Below, one piece after another: positions 1 through 64,000 of a stretch of DNA of 64,000 bases. The translations under genes and the position numbers were made by a program. Source of the DNA: an uncultured Bacteroidaceae bacterium (GTDB lineage: Bacteria > Bacteroidota > Bacteroidia > Bacteroidales > GCA-2748055). The notes beneath the pieces were generated by a model. It saw only the letters and a program-made list of their open reading frames with translations. It was not told the DNA's origin and made no database searches. Positions within the stretch are counted from its first letter, which is position 1. Every line of letters starts with the position of its first letter. The stretch lies in contig CAYZMH010000003.1 in assembly GCA_964479445.1 (NCBI GenBank), positions 49,858 to 113,857 of the forward strand, written 5' to 3'.

Positions 1-480
1 ATCTCCGGAGAAGAGGAGCGGTTTTCCCAGGTAGCAGGAGAGTGCATCCACACCGGAGCTTTTCCCGTGGAAATACGATTCAATCGTGGACAGGTCTTTG
101 CGCATCTGATGCAGTGTAAGTTCCTCTTTCCCCGAAAAAAGCTGGTCGTAGATAAAAGCAGACACCGACCCGGAGCTTCCGATTCCATAGCCCAGCGGTA
201 TATCGGATTCCAGGTAATAGCCGCTTCTGATCATCTTTTCGAACTCCCCGATCTGCGCCTTACCGTGAAAGCTGTTCACGGGAAGCGATTTCATGTACTG
301 GTAAAGGTTTCGCAGGTATTCCAGCGATTTAAAAGCCCGTTGTTCATCGGGGGCCTGGTTTATGGTACCCAGCCGGGTAAAGAAGCTTGTAAGCGGAACG
401 GTGAGTGCATCTCCTTTCAGGATTGCACTGTATTCACCGACCAGCATGACCTTGGCGTAGTATTTGGTTGTTGTGTTCAT
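1..480 (-). CDS. GHMP-family kinase, mevalonate-kinase-like (N-terminal part only; the C-terminus lies beyond the window start)
   Basis: It is absent from the ORF track because it runs off the window. The reverse-strand ATG at 478-480 overlaps the mvaD stop (ATGA). My translation is MNTTTKYYAKVMLVGEYSAILKGDALTVPL...DIPLGYGIGSSGSVSAFIYD, which contains the GHMP ATP-binding loop (PLGxGxGSSGS). Confidence 0.7.
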   Translation of the reverse strand, partial: MNTTTKYYAKVMLVGEYSAILKGDALTVPLTSFFTRLGTINQAPDEQRAFKSLEYLRNLYQYMKSLPVNSFHGKAQIGEFEKMIRSGYYLESDIPLGYGIGSSGSVSAFIYDQLFSGKEELTLHQMRKDLSTIESYFHGKSSGVDALSCYLGKPLLFSGD

Positions 481-1583
481 TCCACCGAGATCCTTTCCGG
501 GCCATTTCCCATGACATCTCCGATGACGGCCTGGTTTTCACACAATGGTTTCAGTTGTTCATTTACAAAGGGGGTTACTCGGTTTGCCTCCGATTCGGGG
601 AACAGGAGATGGACATTGGCCCCGGCATCCAGTGTAAATCCCAGGCTTGTTCCGGTATCCCGCCGGAACTCCCGGATGCGGTGCAGGGCTTCCACGGTAA
701 GGGGAGCCATCAGGATATACCCGGGTGAACTGGTCATCATCATGGCGTGCAGGGTAAGTGCTTCGTTCTCCATGATATCGATGAAACCGCCCCAGTCGCC
801 GTTTCGCAGCACGGGTTTAAGGAGCCGGAGATTATCCTCTGCCTGTCGAAACCTTGCGGGGGCGAACGGATTGGTTTCCATGAGTGCATGACCATGGGAG
901 CTGGAGACAGCCTTTTTCCCCGACTCGATGATCAGGATCGAATCGTGCAGGAGCCGGAAATTGGGATGGATCTGCCCGATGGGAATGGCGTACTCATCGC
1001 TGGAGTCTGACCACCCGGAGGTTTTGCCCCACAGGGCCATCGCCCCGTACAGGGAGCGGGATGCGCTGCCTGAACCCAGGCGGGCCAGCAGGCTGGCCTT
1101 CCGGTAGAAATCTTCATGCGGCCTGTTAAACAGTTCCTGCTCGATATCACACAGGGCCAGTGCCAGGGCACTGAGGGCCGAGGCGCTGGAAGCGATCCCG
1201 GAGGAGTGGGGGAAGGTGTTGGCCGATCGTACCGTAAGGCGGGCATGCCCGAGGAAAGGGAGCAGCGGGGTTACCTGTTCCAGGTATTTTTCCAGGCGCT
1301 CACTGAATTGCGGAGCTTCGTTGTTTTCAAATTGAAAATCGAGTCGGGGACCCTGTGCGGTATCGTCATAGATACACTCCACCTCCATGCGTGTGCGTGC
1401 ATGGCTGAGGGTGACGCTGAGGGAAGCGTTGGTGGGCAGCTGGACAGTCCGTTTGCCCCAGTATTTTACAATGGCAATATTGGAAGGACTCTCCCAGGAC
1501 ACCCTGGTATGGTTGGTTCCGGGTACCCCCGAATACGATACGGAGGCTTCATCGCGGACTCTCTTTTCATACTTCATTTCCAT
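477..1583 (-). CDS. mvaD: diphosphomevalonate decarboxylase
   Basis: 368 aa. It has the NIAIVKYWGKR motif typical of mevalonate diphosphate decarboxylases, the GHMP loop SSGIASSASA, and mevalonate-pathway neighbours. Confidence 0.88.
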   Translation of the reverse strand: MEMKYEKRVRDEASVSYSGVPGTNHTRVSWESPSNIAIVKYWGKRTVQLPTNASLSVTLSHARTRMEVECIYDDTAQGPRLDFQFENNEAPQFSERLEKYLEQVTPLLPFLGHARLTVRSANTFPHSSGIASSASALSALALALCDIEQELFNRPHEDFYRKASLLARLGSGSASRSLYGAMALWGKTSGWSDSSDEYAIPIGQIHPNFRLLHDSILIIESGKKAVSSSHGHALMETNPFAPARFRQAEDNLRLLKPVLRNGDWGGFIDIMENEALTLHAMMMTSSPGYILMAPLTVEALHRIREFRRDTGTSLGFTLDAGANVHLLFPESEANRVTPFVNEQLKPLCENQAVIGDVMGNGPERISVE

Positions 1584-2499
1584 AGTATACTATCTCTTTG
1601 TAGGGAAACACGATTGATATTCCCTTGTTTTCCAGGTAATAGCGTAGTTCGGATTCCGGAAGGGTGGTGGCCACCAGGGCAAAATCGCCGCCCCAGGCTC
1701 CCAGGGATTTTACATAACCGTCGAGATCGCCGAACCGCTCCTCCCTGAGAGCGGGTTTCTGGAGTATGTCTGAGAGGCTCTCTTCGTGTTCGCGCATGAT
1801 CTCACCGAATTCGCGGAGGGTGGGTGCTTTGATCAGCCGGTAGGTCAGACCGGAAAAGTGGTCGATATCCCTGGCCGTGGGGATATAATGGTCGAGGAAC
1901 GAGGCCAGGCTCTGGTCTGATCGCTGTTTTTCACCCAGGTACACGAAGTAGAGCTGGCTGGCGAACGAGGGGTAGAAATCGATGGTCTCCACCACCGGCA
2001 TATCGTCAATGAGTTCATAGAGTAGGGGTCCGTTTGCATTGGCGCATGCCACATCGTACCCTGAACCTCTGGAGATCCGGAAGTGAAATTGCAGGGGATC
2101 GGCCCCGGCCCACTGGGCGAGGAGGGAGGTGAGGGTGGAGCTGCTTCCGAAGCCCCAGTTCGGATCAAAATCAAGGCGGGTGGTAATGTCTCTCTTTTCC
2201 AGTTGTTCGGCGAATCCGGGTTTCAGTTCGAGCATTTCTCCGAGCAGGAATACCAGGTGATCGGCGGTTTGCCGGTCGGTTGCCGATTCCACGGTGAGGG
2301 TGTCGAGGCGGATGCGGGTTTCGAACCAGGTTTGCTTTTTATACCGCGCGGTCCATTGCAGCATTCCGCGGGTCTCCTTGTGACCGGGAATCAACCACTG
2401 GCCGTGGGTTAATGGCACTGCCAGTGCCCTGGCGCCGAACAGGATCATGTATTCGGCGGTAAGGAGCAATTTTCCCCGGGCAAAGTATCGGTTCGCCAT
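1567..2499 (-). CDS. GHMP kinase of the GYDIA-type family (candidate mevalonate or phosphomevalonate kinase)
   Basis: 310 aa. It has the GFGSSST GHMP loop and an SGYDVACA motif that matches the 'GYDIA family GHMP kinase' signature. It overlaps mvaD by 17 nt. Confidence 0.7.
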   Translation of the reverse strand: MANRYFARGKLLLTAEYMILFGARALAVPLTHGQWLIPGHKETRGMLQWTARYKKQTWFETRIRLDTLTVESATDRQTADHLVFLLGEMLELKPGFAEQLEKRDITTRLDFDPNWGFGSSSTLTSLLAQWAGADPLQFHFRISRGSGYDVACANANGPLLYELIDDMPVVETIDFYPSFASQLYFVYLGEKQRSDQSLASFLDHYIPTARDIDHFSGLTYRLIKAPTLREFGEIMREHEESLSDILQKPALREERFGDLDGYVKSLGAWGGDFALVATTLPESELRYYLENKGISIVFPYKEIVYYGNEV

Positions 2500-2503
2500 G
2501 ATG

Positions 2504-3823
2504 TTATTTCTTTAAGGTTTCCAGGAATTCCTTGACCGCATGATGGGAGACAGTTTTGTCTTTAAAGTGAAGAAGGGCCTGCTCTCGTTCTTTTTTGCCG
2601 GCACCAAGCTGGCGGAGGATGTTGGCCAGGTGCATCTTCATGTGACCCTGCTGGATTCCGCTGGTGACCAGCGAGCGTATGGCACTGAAGTTGTTTGCCA
2701 GTCCGGCTGCCGCGATGATCTTCATGAGTTTGTGGGCATCGGGGTTGTTCATGATCCCCATACTCTGCCGGGCCAAGGGATGGTTACTGGTTAGTCCGCC
2801 CACGGTACCCACTGCCAGGGGCACCTCCAGGGTAAACCGGAAGAGGCCGTCCCGGAGGGTTGCTTCGGACAGTCCGCGGTACATTCCATCCCTTGCCGCA
2901 TAGGCGTGTCCGCATGCCTCCACCGCACGGAAGTCGTTCCCGGTTGCAATGACCACGGCGTCCATGCCGTTGAATATACCTTTGTTGTGGGTGACGGCGC
3001 GGTAGGTGTCGTTTCGGGCGATCTCCACCGCCCGCACAAATTTTTCGGCAAAGGTTGCAGCCGGCATCTCTTTTGCCAGGGACTGCAGGTTGTTTACGGC
3101 TGTTTCCACGTAGACCTCCACCCGGCTTTCGGGGGTATAGTTGGAGAGAATAGCCATGATGATGGTCAGTTCCCCCTCCCCGGTTTTGCCGGTTGCGTTA
3201 TCGACCACTGCTTTCCAGGTTTGGGCCAGTTCCTCCAGGACGGAGTTGATGAAGTTGGCACCCATGGCATCAGCGGTGTGGAAGGATACATGGAGCTGGT
3301 AGCAGGTATCCAGCATTCCGGTCCGGTCCACCAGTTCCATTTCGCTGATCCCGCCTCCCCGCTGGCGCATGCGTTCGGTGAGGGGATCCAGTTTTTCCAG
3401 GAGGTGTTTTTTCTCTTTATCAAACAGGGCTTGCAGTTTTTTGGCTGAGCCGGTCCAGCTGAAGTGCACCTGGCCGATCTTCAGGGTATCGATCACCCGG
3501 GCGTGAAACCCGCCGTGGGCTGACCAGAACCGGGCGGCATGGGAAGCTGCTGCTACCACGGAGCTCTCTTCGATGGCCAGCGGAACGGTAATCATCTCAT
3601 CGTTGATCAGGAAATTGGGGGCGATGCCATAGGGGATGAAGAAGTTGGAGACGGTGTTCTCACTGAACTCCTCGTATATCTCCTGCATGGAAGGATCGGG
3701 GTGAAGATGGGAACGGATCTCCCTGCGGAGTTTTCCCGGTTGGGCTGACTGGTTGATAAGCCATTCCACCTTCTCTTCGCGGGACATCTTTGAGAATCCG
3801 GATACCGGTTGCTGTGGTTTCAT
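2504..3823 (-). CDS. mvaA: hydroxymethylglutaryl-CoA reductase
   Basis: 439 aa. HMGR hallmarks are present: EESSVVAAASH, DAMGANFINS, ATGNDFRAVEA, GTVGG. Confidence 0.9.
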   Translation of the reverse strand: MKPQQPVSGFSKMSREEKVEWLINQSAQPGKLRREIRSHLHPDPSMQEIYEEFSENTVSNFFIPYGIAPNFLINDEMITVPLAIEESSVVAAASHAARFWSAHGGFHARVIDTLKIGQVHFSWTGSAKKLQALFDKEKKHLLEKLDPLTERMRQRGGGISEMELVDRTGMLDTCYQLHVSFHTADAMGANFINSVLEELAQTWKAVVDNATGKTGEGELTIIMAILSNYTPESRVEVYVETAVNNLQSLAKEMPAATFAEKFVRAVEIARNDTYRAVTHNKGIFNGMDAVVIATGNDFRAVEACGHAYAARDGMYRGLSEATLRDGLFRFTLEVPLAVGTVGGLTSNHPLARQSMGIMNNPDAHKLMKIIAAAGLANNFSAIRSLVTSGIQQGHMKMHLANILRQLGAGKKEREQALLHFKDKTVSHHAVKEFLETLKK

Positions 3824-3837
3824 GACGGGTTTACAGG

Positions 3838-4839
3838 TTATTCATTGATTGTCAGATAGGAATAGGCCATTTCCAGTCCTTTCACCTGGCTCTCCACGAA
3901 GGCCTGCAACTGTTCATAATCTTCCTGTGCATATTTGAGGAAGGTGGAGGCCATCCCGTACACGGCGGGCATGGAGGATTTTTTCACCAGGTAGTAGCCA
4001 TCGAGGAAATCCTTGATGCCGCCTGAAATGATCAGCTCTTTGCAGGCGGGCTTTTCCCCTGCGGTGATCCGGTTGATCTCTTCGAGCATGGAGTAGGCAT
4101 CCTCCCCGATGAGAGAGAGAGGTTCGAACAGGGCTTTTTCGGCGTTCTCGTCCCGCAGGAGTTCCACGCGGGCAAAGTTGGTTCCGCCGAATGCAGCAAA
4201 TTCGATAGCCTGCAGGGGCAGCTGCAGCAGTTTGCGGAGGCTTTCCGGACCGATTCCCTGGCCCACTTCTTTGACGATCATGGGATAGGGAAACTTTTCC
4301 ATAAATCGTGTAATCGCCTCAAAGGGAGATATTTTCAGGATGTCACCTTCGGGTTGGAACCACTCCTGCATGGGATTCACGTGAATGATGAGTCCGTCGG
4401 CTTCCAGTTTTTCCACCAGCTTTGTTGCTTTCCCGATGCTGTTCTCTTCCAGGAGCTCTTCGATCTGTGCAATCCCGAGGTTGGCCCACAGCGGCAGGTC
4501 GGGTCCGATTATGGGCCGCATGTTGAAATCCTCGAAGAAGGTATCATCTTCCATGATTATCCGGCAGGAGCCCAATCCCATTCCCATACCAAACTCGTTG
4601 CAGGCGCGGGCCAGGTTGCGGTTAATGGTCCCTGCCATTTTCGTTCCCCCGGTCATACTGCTGACCCACATGGGTACTTTATGTTCTTTTCCAAGGAATG
4701 TAAAGGGTTGAAGTCCGCCTGAGGGGTGTGCTGTAAGCATGGGTTCATACCGGAACCGCAAATCCCTGTCGGGTCGTCCGGTCTGGGATTTAAATGCCAG
4801 GTCGATGTGATCTTTCTTACGGGTTTCCAGTTGTTCCAT
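3838..4839 (-). CDS. fni: type 2 isopentenyl-diphosphate delta-isomerase (FMN-dependent)
   Basis: The ORF track extends to 5088, but that extension overlaps the acyl-CoA dehydrogenase gene. The internal start MEQLETRKKDHIDLAF at 4839 gives a typical IDI-2 N-terminus. SSMTGG and GGIKD motifs are present. Confidence 0.88.
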   Translation of the reverse strand: MEQLETRKKDHIDLAFKSQTGRPDRDLRFRYEPMLTAHPSGGLQPFTFLGKEHKVPMWVSSMTGGTKMAGTINRNLARACNEFGMGMGLGSCRIIMEDDTFFEDFNMRPIIGPDLPLWANLGIAQIEELLEENSIGKATKLVEKLEADGLIIHVNPMQEWFQPEGDILKISPFEAITRFMEKFPYPMIVKEVGQGIGPESLRKLLQLPLQAIEFAAFGGTNFARVELLRDENAEKALFEPLSLIGEDAYSMLEEINRITAGEKPACKELIISGGIKDFLDGYYLVKKSSMPAVYGMASTFLKYAQEDYEQLQAFVESQVKGLEMAYSYLTINE

Positions 4840-4850
4840 TGGGTTGGTAT

Positions 4851-6002
4851 TTAGCGTATTCCGTGATGACGTGCAATGACGAGCCGCAGGATCTCGGAAG
4901 TACCTTCGCCTATCTCCAGGATTCGCTGATCGCGGTAGAACCGTTCGATGGCATTCTCCTTCATGAGTCCGTGTGCCCCATGGATCTGAAGCGAATCGTT
5001 GGCTACTTCGCGCGCGATCTCCGAGGTGTACAACTTGGCCATGGCTGCCTCTTTCCCGAAAGGTTGCTTGTGGTCTTTGAGCCAGCAAGCCTTGTAGAGC
5101 AGGTTACGGGCCAGTTCGATTTTGGTGGCCATATCGGCCAGTTTGAACTGGTTGGCCTGGAAACTCCGGATGGGTTTCCTGAACTGAATGCGTTTTCCTG
5201 CATACTCCATGGCCTGTTCAAAGGCCCCCTGGGCCAGTCCCAGTCCCATGGCGGCAATGGATAACCGTCCGCCGTCGAGGGTGGAGAGCATGATCTTGGA
5301 TCCTTTTCCGCGCTCTCCCAGGAGGTTCTCTTCGGGGACAGTCACATTGTTTAAAAAGATCTTGCCCGTGTCAGCAGCCCGCCACATCATCTTCGAATCG
5401 ATGATCTCTGTGCTGTAGCCATCATTTTCCCGGTCGACCAGGATCACGGAGAGTTCTTTCCTGCCGTCCCCCCGGTCATCCGTCACTGCCTGAACGGTGA
5501 TTCCCCCGGACATGGCTGATGCGGAGTTGGTAATGTAGATCTTTCCGCCGTTGATATGCCAGTTCCCGTCTTTGAGTTCCGCCACGGTTTCGGTATTGTT
5601 GGAATCGGAACCTGCGTTGGGTTCGGTAAGCCCAAAGGCCCATAGTTTGCGTTCCCCGATGAGTTTGGGCAGGTATGTATCGATCTGCTTTTTTGTCCCG
5701 TAGTTCAGGATTGGGGCAATACCCAACGAGTTATGGGCTGCCACCGTGGCTGCCTGGGAGCCATCCACCCGGGCCAGTTCCTCCACCGTCACGATGTAGG
5801 ATAGGGTATCCATGCCCCGGCCTCCATACTCCTCCGGGGTATTGATGCCCAGAAGACCCAGGTCAAACATCCGGTGGGTGAGTTTTTCCGAGAAGGTGGA
5901 TGTTTCATCCAGCTCACGGGCAACCGGCGCGATCTCTTTTTCAGCAAAGGTACGCACCTCTTCCCGTAATTCTTCGTGCGATTTGTTCAATAAAGGGTCC
6001 AT
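4851..6002 (-). CDS. acyl-CoA dehydrogenase, probably isovaleryl-CoA dehydrogenase by context
   Basis: 383 aa and ACAD-like throughout (GLTEPNAGSD, YRDQRILEIGEGTSEI). Substrate specificity is inferred only from the flanking methylcrotonyl-CoA carboxylase genes. Confidence 0.8.
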   Translation of the reverse strand: MDPLLNKSHEELREEVRTFAEKEIAPVARELDETSTFSEKLTHRMFDLGLLGINTPEEYGGRGMDTLSYIVTVEELARVDGSQAATVAAHNSLGIAPILNYGTKKQIDTYLPKLIGERKLWAFGLTEPNAGSDSNNTETVAELKDGNWHINGGKIYITNSASAMSGGITVQAVTDDRGDGRKELSVILVDRENDGYSTEIIDSKMMWRAADTGKIFLNNVTVPEENLLGERGKGSKIMLSTLDGGRLSIAAMGLGLAQGAFEQAMEYAGKRIQFRKPIRSFQANQFKLADMATKIELARNLLYKACWLKDHKQPFGKEAAMAKLYTSEIAREVANDSLQIHGAHGLMKENAIERFYRDQRILEIGEGTSEILRLVIARHHGIR

Positions 6003-6012
6003 TCTTTTTCGT

Positions 6013-8013
6013 TTAAGCTAATGTGATTACTAGTTTTTTCTTCTGTACCTGGTCGCCCACTTTTACGTGGATCTTACTGATCCTGGCATCATGGCCGACC
6101 ATAATTTTATTTTCCATTTTCATGGATTCGATCACCAGGAGGGTATCACCTTTTGCGACCGATTCGTTCTCCCGTACATTGATCTGTACCACCTTCCCGT
6201 TGAGGGGGGCGGTTATCTCGTTTTTACCCCCGGAGATACTTTCGCTGCTGCCGTCGCTCACAAACCGTTCATCCAGCACATCCAGTCTCCTGGCCTTAAA
6301 AAGGTGTCCATCCAGGTCGATGGTCAGTTCCGACCGGTCAACGTACCCCCAGAAGTGGGTGAGCTGATCGTTGATGCGAACCCAGTAGTGGTTTCCCCTT
6401 TTCTGTTCGAGTTCCACCTGGTAGGGTTCATCTTTTATGAAAAGCCTGATCGCTTTTTTTCGTTCGATCAGTTCATAGGGAATACGCAGTTCTTCGTGTT
6501 CGCACTGAAGCAGCAGTTCGGGCTGGATACGCCAGTGTCCGATGGCATACCAGGTATTGCCGTTATTGATGTGGCGAAAATAGTTGTGTTCCAGGGCCAT
6601 CAGGGAGGCTGATGATACCACGAATTCGTGTGGAATAGTTTTCCGCCGATCACTATTTTTCTGATTGATGGTCTGCAGGTGTTCGTCGATATACCTTGTA
6701 TGCATAATGTTGGCGGAGAAATCCTCTCCCTGCAAGAGTTCCAGCAGAAAGTCGCGGTTCGTTGTAATTCCGGTCAGGTGATAATCTTTAAGCGTTCGCA
6801 CCAGGTGGGCGCGTGCCTCTTCACGGTTTTTGCCTTCGGTGATCACTTTAGCGATCATCGGATCGTAGTATGGTTCAATGAGGTTATCTTCACGGTATCC
6901 ACCGTCAATCCTTGTCCAGGGATAATCGGGTTCACTGAGGGCGTCGATCCGTCCGGTGGAGGGCATAAACTCTTTTGCCGGATCTTCGGCATACACCCGG
7001 GCTTCGATGGCATGGCCCCGGATGTGCAGATCTTCCTGTCTGAATGAGAGGGCATTGCCCTGGGCAATACTGATCTGTTCCCTGACCAGGTCGATCCCCG
7101 TGATCATCTCTGTTACCGGGTGTTCCACCTGGATGCGTGTATTCATCTCCAGGAAATAGAAGTTCTGATCGGGATCAACCAAAAACTCCACGGTTCCCGC
7201 GTTCACGTACCCGATACCCATAACCAGTTTCAGGGCTGCGGAGGTGATTTTGTTACGTGTTTCGGCGGATATGAATCCGGAAGGGGCCTCCTCGATGATC
7301 TTCTGGTATCTTCGCTGGAGGGAGCACTCCCGTTCAAAGAGGTGTAAGGCATTTCCGTGGTGGTCGGCAATGATTTGGACCTCGATATGCCTGGGAGCTT
7401 CGATATACCGTTCGATAAAAAGTTCATCCGATCCGAAGTAAGCGGCGGCTTCCCTGGCGGATGTGTGCAATGCTTCTTTGAGCTCTTTGCTGCTGCGTAC
7501 GATGCGCATCCCTTTACCACCCCCGCCTGCTGCCGGTTTGACCAGTTGCGGGTAGGTATAGGTATCCGCCTGTCTGATCAGCTCATCCAGGGGTTTTATA
7601 TCCCCTTCCAGTACCGGAACGCCCAGCTCCACTGCTTTTTCGCGGGCATTGATCTTATTGCCCATAAGATCGATCACCCGGTGGTCGGGCCCGATAAAAA
7701 CAATATTGCTGGCAGCACAGGCCCTGGCAAAGTCAGCATTTTCTGAAAGGAATCCGTAGCCCGGGTGAATGGCTTCGGCCCCGGATTCCCGGGCAATGCG
7801 GATGATCTTTTCGGTGTTGAGGTAGGTATCCGACAGGGTTCCGCTCCCGAGGGAGTAGGCTTCATCGGCCATGGTAACAAACGGCAGGTTCTTATCCACA
7901 TCGGAGTGGATCACCACGGCCACTTTTCCGGTTTCACGGATCGCCTGGATGATCCGGATCGCTATTTCGCCACGGTTGGCGACCAGTATTTTATGGAAGC
8001 TACGTGTTTTCAT
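6013..8013 (-). CDS. biotin carboxylase plus biotin carboxyl carrier subunit of an acyl-CoA carboxylase (3-methylcrotonyl-CoA carboxylase alpha-like)
   Basis: It has the KILVANRGEIAIR biotin-carboxylase N-terminus, an ATP-grasp core, and a C-terminal biotinylation motif (IESMKMEN). I chose the start at 8013 (MKTRSFHKILVANRGE). The ORF-track start at 8040 would overlap the hydratase gene by 41 nt. Confidence 0.85.
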   Translation of the reverse strand: MKTRSFHKILVANRGEIAIRIIQAIRETGKVAVVIHSDVDKNLPFVTMADEAYSLGSGTLSDTYLNTEKIIRIARESGAEAIHPGYGFLSENADFARACAASNIVFIGPDHRVIDLMGNKINAREKAVELGVPVLEGDIKPLDELIRQADTYTYPQLVKPAAGGGGKGMRIVRSSKELKEALHTSAREAAAYFGSDELFIERYIEAPRHIEVQIIADHHGNALHLFERECSLQRRYQKIIEEAPSGFISAETRNKITSAALKLVMGIGYVNAGTVEFLVDPDQNFYFLEMNTRIQVEHPVTEMITGIDLVREQISIAQGNALSFRQEDLHIRGHAIEARVYAEDPAKEFMPSTGRIDALSEPDYPWTRIDGGYREDNLIEPYYDPMIAKVITEGKNREEARAHLVRTLKDYHLTGITTNRDFLLELLQGEDFSANIMHTRYIDEHLQTINQKNSDRRKTIPHEFVVSSASLMALEHNYFRHINNGNTWYAIGHWRIQPELLLQCEHEELRIPYELIERKKAIRLFIKDEPYQVELEQKRGNHYWVRINDQLTHFWGYVDRSELTIDLDGHLFKARRLDVLDERFVSDGSSESISGGKNEITAPLNGKVVQINVRENESVAKGDTLLVIESMKMENKIMVGHDARISKIHVKVGDQVQKKKLVITLA

Positions 8014-8797
8014 CTCTCCAGGTTGGGGTTCGTTTTTCAAAAAATGCGTTCATGCCCTCCTGCCCCTCCGTACCGGTTCGGAATTGAGCGATGAGGGCGG
8101 CGGTATGATCCAGGATCTTTTCCGGGTCATTTTCATTCTCCAGGTACCATACCAGTTCCTTGATCCCGGTAAGCGAGCCGGGTGCGTTTTTCAGCAGCTT
8201 GTCGATGAGTGCATCGGTTTGGGTTTCCAGTTCATCCCCGGGCATGATCTCCTGAACCAGTCCTGACCGGAAGCCTTCATCTGCAGGGATCGTACGCCCG
8301 GTAAGCATCCATTCACGAGCCCTGGTCACACCCGCTTTGCGGATTATAAACGGAGCGATGGTAGCGGGTATAAGGCCCAGTTTCACCTCTGTAAATGCAA
8401 AGGAAGAATCTTCAGCGGCCAGGGCGATATCGCTTGCAGCTACTATTCCGTTGGCGCCCCCGATCACTTTTCCGCGGATGGTGGTAATTGTTACTTTGCT
8501 GCTGTGGTAGATGCGATGAAAAAGTTCACCGAGTTCACGACTCTCCTGTTCCAGCTGGGCGGCTGATTGTGTCAGACCGTCTTTCATCCACTGCAGGTCG
8601 GCGCCGGCAGAAAAGTTATGTCCCTTATGGCGGATAAGGATGATGGTGATTCCGGGGTCGTTATCCAGTTGGTCGAACTGCCTGTTGAACTCCCTGATCA
8701 TGCCGATATGGAGGGCATTGTGGACTTCGGGCCGGTTCAGCGTAAGCGTACCCATTTTACCCCTGCGGGATGATATGATCGTTTGCGAGGTATTCAT
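8000..8797 (-). CDS. enoyl-CoA hydratase/isomerase family protein (methylglutaconyl-CoA hydratase-like by context)
   Basis: 265 aa with a crotonase fold (LTLNRPEVHNAL, FSAGADL, GGANGI). It lies between the two carboxylase subunit genes. Confidence 0.8.
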   Translation of the reverse strand: MNTSQTIISSRRGKMGTLTLNRPEVHNALHIGMIREFNRQFDQLDNDPGITIILIRHKGHNFSAGADLQWMKDGLTQSAAQLEQESRELGELFHRIYHSSKVTITTIRGKVIGGANGIVAASDIALAAEDSSFAFTEVKLGLIPATIAPFIIRKAGVTRAREWMLTGRTIPADEGFRSGLVQEIMPGDELETQTDALIDKLLKNAPGSLTGIKELVWYLENENDPEKILDHTAALIAQFRTGTEGQEGMNAFFEKRTPTWRDENT

Positions 8798-8799
8798 AG

Positions 8800-10407
8800 T
8801 TACATGCGATAGACACCGTACCGTGGTTCGTTATACTTTTTATTGAGGGACATGGAAATGGAGAGTCCAAGTATCCGGCGTGTATCGGCCGGATCGATGA
8901 TGCCGTCATCCCAGAGCCGGGATGTGCTGTAATAGGCGGATCCTTCATGTTCGTATTTTTCCAGGATTGGCCGGCGGATTGCTTCCCGTTCTTCTTTGTC
9001 GAGTTCCTTTCCCCCGGATTTAGCCTGTTCCTCCTTGATGGTAGCAAGTACTTCGGCTGCCTGTTCGCCGCCCATGACCGATATCTTGGCATTGGGCCAC
9101 ATGAAGAGCAGCCGCGGTTCGTAAGCCCTTCCCGACATGGCATAATTCCCTGCACCGAAGGAACCACCGGTGATGATCGTGAAACGGGGTACACGTGTAT
9201 TGGCTACGGCATGTACCATTTTGGCACCGTCTTTGGCGATTCCGCCATGCTCGGCATCTTTACCGACCATGAAGCCTGATATATTCTGCAGGAATACGAT
9301 GGGTAGTCCGCGATAATCGCATAGTTCCACGAAATGGGTTCCTTTGAGGGCCGATTCGGAAAAGAGGACCCCGTTATTGGCGATGATACCCACCGGGTAC
9401 CCCATGATTCGTGCAAATCCGGTAACCAGGGTAGTACCGTAGTTTTCCTTGAACTCTGAGAATTCACTTCCATCCACCAGCCGGGCGATGATCTCACGTA
9501 CATCATAGGATTCGCGGAGGGTGGGGGGAATGATCCCGTAGATCTCTTCGGGGTTATAGAGGGGCTCTTTCACCTCTGTTTTTTCAATGGGCTGACGTTC
9601 TTTTCCCTGTATCGTTTCAAAAATATTCCGGCAGATCTGCAGGGCATGCCGGTCGTTTTCGGCCAGGTGGTCGGCGACTCCCGAAATTCGGGTGTGCACT
9701 TCACCACCGCCGAGCTCTTCGGCGCTTACCTCTTCGCCGGTTGCGGCTTTGACCAGTGGGGGACCTCCCAGGAAGATGGTTCCCTGGTTTTTCACAATGA
9801 TGGTTTCATCGCTCATGGCAGGTACATACGCTCCTCCTGCAGTGCAGGAACCCATTACCACAGAGATCTGCGGTATACCGGCTGCCGAGAGTCGTGCCTG
9901 GTTGTAAAATATCCGGCCAAAGTCTTCTTTATCGGGGAAAACCTCTGCCTGGTTGGGCAGGAAAACTCCGCCTGAATCGACCAGGTAGACACACGGAAGG
10001 TGGTTCTGGTATGCAACCTCCTGGGCACGAAGGTGCTTTTTAATGGTTTCGTGTACATAGGTACCCCCTTTCACCGTGGCGTCGTTGGCAACCACCATGA
10101 CCTCTTTTCCGTGGATGACGCCGAGTCCGGTGACGATCCCTGCCGAAGGGAACTGGTCTTCGTATTGCCCGTTGGCCGCCAGGGTGGATAATTCGAGGAA
10201 TGGTGTGTTGGCATCCATCAGCAAGTTGATGCGGTCGCGGACCAGCAATTTGTTCCGTGACTCATGTTTTTTCCGGACTTTCTCAGGACCGCCCGGGTAG
10301 GTGAACCGTATTCTGTTTCGGAACTCTTCCAGGATAGTGCGGAAGTGCGCGTCGTTTTTCCTGAATGTGTCGGATTGCGTGTTTATTTGCGTTGATAAAG
10401 TCTTCAA
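8800..10407 (-). CDS. acyl-CoA carboxylase carboxyltransferase subunit (3-methylcrotonyl-CoA carboxylase beta-like)
   Basis: 535 aa. It resembles the carboxyl_trans family over its full length ([39 protein letters not shown]). Confidence 0.88.
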
Positions 10408-10687
10408 TGCTATCTGTTTTACACGTTTTTTATAATCTTTTAACAGTTGCCTTTCAGTTTTGTTTAAAATTTACCCGAAAAAGACTAAACAAAATTAAAC
10501 AAATTTGTAATGTCAGGTATTGGATATCGCTGTTTACAGAGGGTTTTTTGTTTGTTTGCCGGTCTCATGATGATTGATTTATTCCGGGTGATTACGGGGT
10601 AGAGAGGGGAGTATTGGATTTGTATCAAAAGATTATGTACGGGAATTTTCTGAATGTTGCTGGTGGCCGGTATATAACAGGGTTGAA

Positions 10688-11467
10688 TCAATCGGTTTGT
10701 TTTGCCTGGTATTCTTTATTGGGATCAAGGTGCAGGTATCGCGAAAAGAATTTCACGCCGATATAGAACGGGATGGTATCGAGGAGGGCGGAAGCCATTT
10801 TAAATACATAATTGGAGAGGATCAGTATGACCAGGCCGTGCAGCACCGTATCCCCGGGGGTAATGTGGATGGCATCTGCGTAGAAATAGGTGATCAGGAT
10901 CACCGCGACGGAGTCGACCATCTGGCTGGTAAGGGTTGAACCGTTATTTCTCAGCCACAGGGCTTTGCCTTTTGTAAGTTTCTTCAGCAGGTGGAAGATC
11001 TGCACATCGACAAACTGGGCGGTCAGGTATGCGATCATGGAAGCCAGGGTGGCCATGGATGTCCACCTGCGGATCTGGAAAAAGGTGCGGTTCGGATCGT
11101 GGAGGGCCGGTAAACCGTCTGCTTCGATCACCGGGTGCGGGGGCAGGGCACCGCCAAGCCAGAGGATAAACAGGACCCAGATATTTAGCAGGAGTCCGAC
11201 CCACACCACCATATTAGCCCGTTTTTTTCCATACAGTTCACTTATAAAGTCTGTACACAGGAAAGTAATGGGGTAGGGCAGGACCCCCACAAATACAACG
11301 AAGGGTATGGTGCGTCCCCACAGGGTGAAGGAGAGATCGATCTGCCGGGAGATTCCCAGAATATTCAAAACGGCAAGTGTTCCGAGAAACAAACCTGAGA
11401 GGATCACGAAAACGACTTCTCGCCGGCGGGCAATGTGTTTGTCCACTACTTCATTGGGTCCGAACAT
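10688..11467 (-). CDS. VUT/YhhQ family membrane protein (queuosine-precursor transporter family)
   Basis: 259 aa, polytopic. The YPITFLCTDFISELYGKKRA motif is typical of YhhQ/DUF165 proteins. Confidence 0.7.
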   Translation of the reverse strand: MFGPNEVVDKHIARRREVVFVILSGLFLGTLAVLNILGISRQIDLSFTLWGRTIPFVVFVGVLPYPITFLCTDFISELYGKKRANMVVWVGLLLNIWVLFILWLGGALPPHPVIEADGLPALHDPNRTFFQIRRWTSMATLASMIAYLTAQFVDVQIFHLLKKLTKGKALWLRNNGSTLTSQMVDSVAVILITYFYADAIHITPGDTVLHGLVILILSNYVFKMASALLDTIPFYIGVKFFSRYLHLDPNKEYQAKQTD

Positions 11468-11703
11468 GCTTGAAGATCAATTATAAATCCCTAATTTATT
11501 AAAATTAATTACAATCGAAACCCGCTTATGTTTTTAAAAATCAACTTTCCACATTTTATTAAGAAGAGATGATGAAGTAATTCTCAATATATCAAAGGAT
11601 TACATTTTAGATACCGGATTTATCCGTTGTCTGCACTCTTTACTCGCCGGAGAAGCACGAAAAATTTTGTATTTTGGTTTGTTAAAATGCCTAAATCTCC
11701 TTC

Positions 11704-14700
11704 ATGGCTCTGCGTATAGCCAACATGCTGAACATTGAGCAGGAGGAACGGGGAATAGTTTTCCTGTTGCTTACCCAGTCGGTTTTCCTTGGGATTTTTG
11801 CCGGTGCGCTTGATGTAGGGGCCAACGCCCTTTTCCTTGAGCACTACAGGGCGGATCTTATCCCCAGGGCATTCATGCTGTCAGGGATTGTGGGCATATT
11901 ATTCACTTCGCTCTATACCTTTTTTCAACCGCGGATCAGGTTTAAACTTTTTGTCCTGATCAACCTGGTGTTGGTGATCCTGATCACGGGAATTTTATGG
12001 TTCGGATTCAGATTGGTCGCCCAGGACTGGCTGGCTTTTGCGGTGTTTGTTATGATGGGTCCGCTGATTATTGTGAGTATGCTGGGATTCTGGGGAACAG
12101 CCGGGCGGTATTTTACCCTGAGAGAAGGAAAAAGGTTATTTGGTGTTATTGATACAGGTTCAGTCATTGGAATGATCCTGGCATTTTATGCCGTTCCCGT
12201 GCTGCTTCAGTTTGATTTCAGGGTGGAGAATACGCTGCTAATCGGGTTTCTCAGCCTGGTGTTTGCGCTGTTTTTTCAGCTGATCATAATAAACCGGTAT
12301 GCATTCAAGGCCCGGAAAGAGATGGTAAAACCGGTCACGCGTAAAACGGGATTCCTTGACCTGTTCAAAAACCGGTATACTACCATGATGGCTCTTTTCG
12401 TGGTGTTAAGTGTGGTGACGGCTTTTTTTATTCATTACAGCTTTTTATGGGTAACGGAGTCCAACTATACTGACAGCCGTGAGCGAGCCAGTTTTATCGG
12501 TGCTTTTTTCGGTACGATGATGGTATTCACGATCATTGTAAAAAGTACCCTGTATGGCTGGATGATGAAGAATTACGGGTTACGGGTGGCCCTGCTGGTA
12601 TCCCCGGTGTTGTTACTGGTTATGACGGTGATTGCAGCGATCGTGGGGGGTGCTTTTGGCTTTGCGGCCGAGGCGGCCAGCTTCACCTTTTTCTTTCTGG
12701 TCATATCGCTCTCCAAGCTGTTCAATAAATCCCTGAAAGATGCTATTGAAGGTCCTTCCATGAAGATACTCTACCAGTCGCTGGACTCTTCTGTGCGGTA
12801 TGATGTCCAGGCACGGATTGACGGGGTGGTCAATGAGCTGACAGCTTTCTCAGCGGGATTGCTTATGAGCGGATTGCTGGTCCTGGATTTTATAAAGATC
12901 ATTCACTTCAGCTACATTCTTATTGCTATTCTGGTAGCCTGGGTGATCCTGGGAATATCCCTCTATCGATCTTACCGCCACACGCTGAATGCTTCCCTGT
13001 CAACAGCCCGGTCGGTTCAGCCGGCAGACGCTCCCCTCCGTTTCCTGGATATACCTGCCGCCTTCAAGGTCCCCATGGTATATGAGATGATGCATGTACA
13101 TCCCTATTTTTACCATATTGCCGCTGACAGGGGAATGGACGGGTTGCTTGAATCTGAAAAGGAGACAAACCGGTTGCATGCCTGGGAATTTATTCAGACA
13201 ACCCTTTTCGGGGGTCCGGATGATCTCCCGGAGAAAGTACGAAAGAGCCCTCTCCACCCTGAATTGGAGCGGATGATGGAGCGGTACGAAAAGGTGCGAA
13301 ATTTTCCCGGGGGTGATCTGAACGAAGCCTTTCATTCGAGTGATGAAGAGAGGGTACTGGCTGCCCTGTATGAAACGGTTCGCAGAAACGACCGGAGCCA
13401 GGTTCCGAATCTTATCATGCTGTTACGCGCCAGGGACAGAGTCCTGAGGGCTGCTGCCATAGAGGCAGCCGGGAAGATGAGGATTGATGAGATGGGAAGT
13501 TATCTCGTGGAAACCCTCGGTGATCGCCGTCTGTATGCGGTTACCTGGTCTTCCCTGGTAAAAATGGGTGAAGCGGTCATTGACAATCTAGAAAATCTAT
13601 TTCACAAAACAGGGGTTGATGAGCGGGTACAGGTTCGGACCGTGCGGGCCATGGCTGCAATCGGTGGTGAGAAAGCGCAGCGGTATATGCTGGCCAAGAC
13701 CAATTATCACCAGCGGGATGTCAGGGAGGCTGCGGTGAACGGATTGTTTCATTCCGGTTACCAGGCAGATGCTTCATCCCGGCTGATGCTGGAACAGGAG
13801 ATTTTTTCCACGGTAGAAGCAGGGGCGTGGAACATTGCTGCAGAATATACTATCCGGGAAAATGATCCGGAGAACGGATTGTTGCAGGCGATCCGTGAGG
13901 AGATTGACCGGAACAATCAGTTCCTGTTTGAGCTCCTGGGAATAACTTATGATCGCCATGCCATCGGTCATATACGGGAGAATCTCCGGGAGGCGGATAA
14001 CCAGGACAGCAGTTATGCACTGGAGTTGATGAATCTGGTAGTGGATGACCAGGTAAAGAGTTACCTGGAGCCCTATTTTGATGACCGTCCGGTTCCGGAT
14101 AAGATCCGGCAGCTGCAGGTTGAAATGCCTGTTGAGATACTATCATACGGGGAGGTACTGAGGCAGATCATTGTAAGGGATGGATTGTATTTGGGAACTT
14201 TCATCCGGGCATGTGCCATTGAGGCGGCGGGCAGGCTGGAGGACCTGCAGCTCCGTGATCACCTGGCTGCCCAGGTTTTTCATCCGGAGCCGGTGATCGT
14301 GGAGTCTGCCGCGGCCGTATTAACCGACCGGTATCCCGAGGACTACGGGGAGATCTCTGCCCGTGTTGGAGTTCCTTTTAAGGATATTTTGGAACAATCG
14401 GGATTCCATCACCTGCGTTCTGCACACCCCGGAATCAAACTGGTTCTGGAACTCAAGCAGTGGCCTCTTTTTCGGGCAGTGCCCCTGGAGTCTTTACTCA
14501 GGCTTGCCCGCCTGATCAGGAAGAATGGTGAGACCGATCTCCGGGATTTAACGCGGATTACCTATCTTTATTCCACCGTCCCGCAGACCGGTGAAGCAAT
14601 AAGTAACGGGTGGATCGCTGTAATTCCGGCGCATTCCGGTCTGGCAGAGCGCATTGAAGGTTTTAAACGTAACAACGAGGTCACCATTTATCAAACCGGG

Positions 14701-14814
14701 TTGCAGGATACAAGGATTTTATTATTTGATGACCATGATCTGCTGAACTGTTTTGCCCGGCAGTTTGGTAGTGAAAGAGACGGTGCTGAAATGGCCGGAC
14801 TGGAGGAAAACTAA
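11704..14814 (+). CDS. multidomain membrane protein: N-terminal polytopic MFS/ATP-ADP-translocase-like domain, central HEAT-repeat region, C-terminal cyclic-nucleotide-binding-like domain
   Basis: 1036 aa. The first ~430 aa consist of hydrophobic helices. The middle has HEAT/PBS-lyase-like repeats (RVLRAAAIEAAGKM, VRTVRAMAAIGG, VREAAVNGL, IRACAIEAAGRL). The C-terminus (LKQWPLFRAVPLESLLRLARL) resembles the start of a cNMP-binding domain. Confidence 0.6.
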   Translation: MALRIANMLNIEQEERGIVFLLLTQSVFLGIFAGALDVGANALFLEHYRADLIPRAFMLSGIVGILFTSLYTFFQPRIRFKLFVLINLVLVILITGILWFGFRLVAQDWLAFAVFVMMGPLIIVSMLGFWGTAGRYFTLREGKRLFGVIDTGSVIGMILAFYAVPVLLQFDFRVENTLLIGFLSLVFALFFQLIIINRYAFKARKEMVKPVTRKTGFLDLFKNRYTTMMALFVVLSVVTAFFIHYSFLWVTESNYTDSRERASFIGAFFGTMMVFTIIVKSTLYGWMMKNYGLRVALLVSPVLLLVMTVIAAIVGGAFGFAAEAASFTFFFLVISLSKLFNKSLKDAIEGPSMKILYQSLDSSVRYDVQARIDGVVNELTAFSAGLLMSGLLVLDFIKIIHFSYILIAILVAWVILGISLYRSYRHTLNASLSTARSVQPADAPLRFLDIPAAFKVPMVYEMMHVHPYFYHIAADRGMDGLLESEKETNRLHAWEFIQTTLFGGPDDLPEKVRKSPLHPELERMMERYEKVRNFPGGDLNEAFHSSDEERVLAALYETVRRNDRSQVPNLIMLLRARDRVLRAAAIEAAGKMRIDEMGSYLVETLGDRRLYAVTWSSLVKMGEAVIDNLENLFHKTGVDERVQVRTVRAMAAIGGEKAQRYMLAKTNYHQRDVREAAVNGLFHSGYQADASSRLMLEQEIFSTVEAGAWNIAAEYTIRENDPENGLLQAIREEIDRNNQFLFELLGITYDRHAIGHIRENLREADNQDSSYALELMNLVVDDQVKSYLEPYFDDRPVPDKIRQLQVEMPVEILSYGEVLRQIIVRDGLYLGTFIRACAIEAAGRLEDLQLRDHLAAQVFHPEPVIVESAAAVLTDRYPEDYGEISARVGVPFKDILEQSGFHHLRSAHPGIKLVLELKQWPLFRAVPLESLLRLARLIRKNGETDLRDLTRITYLYSTVPQTGEAISNGWIAVIPAHSGLAERIEGFKRNNEVTIYQTGLQDTRILLFDDHDLLNCFARQFGSERDGAEMAGLEEN

Positions 14815-14831
14815 ACTATAGTAGCACGGAG

Positions 14832-16853
14832 ATGCAAAAACGAACGACCATATTTAAACAGTTGATTCTGAACATTGTAATTCCGGCCCTGCTGGCTTTA
14901 CTGGTGCTGGGTATCCTGAATGTGCAGCAGACCTGGAGCATCCTGGAGGAGGCCAGTGAGAACAAGAGCCAGATTATCAGTGAGGAGATTCGCCAGATCC
15001 ACGAATTGCAGGATATGGCCATGCGTATCCTGGAGCAGCAAATCGATCCGGAGATGCGGCGATACAGTGAAATCCTGGTTCAGGATGTGTTTGAAGAGAC
15101 CGAGGGCATCGAGGAGGCCGACCTGGAGGCCATACGACGGGAGATTGGTATGAATCCCCGCCTGCAGGACATTTATGTGATCGATCGTAACGGAGTGGTG
15201 GTTAATACAACCTTCAAGAAAGATTTGGGTTTGAACCTGTTTGAATTCGGACCCGAGCACCAGGAATTGCTGGAATCGGTCTGGAATCGGGACACCTTTC
15301 TCAGCGAAAAATTTACGGTGGAACACACCACGAAGCGATTGAAGAAATTCACTTATATGCCAACACAGGACGGGAGGTACCTGATTGAACTGGGTGTTTA
15401 TTCGGCGCGTGCTGACAGTATTTTACATTTTGTTCAGGAACGCATGAATTCCATGTCCAATGTGCAGAAGAATATTATGTCGGTGGACCTGTTCATCGGC
15501 ATGGAGAGTCCCATATCCCTGAACGGGGATGGGAAGATCTCAGATGATCATATGGATATTTACAGGGAGGTGCTTCAATCGCGAACGCGTCAAACTCTCG
15601 ATGACCGTGACAGCGATCCTCCCAGGCGGTACGATTATATTTTTCTCGACCGGAAAAACACGAGCCTTTACAGGGAATCGGTGATCCGGATCGTATCGGA
15701 TATCAGCGAGGAGATTATGGTATTGCGCCGGGAACTGCTCAAATTCCTGCTGGTATTCAGCGTTACTGTTGCGATCGTTGTCGTATTGCTATACCGCAAA
15801 ACCCGGGTGATCACAGATCCCATTAAAAAATTGGTTTCCAATGTAAACCGGATTACCGCCGGGCATTTGAAAGAGCGTGCCGAGGTAGTGGGCAACAACG
15901 AGATCACCTCGCTTTCTGAAAAATTCAACGCCATGATCGCCCAGCTGGAGAGTTATTACTACGAGCTGGAAGAGAAGGTGCGGGAACGTACGGCCGAGGT
16001 AGTGGCCCAGAAGGAGGAGATTGAGGCTCAGCGTGACACGCTTCAACAGCAGCGTAACATGCTGGCGGAATTTAACGATTCGTTACAGAGAGCCTATACG
16101 GAGATAGAAGACAGCATTCACTACGCCAGCCGGATCCAAAATGCAATCCTGCCCCCCGGGGATTACCTGGAAAGGGTGATTCCCAATGGTTTTTTCTATT
16201 ACAGGCCAAGGGACATTGTTTCGGGTGATTTCTACTGGGTGGCCTCCAAAGAGGACCTGGTGATCGTTGCCGCGGTGGATTGTACCGGGCACGGTGTGCC
16301 CGGAGCTTTCATGTCCATTGTCGGGAATAATCAGCTCAACTATGCACTGAATGTGAAGAATGCCACCAATCCATCCGATATTTTGCATATACTGGATGAG
16401 GGAGTAACCAATACGCTGCGTCAGACAGAAGACGAATCGGTGCAGGATGGTATGGATCTTGCGCTTGTAACGATCGACCAAAAGAAACAGATCCTCCGGT
16501 ATTCGGGTGCCTTCAATCCGCTCGTTATGGTTCGCGGGGGAGAGCTTACTCGGATCAAGGCCGACCGCATTCCGATTGGCGGCCATATTCTTCAGACAAA
16601 TAAGCGTTTTACGACCCATGAGATCCCTTATAAGAAGGGTGATATGATCTACCTCTTTTCCGATGGATATCCTGATCAGTTCGGAGGGCCGAAGAAAGGA
16701 AAGTATCGCTCCGGTAAATTTGTGAAGTTTTTACAGGCCCTGTATGATCAGTCGCTCGGGGAGCAGTATGAAAGCCTTGACCGGGAGTTGAAAGAGTGGA
16801 TGGGGGACGAACCCCAGGTAGATGATATACTCGTGGTCGGCATCAGGTTGTAG
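14832..16853 (+). CDS. membrane sensor with an extracytoplasmic domain, HAMP, coiled coil and a PP2C/SpoIIE-type serine phosphatase domain
   Basis: 673 aa. Two TM segments (aa ~10-30 and ~300-320) bracket a ~270 aa loop. After the HAMP region the SpoIIE/RsbU signature is present (ASRIQNAILPP, DCTGHGVPGAFMS, SDGYPDQFG). Confidence 0.8.
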   Translation: MQKRTTIFKQLILNIVIPALLALLVLGILNVQQTWSILEEASENKSQIISEEIRQIHELQDMAMRILEQQIDPEMRRYSEILVQDVFEETEGIEEADLEAIRREIGMNPRLQDIYVIDRNGVVVNTTFKKDLGLNLFEFGPEHQELLESVWNRDTFLSEKFTVEHTTKRLKKFTYMPTQDGRYLIELGVYSARADSILHFVQERMNSMSNVQKNIMSVDLFIGMESPISLNGDGKISDDHMDIYREVLQSRTRQTLDDRDSDPPRRYDYIFLDRKNTSLYRESVIRIVSDISEEIMVLRRELLKFLLVFSVTVAIVVVLLYRKTRVITDPIKKLVSNVNRITAGHLKERAEVVGNNEITSLSEKFNAMIAQLESYYYELEEKVRERTAEVVAQKEEIEAQRDTLQQQRNMLAEFNDSLQRAYTEIEDSIHYASRIQNAILPPGDYLERVIPNGFFYYRPRDIVSGDFYWVASKEDLVIVAAVDCTGHGVPGAFMSIVGNNQLNYALNVKNATNPSDILHILDEGVTNTLRQTEDESVQDGMDLALVTIDQKKQILRYSGAFNPLVMVRGGELTRIKADRIPIGGHILQTNKRFTTHEIPYKKGDMIYLFSDGYPDQFGGPKKGKYRSGKFVKFLQALYDQSLGEQYESLDRELKEWMGDEPQVDDILVVGIRL

Positions 16854-16878
16854 CAATGCGACACCAACATATGTTTGT

Positions 16879-19800
16879 ATGAGTGATACCTCTTTATCCG
16901 TCCGGGACAACCCCGATCGGTATGCCAATCCTTTCCCGGGGTTACGGCCTTTTAATGAGAAAGAGTCGGACCTTTTCTTTGGCAGGGAAGAACCAAGCCG
17001 TTCGGTCCTCCAGTCCCTGAAGAGCAATAGTTTCGTGGCCGTAACAGGGGCCAGTGGCAGCGGTAAATCCTCCCTGATTTACTGTGGTGTGGTACCGCTT
17101 CTCCAGGAGGAGGGTTCTGATGCCTGGCATGTAGTGGGTATAAGACCGGGCGCAAATCCCCTTCACAACCTGGTCTCGGCCATGAGCCATGCTTTCCGGG
17201 TAGATTTTGACCACCAGGATGCGGAGCGGCTGGAGGAGGGACAATCGGGGGCTGTTTCGATGTTCCGTGAGAAGAAATTAACCGGGAAGCCGGTAGTGAT
17301 CATCATCGATCAGTTTGAGGAGATTTTTCGCTTTACCTCGGATGATGATGATCAGCACAGTGCAGAACGGGTGCGTTTCATAGAGTTTATTTTCGAAGCC
17401 ATATCAGCTTCTGATCTAAAAGTGCGTGTATTACTCACCATGCGGTCGGATTTTATCGGGGAGTGTTCGGCTTACCAGGATCTTACTGCTCTGATCAACC
17501 GGAGTAACTACCTGATACCCCAGATGACCCGGGAGGATTTCCGTCGGGCCATTGAGGGGCCGGTTCACCTGCGGGGTGTTCAGATTGAAGACGGACTCGT
17601 GGAGCAGTTGCTGGATGAAGTGGGAGAAAATACAGATCAGTTGCCGGTCTTGCAGCATGCGTTAATGCGTACATGGGATTACTGGCTGTTACAGAAGGAT
17701 CCTGAAAAGCCCATCTCCACCGGGGATTACGAAGCCATTGGCCGCATGGATAAGGCCCTGTCGGATCATGCCAACGAGGCTTACGATGAGTTGGATGAAA
17801 GGCAACGGGGGATCTGTGAAAGCATGTTCAAAACCCTGACAGACAAGGGAGGGGATAACCGGGGCGTACGGAGGCCCACCCTGGTGAGCCGGGTGGCAGA
17901 GATCGCACAGTGCTCTGCCGGGGAAGTAATCGAAGTGGCCGGGGTATTCCGGTCATCCGGACGTACGTTTATCACGCCTTACCAGCCTGTGGAAGTTACC
18001 CCGGGAACGGTGATCGATATATCGCATGAGTCGTTGATGCGCATCTGGGATCGGTTGCGGTTCTGGGTGGATGAGGAGGCTGCTTCGGTACAGATGTACC
18101 GCAGGTTATCGGAGGCTGCTCGTATGTTCCAGGAAGGTAAAACCGGTTTATGGCGTCCGCCGGATCTGCAGCTGGCCCTGAACTGGAGGGAGAAACAGAA
18201 GCCGACGCTTGCCTGGGCGATGCAATACGATCCCGCCTTTGAAAGAGCGATGGTGTACCTGGAGACCAGTGACCGGGAGTACCGCAAGGAGGAGGAGAAC
18301 AAGATCAGGTTACAGCGCAGGCGGTTGCGGGTGACCCGGATCTTTGCGCTGGTGCTGGGTTTCATTGCGATTATTGCCCTTGGGCTTTTCTTATGGACAC
18401 GCGATCTCCGGATTGATGAGGAACGTCAGCGCGAACTGGCTGAGCAGAAAAGTGCGGAGGCTGAACGCCAGAGGCAGGCTGCTGAAGAGTCGGCGGAAAA
18501 TGCAAGGCTTCAGCAGCGTATTGCCGAGGAAGCATCCCGGCAGGAAGAACAGCAACGAAAAGAGGCGGAAGCAGCCTCCCGGCTTGCAGAGCAGCGCCGT
18601 ATTGAGGCGGAGGAGAACTTGCAAATGGCTCTAGAACAGGAGCGGATTGCACGGGAGAACCTTGAACTGGCCAATGAGCGGGAGCGGGAAGCCAATGAAC
18701 AGCGCCGTCAGGCTGAAGAAGCGCGAAAGGAAGCCTTCACGCGTCGCATGCTTTCCATTGCCAAATCCATGGCCGTGAAGTCACAGCAGATTGATGACGA
18801 TCCCGACCTGAAAGGACTGCTGGCTTACCAGGCATTTCTTTTCAATAACGAATACGGAGGACCCCTGCACGATGTGGATATTTATTCAGGATTGTATGAG
18901 GCAAATAAAACCCTGCGCGGAGAGAAATACAACGTATACGCAGGTCATAACCAGACGGTACGCTCTATCAGGTTTGCCTCGCAGGATGACAGGTTTTACA
19001 GTGCCGGCAGTGACGGACAGATCCTGCGCTGGTCACTGTCGGATACCGGTAAAAGCTACGAAACACTTTACAACCGTTCCATGGTGATAGAGGCCCTGGC
19101 TCTTGGTCAGAATGACCGGTGGCTTGCCGCGGGTACAGACGGCCAGGGTATTCTCCTGTTCGACCTGGATTCCGGGCAGGAGGAGCCACGCGTTATGAAC
19201 GGACACAATGGCATCATTAGGGATGTGGAAATTCATTCAGAAGGAGAGGTAGTATACAGCATCGGCCTGGATCAAACGATCATGGCATGGAGAACCGGCG
19301 GGGGGTCCCCCTCCGTGCTTGCACGCTCCGGGAACCGCTACAGCGATATTGCCGTATCGCCGGACGGCCGGTATCTTGCTGCCAGTGACCGTTCAGGAAC
19401 CATCCATATCTATCCCGCTAACGGAAGCGGGGATACCCTGCACCTGGAGGGTCATGTGATCAATCCGGTTTTCAGTCTTGATTTCAGCGAGGACGGACAG
19501 TATCTTGCTGCAGGGGATATGGGGGGCAATGTTCGTTTGTACCGCACCGGGACGTGGGAGGAGGAGGCCCGGTTGCGCGGAAATGATGCCCGTGTCAAGG
19601 AGGTCAGATTCAGTCCGGATTCAAAATACCTGGCCTCCACAGGATATGATGGCAGGGTGTTGATGTGGAAGATGGCCGATCTTAACAGTTCTCCCATTGT
19701 GATGGAAGATAACCGCGGTTTTGTGTTCACCGTGGATTTCAGTCCCGACAGCCGTTACCTGGTCAGTGGCAGCAGCGAAGCCAGCCGCCTGGTGGCCCGT

Positions 19801-19941
19801 CCGGTTCGCGCCGATCTCCTGGTGGATAAGATCTGTTCGCTGCTGGGGCGTAATTTCACCCGCGAGGAGTGGGAGATATACGTGGGACCGGATATTACTT
19901 ACCGTGAGACATGTCCAACCAATGAAAACGAAAACCAGTGA
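16879..19941 (+). CDS. STAND-type P-loop NTPase with an internal TM helix, a Glu/Arg/Gln-rich coiled coil and C-terminal WD40 repeats
   Basis: The start was moved to the ATG at 16879 (MSDTSLSV) so it no longer overlaps the upstream gene. Walker A is GASGSGKSS and Walker B is VVIIIDQFEE. A hydrophobic helix IFALVLGFIAIIALGLFLW is followed by a ~115 aa E/R/Q/A-rich stretch and then repeated WD40-like units (SAGSDGQILRW, AAGTDGQGILLF, ASDRSGTIHIY, AAGDMGGNVRLY, STGYDGRVLMW). Confidence 0.8.
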   Translation: MSDTSLSVRDNPDRYANPFPGLRPFNEKESDLFFGREEPSRSVLQSLKSNSFVAVTGASGSGKSSLIYCGVVPLLQEEGSDAWHVVGIRPGANPLHNLVSAMSHAFRVDFDHQDAERLEEGQSGAVSMFREKKLTGKPVVIIIDQFEEIFRFTSDDDDQHSAERVRFIEFIFEAISASDLKVRVLLTMRSDFIGECSAYQDLTALINRSNYLIPQMTREDFRRAIEGPVHLRGVQIEDGLVEQLLDEVGENTDQLPVLQHALMRTWDYWLLQKDPEKPISTGDYEAIGRMDKALSDHANEAYDELDERQRGICESMFKTLTDKGGDNRGVRRPTLVSRVAEIAQCSAGEVIEVAGVFRSSGRTFITPYQPVEVTPGTVIDISHESLMRIWDRLRFWVDEEAASVQMYRRLSEAARMFQEGKTGLWRPPDLQLALNWREKQKPTLAWAMQYDPAFERAMVYLETSDREYRKEEENKIRLQRRRLRVTRIFALVLGFIAIIALGLFLWTRDLRIDEERQRELAEQKSAEAERQRQAAEESAENARLQQRIAEEASRQEEQQRKEAEAASRLAEQRRIEAEENLQMALEQERIARENLELANEREREANEQRRQAEEARKEAFTRRMLSIAKSMAVKSQQIDDDPDLKGLLAYQAFLFNNEYGGPLHDVDIYSGLYEANKTLRGEKYNVYAGHNQTVRSIRFASQDDRFYSAGSDGQILRWSLSDTGKSYETLYNRSMVIEALALGQNDRWLAAGTDGQGILLFDLDSGQEEPRVMNGHNGIIRDVEIHSEGEVVYSIGLDQTIMAWRTGGGSPSVLARSGNRYSDIAVSPDGRYLAASDRSGTIHIYPANGSGDTLHLEGHVINPVFSLDFSEDGQYLAAGDMGGNVRLYRTGTWEEEARLRGNDARVKEVRFSPDSKYLASTGYDGRVLMWKMADLNSSPIVMEDNRGFVFTVDFSPDSRYLVSGSSEASRLVARPVRADLLVDKICSLLGRNFTREEWEIYVGPDITYRETCPTNENENQ

Positions 19942-21014
19942 TGATACGAACACCGATAGTATTGATCCTGCTCTCTTTATGGACTGCAACTGCTGCTGCT
20001 CAGCAGGAGTGCGCCTTTATCCTGGAAGAGTCGCAGGAGCTGTTTGATGCAGGATTGATCGAGGATATCCCGGAACGGCTGGAGGGGTGCCTGGAAAAGG
20101 GATTTACCCGGGAGGAGGAACTCCAGGCATATAAGCTGGTCATATTAAGCTATTTGTTTGATGATAATATCGAGCAGGCCGATGCATATATGGCTCGCTT
20201 CCTGGATCAATTCCCGGCGTATGAACCGGTGGCCACAGATCCCAAAGAGTTTATCCTGTTGCTGGAAACCTATGACCGTGAGCCCCTCCTGGCTGTAGGG
20301 GGCGGAATGGGAAGCAGTTTATCATTTGCCTATCCGCTGGAGCAGTTGGGCACCCATAACACAGAACAGCATAAAGGCAGGTATGTACCCGGTCGCGCCG
20401 GGTTTCACCTGGGAGCAGTAGCCACGAGAAAGATAACTCCCTCATGGCGTGTCAGTGCGGAGTTCCATTTCTCCAACGTGGCTTTTCATCATACCCTGAC
20501 CGATGAAACGGGTGTTACCGGCTTTACCGGGGAGATCACCGATTTTACCCGCCTGGCCTATGAAGAGGTTCAGAATTGGCTTGAAGTGCCCCTGGGGGTG
20601 GAGTACTATCCTTTTTTATCCGGTTTCAGACCCTACCTGGAAGGGGGGATTGCCCCGGGATTACTGCTAACTGCAACTGCACAGGGAGAGAGAAGATATA
20701 CGCAGACGGGCGATATCCGGTATGATCCCATTACGGTTTCCAATGTAAATGTAGGCGGTTTAAGACGGCGCATGAATGTATGGGCCTATGCCGGCGGGGG
20801 TGTACAGTATAATTTCGGAACGGGAATTCTCTACCTGAACCTGCGGTACCGGTTTAATATGTTCAACCAGTCAAAACCCGGAGGGATTAACTATGAAAAC
20901 CCGGAGTTGCTCTGGGAGGTCTATTATGTTCCCGATGATTTATTGTTAAACCATGTTTCAGCCACGGTGGGATTTCTCCTGCCTGTATACCGGCCTAAAA
21001 AGATCGAGCAATAG
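19938..21014 (+). CDS. secreted protein with an alpha-helical (TPR-like) N-domain and a C-terminal outer-membrane beta-barrel domain
   Basis: 358 aa. The signal peptide is MMIRTPIVLILLSLWTATAAAQQ. The C-terminal ~240 aa show alternating amphipathic strands with aromatic ends, as in OMP_b-brl/PorT-like proteins. The start overlaps the upstream stop (ATGA). Confidence 0.6.
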   Translation: MMIRTPIVLILLSLWTATAAAQQECAFILEESQELFDAGLIEDIPERLEGCLEKGFTREEELQAYKLVILSYLFDDNIEQADAYMARFLDQFPAYEPVATDPKEFILLLETYDREPLLAVGGGMGSSLSFAYPLEQLGTHNTEQHKGRYVPGRAGFHLGAVATRKITPSWRVSAEFHFSNVAFHHTLTDETGVTGFTGEITDFTRLAYEEVQNWLEVPLGVEYYPFLSGFRPYLEGGIAPGLLLTATAQGERRYTQTGDIRYDPITVSNVNVGGLRRRMNVWAYAGGGVQYNFGTGILYLNLRYRFNMFNQSKPGGINYENPELLWEVYYVPDDLLLNHVSATVGFLLPVYRPKKIEQ

Positions 21015-21015
21015 T

Positions 21016-22197
21016 ATGAAAACGCGTTTACCTATCACGATCCTTTCCTTTATCCTGGTATTTGCAGTCTCCTGCGAGCAAACGGAGGAGGAACCTGCTC
21101 GGGGATTTGTTAAATTCTATGGCGGATATCAGGCAGATGCCGGCAACGATGTACAGGTTTTACCCGATGGCGGGTATGCCCTGACCGGGGCGATGAATCC
21201 CGATTCGGTGCGCCGGATGTTCCTCCTGGTTACGGACGCCCGGGGAAATCAACTGGACTTTTCGCCCGTATTTTACGGCGGTAATCATGAGACATCGGGA
21301 AACAGCCTGCTTGTTCTTGATGACGGTTACCTGCTTACCGGTTTTTTGAAAGACACGCTGCCGGGAGGGGAGGTAAAAACAGACGCATATATCGTTCGAG
21401 CGGGTAAGACCGGTGAGGAGATATGGAGCCAGACCTATGGGGCCGATGGAGATGATGTGGCGTTTCATGCTGTGCAGCGAAGAAGCGGCGGATTTGTAGT
21501 GGCCGGTGCCAGGGACAACCCCGATCAGCAGGTTCCTTGGGTTTTCATGATCGATCAAGAGGGCAATGAACTGGGTTACGAATTCAAAGGAAATGCCACC
21601 AATGCAGATGACCGGGCAGGATTTCTTTTACCTGCCGGAGAGGGCTATTTGTGTGGGGCTACCTATGATGACGGGGCTTATGATGGAACCGATTTTTACC
21701 TGATCTACCTGGATGAACAATGCGGCGTTTATGACACCCGTCCCATGGGCACAGATTATGATGATCACACCCGGTGTGTATTTCGTTACGGGGATGCTTT
21801 TGCCCTTATGGGTTATACAGAAAACCTCACCAGCGGTGTGAATGAGTTATCGGTATACACCTTCGGGGTGGGTTCAAATTCGATCATAGACCTTGAGCGA
21901 CTTGCAACTATTTCACGCTCAGGAAGGGACCTGACAGGGGGGGATTGTGTGGTAAGGGATGATGGTGTGATTGCCGTGGCAGGCACCTTTGAAGAGAATG
22001 AAAACAGGGATATGATGCTCCTGTTCCTGAAAGATGGCGTGGAGTCGGGACGTGTCACCTACGGTGAACTGGGTAATCAGTCGGGGCATGGCATTGCCAA
22101 AACGCCCGATGGCGGTCTGGTTATGGCCGGAACCAATGGGCTGGAAGGAAACAGTGTGATCTCCCTGGTAAAAACCGATGCGAAAGGAGCGTTGTAA
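21016..22197 (+). CDS. lipoprotein with a repeated beta-propeller-like motif; function unknown
   Basis: The start was moved to MKTRLPITILSFILVFAVSC (lipobox Cys). An acidic stretch EQTEEE follows the Cys and resembles the Bacteroidota surface-export signal. About 7 repeats of a D-G-G-Y-x-x-x-G type motif are present (DGGYALTG, DDGYLLTG, SGGFVVAG, GEGYLCGA, DGVIAVAG, DGGLVMAG). Confidence 0.6.
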   Translation: MKTRLPITILSFILVFAVSCEQTEEEPARGFVKFYGGYQADAGNDVQVLPDGGYALTGAMNPDSVRRMFLLVTDARGNQLDFSPVFYGGNHETSGNSLLVLDDGYLLTGFLKDTLPGGEVKTDAYIVRAGKTGEEIWSQTYGADGDDVAFHAVQRRSGGFVVAGARDNPDQQVPWVFMIDQEGNELGYEFKGNATNADDRAGFLLPAGEGYLCGATYDDGAYDGTDFYLIYLDEQCGVYDTRPMGTDYDDHTRCVFRYGDAFALMGYTENLTSGVNELSVYTFGVGSNSIIDLERLATISRSGRDLTGGDCVVRDDGVIAVAGTFEENENRDMMLLFLKDGVESGRVTYGELGNQSGHGIAKTPDGGLVMAGTNGLEGNSVISLVKTDAKGAL

Positions 22198-22218
22198 ATC
22201 GTGGAAAAATTTGGTGTT

Positions 22219-25200
22219 ATGAAAACCGGAAATTCATTTCTTTTTGTCTTGCTGCTCCTGGTACTGACCGGACCTCTGTTTGGCCAGACTGCCACCCTGA
22301 GTGAGAACATCGGTGATGAGGGGGATATAAGGAACGGGACCGTATACCAGGTGGTTGTGACAGTGACCAGTGATACGTTCGTGGCCGGGGTGACGCAGAA
22401 CACACAGGTTAACTCAGATTTCCTGGATGCCCTTAAAACCGGTGAAGCAGCATGGGATGGGGTGGTGGACCAGATGGATCACACAGATTTTACGTTGGCA
22501 CAGGACGATACCGTGCTGACCATAGATGTGGATCCTTATCCTGATTATTACATTGATGCGGATGATCAGATCGGGCTGACCATTCCTTCCAATGCACTGA
22601 AATCGGGAAGCAGCCTGGTTGCCAGCAACAACATCCAGATCTCCAACCTGCTTCCATCCGCGGTTTTTTCCGGGACCTTCACAGGCAACCCGGATGAGTC
22701 GGCCATCCGCAGCGGAGATCAGACCCTTGTTATAACCCTTGACCATAATCGCTGGCATCCGGATATCGGATCCAGTACCCCCCTGTTGAATGCGGTAAAG
22801 GCTATTTTCACAGGCCCCTCTTCGTTTGATAATCTGCTGGACCACATGGAATCGGGGGATCTTGCCCTGAACGGTGACCGGACCGTATTGACCGTTACTT
22901 TCCGGGGGCGTTTTAATTTTTATATCGGCAGCGACATAACCGTCCAGGTGGATCTAAACAGCTCCCCGCAGCTTTTGGAGGTACAGGAAACCATCCAATC
23001 AGCAACCACGGATTTCACCATCGGGAATGAGGACCCGGTTATTTCGGTTGTCCCCTCATCCTATTCGGAGCAGGTTGTTCGCAGCACCGGGTTCCAGTTT
23101 GAGATTTCCCTTGAAGGTGATGCCTGGGAGAATCTATTGAGCAGCAGCTTTGAAGATCGCATCACCGGGGATACTGCCTGGAACAACCAGGTGCAACCTT
23201 CCGGCTTGAGTGTAACACGGACCAATGATTCGGTGGTTACGGTGACGGTGAGTTCATCGGCCGGTTATGACATTGCGGTGAACGATACCGTGACGGTCAC
23301 CGTGGACGGGGGAGATCTCGAATTTACCGGAGCCGGAACCTACCCGGTGAGCGGACGCATTGTGATCACCCCCGCTGCGGCATCGGTCAGTGCCGGAGGC
23401 ACCATAACCGGCGGGCTCACAGAGGGTGATATCCGCAACCAATCATACGAAATCACCCTGGGTATATCGGAGGATGCATGGGTCACCGACCTGATGTCCG
23501 ATCCGGTGAAACGCCGGACGCTTGTGGAAAACATTACTGCATCTCCCGCAGAGACCGGCTGGGATGATCTGATCAGCGAAATCCTGGGAACTGATGACGG
23601 TCTCTCCAACCTATCCCGGAACGGGGATGTGATCACCATAACGGTCCCGGCAGTTTCTGATTTCAACATCATCGAGGACATCTCCCTCTCAGCGGGTGTA
23701 CCTCCCGAGCTTTTGCAGTACTCGGGGAGTTCACTGTCAGATAACGGTTTTACCACCCTCTCGGCACTTCCTGCCACGCTCACTATTGCCAGTTCTCCTC
23801 CATCCCTGGCAGAAGATAACCTCGACGGGGCGGTACTCACCGCCACGCTGGAAGAGGAGACCTATGACGACGGAACATTTGATGTTTCCAATTTCTCTTT
23901 TTCACCGTCCATTTCCGGTCTTTCCATTGATGCAGGCACCTTCCAGTATGTCGGTGCGGATGCCATCACCTTCAACCTTCTCTACAGCGGGGATATGGAT
24001 ACCGACCAGGCCTTTGGTTTACGCATTGGTGCGGCTGAACTGACTACCGGTCCTGCGTTAACCAGCAGCAATACGCTGTCGGTTACAGCGCAGATCGAAC
24101 CGGAGATCACCGGGGTGGATATTCCCGATCAGCCCATGGGTATCGGGGCTGTTGTGGAGGCGGAGATAACGGTGGTAAACGACCAGGGATTCACATTCAG
24201 CTATCATGACGGTACCATTGCCGGACGATTGCTGGACAGTGTAGTGCGCGATGATCCGACAACCTACCTGGGATATTTCACGGTACAGGAGGGTTCCAAT
24301 CCGCAATACACAGCCGCAGAGCCGATCCCGGTGACTGATCTGGCGTTGCAGAACGGCACCATTCAGGGTGTCGCCTTTACCGGTTCGATCACTAATCCGG
24401 GTGACCTGCTGGATTCACAGCGCCCCGTTGTGGACCTGGTGGAATTTGACGCAGGCAGCTATATTATCGGGGACATGGTAGAGGCCATTGTGCATGCGGG
24501 TGAAGCCGGACTGGATTTTGACATGGCCGGTTCGCATATCAACAATGTTGGCTTCTCCGGACCTAACATATCGGTGAGCGAGATCGGATCCGGGATTTAC
24601 CGGGTTCGCTATACAGTTGAAGCCGGGGATGACGATGTGACCGGCGTCATTCCCGTTTCGGTGGTGATGACCGACGGGGCAGGTAATAATTCCGCACCCA
24701 ATACCACTGCAAGCGGCACCTCCCCGGTTATTGATGCCAACAAGCCGGAGATCACGGATGTGGAAGTGCTAACCAGCGGGATCCAGGTTCCCGGCAATAT
24801 GATCCGGATTCGGATCACGGCCACAGAGACTGGACTGGATACGGTATCCGGAACAAAGGTCAACGGGGTTTCCGATCCGATGCAGCTCGGGTTTACCGAT
24901 AACGGGGATCATACCTACCTCATCGAATATGTGGTTGGGGCTGATGATAACGAGGTGGCCGCAGGTAACCTGGCGGCTCGCTTTATCCTGGAGGATGGTT
25001 CCGGGAACACCCGTACCCACACCACCCTTCCCGGAAATGACATTTCCATTGTGACCAGCGGTCCCACTGTTTATCTTTTCGGAGGCGGGGAGATCTGCCG
25101 GGGAGACTCTTCGCTCATCCAGGTGGATATCAACGGCGGTACACCTCCTTACGATGTGGTGATTACGGATGGCAGCAACGATTCAACCTTTCTTGATTTG

Positions 25201-28197
25201 CCGGGTTCATTCAGTTTCCGGGTTAAACCGAAAAGCACCAGAGATTATTCCATTCAAACGGTGGTGGATGACCTGGGAATTGCGGGGAATTATTCGGGTA
25301 GTGCGCATGTGGAGGTTCACCCGTTACCTGCGCCACAGATCATGAATGCACGTACCACGTTTCTCATCTCGGAGGAGGGGATCAATCTGAAAGCTCTGCC
25401 ACAGGGCGGGATCTTTACCGGTCCGGGTGTGGAGACCTCAACGAGCCGGTTTTTCCCGGAAGTGGCGGGGGTAGACGGTTCACCGCACCCGATATTGTAT
25501 ACCTACGAAGATGAGCATGGCTGCACAGGAACCGATCTTACGCAGTTTACGGTTGTTTCCGAGGTAGCCACGCTCACCGTGCCGGATACCATTTGTTTTA
25601 ATGCCCCGCCGGTTGCCGTGGAGGGGAGCAACAGCACCGGTGGTCCGGGCTCCTTTAATTTATTCAGGGTCAAGGGGAATACGGATGTTTTTATCACCGA
25701 TGGATTGGTGGATTCATCGCTGACTGATGACCGGGCGCACCTGCTGCCCGAGGAGCTTGAACGGGGTACCTACCGGGTTGTTTATCACTTCAAATTCCAG
25801 GATTCCATTCCGCGGACCATTGATGAGCTCTTTTTTCTTGATGAGATACCGCCCATCCGGTTTACGTTGCGTCCTGACGATGCCGTTTGCCGGAATGAGG
25901 ATGCTTCATCCCTGGAGACCAATCTGGATGAGAACGAGGGCACTTATCAATACTCAGGATCCGGCGTTGAGTTTATACCCGGATCGGGATACTCGTATAA
26001 CCCGGGGCTGGCAGATATCGGAACCAACAGGATCCTGTACCAGTTTGTTGCTCCTTCTGGTTGCGCGAGGAAGGATTCCATCGAGGTGATCAATTATGAT
26101 GTGCCGGGGGTAGATTTCACCCCGACCGGTATCTGCATACCCGAGAGCGGAGGTCCGGTAGGATTTATAAACACAACCGACAAAGAGGACCTGGTTGCAG
26201 AGTGGCGATGGGAGTACGGGGATGTGAACAGTGGCAGTGCGAATACCGATACCTTTGCGGTGAAAACCGACCCGGTACATGATTATACCGGTCCGGGTTT
26301 ACGAACCGTTTCCTTGGAGATCATTACCCTGAACGGGTGTGTTGCGAGCCGTGACAGTTCCATTGATTTTGCCGACAAACCCATCGCGGATTTTCGATGG
26401 GTAAGTGATTGTTATGTTGAGGGGGCCGGGGTGGACCTGGTTAATGAATCTGCGTCGGAGCGGACCTGGGATTCATTTAAATGGCTTTTTGCACAGGCCG
26501 GAGGTGTGGCATTTGACTCCACGATTACACAGGATCAGCAGGATATTGCGTATACTTTCCCCGACATGGCCAACTACGATATTTCACTGATCGCGGTAAA
26601 TGATAAGATGTGTTCCGATACACTGCACAGTACCCTGGTGCTCAAGCCCAATATTACATTGAAAGACACATCGTTCCTGGAGGGTTTTGACGGGAGCGAT
26701 GTGAAATGGGATACCCGTTCGGATACCGCGACCCAGAATAGTTGGGTACGGGGTGAACCTGATTTCTCGGGTTTTACCCCCGAGGCCGGAGACTACGCTT
26801 TCTACACTGATTTCCCCGAGAATCCCGACCAACGGGGTGTGGAGCAATCCTGGATTCAGAGTCCCTGCTTTGATTTCCGTGGAATGGAGCGACCCATGAT
26901 AAGGATGGATATCATGCGCAGTTTTGATTTTAACCGGGATGGAGCGGTACTGCAGTATACTCTGAACAATGGGCTTGACTGGATCACAGTTGGAAATATC
27001 GGGGAGGGGATCTCCTGGTACAACTCGTTTGATATAAAGGAGGAGCCGGGAGGCAGTTCCATTGGCTGGTCGGGCGAAGCCCTGTTTGATCCGGATACCA
27101 CATGGGTGCAGGCCGCTCACGACCTGGATATGCTCAGGGATCAAGAGACGGTGATCTTCCGTGTAATTTACGGGACCGATGGTGCTTCTGTGGTAGACAA
27201 TGAAGGATTTGCCTTTGATAATATTTACCTGGGAGAACGATCCAAGCGGGCCCTGATCGAGCATTTTACCAATTCCTCTGCCGATGCTGCACCGGAAGCC
27301 GATGGTGCAATTGATGATTTTACGGATAACAATAACCTGGATGTGGTTAACCTGCAATATCATATGCATTTCCCGGGAGCAGATCCCATGAATGAGAACA
27401 ATCCGTCTCCGGCGGCTTCCCGTTCGTTTTACTACGGGGTGAACCAGGTGCCGTTTGCCCTGATGGACGGGGGATTTGACAATAGTTACCGGTACGACTT
27501 TGCACCGGGTGAGCCCGATGGATCCTCGCTCAGGCAATTGACCCTGGAGAGTCCCTCGTTTGATATAGACCTGCGTTTCTGGCTGTATGACACCCGGATG
27601 CGGGTTCGAAGCCACATTACTGCACTGGAGGATATGGGTGAAAAGAATTTGGTTCAGTATATCGTTGTGGCGGAGAAGCAGGTGACCTCCTATGAAGGGG
27701 AGAACGGGGATACCGAGTTCAATAACGTAGTGCTGGGAATGCTGCCGAGTCCGGCCGGAACCCTCTATGAGAAAGCCTGGACACGCGATGAATCCATGGA
27801 AATATCTCATACCTGGCCGTATGCTCATGTGGAGGACCTCTCCGACCTGGTGGTGGTTTCTTTTATCCAGGAGCGTGGGACCGGAAAGGTGCTACAGGTG
27901 TCGGCTGCCCCGGAGCCCGAAGTTCCCCTGGGTGCGGGTCACCAATTCGCCCGGGAGGGAATATCCCTCTATCCCAATCCTGTCAGGGAGCAGATGCATG
28001 TGGACCTGGACCGGAACGTACCCTCTTCCCGTCTTGAAATAACAGACCTGTCCGGTCGTACTTTAATGCAGCAGGAGGTGATCCGGGGTGAAGAACAAAT
28101 TATTCAGACGGCTCATCTGGAACAGGGATCTTATCTCCTTTTGTGGAAAGAGGGGAATCGCCTGCTGGACCGGCTGCCGTTTATTAAGGTACGCTAG
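22219..28197 (+). CDS. giant secreted T9SS cargo protein (adhesin-like; repeat modules, SprB/Ig-like and PKD domains, MAM/lectin-like domain, T9SS C-terminal sorting domain)
   Basis: ~1992 aa from the ATG at 22219 (the track starts at GTG 22201). The signal peptide is MKTGNSFLFVLLLLVLTGPLFGQ. PKD-like segments include WRWEYGDVNSGS. A GGTPPYDV SprB-repeat-like segment is present. The C-terminus (LYPNPVREQMHVDL...GSYLLLW...FIKVR) is a type-A T9SS CTD. Confidence 0.85.
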   Translation: MKTGNSFLFVLLLLVLTGPLFGQTATLSENIGDEGDIRNGTVYQVVVTVTSDTFVAGVTQNTQVNSDFLDALKTGEAAWDGVVDQMDHTDFTLAQDDTVLTIDVDPYPDYYIDADDQIGLTIPSNALKSGSSLVASNNIQISNLLPSAVFSGTFTGNPDESAIRSGDQTLVITLDHNRWHPDIGSSTPLLNAVKAIFTGPSSFDNLLDHMESGDLALNGDRTVLTVTFRGRFNFYIGSDITVQVDLNSSPQLLEVQETIQSATTDFTIGNEDPVISVVPSSYSEQVVRSTGFQFEISLEGDAWENLLSSSFEDRITGDTAWNNQVQPSGLSVTRTNDSVVTVTVSSSAGYDIAVNDTVTVTVDGGDLEFTGAGTYPVSGRIVITPAAASVSAGGTITGGLTEGDIRNQSYEITLGISEDAWVTDLMSDPVKRRTLVENITASPAETGWDDLISEILGTDDGLSNLSRNGDVITITVPAVSDFNIIEDISLSAGVPPELLQYSGSSLSDNGFTTLSALPATLTIASSPPSLAEDNLDGAVLTATLEEETYDDGTFDVSNFSFSPSISGLSIDAGTFQYVGADAITFNLLYSGDMDTDQAFGLRIGAAELTTGPALTSSNTLSVTAQIEPEITGVDIPDQPMGIGAVVEAEITVVNDQGFTFSYHDGTIAGRLLDSVVRDDPTTYLGYFTVQEGSNPQYTAAEPIPVTDLALQNGTIQGVAFTGSITNPGDLLDSQRPVVDLVEFDAGSYIIGDMVEAIVHAGEAGLDFDMAGSHINNVGFSGPNISVSEIGSGIYRVRYTVEAGDDDVTGVIPVSVVMTDGAGNNSAPNTTASGTSPVIDANKPEITDVEVLTSGIQVPGNMIRIRITATETGLDTVSGTKVNGVSDPMQLGFTDNGDHTYLIEYVVGADDNEVAAGNLAARFILEDGSGNTRTHTTLPGNDISIVTSGPTVYLFGGGEICRGDSSLIQVDINGGTPPYDVVITDGSNDSTFLDLPGSFSFRVKPKSTRDYSIQTVVDDLGIAGNYSGSAHVEVHPLPAPQIMNARTTFLISEEGINLKALPQGGIFTGPGVETSTSRFFPEVAGVDGSPHPILYTYEDEHGCTGTDLTQFTVVSEVATLTVPDTICFNAPPVAVEGSNSTGGPGSFNLFRVKGNTDVFITDGLVDSSLTDDRAHLLPEELERGTYRVVYHFKFQDSIPRTIDELFFLDEIPPIRFTLRPDDAVCRNEDASSLETNLDENEGTYQYSGSGVEFIPGSGYSYNPGLADIGTNRILYQFVAPSGCARKDSIEVINYDVPGVDFTPTGICIPESGGPVGFINTTDKEDLVAEWRWEYGDVNSGSANTDTFAVKTDPVHDYTGPGLRTVSLEIITLNGCVASRDSSIDFADKPIADFRWVSDCYVEGAGVDLVNESASERTWDSFKWLFAQAGGVAFDSTITQDQQDIAYTFPDMANYDISLIAVNDKMCSDTLHSTLVLKPNITLKDTSFLEGFDGSDVKWDTRSDTATQNSWVRGEPDFSGFTPEAGDYAFYTDFPENPDQRGVEQSWIQSPCFDFRGMERPMIRMDIMRSFDFNRDGAVLQYTLNNGLDWITVGNIGEGISWYNSFDIKEEPGGSSIGWSGEALFDPDTTWVQAAHDLDMLRDQETVIFRVIYGTDGASVVDNEGFAFDNIYLGERSKRALIEHFTNSSADAAPEADGAIDDFTDNNNLDVVNLQYHMHFPGADPMNENNPSPAASRSFYYGVNQVPFALMDGGFDNSYRYDFAPGEPDGSSLRQLTLESPSFDIDLRFWLYDTRMRVRSHITALEDMGEKNLVQYIVVAEKQVTSYEGENGDTEFNNVVLGMLPSPAGTLYEKAWTRDESMEISHTWPYAHVEDLSDLVVVSFIQERGTGKVLQVSAAPEPEVPLGAGHQFAREGISLYPNPVREQMHVDLDRNVPSSRLEITDLSGRTLMQQEVIRGEEQIIQTAHLEQGSYLLLWKEGNRLLDRLPFIKVR

Positions 28198-28202
28198 GGG
28201 TG

Positions 28203-29402
28203 TTATGTGGTAAGCGTTTCCCCGAAATGTTTTCCGAAGGCTCTGAAATCGGCCTCTTTTTCGCTGGTGGGAAAAAATTTGGCCGCAATGCTGTTTCGTA
28301 TATCGAATTTCAGGTTGGACAAATGGTTCTCGATGAGTTTCACTGCCTCCCCGCTCCAGCCGTAGGACCCGAAGACAGCAGCGGGTTTGTTTTTATCCCG
28401 GATCGGGTTCATTACGCTGAATAACTTATAGATCGGCAGCAGGGTGTTCTGGTTGATGGTGGGTGAACCAATGATCACGGCGTCAGCACCAACCAGCTTC
28501 TGTTCCATGTCACCCAGCAGCATGTTTTCGATATCGGCCAGTTCAACCTCAAGGTTTTTATTTTCCCTGATTCCTTCGGCAATCTGTTCCGCCATGGTTT
28601 TTGTATACCCGTAGGCAGAGATATAGGCAACCAGGATCCGGTTTTTCTGCCGGGTTTGTTCCAGGTACTCTTCCGCCATCTTCCGGCTCTGTTCCACGCG
28701 GGTTCGCCAGGTAGTGCGGAGGATGGGTCCATGGCCCGGACAGACTGCATCCAGGGGCAGGTCCTTTATTTTATCGATGGCTTTCAGCATGAATTTGCTG
28801 TAGGGTTTCAGGATCACATCGAAATAGTAGATAAACGAGTCTTCATAGTCTGCAACCAGGTTGTCGAACATGCGTTCATCGGAAAAGTGGGCACCGAATG
28901 AGTCGCAGGTAAAGAGCAGTTTATCTTCTTCCAGGTAGGCATAAATAGAATCGGGCCAGTGGAGGTTCGGTGCACCGATGATCCGGAGGGTCATATTGCC
29001 CAGGTCAATGGTGTCCCCGTCTTTCACCTTCTGGCTTTTAAAGGGTTTTTCCATCATTTCTGACAGGTAATTGATTGCCTGTCCGCTCCCCACTACCGTG
29101 GCATTGGGTGCCTTTTCCAGGATATACTTGAGGGAACCCGAGTGGTCGGGTTCTGTATGGGTGCATATCACATACTCGATTTCAGAGAGATCGGTAAGGG
29201 CTTCGAGCTTTTCCCTGTATTCGTCCCAGAACGACTCTTTCACTGTATCGATCAGGGTTTTCTTTTCCGCATCTATGCAATAGGAGTTATAGGTGGTTCC
29301 GAACTCAGTCTCCATGACGATATCAAATGTAACGATGTCTTTGTCATGAACCCCGGCCCATGTTACATGGTCGGATACTTTCAGAATGCTGTTTTCGTTC
29401 AT
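28203..29402 (-). CDS. flavodiiron protein (metallo-beta-lactamase-like domain plus flavodoxin domain; O2/NO reductase family)
   Basis: The start was moved to MNENSILKV at 29402. The diiron site motif is HTEPDHSG. The flavodoxin-like C-terminus has ILVAYISAYGYTKTMAE. A TAnnTTTG box lies 20 nt upstream. Confidence 0.85.
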   Translation of the reverse strand: MNENSILKVSDHVTWAGVHDKDIVTFDIVMETEFGTTYNSYCIDAEKKTLIDTVKESFWDEYREKLEALTDLSEIEYVICTHTEPDHSGSLKYILEKAPNATVVGSGQAINYLSEMMEKPFKSQKVKDGDTIDLGNMTLRIIGAPNLHWPDSIYAYLEEDKLLFTCDSFGAHFSDERMFDNLVADYEDSFIYYFDVILKPYSKFMLKAIDKIKDLPLDAVCPGHGPILRTTWRTRVEQSRKMAEEYLEQTRQKNRILVAYISAYGYTKTMAEQIAEGIRENKNLEVELADIENMLLGDMEQKLVGADAVIIGSPTINQNTLLPIYKLFSVMNPIRDKNKPAAVFGSYGWSGEAVKLIENHLSNLKFDIRNSIAAKFFPTSEKEADFRAFGKHFGETLTT

Positions 29403-29421
29403 AGTCTGTATGATTTTGATG

Positions 29422-29429
29422 CAAATATA
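29422..29429 (-). promoter_or_regulatory. Bacteroidota-type -7 promoter box (TATATTTG) for the flavodiiron gene
   Basis: The reverse complement of caaatata is a perfect match to the sigma-A -7 consensus TAnnTTTG. It lies ~20 nt upstream of the ATG at 29402. Confidence 0.4.
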
Positions 29430-29461
29430 ATAAAGTAGCCTGTCACGTAGCAGGCAGCAAC

Positions 29462-29494
29462 AAAAAAAAGGAGCTGCTCTAATGGAGCAGCCCC
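29462..29494 (-). terminator. rho-independent terminator downstream of the small Lys-rich protein gene
   Basis: The minus-strand RNA reads GGGGCUGCUC-CAUUA-GAGCAGCUCC followed by U8. Confidence 0.7.
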
Positions 29495-29561
29495 TGAAAC
29501 TCACAATCTGACTGTAACGGATCTATCTATTAACTTTAACCGCGAAATTAGGTTTTACATG

Positions 29562-29801
29562 TTATTCTGAACCGCCACCGCAAGTCTTCTCGCATGGAGC
29601 CTTTTTCTTAGCTTCTTTTGCTTTTTTGCTTTCGGCTTTCGTACTGCAATCCTTGGATTTTTTATCCTTGGATTCTTTTTTCTCAGGATCTTTGTCGGCA
29701 AGAGTTATCGCGATAGTTTCCTGACTGGTAGCTGCAAATGCAGGTGCACTGATACCTCCCATAAAGGCTACAAGTGCTAAAATTGCTAATACTTTTTTCA
29801 T
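29562..29801 (-). CDS. small secreted Lys/Glu-rich protein with 3 Cys; function unknown
   Basis: 79 aa. The signal peptide is MKKVLAILALVAFMGGISAPAFA. The mature part is highly charged (KDPEKKESKDKKSKDCSTKAESKKAKEAKKKAPCEKTCGGGSE). The gene has its own terminator. Confidence 0.55.
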   Translation of the reverse strand: MKKVLAILALVAFMGGISAPAFAATSQETIAITLADKDPEKKESKDKKSKDCSTKAESKKAKEAKKKAPCEKTCGGGSE

Positions 29802-29895
29802 AACTTCAAATTTTTTTGGGTTCGCATTTGCTAAGATAGGGCAAAGAGAAACCGCTTCCTGTTAACGCGGTGTTAAAAACAGACAAAAAAGTCTT

Positions 29896-30549
29896 TTATT
29901 TTAACCGGGCGACAGGAGTTGTCCCGCCTTTTGTTTGCTGGCCTTGCCTGACAAGGATTTCCACGTTTTCAGGCAGGAAGAGATCGAGCCGGGATCCAAA
30001 CCGAATGAATCCCATTTCGCCGGATTGGAGAACAGCATCCCCCGGTTTGGGGTAAAATTTGATTCTCCGTGCCACAAAGCCTGCAATTTGCCTTACAAGC
30101 AGGGTGATCTGACTGTTTTGAATGACGATGGTGTTTCGCTCGTTAAGGGTGGATGATTTAGGGTGTCTTGCTACCAGGTATTTTCCGGGATGGTAGCTGT
30201 AGTGAATAAGGGTGCCGGAGACAGGAAACCAGTTTATATGAATGTCGTGTATACTCATGAAGATAGAGACCTGGATGCGCTGGTCGTGGAAGTATTCTCC
30301 TTCCCGGGTCTTTTCGATGACTACGACCTTACCGTCGGCCGGGGCCAGAACCAGGGATTCATCAGCGGTGAACCTGCGCCTGACAGGGATCCTGAAAAAG
30401 CGGAACATCATCAGGAGCAGAACCAGGAGGGTGAAGGCAAGGGGTATGCCGGCATAAAGGGGCAGGGTAGCTAAAAGGAGCAGGGCACCCGGTATAGCTG
30501 CGAGTATACTTATGTACAATATGGTGTGTCCTTCCCTGTGAAATTTCAT
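29896..30549 (-). CDS. psd: phosphatidylserine decarboxylase proenzyme (short Bacteroidota/Firmicutes type)
   Basis: 217 aa with N-terminal TM helices. The self-cleavage region is GFIRFGSRLDLFLP. It overlaps cdsA by 4 nt. Confidence 0.85.
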   Translation of the reverse strand: MKFHREGHTILYISILAAIPGALLLLATLPLYAGIPLAFTLLVLLLMMFRFFRIPVRRRFTADESLVLAPADGKVVVIEKTREGEYFHDQRIQVSIFMSIHDIHINWFPVSGTLIHYSYHPGKYLVARHPKSSTLNERNTIVIQNSQITLLVRQIAGFVARRIKFYPKPGDAVLQSGEMGFIRFGSRLDLFLPENVEILVRQGQQTKGGTTPVARLK

Positions 30550-31367
30550 GAGAGCAGCGACCAGATTGAGATCATACCGAACATGACCGGGGCAGCAAAC
30601 ATCAGGGAGTCGAACCGGTCGAGTGCTCCCCCGTGTCCGGGAATCAGGTTCCCCGAATCTTTCACCCCGGCTTCCCTTTTCAGGCGGCTTTCAAAGAGGT
30701 CACCCATAATGGCGGCGATACTGATAAGGATAGCCAGTATGACCCAGAGCAACAGGGAATAGCTCCGGGTAGTGAAATAGAGAAGTATCCCGGTGCCTGC
30801 TGCAAAGAGAAGTCCCAGGGCTGTTCCCTCCCAGGTTTTGGAAGGTGAAATGGATGGCCAGAGCAGGGTTCTGCCCAGCATCTTGCCAAATACAAATGCT
30901 GCGGTATCGTAAGTCCAGACAAGTGCCAGGAGTGCACCGGGTAAAAGGGAATCATAAGGTTTGTCCGGAGGTATCCATCCCAGTGCTAAAAGGAAGAGCA
31001 TGGTTCCGGTTACCCAGATCATACCCCAGGTAAGCAGGGTCATCTCCCGCAGCGAGCTGTGTCGTTTGACAAGGGTATATAGGGTAAAAAAAATGATCAG
31101 GAACATGGGCAGTGCGATCAGCCAGCCTGCCAGCAGACGGTCGGTGATGACCAGGTAGAAAAGAAAGAGGAGGGTCTGACCGGTGATCATCAGCAGGATG
31201 AAGAGCAACTGGTGTCTGATTCGGAACATATTCCTGAACTCCAGGAAGCTCAGGGTAAAGATCAGGAGGGAGAGCAGCAAGAAAGCGATCTCTCCCCAGA
31301 GGATCGAACCTGCGACCAGGGCGATCAGGAATATTCCGGAGATCGTTCGCAGGATGAGGTTTCTCAT
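30546..31367 (-). CDS. cdsA: phosphatidate cytidylyltransferase
   Basis: 273 aa, polytopic. The CdsA signature is SRLKREAGVKDSGNLIPGHGGALDRFDS. Confidence 0.88.
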   Translation of the reverse strand: MRNLILRTISGIFLIALVAGSILWGEIAFLLLSLLIFTLSFLEFRNMFRIRHQLLFILLMITGQTLLFLFYLVITDRLLAGWLIALPMFLIIFFTLYTLVKRHSSLREMTLLTWGMIWVTGTMLFLLALGWIPPDKPYDSLLPGALLALVWTYDTAAFVFGKMLGRTLLWPSISPSKTWEGTALGLLFAAGTGILLYFTTRSYSLLLWVILAILISIAAIMGDLFESRLKREAGVKDSGNLIPGHGGALDRFDSLMFAAPVMFGMISIWSLLS

Positions 31368-31570
31368 CTGTTTTCGTATTCCTGGATAAGTTTTTTACTC
31401 CTGATAACGTTATTACGGTGGACGTATAATTCGATATCCCCGAACTTGTAAAAAGAGTCTTTCTTATTCATAATGAAGGCTGTGATCTCGTTGTCAGTTA
31501 ACATTTGCTTTACGATTTCAGCCTCGTACAACTGATCGGTGCTGAATATTCTCACCAGGTCGTCACTCAT
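31364..31570 (-). CDS. DUF2007-like small protein (putative signal-transducing fold)
   Basis: 68 aa. The pattern VRIFSTDQLYEAEIVKQMLTDNEITAFIMNKKD is typical of DUF2007. It overlaps both neighbours by 4 nt. Confidence 0.55.
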   Translation of the reverse strand: MSDDLVRIFSTDQLYEAEIVKQMLTDNEITAFIMNKKDSFYKFGDIELYVHRNNVIRSKKLIQEYENR

Positions 31571-33822
31571 TGATCCGGTTTTTCTTCTTGTTCTTTTTTA
31601 GTCGTATTCTTCTGTCCTGATGTTTTTGCCTGCCTGTTACTCTTTGTTCCGGAGGCTGCCGGGGCCTTCTTCTTTTCCTCCTGTTTTGAAGATGTTTTTC
31701 TGCCCGTACCTTTTTTCGCCGTACCTTTTCTTTGTGTTGATGAGGCGGAGGATTTGGAAGCTGACTTATTTTTTTCTGAGGCATTCCCTTTTTCAGTTGT
31801 GTCAAGCTTCTTTTTCTTCTCCTTGGCCTTTTGTACCTCCTTCTGTTTCTCTTCCTCTTCCGGGGTTTTCCAGGGGCGTTCTCCAAAAATCTCTTCCAGG
31901 TCATCGCTGAAAATCACCTCTTTGTCCAGGAGCCTTTCAGCCAGTTTGGTAAGTCCCTGCTTGTTCTTTTTCAGGATATCAAGGGCACGCTGGTACTGGG
32001 TTTCAATGATCCTGTCCACTTCTTCATCGATCAGTTCGGCAGTCTTTTCACTATACGGTTTATTAAACGAGTATTCTGATTGCCCGGAGGAGTCGAAATA
32101 GCTTTTATTACCTAGCTTTTCGCTCATACCGAAGTATGAGATCATGGCATAGGCCTGCTTGGTGACCCGTTCCAGGTCATTCAGTGCACCCGTGGAGATT
32201 TTACTGAAGTTCAATTGTTCGGAGGCCCTTCCTCCCAGGGTAGCACACATTTCGTCTGCCAGCTGTTCGGTGGTTGTGATCTGCCGCTCTTCGGGAAGGT
32301 ACCAGGCTGCCCCCAGTGCCCGTCCGCGGGGGATAATGGTGACTTTAACAAGCGGATTGGCATGTTCAAGCAGCCAGCTTACCGTGGCGTGGCCTGCTTC
32401 ATGGAATGCGATGGTACGTTTCTCATCTTTCTTAATCACCTTGTTCTTCTTTTCCAATCCGCCGATGATCCGGTCGATGGCATCCAGGAAATCCTGCTTG
32501 TCCACTTTATCCTTGCTGTTCCTGGCCGCGATAAGTGCCGACTCGTTGCATATGTTGGCGATATCAGCGCCCGAAAAGCCAGGGGTTTGTTTGGCAAGAA
32601 AGTCCACGTCTACCGAATCAGCGATCTTCAGCGGTTTCATATGGACCTTGAAGATCTCTTTCCGTTCGTTCAGATCGGGAAGTTCAACATGGATCTGCCG
32701 GTCGAACCGGCCTGCCCTCAGCAGGGCTTTGTCCAGCACATCTGCCCGGTTGGTGGCAGCCAGGATGATCACGCCGCTGTTGGAGCCGAAGCCATCCATT
32801 TCGGTGAGCAGCTGGTTGAGGGTGTTTTCCCGCTCATCGTTGCCCCCGAAATTGGGATTGCGGCCCCTGGCGCGTCCAACGGCATCGATCTCATCGATAA
32901 ATACAATGCAGGGTGCTTTCTCCTTTGCCTGTTTGAAAAGGTCACGTACCCTGGAGGCTCCTACGCCCACGAACATCTCCACGAAATCGGAACCTGACAT
33001 GGAGAAGAACGGAACGTTGGCTTCTCCTGCAACAGCTTTTGCCAGCAAGGTTTTACCACTTCCCGGAGGTCCGACCAGCAGGGCTCCCTTGGGTATTTTG
33101 CCACCCAGTTCGGTATATTTTTTCGGGTTTTTCAGGAATTCGACAATTTCCCGGATTTCCACCTTCGCCTCTTCCAGTCCGGCCACATCTTTAAAGTCGA
33201 CTTTAACGTGGGTATCCTTGTCGAAAATCTGGGCCTTGGACTTACCCACGCTGAAGATGCTGTTGGCACCACCGCCACCCGGACCACCGCCGCTCATCCG
33301 CCTGAGCATGAAGACCCATATACCCAGGATGAGCAGGAATGGCAACACCCAGAGCAGGATCTCTCCCAGGTAGTTCTTCCGGGTAACTGTTGTATAGGCC
33401 GGCCGTTTTTCGGGCGGCAGTTCGTTCATAATCTCATTGAGGTCCTGACCGAAGACATCGGGAAAGACAATATTGAAATAGTATTGCGGAATACTTTGTC
33501 CGAATACAGTATTCGTGCGTTTATCCCGCACCTCCTGGTAGCGGGGTTCGGAGAGACGTTCGGGTTTAATGTAGATCTCCACTTTCTCTTTGTTCACGAT
33601 TACGATCTTGTCTACATCGCCATCGCGCAACATTTTAAAAAAGGTATTGGAGTCGGTCTCCACCATCCCCCCGGAAGAGCCTACAAATTGCAGTCCCAGG
33701 AGAAAGAGCACGATAATACCAATGATCCAATAGGAATTGAATTTTGGTTTATTATCGCCTTTGTTTGATCCGGGCGTGGTACCACCGGGTCTTCCCGGCC
33801 TGTTTGTATTTTGATTTGACAT
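31567..33822 (-). CDS. ftsH: ATP-dependent zinc metalloprotease FtsH with a long basic C-terminal tail
   Basis: Walker A is [13 protein letters not shown]. The second region of homology and the zinc site HEAGHA are present. I chose the start [10 protein letters not shown] at 33822; the track start at 33846 would overlap rsfS. Confidence 0.92.
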
Positions 33823-33835
33823 CGTTCTTCTCGTT

Positions 33836-34210
33836 TTACGTAACATCCTCTATTTTTTCAATCTTACCATCTGCCCAGAGTTCTTCAAGATTATAGAAGT
33901 TTCGTTTCTCTTCAAGGAAGATGTGTACCAATATTTCGAAGTAATCCATCAGTACCCACTGGCAGTTGTCTGTCCCTTCAACGTGATGGGCAATAATCCC
34001 CGCTTTTTGCTTAAGATTTTGCTGAACCTCATCCACAATGGCATCAACCTGCGTCGTAGAAGTACCGTGGCAAATGACAAAATAATCGCTTATGGAGTTG
34101 TGTATATTCTCTAGATTAATGGATATCAGTTCTTTCCCTTTCTTTTCCTGTATCGCCTCCAGGATGAGATCTAATTTTTCAGTTGTGCTTTTTTCGCCGT
34201 TATTCGTCAT
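33836..34210 (-). CDS. rsfS: ribosome silencing factor RsfS (iojap family)
   Basis: 124 aa with a DYFVICHGTSTTQVDAIVDEV...WVLMDY pattern. This is the conserved position upstream of ftsH in Bacteroidota. Confidence 0.85.
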   Translation of the reverse strand: MTNNGEKSTTEKLDLILEAIQEKKGKELISINLENIHNSISDYFVICHGTSTTQVDAIVDEVQQNLKQKAGIIAHHVEGTDNCQWVLMDYFEILVHIFLEEKRNFYNLEELWADGKIEKIEDVT

Positions 34211-34224
34211 TATTAATCCCCTGT

Positions 34225-34232
34225 CAAAGGTA
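34225..34232 (-). promoter_or_regulatory. -7 promoter box TACCTTTG for rsfS-ftsH
   Basis: The reverse complement of caaaggta is a perfect TAnnTTTG match, 14 nt upstream of the rsfS ATG. Confidence 0.4.
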
Positions 34233-34347
34233 ACGTTTTTTAGTGATTTCTATAATCTTATAATCATCTACAAAAATAATGGTATTTTTAAGACATGTTG
34301 CTTTCTCTTTTGTTTGACACGGACCAAAAAATCTCAAAAACTGTACC

Positions 34348-35082
34348 ATGGAGTATACATTGAGCCATTTAGGCACCACCGGTTCAACCAACAGGGAAGC
34401 CCGGGAGCGAATAATGGCAGTGCCGGTCGGCTCTCACACCTTTTTAACTGCTGATTATCAGACGGAAGGGCAGGGCAGGGGAGGTAATCAGTGGTATAGT
34501 GAACCGGGCAGAAACCTGTTGATGAGCTGGATCTCCTTTCCTGCATTTTTGTCAGTGCCTACACAGTTTCAGCTCTCCAAGGCTGCATCGCTGGCTATTT
34601 GCGAACTTCTTACCCCGCGGGTTGGTTCTGTTGCCATCAAGTGGCCCAACGATATTTTAGTGGGTAACAGGAAGGTCGGTGGAATCCTGATCGAGGTGAA
34701 TGTACAGGGATCATCCATCAGGAATGCCGTAACGGGCATTGGACTGAATGTTAATCAGGAAGTGTTTCCCGGTTTTCCTTTCCCGGCTACCTCGCTCTAC
34801 CTGGAAACCGGTCGGACTATGGAGATGGAACCATTGCGGGACGAGTTAATTCGCCTGCTCCTTGACCGGTATCGTGAACTGGAGCAGGGCGATCACCGCC
34901 AGATTGACAAAGTTTATTTGTCGCGTCTATACGGAATGGGTCAGTTACGTTCTTTCAGGACCGAGGGGGAATTAATAGGAGGTGAGATCACCGGTTTGAG
35001 TGAAACCGGGGAGCTGTTAGTCCGTAGCATGGGCAAAGAGCGATCCTACGGCATGCATGAAATCGCTATGCTTCATGACTAG
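34348..35082 (+). CDS. birA: biotin--[acetyl-CoA-carboxylase] ligase (no DNA-binding domain)
   Basis: 244 aa. Signatures are GQGRGGNQWYSEPG and KWPNDILV. Confidence 0.85.
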   Translation: MEYTLSHLGTTGSTNREARERIMAVPVGSHTFLTADYQTEGQGRGGNQWYSEPGRNLLMSWISFPAFLSVPTQFQLSKAASLAICELLTPRVGSVAIKWPNDILVGNRKVGGILIEVNVQGSSIRNAVTGIGLNVNQEVFPGFPFPATSLYLETGRTMEMEPLRDELIRLLLDRYRELEQGDHRQIDKVYLSRLYGMGQLRSFRTEGELIGGEITGLSETGELLVRSMGKERSYGMHEIAMLHD

Positions 35083-35489
35083 GACGGAAATTCGAATTTC
35101 TCCATCTGGTCGACCAGGGATTCCGCAAATTGCCTCAGTGGTGACTTAATCATTGGGAGAAGGAATTGGCTGACTTCGGGCTGCACGGTAATCTTTATGC
35201 GGGTGTCTTCCGGACTCACCTCCTTAAGCTGGATCCACAGGGTGAAATTGTATTGTGAAATGTCTTTATCGCTGGTTATCTTCACCAGGGAATGGGGCTC
35301 TTTCTCCTGGATGCGCATCCCCATTTTACCCACCGGGGAAACGGTAAACTGACATTGATCCTTATCCGATTGCCAGTCTTTTACACTCTCACCGGGAATT
35401 AGTCCTTCCAGGTTGTTTAAATCGGTGATAAACTGGTAGATATTGCTTGCGGGGCAGGTTGATTTTCCTATGCGGCTTTCAATTTTCAT
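35079..35489 (-). CDS. SRPBCC/START-like small protein
   Basis: 136 aa. The length and alternating strand pattern fit SRPBCC proteins, but there is no diagnostic catalytic motif. Confidence 0.45.
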   Translation of the reverse strand: MKIESRIGKSTCPASNIYQFITDLNNLEGLIPGESVKDWQSDKDQCQFTVSPVGKMGMRIQEKEPHSLVKITSDKDISQYNFTLWIQLKEVSPEDTRIKITVQPEVSQFLLPMIKSPLRQFAESLVDQMEKFEFPS

Positions 35490-36126
35490 GGGTCACTCCT
35501 TTCCAGTTGGCGGGATCTTCTCGCCATTGTTGCAGTATATTCAGATCCTCTTTCTTTATTTGTTTTTGCTCCAGGGCTGTTTCCAGCAATGTGTGGTAAT
35601 TACTCAGGGTATCCAGTGGCACGTTCTCCTCCTCGAACCGGGTGTGTGTCTCTGCAAAACCATAGGAAAAGATGGCTGCCATTCCAAGGATCGTAAACCC
35701 AGCTTTCCGCAGGGCCGCCACTGCTTTCAGGCTGCTTCCACCGGTGGAAACCAGGTCTTCGATCACCACTGCTTTCTGTCCGTTGGATACCACTCCTTCG
35801 ATCAGGTTTTCCAGTCCATGTTTTTTTGCACTGCTTCTGACATACACAAAGGGCAGGTTTAATGCTTCTGCCACCAGGGCTCCCTGTGCAATGGCCCCGG
35901 TTGCCACCCCTGCGATGCATCCGGCATCGGGGTATTTTTGCCGGATCAGCTCAACGAAAGCATCTCGTATCTCAGAACGGATAACGGGGTAGGAGAGGGT
36001 TTTTCGATTGTCGCAGTAGATCGGTGATTTCCACCCCGATGCCCATATAAATGGAGTTGCAGGTTCGAGTTTAATTGCTTTACTTTGTAGCAGGAGTTCC
36101 GCAATTCGTCTGGAATTATTCATCAT
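35479..36126 (-). CDS. pyrE: orotate phosphoribosyltransferase
   Basis: 215 aa. The PRPP-binding motif is AVVIEDLVSTGGSS. Confidence 0.88.
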   Translation of the reverse strand: MMNNSRRIAELLLQSKAIKLEPATPFIWASGWKSPIYCDNRKTLSYPVIRSEIRDAFVELIRQKYPDAGCIAGVATGAIAQGALVAEALNLPFVYVRSSAKKHGLENLIEGVVSNGQKAVVIEDLVSTGGSSLKAVAALRKAGFTILGMAAIFSYGFAETHTRFEEENVPLDTLSNYHTLLETALEQKQIKKEDLNILQQWREDPANWKGVTHEN

Positions 36127-36133
36127 TCAGCAA

Positions 36134-36748
36134 ATGTATAAAGTTTTTTTCAAGGACAGAACAGTATATTTTGGGGATGATTTTTCAAAGGCATTTGGAA
36201 AAAACAAGGGACTTTTCTACCGTTACAATAATATACAGGAGCTTACTGAACTGATCGATGTCTTCTTCGTCCTGAAGAAGATAGACCAGTTATATATATT
36301 TCACGATGATATTCTCACCCTTGTGGAGGAGTTTAAGGCCTGTTTCAGAATAGTGGAGGCAGCCGGAGGGGTGGTGCTCAACGATTCGGGTCAGTTTCTT
36401 ATCATGAAACGGGATGGTATCTGGGACCTGCCCAAAGGAAAACTGGAAGAGGACGAAGATTTTGAGATGGCGGCTCTGCGCGAGGTGGAAGAAGAGGTGG
36501 GAATTAACGGATTGCAGTTGAAGCAACCGATCATGTCCACGTATCACACCTATCACCTGGAAGAGAACCGGGTTCTTAAAAAGACCAAATGGTTTGAAAT
36601 GACCTATACGGGAGATGCCGATCCCGTTCCGGAGACAGCTGAGAATATTACGGAGATCAGGTGGGTTAATCCCGGTGAGACAGGTTTTATTCGTGAAAAT
36701 ACCTATCCCAGTGTCCTTGATGTGCTCTACATCAAAGATCTTCTCTAG
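36134..36748 (+). CDS. NUDIX hydrolase
   Basis: 204 aa. The Nudix box is GKLEEDEDFEMAALREVEEEVGI. Confidence 0.8.
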   Translation: MYKVFFKDRTVYFGDDFSKAFGKNKGLFYRYNNIQELTELIDVFFVLKKIDQLYIFHDDILTLVEEFKACFRIVEAAGGVVLNDSGQFLIMKRDGIWDLPKGKLEEDEDFEMAALREVEEEVGINGLQLKQPIMSTYHTYHLEENRVLKKTKWFEMTYTGDADPVPETAENITEIRWVNPGETGFIRENTYPSVLDVLYIKDLL

Positions 36749-38171
36749 TACGCATAATTCTGAAAAGTTGTTCTTCAAAGCCCTCCGAGGGGAGGGTTGC
36801 CGGTGACTGAATGAGTTTGCCATCCGGACCGATCAGGTAGGAGGTTGGGTAGGCTCTTACATTATAGGACTCCAGGAGGTTGTAATCATTCCCGAAGTAG
36901 AGGGTTTCCCAGTGGTAGTCGTTCCGTTTCATAAACTGCACCATCTTTTCATGACTTTCGGCTATCATAATCGTCACTATATCAAGGTACTCTTTATGTT
37001 TCCGGTACATTGATTCCAGGTATGGGTACTCCATCATGCAGGTGTAATTATCGGGGCTGCAAAAATTGAGGTAGATGTATTTTCCTTTGAAATCTGAAAG
37101 GCTTTTGCTAATTCCGTTTCGATCGGAAAGACTGAATCCGGGAGGTGGTGTGCCGATCATTAGATTGGTGAGTTTTTCATGAACTCCGCGGGCCAGCTTT
37201 GTATAGGAAGGCATTGAGGGATTTGCCTGCAGGGAGTCAAGGATGATCAACAACGCCTCCTTGTAGAAATAATCCTCGTAGAAGTGCTCTTTTACTTCTT
37301 TAAGGATCACCAGGTCTGCAATGGTATCGGATGGTATTGCAGGATGGTTCCTGAGATTTTTTCTTAATGCCTGCAGGTTGTGTTCCCGGTTAATTACCCG
37401 AAGCAAATTATTTCCTGCAGGAGTTCGTGCAAAAAAGAAAAGAAATTTGTCGTACATCTTGTTGAACAGCTCCATGTAGGCAGGATTGGCTAAAGCCGGA
37501 ACCGGACTCCGGAGGTATTGATCGTGGAGATATTTTAATTTCTTATCCCCGCTGTTGATCTGGAGCAGTCCGTACCGGTAGTGCCGGTAACGCTCAAAAT
37601 AGCCGGAAGTGTCATTCCTGTATCTCTGTTCCACCGTTTGTACCAGGGAATCGGTATGGTATTCCTTATTTTTTCTGCGAGCCTCCATGAGTTCTTTGTT
37701 CCTGGCAAAGATCAGTGTGTCAAAGCGAAATATCCTGGTATTCAGGTCTGAGGGAGGCTTGATGAGATTGCTGTCAGGGAGGGATCGCTGTTCTTTGACC
37801 CTCAGATGTACGCGCAGAGGTTCGAAATATGGATTTCTTTTGTCGGTTTCTGTTATCTCCCTGCGTGGTGGTAAATATACCCGGTAGAGGTTACCTGGTT
37901 CGACCAGCAGAATAGTGCGGAGAGCCCCCATATTCATGCTGATCCAGGAAAAGGGCTCTGCTTCAAAGCAGGCGCGGAACGCTCCCTGATCGTCAAAATA
38001 GAGCGTATCCAGGGTTTTCGTGGCACCGGTAAAGGGATTGGAGATCGTGTATATCCGGAACGATTCACCGCTGTATTCAGGATTTTCTCCTTCCACTATT
38101 ACTTTTTGTCCCGGACTTTTTGAACTGATCATAGCTGTCAGAAGCAGCATGAACAGGAATCGTATGCGCAT
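36732..38171 (-). CDS. secreted thioredoxin-fold (TlpA/AhpC-TSA-like) protein with a long N-terminal domain
   Basis: 479 aa with a signal peptide MRIRFLFMLLLTAMISS. The C-terminal ~140 aa have a TlpA-like layout (FKGKYIYLNFCSPDNYTCMMEYPYL...YPTSYLIGPDGKL), but the CxxC is replaced by C-x7-C. Confidence 0.6.
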   Translation of the reverse strand: MRIRFLFMLLLTAMISSKSPGQKVIVEGENPEYSGESFRIYTISNPFTGATKTLDTLYFDDQGAFRACFEAEPFSWISMNMGALRTILLVEPGNLYRVYLPPRREITETDKRNPYFEPLRVHLRVKEQRSLPDSNLIKPPSDLNTRIFRFDTLIFARNKELMEARRKNKEYHTDSLVQTVEQRYRNDTSGYFERYRHYRYGLLQINSGDKKLKYLHDQYLRSPVPALANPAYMELFNKMYDKFLFFFARTPAGNNLLRVINREHNLQALRKNLRNHPAIPSDTIADLVILKEVKEHFYEDYFYKEALLIILDSLQANPSMPSYTKLARGVHEKLTNLMIGTPPPGFSLSDRNGISKSLSDFKGKYIYLNFCSPDNYTCMMEYPYLESMYRKHKEYLDIVTIMIAESHEKMVQFMKRNDYHWETLYFGNDYNLLESYNVRAYPTSYLIGPDGKLIQSPATLPSEGFEEQLFRIMRTREDL

Positions 38172-38172
38172 T

Positions 38173-38643
38173 TTACATGTAATTTTTGATATCGATACCC
38201 TCGGGAAGGAACTGGGATGCGTCTCCCCTGTTGCGGATGATATCCCGGATAATCGTGGAGTTCACCGGGGTGTGTTCGGGGCTGGTAAGGAGGAAGATGG
38301 ACTCCACCTCCGGGAGCATGCGTTTATTAACCTGGGCGATAGCCCGCTCATATTCAAAGTCAGCTGCTGTTCTTATTCCCCTGACCATATAGTTGGCATT
38401 CACCTTTTTGCAGAAGTCAACCGTAAGTCCTTCGAAAGCATCTGCACTTACTTTTTCCATATCGTGGAATATATCATTGATCATGGCTACACGGGATTCC
38501 ACGCTCAGCAATGCACGTTTCCCCGTATTAATCCCTACTGCTACAATAAGTTGATCGAACAGGTGGACAGATCTTCGTACCACCGACTCATGCCCTACGG
38601 TGAATGGATCGAAGGAACCCGGGAAAACAGCGATTTTCTTCAT
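38173..38643 (-). CDS. coaD: pantetheine-phosphate adenylyltransferase
   Basis: The N-terminus is MKKIAVFPGSFDPFTVGH (nucleotidyltransferase HxGH motif). The ATG at 38643 is preferred over the TTG at 38655 used by the track. Confidence 0.88.
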   Translation of the reverse strand: MKKIAVFPGSFDPFTVGHESVVRRSVHLFDQLIVAVGINTGKRALLSVESRVAMINDIFHDMEKVSADAFEGLTVDFCKKVNANYMVRGIRTAADFEYERAIAQVNKRMLPEVESIFLLTSPEHTPVNSTIIRDIIRNRGDASQFLPEGIDIKNYM

Positions 38644-38679
38644 TTTTTTTGTCAAAAGTAATGGTTTTTCATGAAAGTA

Positions 38680-40905
38680 CTATTTGATCTCCTTTTCTTT
38701 ATTGGCACTTACAAAGAGAATATTGCCCACCTTTTCATACCCGGTAAAGACATTATACCCTTTCGACTTGATCGATTCACTCCGGAATCCGACAATGGTA
38801 AGATCTGCATCGATAGAGGTTGAAGCAATGATCTCTTTTTCGTCGGCTGGATTTTCGGTGGGGATCAGGTTTATATTATTGTAGGATATAGGCAGCCTGC
38901 CGGCTTTGATCAGGGCGTTCAGTTCTTCCCGTTTTCGCTCCAGTTCCGAGGCCTCGTGGAGGGCGAATATTTTGATGGTTCCGTTTTTCCACTCCGGATG
39001 TCCCATGATAATGTAGCCCAGAAGGATCATGAGGTTAGCATTTTCATAATCTTTGGATGTGATCCATATATGGATTTGCCGTTTATAACCAAAGCCTTTG
39101 TATGATGTACTGAGGACGCATATATCGAATCCGGTAGCAAGTAAAATATGGTGGGTATTCAGGGGTTCTTCCAGGGCTTCCGGCTCGTTTTGAGAACATT
39201 CGAAAAGGATCATGTTGTTTCCTTTACCCGAGATCCCGGATAACTGGATCACCTGTGCAATAGCAGATGTATAGGACGGACTGATGATCGTATCGAGGTA
39301 GACGCGGTTCTTGCTATCGGCTGCCAGATTGATGAGCTTTTTAAGCACTTCTTTGGATTCCAGGTTGGTTTTGTTGGACAGGAACCCCTTAATATAGTGA
39401 ATGTATGTTCCGAATCCATATTTAAATGAGATCCAGCGAAGCATATCAAACGCACTCCTGCGCATAAAGGTATCCTGGGAGATGCAGATGGTAAAGGGTC
39501 GCCAATGCGTGTCGAGGTCCTCCTTATCGGCCCGCTGGGCCAGTACCTGCAATTGTCTGCTCAGCTGAAAGATGACGCCGCGGAAGAGGTTTTCAAGACC
39601 CTTCCCTTTGGCATTGAATGAGTTCACCATGAAATAGATCATTCCCATAATCACCAGGGACAGGATGGCATACGGAGCATTCATCTTGAACATAAGCCAG
39701 AACGATGTGACAGCTCCAACCAGGCTAATATACCACCGGGAGCGGAAGGTTGGCCGGTAGGAAGGATCGGCCGCAAAATGCTCCAGCAGGGAGATCAGGC
39801 ATATGGCACCGTATGTCAGCATAAAAAACATGGAGATAATCTGTGCGACAAAATCAATATCCCCAATGGCGACAAAGAAATAGGCCACAACAATGGTAAT
39901 CATTCCGGCATTGATGGGCTCGTTGGTTTCGGTTTTCCCGTGCGCCAGCCACAGGTTGAGAGGCCGTGATGGAAAAACCTTATCCAGTCCGATTGCCTGC
40001 AAGGTCCTGGGGGCTACCATGATAGATCCCAGTGCGGATGACATGGAAGCTGCAGCAAGACCGATAGGAATAATCGGTCCCCAGAGGGCAATACGTTCCA
40101 TGATCAGCTGATCGGCAGCGAGGTCTTGCAGGGAGGCGCTGGTAACCAGTTTATAGCCTACCAGTATATAAACTATGAATCCGGCCAGGGTGGCCCACAT
40201 GGTACCCCGGGGGATGGATTTACTGGGATTTCTCAAATCTCCCGACAGACCCAGTCCGGCTATCAGCCCCGTGAAAGCCGGAAAAACGATAGTAAAAACA
40301 TAGAAAAATCCGTCACCATTGGGAATTTTGGAATAGAAATTCACTTCTTCGGGTTGGTAATCGGATCGACCCAGGAAAAACATCAGCAGGGAGGTAAACA
40401 AGATTGCTACCACAAAGTAGAGGGCTTTCATTCCCATATTGGCTCCTTTCGCCATCATGATCACCGCGAGGATTGTCATGCTGATCAATCCGATCCACCG
40501 CTTATCGATAAGGGGCAAGCCGTAATCATAGTGAATCCAGCGAAGAAGCGGATCAAATGCTTCAGAGAAGGCGATGACATAAAAGGCTACACTGATGGCC
40601 TGGGAGAGATAGAGGGCAATTCCGATAGCAGCACCTATATTGAGTCCGAAGGATCTGCTTATGATGAAGTAGGCACCACCCCCCTGGACTTTCTGATTGG
40701 TTGCTATCTCAGCCACGGCCATGGCTGTGGGAATGGTGACCAGGTGGCCGAGAAATATTATTCCCAGAACCCCGATGAAACCCTGGTGCCCGACAGCATA
40801 TCCAAACCTGAGAAAGAGTATAGCTCCCAGGATGGTAGAGATCGTTGTGAAAAATACAGGCATGGTTCCGAATCCCTGCTTTCCAGCTGTAAATTTCTTT
40901 GCCAT
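38680..40905 (-). CDS. APC-superfamily permease with a large cytoplasmic C-terminal domain (SLC12 cation-chloride cotransporter-like)
   Basis: 741 aa. About 12 TM helices occupy the first ~460 aa, followed by a ~270 aa soluble C-domain. The substrate cannot be read from the sequence. Confidence 0.65.
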   Translation of the reverse strand: MAKKFTAGKQGFGTMPVFFTTISTILGAILFLRFGYAVGHQGFIGVLGIIFLGHLVTIPTAMAVAEIATNQKVQGGGAYFIISRSFGLNIGAAIGIALYLSQAISVAFYVIAFSEAFDPLLRWIHYDYGLPLIDKRWIGLISMTILAVIMMAKGANMGMKALYFVVAILFTSLLMFFLGRSDYQPEEVNFYSKIPNGDGFFYVFTIVFPAFTGLIAGLGLSGDLRNPSKSIPRGTMWATLAGFIVYILVGYKLVTSASLQDLAADQLIMERIALWGPIIPIGLAAASMSSALGSIMVAPRTLQAIGLDKVFPSRPLNLWLAHGKTETNEPINAGMITIVVAYFFVAIGDIDFVAQIISMFFMLTYGAICLISLLEHFAADPSYRPTFRSRWYISLVGAVTSFWLMFKMNAPYAILSLVIMGMIYFMVNSFNAKGKGLENLFRGVIFQLSRQLQVLAQRADKEDLDTHWRPFTICISQDTFMRRSAFDMLRWISFKYGFGTYIHYIKGFLSNKTNLESKEVLKKLINLAADSKNRVYLDTIISPSYTSAIAQVIQLSGISGKGNNMILFECSQNEPEALEEPLNTHHILLATGFDICVLSTSYKGFGYKRQIHIWITSKDYENANLMILLGYIIMGHPEWKNGTIKIFALHEASELERKREELNALIKAGRLPISYNNINLIPTENPADEKEIIASTSIDADLTIVGFRSESIKSKGYNVFTGYEKVGNILFVSANKEKEIK

Positions 40906-41079
40906 GGCATCAATATTGGTTACCTGCTAACAATTCCCCGGGGGCATTGTATTCTCTTTGCAGGGGGCATTATACAAAAAAAAGAAGAATCTTGCAGCAC
41001 ACTGCTGGTTTTTTTTAATTCCGGGGGGTTGACTCTGAAGGTTTTTTTTAACAGGAATGCGGAACTTTCAAAAAACCTC

Positions 41080-41087
41080 TACCTTTG
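41080..41087 (+). promoter_or_regulatory. -7 promoter box TACCTTTG upstream of the LytTR regulator gene
   Basis: Perfect TAnnTTTG match ~100 nt upstream of the ATG at 41188. Confidence 0.3.
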
Positions 41088-41187
41088 CAATGAATGAACA
41101 ACTATACTCCGCAAGAGTTCTATAGGGTAGGTATAAGCTTACCGGGACACAGGCAGGTTAAATGATTGTTCACGAAAACCATTGACC

Positions 41188-41943
41188 ATGGAAGAAGCCC
41201 TTACATTGTTGCTTGTTGATGATGAGGAGGAGGTCAGAGATTTATTAACCATTCTTCTCCAGTCCTATAAAGGGTGTGATATTAAGATTATCGGTGAAGC
41301 AACCAGTGTTGAAGACGCATTGAGAGTGGTAAAAGACCGGGTTCCCGATCTTATTTTGCTTGATATCCAGATGCCCGGAAAGGACGGTTTCCAGTTAATC
41401 GATGCACTTCGTGATATGCGCTTGTACCCGGGTATCATTTTCGTAACGGCTTTCGAAAATTATGCCATCCGGGCTATCCGGAATTCGGCCTTTGATTACC
41501 TTTTAAAACCGGTCAATAAATCTGAATTATATGATGCCATTGATCGTTTCCGTGAAATGAAAAACCGGGGACAGGATCAGCGCCTGAACGAACTTGTTGA
41601 ATTGCTTCACAAGTCAAAACCGGGCAGGATCAGATTAAACACACGTACCGGATACTTCTTTATCAACCCGGAAGATATTATATTTTGTGAAGCAGATGGT
41701 AATTACAGTCATCTGACTCTGCAGAACGGTAAGAAAGAGATCAGTACCCTGAACCTGGGAAATATCGAAAAACAGTTGGACGGGGGTGATTTTTTGCGAA
41801 TCAGCCGCACCTACATTATTAACATGAATTACCTGACCAGAGTTGACAGGCGTTCAAACACCTGTGAGTTGGAACACAACGGGAAAGCTCACTATATCAA
41901 AATTCCTCCGCAGAAGATCAGACTATTAGAAGAGTTTTTTTAG
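41188..41943 (+). CDS. LytR/AlgR-family response regulator (REC plus LytTR DNA-binding domain); orphan
   Basis: The REC domain has LLVDDEEE and LILLDIQMPGKDG. The LytTR C-terminus has FLRISRTYIINMNYL. No kinase gene is adjacent. The ATG at 41188 is preferred over the TTG at 41182. Confidence 0.85.
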   Translation: MEEALTLLLVDDEEEVRDLLTILLQSYKGCDIKIIGEATSVEDALRVVKDRVPDLILLDIQMPGKDGFQLIDALRDMRLYPGIIFVTAFENYAIRAIRNSAFDYLLKPVNKSELYDAIDRFREMKNRGQDQRLNELVELLHKSKPGRIRLNTRTGYFFINPEDIIFCEADGNYSHLTLQNGKKEISTLNLGNIEKQLDGGDFLRISRTYIINMNYLTRVDRRSNTCELEHNGKAHYIKIPPQKIRLLEEFF

Positions 41944-42145
41944 TTAAAAAACAGTAATACAGGCACATACACTAAAAACTCCGGTTTTCTTATCAGTCAG
42001 ATTGTTCATACGTCAAACCAAGGGTTTCATCCACCCAAATAACTACTTTACACAATAACTATCTAAATGTTTTTCTTATGTAGAGAGAGCCATTAATTTT
42101 AGCATCATTAACCTGAAAAGAGTCCTAACCTAAACCAACACCCTT

Positions 42146-42316
42146 ATGATCGAAGTGTACAATCTCGATGGTATGCCGGTATATAAATACCGGTCTGAGA
42201 GCAGTCAATCCTTTGAAGTAAAAGATCTTGAGTCAAAAGGTCTTCCGTGCGGGGTTTATTTTGTAAAAATTAAGACTTCCAGGGGGATTGAAACCGCCAA
42301 GTTACTTATTTGCTAA
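42146..42316 (+). pseudogene. orphan T9SS C-terminal sorting-domain fragment (56 codons)
   Basis: It is below the ORF-track size cutoff. The translation MIEVYNLDGMPVYKYRSESSQSFEVKDLESKGLPCGVYFVKIKTSRGIETAKLLIC is the distal half of a type-A Por secretion tail. An in-frame stop lies 15 nt upstream of the ATG, so no passenger domain is attached. Confidence 0.55.
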
Positions 42317-42341
42317 CCCTGTAAAATCAAACCAAGTGAAA

Positions 42342-42369
42342 AGAGGGTGTTGATGCACCCTCTTTTTTA
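42342..42369. terminator. bidirectional rho-independent terminator between the CTD fragment (+) and lon (-)
   Basis: AGAGGGTG-ttgatg-CACCCTCT is a perfect 8 bp stem. It is followed by T6 on the plus strand and preceded by A-rich sequence, which gives a U-tract on the minus-strand transcript. Confidence 0.7.
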
Positions 42370-44814
42370 TTCAATGGGGAGGGGATTTTGCACTTTTTGC
42401 CCGGTTACGGCATATTGGATCACTTCTGTGATATTATCGACGTATATAAAGTTTAATCCTTTCCTGTATATCTCCTGGATTTCATTGACATCCTTTTCAT
42501 TTTCTTCAGAGAGCAGGATGGTGCTTATACCCGCTCGTTTAGCAGCCAGGATCTTCTCTTTTATTCCCCCGACGGGTAATACTTTGCCCCTGAGAGTGAT
42601 CTCCCCGGTCATGGCAACATTTTTACGCACTCTCTTCTGGGTGAAGGCAGAAGCAATGGAAGTGATCATGGTTACTCCTGCTGACGGACCATCTTTGGGA
42701 ATTGCCCCTTCCGGTACGTGGATATGAACATTCCATTTTCCGAATACGGAGGGTTCGAGATCAAATTCACGGGCATGGGATTTGAGGAATTCCAGGGCAA
42801 TAACAGCCGATTCCTTCATCACATCGCCCAGGTTACCGGTCAGGGTAAGTTTTCCTTCCCCTTTACTCAGGGAGGTCTCCACGAAAAGAATCTCTCCCCC
42901 TGTTGCGGTCCAGGCAAGCCCGGTTACAACACCGGCAAATTCATTCCCCAGGTATTTATCTTTCAGGTATTTAGGCGGACCCAGTATTTCCTGGATACGA
43001 TTCAGGGTAAGTCTTTTTTCAACCTTTTCGTCCAATGCCAGTTGTTTGGCAACCACGCGCAGGATTTTTGCGATTTGTTTATCCAGTTGCCTCACACCTG
43101 ATTCCCGGGTGTAGTTTTCCACGATGGTTTCGAGTGATTTTTTTGGAAATGTGATCATTCCCTTCTCAATACCGTGGTTTTGCAATTGTTTCGGAATGAG
43201 ATGCCGTTTTGCAATTTCTATCTTCTCTTCCACGATATATCCTGACACATGGATTATTTCCATCCGGTCGAGCAGGGCAGGATGGATGCCGGCTGTGGTA
43301 TTGGCGGTAGCAATGAACAGTACACGCGACAGATCGTATTCCAGTTCGAGGAAATTATCGTGGAACGCGGTGTTTTGTTCCGGGTCCAGCACCTCAAGCA
43401 AGGCAGAAGCCGGATCGCCGTGGACATCCCGGCCCACTTTGTCGATCTCGTCCAGTACGTAGACGGGGTTACCGGATTTGGCTTTTTTCAGGTTCTGGAT
43501 AATCCTGCCTGGCATGGCTCCGATATAGGTCTTTCTGTGTCCGCGGATCTCCGCTTCATCATGGAGTCCGCCCAATGACATTCTGACGTACTTACGTCCC
43601 AGGGCTTCGCCGATTGATTTACCAAGGGAAGTTTTACCGACTCCCGGCGGTCCCACCAGGCAAAGGATCGGAGATTTCATATCTCCTTTGAGCTTCAGCA
43701 CGGCAAGGTGTTCGAGAATACGCTCCTTGACCTTGTCCAGTCCAAAATGGTCTTTGTCGAGGATCCGGCCGGCGCGTTTTAAGTTGAAATTATCTTTTGT
43801 ATACTCATTCCAGGGCAGTTCAAGCATGGTTTGGATATAATTGACCTGGACCGAATACTCTCCTGTAGCCGGATTCAGCCGCTGCAATTTATCCAGTTCT
43901 TTATTAAAGGTATCAGCCACCTCTTTAGACCATTTTTTCTTTTTGCCCCGTGCCCTGTATTCTTTTACTTCCTGGTCCTGGGGGTTCCCGCCCAATTCAT
44001 CCTGGATGGTTTTCATTTGCTGGTGCAACAGATACTCCCGTTGCTGCTGGTCGAGGTCGTTTTTCACCTTGGACTGGATATCGCTTTTCAGCTCCAGCAT
44101 CTGTACCTCTTTAGAAAGCTGATCAAGCAGAACCATTCCGCGCTGCGGGATGCTGTCCATCTCTAACAGATTCTGTTTTTCCTGGAGTTTTAATTCACTG
44201 TTGGAGGCCAGGAAATTTATCAGGAAGGAGGGACTTTCGATATTTTTAACCGCGAAAGAGGCTTCAGAAGGAATATTGGAAGAGAGCTTGATAATCTTTA
44301 TTGCCAGATCTTTCAGTGCGGCAGCCACCGCCCTGGCATCTTTTTCCGGTTCGTCTTTGGACTCTTCAAGGGGACTGATTCGTCCTACATGATACGGTTT
44401 ATCTGTCAGAATGTCGTCAAGGTGAAACCGTCTGCGTCCCTGTATGATCACGGAGGTGGAACCATCCGGCATTTCCAGGATCTTCAGGATCTGGGCTACG
44501 GTGCCCACTTTATAGAGGTCTTCTATATGAGGATCCTCCGTAGATGCATCGATCTGAGATACAGCACCCAGTATTTTGTTTTTCTTGTATACATCCTGTA
44601 CCAGTTTCAGGGACTTTTCTCTTCCCACTGTAATAGGAATCACCACACCAGGGAAGAGGACGGTATTACGGAGGGGCAGGACCGGCAGCACATCCGGTAT
44701 GTTCATATTGCTCAGGTCTTCTTCCTCCTCCTCCGACATAAGAGGTATATATTCAGCCTCGTCATCCATTGGGAGTAAAAGATCCTCTAACTTCTTCTCA
44801 AAATCGCTATTCAT
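42367..44814 (-). CDS. lon: ATP-dependent Lon protease
   Basis: 815 aa. It has an N-terminal LON domain, Walker [14 protein letters not shown], and the protease Ser site [11 protein letters not shown]. Confidence 0.93.
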
Positions 44815-44928
44815 ACATCATCTCCTTTCGCTGCAGACAATTTGGCAGTCTGCTCATATTACTTAGGTAGTCTTGTGGATTTGTCAATAAGTGTGCCAAA
44901 AGTTAATACGAATGAACTGAAATTTTGT

Positions 44929-46113
44929 TTATATGTAGCGAATCGATATCTCTTTTAGAAATTTCTCTTCCAACAGGCGGGCCATTCTCTTTACAACGGT
45001 CCGTCGTATTTCCAGTTCAACGGGAAGATTGGGGTCCTGGTGGGCTACATTAATACGTGTCCCTATTATAAACTCAATCTCATCGCTCTCTTTCATGAGT
45101 TTAACAATCCTGTCTGCAGGACCGTTACTCAGCGATGTGGCAGGACTGAATTCTTTCAGCAGGCGGGTTACTTTAGTAATGGTCAGGATTCCTTCGGTTA
45201 CAAGGTCAATTCCTTCCATAAATGACATGGGTGGCAGTTCCGGGTCTTCAAATTCCAGGCTATCCTCTATGGAGAGGTCCAGTTCCCTTGCCACAATATC
45301 AGCAGTTGTAGCCCCGCATACGATCTTTTTACCGGGAAACTCCCTGACGGCCCTGGCAAATTTCTCATCATTTTTCTTTTCATAGGGTGGTCCGGTTACC
45401 AACAAGAGCTTCCTGGGTTCGCGCAAATAGATACTGGCACAACTTGTATCATCTTTTGACTGGTAGGAGTCATTCCTGTAGGCTACATTTACCAGCTTGG
45501 CAGCCAGTTTAGAGGCAGAGATATCCTGGTTATTTTTCAGGTACCGTGCACAGTAATCCAACAGGTTATCCCTGCCCCAGCCAAGGGGGTATTTTTCGCT
45601 TCCAAGGCCCGACTGTGTAATACCATCGGAGCAGAAAAGGATGCGGTCTTCTTTCCGGGCTTTAAACTGACATGTTCGGATCTCCTTTCCCGCATTTCGT
45701 TCACTTTTAAGGATAATGCACTGCCATCCGGGTAAAAATGGCTGGTTATTTCTGAGAATTATGGTCTGCGGGTTGTCGTACTCCAGGATGGTGGTGGTTC
45801 CATCTGCTTCAATTTCCACGATAGTAAAGGTGGCATAGTTCATATGTCGCTCACTGCAGACTGGCAGGGTGTTCATAATTATTTCAGCGATCGTTTCGGG
45901 ATTTTTATGTTCGATCGTGAAATTCAATGCCATGGTTGAGGTAAGGGTAGCCAGGACGTTTGCTTTCACTCCATGGCCCATACCATCAGAGAGTACAGCA
46001 ATGGTACGGTTCTCTTCCCTGATCTTGCGACTAAGGAATACATCACCGCAAATTCTCTCATTCCCGTAGTTTCGTTGTTCGCTGGCAACTTCTATGTAGA
46101 AGGGTATATCCAT
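44929..46113 (-). CDS. PP2C/SpoIIE-family serine phosphatase with an extra C-terminal domain (hfsC-like, hydrogenase-sensor-linked)
   Basis: 394 aa. The motif is CGDVF...AVLSDGMGHGVKA. It starts 8 nt after the upstream PAS/H-domain gene. Confidence 0.8.
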   Translation of the reverse strand: MDIPFYIEVASEQRNYGNERICGDVFLSRKIREENRTIAVLSDGMGHGVKANVLATLTSTMALNFTIEHKNPETIAEIIMNTLPVCSERHMNYATFTIVEIEADGTTTILEYDNPQTIILRNNQPFLPGWQCIILKSERNAGKEIRTCQFKARKEDRILFCSDGITQSGLGSEKYPLGWGRDNLLDYCARYLKNNQDISASKLAAKLVNVAYRNDSYQSKDDTSCASIYLREPRKLLLVTGPPYEKKNDEKFARAVREFPGKKIVCGATTADIVARELDLSIEDSLEFEDPELPPMSFMEGIDLVTEGILTITKVTRLLKEFSPATSLSNGPADRIVKLMKESDEIEFIIGTRINVAHQDPNLPVELEIRRTVVKRMARLLEEKFLKEISIRYI

Positions 46114-46121
46114 CGATCCTG

Positions 46122-47972
46122 CTATTTCCCTTTTCGTGTCTGGTAGGATTCAATAATGGAGTTCAGCATTCGTTCGGTTTCTGCAGCTCCTTCGCCCAGG
46201 ATAAACCCTATTTGCTGGACCAAATTAAGATTCTTATCCACCACTTCGCCCAATCGCTTCACGATCTCTTCCTTCTGCACTTCAGGGTCAGAAAGGTCCC
46301 GGATAATCGCTCCGACTATCTTGTTCTTGCGAATTACAAATACCGAGACACTGAGAAGGCGCTCGGCATAGTTGATGTCACGGTTCGTGATGTTTTCATT
46401 ATTGGCAAGCACATAGGTAAAGAGGTTGTAGAAATTGTAGGGTAGCAGGGTTTTCATATCTGCACCCTTAAGTCCGGGCACCACCTCATTTATTTCTTTG
46501 GCATCGGTTCCCAGCAGGTCAATGAAGGTTTGGTTTGCCTGAATGATCTTGAGCTTTTCATCCAGGATCACCAGTCCGGAAGGCAACTTCTGCAGCATGG
46601 CTCTCATAATTTCCGAGGCTTCACTGGCACTCTCCTTCTCTTTCTTCGCTTTCTTTTCCGATTCCTTCAGGGCAGCCTGTGCCTGTGCCAGCTTCTCATT
46701 GGTGATTTTCATGGACTTTATGTGATCCATGCGATTGCGTGTGGCATAGGTGTTGCACATTTCGGGGATTGCGAGTCCCTGGGCAATGGCTATGGCAAAA
46801 TCCTTGCACGAGCTATAGCCACAGGCTCCGCATCCTTTATCATTACTTCCTGATTGGTCGAGCTCATCGAGAATGGTATCCACTTTCTTTTCTGAGGGGA
46901 TCTCAAGTCGCTGGTTATCATTCATGAACGTTCTTTCCAGGGAAAGGTCGGAGAGCTCTTCCAGGCTTTTCACCCACTGTTTGATGTTCAGGCTTTTTGT
47001 GCGCTTTGATACATATTTGATGAGCTGGCTTCTTCGCAGGTATTTTTTACCGCCCGGAGAAGTTCCGCGACCCATGATAAACTCCTTGAAGAACAGATTG
47101 AAATGGGATTTAATCCGGGTAATATTCTCTTCGAATTCATCGATTGCCCGGAGTATTTGTTCACCCTCTGAGGTTACAACCCTGGAGCTCATAATTTTCT
47201 CGTCCAGATCAGCAGCTTCCATGATTCCGCTGGAGAGGGGAAATAATGATCCTTTGTAACCCATCGGGTCATCAAAATCGCTGTATTCAAGTTTTTTCTC
47301 ATCCAGTTTTTTCTCATCAAAAAGATCTCTTAACTCCCTGAAGGTGATAACTTCATCAATTATCTTTTCCCCCGGCAGTCTCCGGATCTCCTCTTTTGAG
47401 GAAATGAGGGGACTTATATAAACCAGCTGGGTGTTTTCCCCGTGAAGAGCACGAACAATTTTCCCGGTGGTCAGTCCCGGAGCAAGAACCGGAGCAAGGT
47501 TCGGGATCAATTCAGGTTTGTACTTTTCGATATACATTACAGTGACCGGACAGTTGGAAAAGAGGTAATACTTACCGCGGGCAGATTGAACCAATTCCTT
47601 GTATTTTCTGGCTACCAGGTCAGCTCCGAAAGAGACCTCCTGGACAATATGAAATCCCAGTTCGCGTACCATGCTGACAAATTTCCGGTAATCGGTAATA
47701 TCCGGAAATTCCCCGGCTATGGAAGGATCCACGAGGGCGGCTACCCTGTTACTTTCCTTAAGGATCGTTTTTACCCTCTCTTTGGAGTCGCGCATTTCAA
47801 TGGCATCCGGACTACAGGCTGCAAGGCAGTTTCCACATCCTATGCACCGGCCCGGAAGTATTTCCGGTTTGGCATACTCAGAACGAACCCGGATGGCTTT
47901 TACCGGACATGCCCTCACACAGGCATAACATACTATGCATTTATCATCGTTTATTTTCAGCAATGGTTCCAT
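46122..47972 (-). CDS. [FeFe]-hydrogenase-like sensory protein: 2x[4Fe-4S] ferredoxin domain, degenerate H-domain, 4-Cys Fe-S domain, PAS domain
   Basis: 616 aa. It has CIVCYACVRACP and CIGCGNCLAACSP clusters. The H-domain fold is present (SFGADLVARKY...FSNCP...) but most H-cluster cysteines are lost. The CGACGYSSCKDFAIAIAQGLAIPEMC Fe-S domain and a C-terminal PAS domain follow. Confidence 0.8.
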   Translation of the reverse strand: MEPLLKINDDKCIVCYACVRACPVKAIRVRSEYAKPEILPGRCIGCGNCLAACSPDAIEMRDSKERVKTILKESNRVAALVDPSIAGEFPDITDYRKFVSMVRELGFHIVQEVSFGADLVARKYKELVQSARGKYYLFSNCPVTVMYIEKYKPELIPNLAPVLAPGLTTGKIVRALHGENTQLVYISPLISSKEEIRRLPGEKIIDEVITFRELRDLFDEKKLDEKKLEYSDFDDPMGYKGSLFPLSSGIMEAADLDEKIMSSRVVTSEGEQILRAIDEFEENITRIKSHFNLFFKEFIMGRGTSPGGKKYLRRSQLIKYVSKRTKSLNIKQWVKSLEELSDLSLERTFMNDNQRLEIPSEKKVDTILDELDQSGSNDKGCGACGYSSCKDFAIAIAQGLAIPEMCNTYATRNRMDHIKSMKITNEKLAQAQAALKESEKKAKKEKESASEASEIMRAMLQKLPSGLVILDEKLKIIQANQTFIDLLGTDAKEINEVVPGLKGADMKTLLPYNFYNLFTYVLANNENITNRDINYAERLLSVSVFVIRKNKIVGAIIRDLSDPEVQKEEIVKRLGEVVDKNLNLVQQIGFILGEGAAETERMLNSIIESYQTRKGK

Positions 47973-47984
47973 GGGTCACACAGC

Positions 47985-48230
47985 TTAGGCAAAGGTTTTT
48001 TCCAGGATATCAATAATATTTTGCGGGGTGACCTTCTCATGGATCTCTCCATTGATCTTCACAACGGGGCCCTTGCTGCAATCGCTGAAACAGTGATTGC
48101 CCTTCAGTACAATGTCCTGCTCCCGATCATGTTCCCTGAGATAGTTCTGAATGACCGGAAGTGTCTTCCGGTTGCCGCGGCTGAAGCAGGAACTTCCCAT
48201 GCATATCTCGATAACGATACGGTCTTTCAT
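47985..48230 (-). CDS. thioredoxin-like [2Fe-2S] ferredoxin (hfsA-like)
   Basis: The start was moved to MKDRIVIEICMGSSCFSRGN at 48230. Four Cys are present (CMGSSC...CFSDC). It lies 12 nt upstream of the PAS/H-domain gene. Confidence 0.75.
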   Translation of the reverse strand: MKDRIVIEICMGSSCFSRGNRKTLPVIQNYLREHDREQDIVLKGNHCFSDCSKGPVVKINGEIHEKVTPQNIIDILEKTFA

Positions 48231-48254
48231 CACAGATATGTTGAAATAACAAAG

Positions 48255-48262
48255 CAAAGTTA
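48255..48262 (-). promoter_or_regulatory. -7 promoter box TAACTTTG for the [2Fe-2S]/PAS-H-domain/PP2C operon
   Basis: The reverse complement of caaagtta is a perfect TAnnTTTG match, 25 nt upstream of the ATG at 48230. Confidence 0.4.
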
Positions 48263-48274
48263 ATAAATTCACAA
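48257..48274 (-). promoter_or_regulatory. candidate Rex operator (TTGTGAATTTATTAACTT on the minus strand)
   Basis: The left half TTGTGAA is a perfect match to the Rex consensus TTGTGAA-N4-TTCACAA. The right half matches 4/7. It overlaps the -7 box. Confidence 0.3.
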
Positions 48275-48418
48275 TAGAGGTCTCTTATCCTGATAAAACC
48301 GTTCCCGGCAGTAATTTAAATTGGGTAAAAATTACCCGCTCTGTCATTTTAAATCCCCGATTTGCAGGCATATACATAAAAGGAATATGAAAACCCGGGA
48401 TGTTGTTCGACACTTTAT

Positions 48419-48436
48419 TTGTTATTGTAATAACAT
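48419..48436 (+). promoter_or_regulatory. candidate Rex operator upstream of hydC (TTGTTATTGTAATAACAT)
   Basis: The inverted repeat TGTTAT-TGTA-ATAACA resembles the Rex box TTGT[TG]AA-N4-TT[AC]ACAA. It sits at the -33 region of the predicted hydCBA promoter, and a rex gene is in the same island. Confidence 0.4.
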
Positions 48437-48462
48437 TGTTTTTCAAATAACAGTCCTTTCTA

Positions 48463-48470
48463 TATATTTG
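48463..48470 (+). promoter_or_regulatory. -7 promoter box TATATTTG for hydCBA
   Basis: Perfect TAnnTTTG match 20 nt upstream of the ATG at 48491. Confidence 0.45.
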
Positions 48471-48490
48471 TTAGGGAGCAGGTGGGGTCA

Positions 48491-48973
48491 ATGGCTCATA
48501 ACAGGGTAATCATGAAGGATATAGAACATATTTTACAACGTTTCCCACAGGTAAATCGCGATGTGCTTATTCCTGTACTCCAGGCGGTTCAGGATGAGTA
48601 TGGATACCTGTCGGAGGATTCAGTAAGAATGATTGGGGAACACCTGGGACTCCCCACCAGTAAGATATATGGATTGGCAACCTTTTACAACCAGTTTACC
48701 TTTTCGGCCAGGGGTAAATTTCACATTCAGGTTTGCGATGGTAGTTCGTGTCATTTAGAAAAAAACGGGGATTTGCTCAAAGAGTTGTTCAAGCAGCTGG
48801 GTATTCGAAACGGGCAAACCACCCGGGACGGAATGTTCAGCCTGGAGGTTTTAGCGTGTATCGGTGCATGCGGTCAGGCGCCGGTGATGGTAGTAAATGG
48901 GGACTATTATCCCAGGGTCACTCCACCGGGGATGAGGGAAATCCTGGAAGATTATAAAAATAGAACAGGTTGA
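48491..48973 (+). CDS. hydC: NuoE-like [2Fe-2S] subunit of a trimeric [FeFe]-hydrogenase (HydC)
   Basis: The cluster motif is VCDGSSCHL...CIGACGQAPVMVVNG. The start is ambiguous (GTG 48482, ATG 48491 or ATG 48512). Confidence 0.85.
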   Translation: MAHNRVIMKDIEHILQRFPQVNRDVLIPVLQAVQDEYGYLSEDSVRMIGEHLGLPTSKIYGLATFYNQFTFSARGKFHIQVCDGSSCHLEKNGDLLKELFKQLGIRNGQTTRDGMFSLEVLACIGACGQAPVMVVNGDYYPRVTPPGMREILEDYKNRTG

Positions 48974-48974
48974 T

Positions 48975-50924
48975 ATGGTAACAACCGAGGTCAGTGAGGG
49001 TGTCGTCTCGTCGATCCTGGAGATGGTTCAGAGGGACCGTTCGGAGTATGATGCAAGGTTGCAGGCAGTCAGGGCCTACTATATGCGTGAATATGTAGAG
49101 TTACCATTGATCATGGTAAGCAACGATACCGGGGGCAGGGTTGCCGGGGGTGATGCGGTGATGGATGCAGTAAACCGGTATTTATCTGACCGGGGGATGG
49201 ATGGCGAGCTACGTGCGACAGGTTCATTGGGATTGCTTACGGTTGAGCCGGTTTTGAGCATACAATTGCCGGGAAGAACCCGGTTGATGTTCGGACCGGT
49301 GGAGGAGGAGGATGTGGCTTTTATTCTGGATGACGTTTTTCACAACTCCGTACCCGATGATAAGGTGATTTGCCAGCTCAGGAGTCCTAAACTGGATGCC
49401 TGGATTGACGTGCCCTTCATGGATGAGACACCCTTTTTTGCCAGTCAGAAAAGACTGCTTCTCAGGGACTGCGGAATTATAGATCCATTATCCGTTGAAG
49501 CATATATTGCCGGTGATGGTTACAAGGCTTTTTTGAAGACCATCAGGCACTACACGTTTGAAGAGATCTGTCTGCTTGTGGAAGAGAGTGGATTGCGCGG
49601 AAGATCAGGGAGCGGATTTAAGACCGGTACGAAATGGAAAGTTGCCTATCATACCCCGGCAGATCAGAAATACCTGGTATGCAATGCAGAGGAGAGTGAT
49701 CCGGGCGCTTTTATGGACCGGGCGCTCATGGAAGGAAACCCGCATCAGCTGATCGAGGGGATGGCTATAGCCTCCTATGCTATAGGGGCAACCAAGGCGA
49801 TCATTTATATTCGTTCGGAGTACCATGAATCCATCAAAAAGTTAGAGAGAGCTATCTCGGCTGCGCGGGATTACGGATTGCTCGGTGATAATATTTTCAA
49901 TAGCGGATTTAACCTGGACATCGCCATAAGAAAAGGTCCGGGTGCCTTTGTTTGCGGGGAAGAAACAGCACTGATTGCCAGTCTGGAAGGCAAACGGGGC
50001 ATGCCCCAGTCAAAACCGCCTTTCCCTGCAGTACGCGGTTTTCATGGGAAGCCCACTGTGATTAACAATGTTGAGACTCTTTCCAATGTTCCTCATATTA
50101 TCAGAAAAGGTCCTGCCTGGTACAGGGAAACCGGTACACCGGAGTCTCCGGGTACCAAAATATTCGCCCTTTCGGGTAAAGTCAGGAAGGCCGGACTTAT
50201 AGAAGTACCTATGGGGACTTCCCTCAATAGCCTGGTTCTGGATATTGCCGGTGGACCCCGGGAAGGGTCTGATTTGAAGGCAATTCATATCGGGGGGCCA
50301 TCCGGCTGCTTACTGCCCGGGGATCAACTGGATATTCCGATCAGTTTTGAATCCCTGAAAGAGGCTGGTGTGGTAATGGGTGCCGGAGGGATCCTGGTGC
50401 TGGATCAGTGGGTATGCCTGGTGGATCTTGTCAAGTATTTCATGGATTTCATGCAGCATCAAAGTTGCGGGAAATGCATTCCCTGCCGTGAGGGCACAAA
50501 GCGGATGTCTGAAATACTGGATGGCATCAGTAAAAAGCCCCAGGATGAGGAAGGTCATACAACCCTGGAGCGATTCAAAGGGGTTATGCAACTTGGTAGT
50601 CTGGCAGAGGTGATGAAGGACACCTCTTTATGCGGATTGGGACAATCGGCAGCGAATCCTGTTCTGACTGCCCTCAAACACTTCAGGAAAGAGTTCGAGG
50701 AGCATATTTTTGACAGGAATTGCCCGGCCAATGTATGCACGGAACTTCGAACCTATTACATTGATGTTGATTTGTGTACGGGTTGTTCCCTGTGCGCGAA
50801 AAAATGTCCTGAAGATGCAATAATAGGTACAGAAAGGCATCCCTATTTTATTGTATCGGAGAAGTGTACGGGTTGTGGGATCTGTCATGAGGTATGTAAA
50901 TTCAACGCTGTTTATTACAAGTAG
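48975..50924 (+). CDS. hydB: NuoF-like flavoprotein subunit of a trimeric [FeFe]-hydrogenase (HydB)
   Basis: 649 aa. It has an FMN/NADH-binding core (GRSGSGFKTGTKW, NAEESDPGAF), an N3-type cluster (SCGKCIPCREG, SLCGLGQS), and two C-terminal CxxCxxCxxxCP motifs. Confidence 0.88.
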   Translation: MVTTEVSEGVVSSILEMVQRDRSEYDARLQAVRAYYMREYVELPLIMVSNDTGGRVAGGDAVMDAVNRYLSDRGMDGELRATGSLGLLTVEPVLSIQLPGRTRLMFGPVEEEDVAFILDDVFHNSVPDDKVICQLRSPKLDAWIDVPFMDETPFFASQKRLLLRDCGIIDPLSVEAYIAGDGYKAFLKTIRHYTFEEICLLVEESGLRGRSGSGFKTGTKWKVAYHTPADQKYLVCNAEESDPGAFMDRALMEGNPHQLIEGMAIASYAIGATKAIIYIRSEYHESIKKLERAISAARDYGLLGDNIFNSGFNLDIAIRKGPGAFVCGEETALIASLEGKRGMPQSKPPFPAVRGFHGKPTVINNVETLSNVPHIIRKGPAWYRETGTPESPGTKIFALSGKVRKAGLIEVPMGTSLNSLVLDIAGGPREGSDLKAIHIGGPSGCLLPGDQLDIPISFESLKEAGVVMGAGGILVLDQWVCLVDLVKYFMDFMQHQSCGKCIPCREGTKRMSEILDGISKKPQDEEGHTTLERFKGVMQLGSLAEVMKDTSLCGLGQSAANPVLTALKHFRKEFEEHIFDRNCPANVCTELRTYYIDVDLCTGCSLCAKKCPEDAIIGTERHPYFIVSEKCTGCGICHEVCKFNAVYYK

Positions 50925-50939
50925 TTTAATTGAAGGGAA

Positions 50940-52664
50940 ATGGTCATACAGATTGAAGTAAATAACAAAACCATACAGGCTCAAAAAGGGGAGACAATCC
51001 TTTCTGCCCTGAGCCGCAATGGAATACAGGTTCCTACCATCTGCAGCATGAAAGAATTGACACCCAGCGGTGCTTGCCGTATGTGTGTAGTTGAGGTGGA
51101 GGGGAATGAGCACCTGGTACCGGCCTGTTCCTATCCGGTAGAAGAGTGGATGAAGATCAAAACCCATTCACCGAGGGTTCTCAGGGCGCGAAAGACAAAT
51201 GTCGAGCTATTGTTATCTGACCACCCTGATGACTGTCTTTATTGTGAACGGAACGGGAATTGCGAATTACAGAAGCTGGCCGAGGATCTGCATGTGCGGG
51301 AGAGGCGTATTCCTGGGAGGAAGAGCAGCTACAAGATCGATAAATCCAGTCCGGGAATCATCCGGGATCCTGCCAAATGTATACTATGCGGACGATGTGT
51401 GAGGATTTGCGAAGAGATTGTAGGTGTTGCCACCCTGGATTTTGTCAGGCGTGGCAGTGATTTGCAGATCGCTACTACCATGTCCAAGCCGTTAAATTTT
51501 TCCAATTGCATTCAATGCGGACAATGTGTTATCACCTGTCCTACAGGAGCACTTACCGAACATATGCAATTCCCGGAGCTGGAGGCATCCCTTCATCATC
51601 CCGAAAAAATTGTTGTCGCCCAGTATACGCCTGCTGTAGCAGCCTCACTTGCAGAGGAGTTTAATCTCAAAAAGGGTTTGGACGTGAAGGGGTTGATCAA
51701 TTCAGCCCTTCGAAAATCGGGATTTAATTATGTATTTGACGGATCATTCGGAGGTGAAGTCACCATTATGGAGCAGGCAGAGGCCTTTAAAGAACGGGTA
51801 AAGAAAGGAGGTCTTCTTCCCATGCTATCTTCTACCTGTCCGGGCTGGATCACCTATGTTGAGCAGTATCGTCCTGAATTGATCCCCCACCTGTCGGAGG
51901 TACGTTCTCCCCAGCAAATTATGGGAGGGCTTATCAAGACCTGGTTTGCCCGGCTGAACCACCTGGATCCCTCGCAGATCTTTTCGGTAGTGATCACCTC
52001 CTGCACAGCGGCAAAACAGGAGTCTCAGCGTGTCGAATTGTCGCGGAAAGGAGTCAATGATATTGATGCCGTACTAACCACTCGTGAACTGGCACGTCTG
52101 ATCCGACTTAACGGGATTGACATGGAACATCTTGATCCTGAGACTTCAGATGGACCCTTCCATGCACAAAGTTCTGCAGGTAAAATGTTTGCGGTTGCAG
52201 GAGGTGAGGCAGAGGTATTCGCAAGGACGGTATTTAAAAAATTCAACAGGAAGGAGATGCCGGTTTTACGTCTTAATAAATTCCGCGGCGCCAAAGATCT
52301 TAAAGAGACACAGATTCAGACATCCGGTGGTGATATTCACCTGGTGGCTGTAAACGGACTAAAGAATGCACTCAGGCTGCTGGACGAGGTAAAGGCCGGC
52401 AAAAAGCAGGTTGATTTTATAGAGGTAATGGCTTGTCCGGAAGGATGCATCAACGGAGGCGGACAACCTATCCCGGCAGGAGAAACAATTTTAAAAAACC
52501 GTATGCGCACTATATATGACATTGATAACAAAGAGACGATCAAAGTTGCTCACCGAAGTAGTGCCATTCAAAGACTTTATGAAGAGTATCTGACAGCGCC
52601 CCTGAGTAAGGAGAGTTGCAGGCTTTTGCATGCCCGGTATAGCGAAAAAGAGGCATTATTGTGA
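50940..52664 (+). CDS. hydA: [FeFe]-hydrogenase large subunit, M3 architecture (HydA/HndD-like), with non-canonical active-site environment
   Basis: 574 aa. It has an N-terminal [2Fe-2S] domain, a His-ligated cluster region, 2x[4Fe-4S], and an H-domain with L3 EVMACPEGCINGGGQP intact. L1 is SSTCPGW (canonical TSCCPxW) and L2 is TSCTAAKQE (canonical MPCxxKxxE). Confidence 0.85.
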   Translation: MVIQIEVNNKTIQAQKGETILSALSRNGIQVPTICSMKELTPSGACRMCVVEVEGNEHLVPACSYPVEEWMKIKTHSPRVLRARKTNVELLLSDHPDDCLYCERNGNCELQKLAEDLHVRERRIPGRKSSYKIDKSSPGIIRDPAKCILCGRCVRICEEIVGVATLDFVRRGSDLQIATTMSKPLNFSNCIQCGQCVITCPTGALTEHMQFPELEASLHHPEKIVVAQYTPAVAASLAEEFNLKKGLDVKGLINSALRKSGFNYVFDGSFGGEVTIMEQAEAFKERVKKGGLLPMLSSTCPGWITYVEQYRPELIPHLSEVRSPQQIMGGLIKTWFARLNHLDPSQIFSVVITSCTAAKQESQRVELSRKGVNDIDAVLTTRELARLIRLNGIDMEHLDPETSDGPFHAQSSAGKMFAVAGGEAEVFARTVFKKFNRKEMPVLRLNKFRGAKDLKETQIQTSGGDIHLVAVNGLKNALRLLDEVKAGKKQVDFIEVMACPEGCINGGGQPIPAGETILKNRMRTIYDIDNKETIKVAHRSSAIQRLYEEYLTAPLSKESCRLLHARYSEKEALL

Positions 52665-54658
52665 TGAAACAGGGAGAAGAACGGAAGCTGGTATATTCCA
52701 TAAAGGATCGCTGCAGGGTCTGTTATACCTGTGTCAGGGAATGCCCGGTAAAGGCAATCCAGATTAAAGATGGACAGGCTATTGTCATCCAGGAGCGGTG
52801 TATTGCCTGTGGAAATTGTACAAGGGTTTGTCGCCAGGGAGCCAAAGCTTATATGGAATCTGTCGATGAGGTCAATCTTTTACTGGAGTCTAATGCCCGG
52901 GTGATTGCCCTGGTAGCTCCCAGCTTCATCGCTGAATTCGAGGAGTTAACGGATCCACGGGTATTTGTGGGAATGGTAAGGGCCCTGGGATTTGATGAGG
53001 TATATGAAGTGGCATTTGGTGCGGACATGGTGGCCCGGGAATATGAAAAGCTCTATAAGGAGCGGCCAAAAAGGGGATATATCTCTTCTGATTGTCCTGC
53101 CATTGTATCCTATGTGGAAAAATACTACCCCAAGCTGATTGGTGATCTTTCACCCATTGTGTCACCTATGGTAGCTACCGCGCGTTTTCTGAGACACAGG
53201 TATGGCAATGAATTCAGGCTTGTTTTTATTGGTCCCTGCATTGCAAAAAAAGAGGAATCGAACGAGGTCGATGCGGTGATCACCTTTGCTGAATTAAGGA
53301 ACATGTTGCGGATACAACGTATTCGTCCGACCAATACCACCCAGGGGGAGTTCAATGCTCCCAGGGGGATGAAAGGAACAGCTTTCCCTATAAGCAGGGG
53401 CATGCTCCAAACCCTGAATATGGATGGTGATCAGCTGGAACGGGAGGTGATTGTGGCAGAGGGACGGATTAATTTCCAGGATGCAATCAAAGAGTACCGG
53501 AGTCATGATATTGAAAACATGCACCTGGAATTGCTCTGCTGTGAAGGCTGCACCATGGGACCGGGAACCACTCGTGACGGTAAAAAATTTGTTCGGAGGG
53601 CATCCGTTATCCGCTATCTGAATAATAAGTTGAACAGCGAAGACCATGAATTCTGGCAGGAATCAATGGATGAGGCCAAAGCGATTAATTTGCGGCAGTC
53701 ATTCAAGATGGATGACCAACGGAAGAAGGATCCTTCGAACAACGAGATTCGTAAAGTTCTTCAATCAATGGGGAAATATACGCCACAGGATCATCTTGAC
53801 TGCGGTGCCTGTGGATATGATACATGCCGCAATCACGCGATTGCCATCATCAAGGGATTGGCGGAGATAGAGATGTGTCTGCCTTACTCTATCGACAAAC
53901 TGCACAACACGGTCAATAAACTGGCTGTTTCCAACGATAAATTATTATCGGTTCAGCAGGCGTTGAAACAGACCGAGAAACTGGCTCACATGGGACAGCT
54001 TTCGGCCGGTATTGCACACGAGCTTAACAATCCGCTGGGAGTTGTGATTATGTATTCCAATATATTACTGGATGAGGTTGAGGGGGAATCACCCCTGAAA
54101 GAAGATTTGGATCTGATCGTAAAACAGGCCGAGCGATGTAAGAATATTGTGGGCGGATTGCTTAATTTTGCAAGGAAGAATCAGGTACGCCACCAGGAGA
54201 TTGATTTAAAAAAGATGCTGGAATTAAGTATCTCTTCGATCATCGTTCCCGGGGGGATCCACCTGGAGATAGATGATCGGCTCAACAATAGCTGGGCAGA
54301 ACTGGACCAGGAACAGATGATCCAGGTGATATCCAACCTGGTTAAGAATGCTGTTGAGGCGATGGAACAGGGAGACATCCGGGTAATTGCCGAGGATACC
54401 GATGACCAGGTTACCATTACGGTGAGTGATACCGGTAAAGGGATCAATGAGGAGGAGTTGGATAAGATATTTGAACCTTTTTATACCACCAAAGGCATTG
54501 GAATGGGGACAGGACTCGGACTGGCGACTGCTTACGGGATAGTGAAAATGCACAAGGGACAAATCGAAGTTCAGTCCAATGCCGATCCCCTGAAAGGCGA
54601 TACAGGAACTTCATTTATTATACAGGTGCCAAGGCACCCCAAAATATCTAATGTGTGA
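52664..54658 (+). CDS. [FeFe]-hydrogenase-like sensor fused to a histidine kinase (HydS-type H-domain, 4-Cys Fe-S domain, HisKA, HATPase_c)
   Basis: It has two N-terminal 4Fe-4S motifs. The H-domain carries SSDCP, GPCIAKKEE and ELLCCEGCTMGPG. The CGACGYDTCRNHAIAIIKGLAEIEMC domain follows, then the H-box IAHELNNPLG and N/G boxes (NLVKNAVEAM, DTGKGI, GTGLGLA). The ATG at 52664 overlaps the hydA stop. Confidence 0.85.
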   Translation: MKQGEERKLVYSIKDRCRVCYTCVRECPVKAIQIKDGQAIVIQERCIACGNCTRVCRQGAKAYMESVDEVNLLLESNARVIALVAPSFIAEFEELTDPRVFVGMVRALGFDEVYEVAFGADMVAREYEKLYKERPKRGYISSDCPAIVSYVEKYYPKLIGDLSPIVSPMVATARFLRHRYGNEFRLVFIGPCIAKKEESNEVDAVITFAELRNMLRIQRIRPTNTTQGEFNAPRGMKGTAFPISRGMLQTLNMDGDQLEREVIVAEGRINFQDAIKEYRSHDIENMHLELLCCEGCTMGPGTTRDGKKFVRRASVIRYLNNKLNSEDHEFWQESMDEAKAINLRQSFKMDDQRKKDPSNNEIRKVLQSMGKYTPQDHLDCGACGYDTCRNHAIAIIKGLAEIEMCLPYSIDKLHNTVNKLAVSNDKLLSVQQALKQTEKLAHMGQLSAGIAHELNNPLGVVIMYSNILLDEVEGESPLKEDLDLIVKQAERCKNIVGGLLNFARKNQVRHQEIDLKKMLELSISSIIVPGGIHLEIDDRLNNSWAELDQEQMIQVISNLVKNAVEAMEQGDIRVIAEDTDDQVTITVSDTGKGINEEELDKIFEPFYTTKGIGMGTGLGLATAYGIVKMHKGQIEVQSNADPLKGDTGTSFIIQVPRHPKISNV

Positions 54659-54663
54659 GCCCT

Positions 54664-55056
54664 ATGGTACAACAAAAAAAGCGAATTCTCCTCGCAGATG
54701 ATGATGTTGATTACCTGTTTCAATTGAAATTGCACCTGGAGGGGTGGGGATATGATGTGATCTCTGCAGAGAGTCAGCAAGAAGCGGAGCAAATTCTGGA
54801 ATCCCTCAAACCCGATCTGGCCATTTTCGATCTGATGATGGAGAACGAGGATAGCGGGTTTATTTTAGCGCACAGGCTTAAAACAAAGTATCCCGACACC
54901 CCGCTTGTTATCTCCACGGCAGTTACTGCGGAAACAGGTTTGAATTTCGGCATCAACAGCGAAGAGGATCGCAGCTGGATCAAAGCAGATCTTTACCTGG
55001 AAAAGGGAGTTCGACCCGAGCAACTGAAGTTGGAAATTGAAAAGCTGATCGATTAG
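54664..55056 (+). CDS. single-domain response regulator (REC only)
   Basis: It has ILLADDD...LAIFDLMMEN and no output domain. The ATG at 54664 is preferred over the GTG at 54655. Confidence 0.8.
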   Translation: MVQQKKRILLADDDVDYLFQLKLHLEGWGYDVISAESQQEAEQILESLKPDLAIFDLMMENEDSGFILAHRLKTKYPDTPLVISTAVTAETGLNFGINSEEDRSWIKADLYLEKGVRPEQLKLEIEKLID

Positions 55057-55058
55057 CT

Positions 55059-56186
55059 ATGGAGACATTGAAGCTCATGGTGGTGGATGATGAACCGGGT
55101 ATTCGTTCGGGTGTAATACGAATCCTGCGGAATCACCGGGTAAGTTATCCCTTTATGGATGAAGATTTCAACTTCGATTGCAGCGAGGCTTCTACCGGGG
55201 AAGAGGCCCTGGAGATGGTCAACAGGGATACACCGGATATTGTGCTGCTCGATAACAAGTTGCCCGGCATAAAGGGAATGGAGGTTCTGGAGATCATCCG
55301 GCAGAAGAAGCTTGATACCGTTGTTGCCATGATCACCTCCTATGCCTCCCTGGAGATCGCAGTGAAGGCAACCAATGACGGAGCGTATGATTTTATCCCG
55401 AAGCCTTTTACTCCCCAGGAGTTAAAGTCGTCCATGGACAACATTGTAAAGCAACTCTACCTCAAACGGATCACCCGGGAAATGAACAAGGAGGGCAAGC
55501 GGATCCGGTACCAGTTTCTTTCGGTGCTCAGCCATGAGCTGAAAGCGCCATTAAATGCCGTGGAGGGGTACCTGCAGGTTATGCAGGAACGGAAGATGGG
55601 GGAGGAACTCACTTCGTATGACCAGGTGATTGATCGCTGCCTTCAGAGAATTGGAGGGATGCGGGGATTGATCATGGACCTGCTGGATTTCACTAAAATC
55701 AGGTTGGAGAAAAAGGATGAAAAAGTGGAGCGTGTGGAGCTCAATGAGCGCATCAGTATGGCGATCTCAACGGTCAACCCCATGGCCATACAACGCAATA
55801 TATCCTTTGAAGTGGAAGCCCCGGTCCCGGTCATAGTGGAGGCAGATCCTTCAGATATTGATATTATCCTGAATAATTTGATATCCAATGCAGTAAAATA
55901 CAATACGGAGGGTGGAAAGGTAACGATCCGCCTGGAGCAGCAGGATAGCGTGGCAAAAATAGTGATCATGGATACAGGAATTGGAATGAATCCGGAAGAG
56001 GTATCCCAACTGTTCAAGGAGTTTGTCAGGATAAAAAACGTCAAGACCAAAGACATCACAGGTTCCGGGTTGGGACTTGCCATTGTCCGTAAACTGATCG
56101 AGCTTTACAAGGGACACATTGACGTGGAGAGTCTACCCGACAGGGGTAGTACGTTCACAGTGACCCTTCCCCTGGGTTACCTTTAG
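55059..56186 (+). CDS. hybrid REC-histidine kinase (N-terminal receiver, HisKA, HATPase_c)
   Basis: 375 aa. It has MVVDDEPGIRSG...IVLLDNKLPG, the H-box LSHELKAPLNAV, and DTGIGM...GSGLGLAIV. Confidence 0.85.
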   Translation: METLKLMVVDDEPGIRSGVIRILRNHRVSYPFMDEDFNFDCSEASTGEEALEMVNRDTPDIVLLDNKLPGIKGMEVLEIIRQKKLDTVVAMITSYASLEIAVKATNDGAYDFIPKPFTPQELKSSMDNIVKQLYLKRITREMNKEGKRIRYQFLSVLSHELKAPLNAVEGYLQVMQERKMGEELTSYDQVIDRCLQRIGGMRGLIMDLLDFTKIRLEKKDEKVERVELNERISMAISTVNPMAIQRNISFEVEAPVPVIVEADPSDIDIILNNLISNAVKYNTEGGKVTIRLEQQDSVAKIVIMDTGIGMNPEEVSQLFKEFVRIKNVKTKDITGSGLGLAIVRKLIELYKGHIDVESLPDRGSTFTVTLPLGYL

Positions 56187-56309
56187 GGAGATATCCACAG
56201 TGTACGGTTCCGGCTACAGCCGAACCGGGTATGGTACAGCTTGTTGGTTGGCGTGTTGAGGGGAGCATTGAACGAAAAATTTTGTTTTTTTCTCGTGATA
56301 TGAATAATA

Positions 56310-56327
56310 TTGTTTGTTAAATAACAA
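56310..56327 (+). promoter_or_regulatory. candidate Rex autoregulatory operator (TTGTTTGTTAAATAACAA)
   Basis: The half-sites TTGTTTG / ATAACAA resemble the hydC-upstream site. The core is the perfect palindrome TTTGTTA-AA-TAACAAA, ~45 nt upstream of rex. Confidence 0.35.
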
Positions 56328-56370
56328 AGATGTGAAGGGGAGAATTTGTACTATTGTCTCGTGAAAATGA

Positions 56371-57024
56371 ATGTTAAAAATGAAACTACCTGAACGAACG
56401 GTGGAGCGCCTGAGTGCTTACAGGCGCACGTTGCTGAATTGTTTATCCAACGGAAAGACTCATATCTATTCCCATGAACTTGCCCAGTTGCATCATAACA
56501 CGGCGGTGCAGGTGCGAAGGGACATTATGTTTATCGGGTATAGCAGTATGCAGCGAAAGGGGTATGATGTGCGTGAACTCATTGATGTAATTGGAGGCAT
56601 TCTTGATTCGGAGGAGGTTCTGAATGTGGCGGTAGTGGGTATAGGTAACCTGGGTCGTGCCATTACGGCATACTTTATGGGTAAGCGTTCGAAGCTTAAT
56701 ATTACCGCTGCATTTGATGTGGATCCAAATAAGATAGACCGGGTTGTTGCCGGGGTGAAGTGTTATTCGGTCAATCGCTTAAAAGAGATCATCCGGGAGA
56801 AAAATATTTCCATTGCTATAGTAACGGTCCCGTCGGATCAGGCGCATGTGGTTGCAGAGGAGCTGGTGGTTGCAGGTATACGGGGTATACTTAATTTCAC
56901 GACCATACCGTTGAATGTATCGCCGGATGTATACCTGGATGAGTATGATATGATAACCTCCCTGGAGAAGGTCGCTTATTTTGTCAAGAAACAGGAGGAT
57001 CAGCCTGTACAGCAAAATTCCTGA
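56371..57024 (+). CDS. rex: redox-sensing transcriptional repressor Rex
   Basis: 217 aa. It has an N-terminal wHTH (ERLSAYRRTL) and a Rossmann NADH site VAVVGIGNLGRAI. Confidence 0.88.
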   Translation: MLKMKLPERTVERLSAYRRTLLNCLSNGKTHIYSHELAQLHHNTAVQVRRDIMFIGYSSMQRKGYDVRELIDVIGGILDSEEVLNVAVVGIGNLGRAITAYFMGKRSKLNITAAFDVDPNKIDRVVAGVKCYSVNRLKEIIREKNISIAIVTVPSDQAHVVAEELVVAGIRGILNFTTIPLNVSPDVYLDEYDMITSLEKVAYFVKKQEDQPVQQNS

Positions 57025-57030
57025 TTTCCC

Positions 57031-57972
57031 ATGAAAACTCATTATTCCATGGATGACCTGGGGAAGATTATCAATCCAGTGGTCACAACCGGAACGTTTG
57101 ACGGGGTGCATGCAGGACATCATGTGATTATCAACCGCTTGATCCAGAGGGCTCGTGAAATTAGAGGAGAGTCGGTTCTGATCACCTTTCATCCGCATCC
57201 GCGCAGGGTTCTTTATCCGGAAGCCCAGGGTAAAAACCTGTTGTTGATCAATTCCCAGGAAGAGAAAAAGGAGTTGCTTTCAAAAACGGGGCTGGACCAT
57301 CTGATCATCCTGGAATTTACGCGTGATTTTTCTGCCACCTCGTGCTCCGAATTTGTGGAACAATACCTGGTGGGACGCTTGCATTCGAAAATCATTGTGG
57401 TTGGTTTTAACCACTATTTTGGAAAGAATAAACGGGGTGATTTTGAATACCTTTACCGTCTCCAGGAGAAGTACTCATTCAGGGTGGAGGAGATTCCGCA
57501 TCATGATATTCAAAATGAAACAGTCAGTTCCACCAAGATCCGCAGTGCGCTGACGGAGGGAAACATCCAGCGCGCCAATGCATATCTGGAGCATCATTAC
57601 AGGATCATTGCCGTTTTGTTTGCTAATGATGACGATCATGATCAGACAGGTAAAGAGGTGTATGATGTGAATATCAATGAGCGCATTAAGCTAATACCTG
57701 CAGATGGCATTTATGCAGTATCTGTTCATGTCCGTAATAAAATGCACAAAGCGCTCTTTCTTGTGGAGGACGGGGGTGTTGAAAACAATATGCTTGCTTC
57801 CACGCTAAAAATGAAGACAGTGCCTCTTGAACAGACAGGCGGGTTGGATCGGGTAAAGGGTACGATCTGTTTTCATAAAAGGATTGGCTCACCTGTCAGA
57901 TCACGAAATACAATCAGGGAGAGTAAGATACTGGAGACAGGTCTCCGTGATATTGAAGAGTTGATCTATTGA
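57031..57972 (+). CDS. ribF: bifunctional riboflavin kinase / FMN adenylyltransferase
   Basis: 313 aa. It has TTGTFDGVHAGHHVII and SSTKIR motifs. Confidence 0.85.
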   Translation: MKTHYSMDDLGKIINPVVTTGTFDGVHAGHHVIINRLIQRAREIRGESVLITFHPHPRRVLYPEAQGKNLLLINSQEEKKELLSKTGLDHLIILEFTRDFSATSCSEFVEQYLVGRLHSKIIVVGFNHYFGKNKRGDFEYLYRLQEKYSFRVEEIPHHDIQNETVSSTKIRSALTEGNIQRANAYLEHHYRIIAVLFANDDDHDQTGKEVYDVNINERIKLIPADGIYAVSVHVRNKMHKALFLVEDGGVENNMLASTLKMKTVPLEQTGGLDRVKGTICFHKRIGSPVRSRNTIRESKILETGLRDIEELIY

Positions 57973-58047
57973 ACCATGTGCATCCTGTTTTGTATCTTTC
58001 ACCTGTGAACTACTGTTTCAGGGCTAGGCTACTGATAACCACATATT

Positions 58048-58290
58048 ATGGAAAAACGCATCGGAGCTGCTATTGTTGTGATTGAAGACACAAGCCGCAT
58101 AGAACGACTTAACCAGATTGTAACCGAACATTCAGGCATGGTACTGGGAAGGCAGGGGATCCCCATGCGTGAACGCGGACTGAATATCATTTCACTGGTC
58201 GTGGAGGGATCCACGGATGAGATTGGTGCTCTTACAGGCAAGATCGGTCGTATACCGGGTATCCGGATTAAATCGGTGCTTGCCACATAA
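58048..58290 (+). CDS. TM1266-family small ACT-like protein (putative iron-only hydrogenase system regulator)
   Basis: 80 aa. The pattern RIGAAIVVIEDTSRIERLNQIVTEHSGMVLGRQGIP...NIISLVVEGSTDEIGALTGKIGRIPGI matches my recollection of the TM1266/TIGR03959 family. Confidence 0.6.
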   Translation: MEKRIGAAIVVIEDTSRIERLNQIVTEHSGMVLGRQGIPMRERGLNIISLVVEGSTDEIGALTGKIGRIPGIRIKSVLAT

Positions 58291-58577
58291 GAAATGTTAA
58301 AAAATCCCGTGGTTTTGTTAAAATTGGTATTTGATCCAACAAATCCGGCATTTAACGGTTATAACCATTGAAAAGTAATTGTTGGGGTGCAAGGCAGGCT
58401 GCGAATCTTTTTGAGGGTTTTAGGGAGTGTAGCAGTCTGCCTTATTTTATTTCAAGAATTATCTCACCACTTTACCAACGAAAAGGTCTCTGCAAATGAC
58501 CAATATCGTTCTCTTCTATTGATAATCAATTGATTCTTACACCTCTGTTACATCTTTTGGAAATTCCTGTCGGTTTA

Positions 58578-58640
58578 TTCCTCCTTCGCGTTCGCTTCGG
58601 CGGACGAGTTTCCTCCTTCGCATTTGCTTCGGCGGACGAG
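58578..58640 (+). repeat. tandem 31/32 bp direct repeat (2 copies), each able to form a UUCG-loop hairpin
   Basis: The copies are ttcctccttcgcgttcgcttcggcggacgag and tttcctccttcgcatttgcttcggcggacgag. They lie inside the 538 nt non-coding region upstream of the ADP-forming acetyl-CoA synthetase gene. Confidence 0.7.
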
Positions 58641-58828
58641 GAGGTTGGTTTAATTCCTCGGAGTTTTACTCCGAAAACAAGGGTCCAGGGTTCTTCCCTG
58701 AGGTTTAATACCATTTATTCAGAGAACCCGGTGGATGGCTGGTTGACTCTTTTATGTTCTAAGACACGCGTTGAAATTCCTGTGCTACGTTCGGCTTTTC
58801 TATCTTTAAGCTGCAAATTGAAAGCTTA

Positions 58829-60889
58829 ATGATTACAACAGAACTTATTGATCCTCACAGTATAGCAGTAATCGGGGCCTCCAATAATACAGGAAAACCC
58901 GGTGGCAAGATTTTTTATAATATCCGGCATGGCTCTTTTTCCGGAGAGCTTTATGCAATGAATCCGAAGGAAGAAAAAATTCAGGGCAATCCTGCTTTCC
59001 GCGATCTGATGGATCTTCCGGAGACTGAATTGGCCATACTGGCAATACCTTCAAAATTTTGTGAGGAGGCAGTTGAAATTATGGCGCGGGAAAAGAGAAC
59101 CCGTGCATTCATAATTATTTCAGCAGGTTTCAGCGAAGAGCACGATAAAGGTGCTGCTATTGAAAAACGGATTACAGAGATCTGCAATCGCTACGAAGCT
59201 GCCCTGATCGGGCCCAATTGCATTGGTGTAATGACCCCCTCTTACCAGGGTGTGTTTACCCTTCCCATTCCGAAACTTGATCCCGCCGGCTGTGATTTTA
59301 TATCGGGAAGCGGGGCCACTGCCGTTTTTATCATGGAAGCAGGTTTGCAAAAAGGATTGAAGTTTAACAGCGTATTTTCAGTAGGTAATTCGGCACAGAA
59401 CGGGGTGGAGGATGTCCTGGAGTATATGGATCAAACCTTTCGTCCGGGGGAGAGTTCGCTGACAAAAATCCTCTACTTTGAATCCATAAAGAATCCTGAC
59501 AAATTGTTACGGCACGCTTCGAGTCTGAGAAGGAAAGGGTGCAGAATCGCAGCTATCAAAGCAGGTACTTCTGAAGCCGGAAGCCGGGCGGCCTCTTCGC
59601 ATACTGGGGCACTGGCCAGTTCAGATCAGGCTGTGGATGCGTTGTTCAGGAAAGCAGGTATTATCCGCTGTTATGGCAGGGATGAGCTTACAACAGTGGC
59701 ATCGGTGCTCCAGTATCCGGAAAAGTCCATTCATAAGGTGGCGATTATCACCCATGCAGGCGGACCGGCGGTTATGCTGACCGATGCTCTTGCAGAGGGA
59801 GGTATCCGGGTTCCACACCTGGAAGGTACTGCGGCCAACGAATTAAAAGAATCGCTCTTCCCGGGATCTTCCACGGCCAATCCAATTGACATTCTTGCCA
59901 CAGGAACAGCCGAACAGGTTGGTATATGCCTTGAGTATTGCGAAAACAGGTTTTCGGAGATTGATGCCGTTGTGGTGATTTTTGGAACACCCGGGCTTGC
60001 TCCTGTATTTGATGTGTATGATACCATGCATGAGCACATGAAGAGGAGTAAAAAGCCTGTATTTCCGGTCCTGCCGTCGGTGACAACAGCTAAGAAGGAG
60101 GTTGAATCATTCCTGGCAGCCGGAAATATGAATTTTCCCGATGAAGTACTTCTTGGAAAGGCCCTCACAAAAGTATCCGGCACTCCTTTTCCGGCAAATG
60201 AGTCTGTATACCTGGAGGGCATTAATATCCAGGAGATCCGGAATCTTATAAGTACTTCTCCCGGAGGATACCTGCCCCCGGAAACAGTTCAAAAGATGTT
60301 GGATCATGCCGGTATTCCCACGGTTACCGAAAAAGTGGTTACCGAAAATTCTTTTTTAACAGAGGCAGCGGAGCAGATCGGGTATCCCATTGTAATGAAG
60401 GTGGTCGGACCGGTACATAAAACAGATGTTGGCGGAGTTGTCCTGGATATCGGGGACGAGGAGAGTCTGTTAAAGAGTTTTGAGGGGATGAAAGCCATTG
60501 AAGGATGCGAAGGGGTATTGGTTCAGCCCATGTTAACCGGACTGGAATTGTTTGCAGGGGCAACATATGAACCGGGTTACGGGCATGTGATAATGTGTGG
60601 GCTGGGAGGCATATACATTGAAGCTCTGAAGGATGTATCGACCGGACTGGCACCTCTTTCCAGGGCGGAGGCATGTTCTATGATCAGATCCTTAAGAAGC
60701 TATAGCTTACTGGAGGGAGTGAGAGGTGAAAAGGGGATTAATATTGAAGCTTTCGCGGATATACTGGTTCGGCTTTCTTCGTTCCTGCGCTATTCCACCG
60801 AGATTCGCGAGCTTGACTTGAATCCGCTCATGGCAAGAGGTGAAGAGATTATGGTAGTGGATTCCCGGATACGGATTGAGAAGGCCTGA
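58829..60889 (+). CDS. ADP-forming acetyl-CoA synthetase / acetate--CoA ligase family protein (fused alpha-beta; CoA-binding, succinyl-CoA-synthetase-like and ATP-grasp domains)
   Basis: 686 aa. It has PHSIAVIGASNNTGKPG, SHTGALAS (phospho-His loop), and a C-terminal ATP-grasp domain (GYPIVMKVVGPVHKTDVGGV). Confidence 0.85.
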   Translation: MITTELIDPHSIAVIGASNNTGKPGGKIFYNIRHGSFSGELYAMNPKEEKIQGNPAFRDLMDLPETELAILAIPSKFCEEAVEIMAREKRTRAFIIISAGFSEEHDKGAAIEKRITEICNRYEAALIGPNCIGVMTPSYQGVFTLPIPKLDPAGCDFISGSGATAVFIMEAGLQKGLKFNSVFSVGNSAQNGVEDVLEYMDQTFRPGESSLTKILYFESIKNPDKLLRHASSLRRKGCRIAAIKAGTSEAGSRAASSHTGALASSDQAVDALFRKAGIIRCYGRDELTTVASVLQYPEKSIHKVAIITHAGGPAVMLTDALAEGGIRVPHLEGTAANELKESLFPGSSTANPIDILATGTAEQVGICLEYCENRFSEIDAVVVIFGTPGLAPVFDVYDTMHEHMKRSKKPVFPVLPSVTTAKKEVESFLAAGNMNFPDEVLLGKALTKVSGTPFPANESVYLEGINIQEIRNLISTSPGGYLPPETVQKMLDHAGIPTVTEKVVTENSFLTEAAEQIGYPIVMKVVGPVHKTDVGGVVLDIGDEESLLKSFEGMKAIEGCEGVLVQPMLTGLELFAGATYEPGYGHVIMCGLGGIYIEALKDVSTGLAPLSRAEACSMIRSLRSYSLLEGVRGEKGINIEAFADILVRLSSFLRYSTEIRELDLNPLMARGEEIMVVDSRIRIEKA

Positions 60890-60957
60890 CAGGTTTCAGT
60901 TGCCAGGTTCCCGGTGCCTTCTTCCAGACCGGAGTATTAACATGATAAGTCAAAATT

Positions 60958-62274
60958 ATGAGATCAACACCTATTAATGAAAACGTTGTTCATGAAATGA
61001 TTGATGCCTTCGGTGTGCATCCCGTTGGCAGAGCTTCCATCAGGGAGATTGTTAAGATTGTAAACGACATTGAGGCTGAGACAGGGGAGCGTTTCATTCG
61101 CATGGAGATGGGGGTGCCCGGACTTGATCCGGCATCTGTAGGTGTAGAAGCTGAGATTGAAGCACTTAAAAGTGGTATAGCATCTGTCTATCCGAATATT
61201 GAAGGGATTCCATCGCTGAAGAAAGAGATATCCCGTTTTGTCAGACTCTTTATGGATATCGATGTACCCCCGGAATGTTGTATTCCAACCGTTGGATCTA
61301 TGATGGGAGGGATGGCTTCGTTCATGGTGGTTAACCGGTCGGACCGTAACCGGACCGGAACACTTTTCCTGGATCCGGGGTTTCCTGTTCAGAAACAGCA
61401 ATGTCTTGTCCTCGGACATGCCTTTGGATCGTTTGATTTCTATGATTATCGCGGGGATAAGCTGGAAGCCAAACTGGAGAGTGAGATCAGTAAAGGCCAT
61501 TACTCTTCTATCCTCTATTCCAATCCCAATAATCCGGCCTGGATCTGTTTAACTGAAGAGGAGTTGGAAATTATCGCCCGGGTTGCGTCAAAGTATGATG
61601 TTACCGTAATTGAGGATCTCGCTTATTTTGGTATGGATTTCAGAAAAGATTTTTCCAGGCCCGGAGAACCACCCTACCAGCCAACAGTGGCTAAATATAT
61701 GGATAACTGGGTGTTGCTGATATCCAGTTCTAAAGCATTCAGCTATGCCGGGCAGAGGGTAGGTATGATGGTTGTCTCACCAACTCTTTATAACAGGAGA
61801 TTTCCGGATCTCACGCGATACTACTCTTCTGAGAAATTTGGTCATGCCATGATTTACGGAGCTCTTTATGCTCTTTCTGCCGGCGCAGCCCATTCTCCTC
61901 AATTTGCACTTGCTGCCATGTTGAAAGCGGTGAACGACGGAGCGTATAATTTCCTCGATGTGGTGAAAGAGTACGGAGAAAAAGCCCGAATCATGAAATC
62001 ACTCTTTTTGAAATACGGTTTTCAACTCGTGTATGAAAAAGACCTGGATCAACCTATAGCCGATGGATTTTACTTCACCATATCTTATCCCGGATTCAGC
62101 GGTGATGCCCTGGTGGAAGAGCTACTCTTCTACGGGATCAGTTCTATATCATTGGATATAACCGGCAGTGCCCATCCCGAGGGGCTGAGAGCCTGTGTCT
62201 CCATGGTTGGAAGGGATCAGTTCCGGGACCTGGAAAAGCGGTTGCAGGGCTTCAGAAAGGATCATCCCGTGTAG
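60958..62274 (+). CDS. PLP-dependent aminotransferase (class I/II fold)
   Basis: 438 aa. It has NPNNPAW and SSSKAFSYAGQRVG (PLP-lysine region). The substrate is not determinable from sequence. Confidence 0.8.
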   Translation: MRSTPINENVVHEMIDAFGVHPVGRASIREIVKIVNDIEAETGERFIRMEMGVPGLDPASVGVEAEIEALKSGIASVYPNIEGIPSLKKEISRFVRLFMDIDVPPECCIPTVGSMMGGMASFMVVNRSDRNRTGTLFLDPGFPVQKQQCLVLGHAFGSFDFYDYRGDKLEAKLESEISKGHYSSILYSNPNNPAWICLTEEELEIIARVASKYDVTVIEDLAYFGMDFRKDFSRPGEPPYQPTVAKYMDNWVLLISSSKAFSYAGQRVGMMVVSPTLYNRRFPDLTRYYSSEKFGHAMIYGALYALSAGAAHSPQFALAAMLKAVNDGAYNFLDVVKEYGEKARIMKSLFLKYGFQLVYEKDLDQPIADGFYFTISYPGFSGDALVEELLFYGISSISLDITGSAHPEGLRACVSMVGRDQFRDLEKRLQGFRKDHPV

Positions 62275-62503
62275 GTATCTATTTATATCATTTATAAAAA
62301 GGGCAGAGAGGGATAAAATTTGGAATAGGGGTATGACTTTTTTTTTAACTAGCGGAGGAATGGTTAATTTTCCCTTTTATTCCCGGCAATGAAAATAGGC
62401 CTGTTATTTAACAGGTCTTGAACCTGTCGCTTATCATACATTGCGGTGAATAACGGATTTTTAGAAATCGTAATTTAGTACGTCAGATTTAATATCGAGA
62501 AAT

Positions 62504-62734
62504 ATGGCTAAAATGCAAGGAGCAATCGTGGTTGACATTGAGCGATGCAAAGGATGTGGTGTTTGCGTGGTGAATTGTCCCACGGAAGTGATTGATCTCG
62601 CCAGGGAGGTCAATGGAAAAGGGTATCATTATGCCTATATGGTGCAACCTGATCGGTGTACCGGGTGCACTAACTGTGCAATTGTATGTCCCGATGGCGC
62701 CATAACAGTTTATCGTGTAAAAAATAAATCTTAA
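62504..62734 (+). CDS. korD: 2x[4Fe-4S] ferredoxin, delta subunit of a 2-oxoacid:ferredoxin oxidoreductase
   Basis: 76 aa. It has CKGCGVCVVNCP and CTGCTNCAIVCP. Confidence 0.8.
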   Translation: MAKMQGAIVVDIERCKGCGVCVVNCPTEVIDLAREVNGKGYHYAYMVQPDRCTGCTNCAIVCPDGAITVYRVKNKS

Positions 62735-62744
62735 GATATAATCC

Positions 62745-63815
62745 ATGAAGGAACTACGATTAATGAAAGGCAATGAGGCGGTTGCCGAAGCAGCGATCAG
62801 AGCTGGTGTGGATGCTTATTTCGGGTATCCTATCACACCCCAGTCTGAGGTACTGGAATACCTTACCCAGGAACGGCCGGAGGAGCGAACAGGGATGATT
62901 GTACTGCAGGCAGAAAGTGAAATTGCTGCAATTAATATGGTATATGGGGCTGCCGGAACCGGAAAGAAGGTAATGACCTCCTCCTCGAGTCCCGGGATCA
63001 GTCTGAAAATGGAGGGAATAAGTTATATAGCAGGAGCAGAGTTACCATGTGTAGTATTGAACGTAGTGCGGGGAGGACCGGGTCTTGGCACCATCCAGCC
63101 TTCACAGGCCGATTATTTCCAGGCAACCAAAGGGGGCGGCCATGGGGATTACCGGTTGATCGTGCTGGCACCTGCCTCGGTTCAGGAGATGGCTGATTTT
63201 GTTGACCTGGCATTTGAACTGGCGTTTAAGTACCGAAATCCTGCCATGATTCTGTCCGACGGACTTATCGGGCAGATGATGGAAAAGGTGGAGATGCCAG
63301 ATCAGAAAGAGCGACTGACCGAATTCGACCAGGATTGGGTGATTACCGGCAAGAGCAACGGCCGTGAACGTAATATCATTACCTCCCTGAACCTGGATCC
63401 CGAGGAACAATACAGACACAACATTCATCTCCAGGAGAAGTATGCATCCATGTCGCAGGATGTACAATTCGAAACATTCCATTGTGAAGATGCTGATTTC
63501 CTGCTTGTGGCTTATGGCTCCAGTTCCCGTATTTGTCAGAAATCAGTGGATATTGCCAGGAGCCAGGGTAAGAAATTGGGACTTCTGCGACCTATAACGC
63601 TGTTCCCCTTCCCAAAAGAGGTGATTACAAAACTTGCCCGCCAGGTTAAAGGAATCCTTAGCGTGGAGATGAGTGCAGGACAGATGGTAGAAGATGTAAA
63701 ACTGGCTGTGAACGGGCGTATTCCCGTTCATCATTATGGTACTTTCGGCGGTAAGATCTTTTCTCCCGAGGATGTACTTGAAGCCATCAATGAAAAATTT
63801 GTAGGAGGACTATAA
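62745..63815 (+). CDS. korA: 2-oxoacid:ferredoxin oxidoreductase alpha subunit (KorA/VorB-like)
   Basis: 356 aa. It has the MKGNEAVAEAAIRAGVDAYFGYPITPQSE N-terminus typical of OFOR alpha subunits. Confidence 0.85.
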   Translation: MKELRLMKGNEAVAEAAIRAGVDAYFGYPITPQSEVLEYLTQERPEERTGMIVLQAESEIAAINMVYGAAGTGKKVMTSSSSPGISLKMEGISYIAGAELPCVVLNVVRGGPGLGTIQPSQADYFQATKGGGHGDYRLIVLAPASVQEMADFVDLAFELAFKYRNPAMILSDGLIGQMMEKVEMPDQKERLTEFDQDWVITGKSNGRERNIITSLNLDPEEQYRHNIHLQEKYASMSQDVQFETFHCEDADFLLVAYGSSSRICQKSVDIARSQGKKLGLLRPITLFPFPKEVITKLARQVKGILSVEMSAGQMVEDVKLAVNGRIPVHHYGTFGGKIFSPEDVLEAINEKFVGGL

Positions 63816-63817
63816 TT

Positions 63818-64000
63818 ATGGATATAAAAGAGATCATTCGCGAAGAGAACCTGGTCCATAAACGTACACCGCTTATGACCAACGCACCGCTTTCCTATTG
63901 TCCGGGCTGCGGACATGGTACTGCTCACCATATTATTATGGAAGTGGTTGAGGAATTGGGGATTCAATCTGATACAATTGGTATTGCCCCGGTTGGTTGT
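63818..64000 (+). CDS. korB: 2-oxoacid:ferredoxin oxidoreductase beta (TPP-binding) subunit; N-terminal fragment that runs off the window
   Basis: It is absent from the ORF track. The ATG at 63818 lies 2 nt after the korA stop. The translation is MDIKEIIREENLVHKRTPLMTNAPLSYCPGCGHGTAHHII with the CPGCGHG cluster/TPP motif. Confidence 0.8.
   Translation, partial: MDIKEIIREENLVHKRTPLMTNAPLSYCPGCGHGTAHHIIMEVVEELGIQSDTIGIAPVGC

Follow-up and report, generated by a model that had tools for sequence, protein, structure and literature searches.

In models of [FeFe] hydrogenases Cys299 and Lys358 are held essential in Group A, and the C-terminal 2x[4Fe-4S] ferredoxin-like domain of HydB is absent from non-bifurcating types. 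The closest characterised systems to the enzyme described here are the Group A3 HydABC complexes of T. kivui (8A6T), A. woodii (7Q4V) and T. maritima (7P5H). Surveys of the environment and of Hydrogenedentota have reported L1 Cys-to-Ser variation for putative bifurcating HydA (PMC4284687, PMC11406978), and the L1 of A. woodii HydA1 reads TSCSP (phmmer versus PDB). The Great Salt Lake and Guerrero Negro fragments and the Hydrogenedentota BfuA resemble the sequences below in their trimeric type, the L1 Cys-to-Ser change and a putative function. Yet the serine is at the position written 300 (TSCSP type) or the register is unresolved, L2 is a canonical MPCxAKK, and changes at 358 or 423 are not mentioned (PMC4284687, PMC11406978).

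The window is the whole stretch of DNA that was analysed, 64,000 nucleotides from an uncultured Bacteroidaceae bacterium. It contains an island with the following features.

44929 to 48272, minus strand: divergent regulatory arm, syntenic in related loci, with the next three genes
44929-46113, minus strand: PP2C/SpoIIE phosphatase
46122-47972, minus strand: H-domain/PAS protein, L1 FSNCP
47985-48272, minus strand: small thioredoxin-like [2Fe-2S] protein
48482 to 48973, plus strand: HydC, NuoE-like thioredoxin-like [2Fe-2S] subunit (PF01257, 2.4e-48; NuoE NCBIfam models above cut-offs)
48975 to 50924, plus strand: HydB, NuoF-like FMN/NADH subunit with a C-terminal 2x[4Fe-4S] domain (Pfam Complex1_51K, NADH_4Fe-4S, Fer4 x2)
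49110 to 49275, plus strand: HydB N-terminal thioredoxin-like domain without cluster cysteines (alignment with 7t2r_B)
50940 to 52664, plus strand: HydA, large subunit of an M3-type [FeFe]-hydrogenase, H-cluster pocket non-canonical (ORF of 574 aa)
52661 to 54658, plus strand: H-domain plus HisKA/HATPase sensor kinase, Group C-type HydS (Fe_hyd_lg_C, FeS, HisKA, HATPase_c)
54655 to 56186, plus strand: two regulator genes, for a response regulator and a hybrid response-regulator/histidine kinase, with synteny in most related loci
56371 to 57972, plus strand: Rex redox-sensing repressor and FAD synthetase-like gene, syntenic in related loci

HydA was numbered after CpI, with a reference identical in 574/574 residues to PDB 1FEH/3C8Y. 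The original prediction of a 574 aa protein that aligns to CpI without net gaps was borne out by MAFFT and by phmmer against the HydA structures of the PDB: all landmarks were in register and residues 208 to 503 were free of indels. Pfam domains were Fe_hyd_lg_C (2.9e-79), Fer2_4, NADH-G_4Fe-4S_3 and Fe_hyd_SSU; the best PDB matches were 8a6t_A (3.8e-146) and 7q4v_A (phmmer). An AF2 model had a pLDDT of 85-96 in the H-domain and low confidence in the F-domain. Its fold was that of HydA of T. kivui and A. woodii and of CpI, with 8a6t_A as the top match in Foldseek and structures of CpI C299A, C299D, E279Q and E282A among the fold matches. With Group A3 HydABC the enzyme shares the M3 domain order at a HydA identity of about 41%, HydC and HydB genes immediately upstream, the FMN/NADH motifs and C-terminal 2x[4Fe-4S] domain of HydB and, in HydA, the four H-cluster cysteines, the L3 motif and K359. 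On the other hand, HydA scored below the NCBIfam cut-offs of NF040763 (group A6; 673.2 versus 765) and TIGR02512 (group A; 392.8 versus 405.95). Its relatives at NCBI are named only 'large subunit C-terminal domain-containing protein'.

The pocket of the H-cluster differs from that of the Group A3 enzymes.

51774 to 51785, plus strand: Q279 to A282, the CpI relay positions E279/E282 (cag at 51774-51776 is Q279)
51828 to 51842, plus strand: L1 motif SSTCP (acc at 51834-51836 is T299, tgt at 51837-51839 is C300)
51996 to 52022, plus strand: L2 motif TSCTAAKQE (T353, S354, C355, A358, K359, E361)
52206 to 52208, plus strand: E423, Val in CpI (codon gag)
52422 to 52448, plus strand: L3 motif EVMACPEGC (E495, M497, C499 and C503 retained)

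Relative to CpI and to Group A3, HydA carries E279Q, E282A, C299T, M353T, P354S, K358A and V423E. The ligands C300, C355, C499 and C503 and the H-domain fold are kept, as are S319, R286, M497 and E361. L1 is SSTCP instead of the Group A TSCCP with the proton-relay Cys299, and L2 departs from MPCxxKxxE with Lys358 at C+3. In the Group A pathway Glu279-Ser319-Glu282-Arg286 both glutamates are replaced, with S319 and R286 present. L3 conforms to ExMxCxxGCxxG with Met497 (EVMACPEGCINGGGQP). The original prediction had listed the retained cluster cysteines, M497 and S319 and the changes C299T, E279Q, E282A, M353T and P354S, and the codons read at 279, 299 and 300 and the alignment agreed with it. 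It was also right that the canonical Group A relay is absent from a HydA encoded directly after NuoE- and NuoF-like genes, and that none of the three H-domain proteins of the island has TSCCP (SSTCP, SSDCP, FSNCP). A shift of the active-site lysine to C+4 had been proposed as well. K358 is indeed alanine, but K359 is present in every canonical reference (CpI MPCTSKKFE, T. kivui MPCIGKKFE, A. woodii MPCTAKKYE, T. maritima MPCTAKKFE). Thus the lysine at C+4 is the ancestral K359, and only K358 was lost. V423E, the loss of cysteines in HydB and the cluster cysteines missing from the PAS-type H-domain protein had not been mentioned.

The pocket set is a character of a large, conserved Bacteroidota lineage. 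It was found in 132/199 sampled Bacteroidota sequences and in 38/80 of the best species-representative genomes. In neighbour-joining trees these sequences were monophyletic (100/100 bootstraps) and nested within the canonical TSCCP/MPCTAKK trimeric hydrogenases of Bacteroidota; the phylogeny that had been suggested as a check thus yielded a distinct trimeric clade. At position 299, 99 of the 132 members have S, 30 have R, 2 have T, 1 has N and none has Cys; the relative L082 with 91% identity has T299S. At position 358, 122 members have A, 6 have S, 3 have T and 1 has D; E279Q was present in 129/132, and position 282 was I, V, L or A in most members. All four cluster cysteines were retained across the clade, with C300 and K359 in 132/132, E361 and M497 in 131/132, and P324, Q326, G421, G422, E495, C499 and C503 invariant. 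Relay loss had been called unexpected in a trimeric operon. This holds insofar as the loss is absent from the characterised trimeric enzymes of the PDB, but it is clade-wide and not a one-off. Since no characterised trimeric enzyme in the PDB (T. kivui, A. woodii, T. maritima) has the set, the original prediction withstood its own proviso that these motifs might be common among biochemically normal group A3 enzymes. Its other proviso, a Cys or Glu relay brought to equivalent positions by local indels, did not apply either. Full-text searches by L1 motifs and pocket positions returned no match that describes the clade.

HydA is under strong purifying selection with a dN/dS of about 0.06: values were 0.065 and 0.055 against relatives with 97% and 91% protein identity. 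The H-domain alone gave 0.07-0.08, similar to the 0.058 of HydB against L081. A sister set of island HydAs had highly variable pockets, which indicates that the pocket is able to drift in the HydA family. The hydA gene was detected in many metagenome runs, and a search of sequencing runs did not find it in any RNA run.

A residue gained throughout the clade at the cavity was Glu423, present in 132/132 members versus 0/71 sequences outside the clade in the same alignment. It was not seen in any sampled sequence outside the island family and never co-occurred with Cys299. The valine of CpI, V423, forms part of the wall of the central [2Fe] cavity and of the gate for CO access (PMC5954619, PMC11023054). 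TamHydS, the Group D enzyme of Thermoanaerobacter mathranii, likewise has no Cys299 and has a glutamate where Group A has valine, together with the L3 glutamate (PMC10407848, PMC11803613). This residue, E252, is 3.4 A from the ADT amine and relays protons via E289, and its mutation abolishes H2 oxidation (PMC10407848). E289 equals CpI E495 in the published residue mapping, and the M353 position is Ser, comparable to the Ser/Thr of our clade (PMC11803613). Glu423 and E495, both invariant in the clade, were matched to E252/E289 through published residue pairs and spacing. By this analogy E423 would most probably be the counterpart of E252, the alternative being position 427 with an offset of one turn. 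V423E, a candidate new proton relay, is the likeliest compensation for the lost Cys299. TamHydS differs in being a monomeric M2-type enzyme outside a NuoEF complex with Ala299 and Leu497. The resemblance is convergent and not phylogenetic; our clade is nested in Group A3. The Group C HydS sensors, including the two other H-domain proteins of the island, have also lost the relay cysteine (SSDCP, FSNCP), but their H-domains are short and their outputs are of PAS or histidine-kinase type. HydA is of M3 type, lies in a NuoEF-type module and groups with A3.

The HydB subunit has changed along with HydA. Its best PDB matches were of BfuB type (7t2r_B, 9n5u_B, 7q4v_B, 8a6t_B, 7p5h_B), and the Fer4 x2 domain at residues 594-646 aligned with the BfuB structures, as expected for a bifurcating type. 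In the N-terminal domain 'vsndtggrvagg...atgslglltvep' stands against 'vcrgtgctasga...etgchgmcemgp' of 7t2r_B, a further difference from Group A3. Among related loci, 20/25 genomes with a canonical HydA had the three N-terminal [2Fe-2S] cysteines versus 0/37 with derived HydA, which indicates that the complex was altered as a whole. The gene order is PP2C and H-domain/PAS on the divergent side, then NuoE, NuoF, HydA, the H-domain kinase, the two regulator genes, Rex and RibF; hydC and hydB adjoin hydA upstream, and the last 4 nt of hydA, with its stop, are also the first 4 nt of the kinase gene. All clade loci have this island, and it is common to canonical and derived HydA. This synteny suggests that the operon probably still deals with H2. 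The kinase-linked H-domain protein has the motifs SSDCP, GPCIAKKEE and CCEGC, with K358 and without Glu423. The H-domain/PAS protein has lost three of the four cluster cysteines (C355, C499, C503). A search for a Rex operator with the Firmicute consensus returned nothing above chance level, and no match lay near the promoter.

To us the pocket looks like a natural redesign of the enzyme and not a defect, since the change marks a large, strongly conserved lineage with a new invariant glutamate. From the sequences we give roughly even chances to an [FeFe] hydrogenase of the electron-bifurcating type that is non-canonical yet functional, its proton relay being based on Glu. HydA would be the catalytic subunit of a HydABC/Bfu-type hydrogenase linked to NADH and ferredoxin, the [2Fe] pocket of which appears to have been rebuilt as a set in one Bacteroidota lineage. 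C299, E279, in most members E282, M353, P354 and the CN-anchoring K358 are gone, and an invariant Glu423 has come in, with a predicted place beside the distal iron and the ADT amine. HydA may still bind the H-cluster; E423 paired with E495 could deliver protons like E252/E289 of TamHydS, and the Ser/Thr hydroxyl at 299 may only position the amine. H2 turnover would be expected, probably slower and with altered bias or inhibitor tolerance, and we propose that Rex and both neighbouring H-domain sensor systems regulate the enzyme. The same positions have been changed in engineered CpI and CrHydA1 (C299S/A/D, E279Q, E282A, K358N, M353L). There, single changes cripple the enzyme, whereas the clade has a conserved set with an added glutamate that is kept by selection. 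Two results from these enzymes count against a functional hydrogenase: replacement of the K358-equivalent lysine blocks incorporation of [2Fe], and C299S/A variants are nearly inactive. Exchange of a lysine for a glutamate beside an anionic cofactor looks unfavourable too, TamHydS as the precedent for the relay is a very slow enzyme, and HydB has lost its N-terminal cysteines in a family with drifting sister pockets.

Several of these points lend some weight to HydA being an iron-sulfur subunit with [4Fe-4S]H and without [2Fe], in a complex that does another NADH/ferredoxin redox job or has a cavity for another substrate. K358, M353 and C299 are gone, an acidic residue has entered the cavity, HydB has lost cluster cysteines in parallel, related island HydAs have very diverse pockets and HydA is below all curated NCBIfam hydrogenase cut-offs. 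Yet we consider this unlikely: M497, P324, Q326, G421-G422 and the bridging C503 are kept and have no known role other than to cradle [2Fe], true decay looks different, as in the H-domain at 46122-47972, the operon has kept regulators of the H2-sensor type, and TamHydS holds its H-cluster despite a glutamate at the equivalent place (PMC10407848). HydA might also carry an H-cluster but work like HydS, very slowly with high overpotential and high affinity, in which case the complex would not produce H2 in bulk but serve as a redox or H2-sensing valve. Ser/Thr353, Glu423 and the lack of Cys299 are Group C/D features in line with such a valve (PMC10407848, PMC11803613). A 'group A3' HydA of Bacteroides thetaiotaomicron, comparable by class name alone, has 0.22% of the activity of CrHydA1, is barely transcribed and has no fitness phenotype (PMC12578642). 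However, HydA has no signalling domain, is part of a NuoEF-type module, already adjoins two dedicated sensor proteins and retains the M497 that TamHydS and TmHydS have lost (PMC11803613), and we regard the valve as rather improbable. That the substitutions stem from misalignment, sequencing error or a decaying pseudogene is improbable in the extreme: three methods gave gapless in-register alignments, 132 independent sequences had the same states, and the gene occurs in many metagenome runs. Misalignment and a pseudogene were rejected on the register and the dN/dS of about 0.06.

A more specific version of the functional hydrogenase, which we hold only tentatively, is that a bifurcating-type lineage convergently exchanged its cysteine relay for a glutamate-based one resembling that of Group D and gave up the Lys358-cyanide anchor and one HydB cluster together. 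The cavity glutamate might then cap the distal iron reversibly and confer tolerance to O2, CO or sulfide. A selected hybrid pocket in a bifurcating complex together with graded L1 intermediates amounts to a ready-made evolutionary series, which could be used to probe the coupling between proton delivery, cofactor anchoring and catalytic bias. To our knowledge, attempts to engineer gains of function across Groups A and D have barely begun. In surveys the genes of the clade are tallied as Bacteroidota 'group A3' H2 producers, a function that is putative as judged from sequence. The habitats of these bacteria are soils, salt lakes and mats, and the genome analysed here is present at salt-lake and sediment sites. 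Among orthologous operons the L1 intermediates are graded from TSCCP over TGCCP and TGDCP/SSDCP to TSSCP and TSRCP.

The HydA gene encodes a protein whose M3 architecture is that of clostridial and trimeric [FeFe] hydrogenases, i.e. a [2Fe-2S], a His-ligated [4Fe-4S] and two further [4Fe-4S] sites followed by the H-domain and a small-subunit-like tail. It lies directly downstream of genes for NuoE- and NuoF-like proteins:

48482-48973, NuoE-like gene (HydC)
48975-50924, NuoF-like gene (HydB), 649 aa
50940-52664, plus strand, HydA, 574 aa, M3-type

The closest solved structures in a phmmer search of the PDB were those of T. kivui (8A6T, E = 3.8e-146), A. woodii (7Q4V) and T. maritima (7P5H), the matched chains being catalytic subunits of electron-bifurcating complexes; the clostridial enzyme CpI came next. 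On the 3' side of hydA comes an H-domain/histidine-kinase protein, and after it a response regulator, a hybrid kinase, Rex and an FAD-synthetase-like gene. The opposite strand upstream encodes a small thioredoxin-like [2Fe-2S] protein, an H-domain/PAS protein, a PP2C phosphatase and Lon. The H-domain sensor kinase gene begins with GTG and overlaps with the hydA stop over 4 nt (52661-52664); at its other end it overlaps with the start of the response regulator, again over 4 nt (54655-54658), which suggests translational coupling of catalytic and sensor genes. The thioredoxin-like protein (95 aa, 47985-48272, minus strand) is kept in the related loci L081, L083 and L086. Its gene is flanked by hydC and the gene of the PAS-type H-domain protein, a position that recalls hfs-type regulatory clusters of Firmicutes.

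Residues of the active-site pocket were numbered according to a CpI sequence identical to PDB 1FEH/3C8Y in 574 of 574 residues. In MAFFT alignments, and in phmmer alignments with PDB chains, query HydA and CpI were in register between about residue 208 and residue 503. All substitutions of the original prediction were real: Q279 (codon cag, 51774-51776), A282, T299 (acc, 51834-51836) in an L1 motif reading SSTCP, and T353, S354 and A358 in an L2 motif reading TSCTAAKQE. The residues said to be retained (C300, S319, C355, M497, C499 and C503) were present, R286 and E361 are also kept, and L1 of the other two H-domain proteins of the island indeed reads SSDCP and FSNCP. Yet the active-site lysine is not shifted to C+4 as had been proposed. 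Canonical enzymes contain a K358-K359 pair (MPCTSKKFE in CpI, MPCIGKKFE in T. kivui, MPCTAKK in A. woodii and T. maritima) and thus read C-x-x-K358-K359-x-E361. Therefore, the lysine at C+4 is the ancestral K359, and K358 was lost rather than moved. The observation was confirmed and its interpretation partly supported. The pocket is not peculiar to this protein but the character of a clade.

Among about 5.8 billion proteins searched, 120 close homologues with 56-97% identity were retrieved, and those with a name were from Bacteroidota or Bacteroidales MAGs. The best 80 loci from species-representative genomes belonged to Bacteroidota without exception. Nearly all of them share the island of PP2C and H-domain/PAS genes, NuoE, NuoF, HydA, the H-domain kinase, response regulator and RR-HK, Rex and RibF. 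Across these orthologous operons the HydA pockets form a series. At its canonical end are TSCCP, MPCTAKKFE, E279 and E282; middle types have Asp or Gly at 299 (SSDCP, TGDCP) with a normal L2; the derived type combines TS[S/R]CP or SSTCP with [ST][SNT]C-x-A-[AST]-K-x-E and Q279. Natural Asp299 with an otherwise canonical L2 was seen in the sister-clade loci L006, L014, L055, L056, L058, L061, L064, L068, L077 and L078. In mutagenesis studies of clostridial enzymes, Asp is the replacement for the 299 cysteine that retains most activity. When 203 sequences were placed in a neighbour-joining tree with CpI as root, those without K358 formed one clade of 132 members including the query (100/100 bootstraps), nested in a Bacteroidota clade (100/100) with canonical outer branches. 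The fraction of 132/199 is not an estimate of prevalence, as sampling favours relatives of the query; among the 80 best genomes at species level, 38 have the derived pocket.

The conservation pattern of the derived pocket is unlike that of a decaying site. C300, C355, C499, K359, P324, Q326, E278, G421, G422 and E495 are invariant across the clade, E361 and M497 are each kept in 131 of 132 sequences, and C503 is absent from a single one, through a gap. Nei-Gojobori analysis yielded a dN/dS for HydA of 0.065 against L081 (97% amino-acid identity) and 0.055 against L082 (91%), with 0.07-0.08 for the H-domain alone and 0.058 for HydB. Thus hydA is under strong constraint. L082 carries T299S relative to the query; therefore the hydroxyl is what is conserved at this position.

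Besides 299, 353, 354 and 358 the cleanest signature of the derived clade in a position-by-position comparison with canonical enzymes was residue 423, which the original prediction had missed. CpI and every canonical reference have Val423 (GGVMEA), while Glu423 (GGE-x-EA) was found in 132 of 132 derived sequences and in none of the 71 others of the alignment. Among the best 150 matches from 1.84 billion cluster representatives, 91 had C299, K358 and V423, and Glu423 appeared only alongside a non-Cys residue at 299. One protein with this combination, P0178, is 37% identical, has the same island and branches elsewhere in the tree; it may represent a second origin of Glu423 or a long-branch effect.

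V423 is reported to lie in the central cavity where the [2Fe] subcluster is bound (PMC5954619). In the Group D enzyme TamHydS protons have been proposed to take another route, E252 -> E289 -> S249 -> D265, and this pathway was put to the test; E252 is 3.4 A from the ADT amine, and E252V and E252D abolished H2 oxidation (PMC10407848). The published residue pairs A137 = C299, S191 = M353 and L291 = M497 (PMC11803613) place E289 at CpI E495. Judging from residue spacing and from a preference for Ser/Thr three positions earlier (T420 in CpI), E252 probably corresponds to CpI 423, although it may be offset by one helical turn. If the mapping holds, a Group D relay of E423 and the invariant E495 would have been installed convergently in a Group A3 scaffold. 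Ser/Thr353 of the Bacteroidota clade would then also be convergent with Group D (Ser in TamHydS), with Met kept at 497, where TamHydS has Leu; TamHydS has Ala at 299.

The derived clade comprises two pocket types. One has S/T299, A232 and S354, with E282 mostly replaced by I, V, L or A; the query is of this type, with the rare T299 and A282. The other retains E282 and combines R299 with E232 or D232 (co-varying in 30/30), N354 and usually H325. This suggests an R299-E232 salt bridge across the pocket. At the former relay-cysteine site the pocket seems to be bridged by a charged pair. The R299 type was seen e.g. in L003, L008, L011, L016, L018, L021 and L034. HydAs of a sister group from Bacteroidales MAGs (P0124, P0125, P0133, P0135, P0178 and others; loci L083, L084 and L086) keep the four cysteines and the synteny, with highly diverse residues at 299, 353, 358, 423 and 497, e.g. 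A/S/M/L/M or S/T/A/L/S. P0124 was found in 162 blocks of the collection.

A second change absent from the original prediction concerns HydB. Compared with BfuB-type structures, query HydB has none of the cysteines in its N-terminal thioredoxin-like [2Fe-2S] domain (about residues 46-100, 49110-49275). The FMN/NADH core and its [4Fe-4S] site are preserved, as is the C-terminal 2x[4Fe-4S] domain. Loss of the cysteines goes along with the derived state of HydA: in related loci L001-L080 all three were found in 20 of the 25 genomes whose HydA is canonical (partial in four more) and in 0 of 37 with derived HydA, 24 of which have Ser-Ser-Ser. Therefore the whole complex was remodelled, not the active site alone.

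As the most likely reading, we see about an even chance that query HydA is still the H2-converting subunit of an NADH/ferredoxin-linked complex, in which protons would be relayed by Glu and the [2Fe] site would be anchored in a different way. This is based on the retention of all residues that are meaningful only with a [2Fe] site, on strong selection, on the unchanged H2-sensor/Rex context common to canonical orthologues and on the TamHydS precedent. On the other hand, single substitutions of C299 or K358 cripple Group A enzymes, and the pocket has lost one positive and gained one negative charge. The two main rivals, an iron-sulfur module devoid of [2Fe] and a slow HydS-like catalyst serving as a redox valve, appear rather unlikely to us, to a similar degree. 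Possibly relevant here is the 'group A3' HydA of B. thetaiotaomicron, which had 0.22% of CrHydA1 activity after artificial maturation, was hardly transcribed and showed no fitness phenotype (PMC12578642).

Overall, the pocket marks a novel version of a familiar enzyme type, and one with many members. A concrete mechanism that can be tested is proposed for it, and intermediates of the change form a series in nature. L1 Cys-to-Ser changes were seen in putative bifurcating HydA from hypersaline PCR surveys (PMC4284687) and in BfuA of Hydrogenedentota, in a study that further notes Bacteroidota clusters flanked on both sides by a sensor-type gene (PMC11406978). The active bifurcating HydA1 of A. 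woodii reads TSCSP, with Ser at the C300 ligand position (7q4v_A alignment). Unlike the derived clade, these earlier Cys-to-Ser cases affect the neighbouring position and retain MPCxAKK. Neither the combined 299/353/354/358/423 signature nor the HydB N-domain change was described in the literature searched. Query HydA scores below every curated NCBIfam hydrogenase cut-off, which accounts for the non-committal names of its relatives.

In contrast to the HydA pocket, the H-domain/PAS protein (46122-47972, minus strand) shows real decay. With FSNCP in L1, Leu at the C355 position (SPLISSKEE) and an L3 devoid of cysteines, it is unable to ligate an H-cluster; its N-terminal 2x[4Fe-4S] domain and C-terminal 'FeS' Cys motif are kept. 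Downstream of the island, an ADP-forming acetyl-CoA synthetase (syntenic also in L083 and L084) and a 2-oxoacid:ferredoxin oxidoreductase alpha-type gene (58829-60889 and 62745-63815) fit a fermentative source of reduced ferredoxin. A minus-strand cluster at 477-10407 with genes for a mevalonate-diphosphate-decarboxylase-like protein, HMG-CoA reductase, acyl-CoA dehydrogenase, biotin carboxylase, enoyl-CoA hydratase and carboxyltransferase resembles a gene set for the catabolism of leucine and for mevalonate metabolism. The regions 14832-19941 and 22201-28197 encode a HAMP-SpoIIE phosphatase, an nSTAND1 NTPase with WD40 repeats (1039 aa) and a 1998-aa protein, whose sole Pfam match, a T9SS C-terminal sorting domain, is consistent with Bacteroidota.
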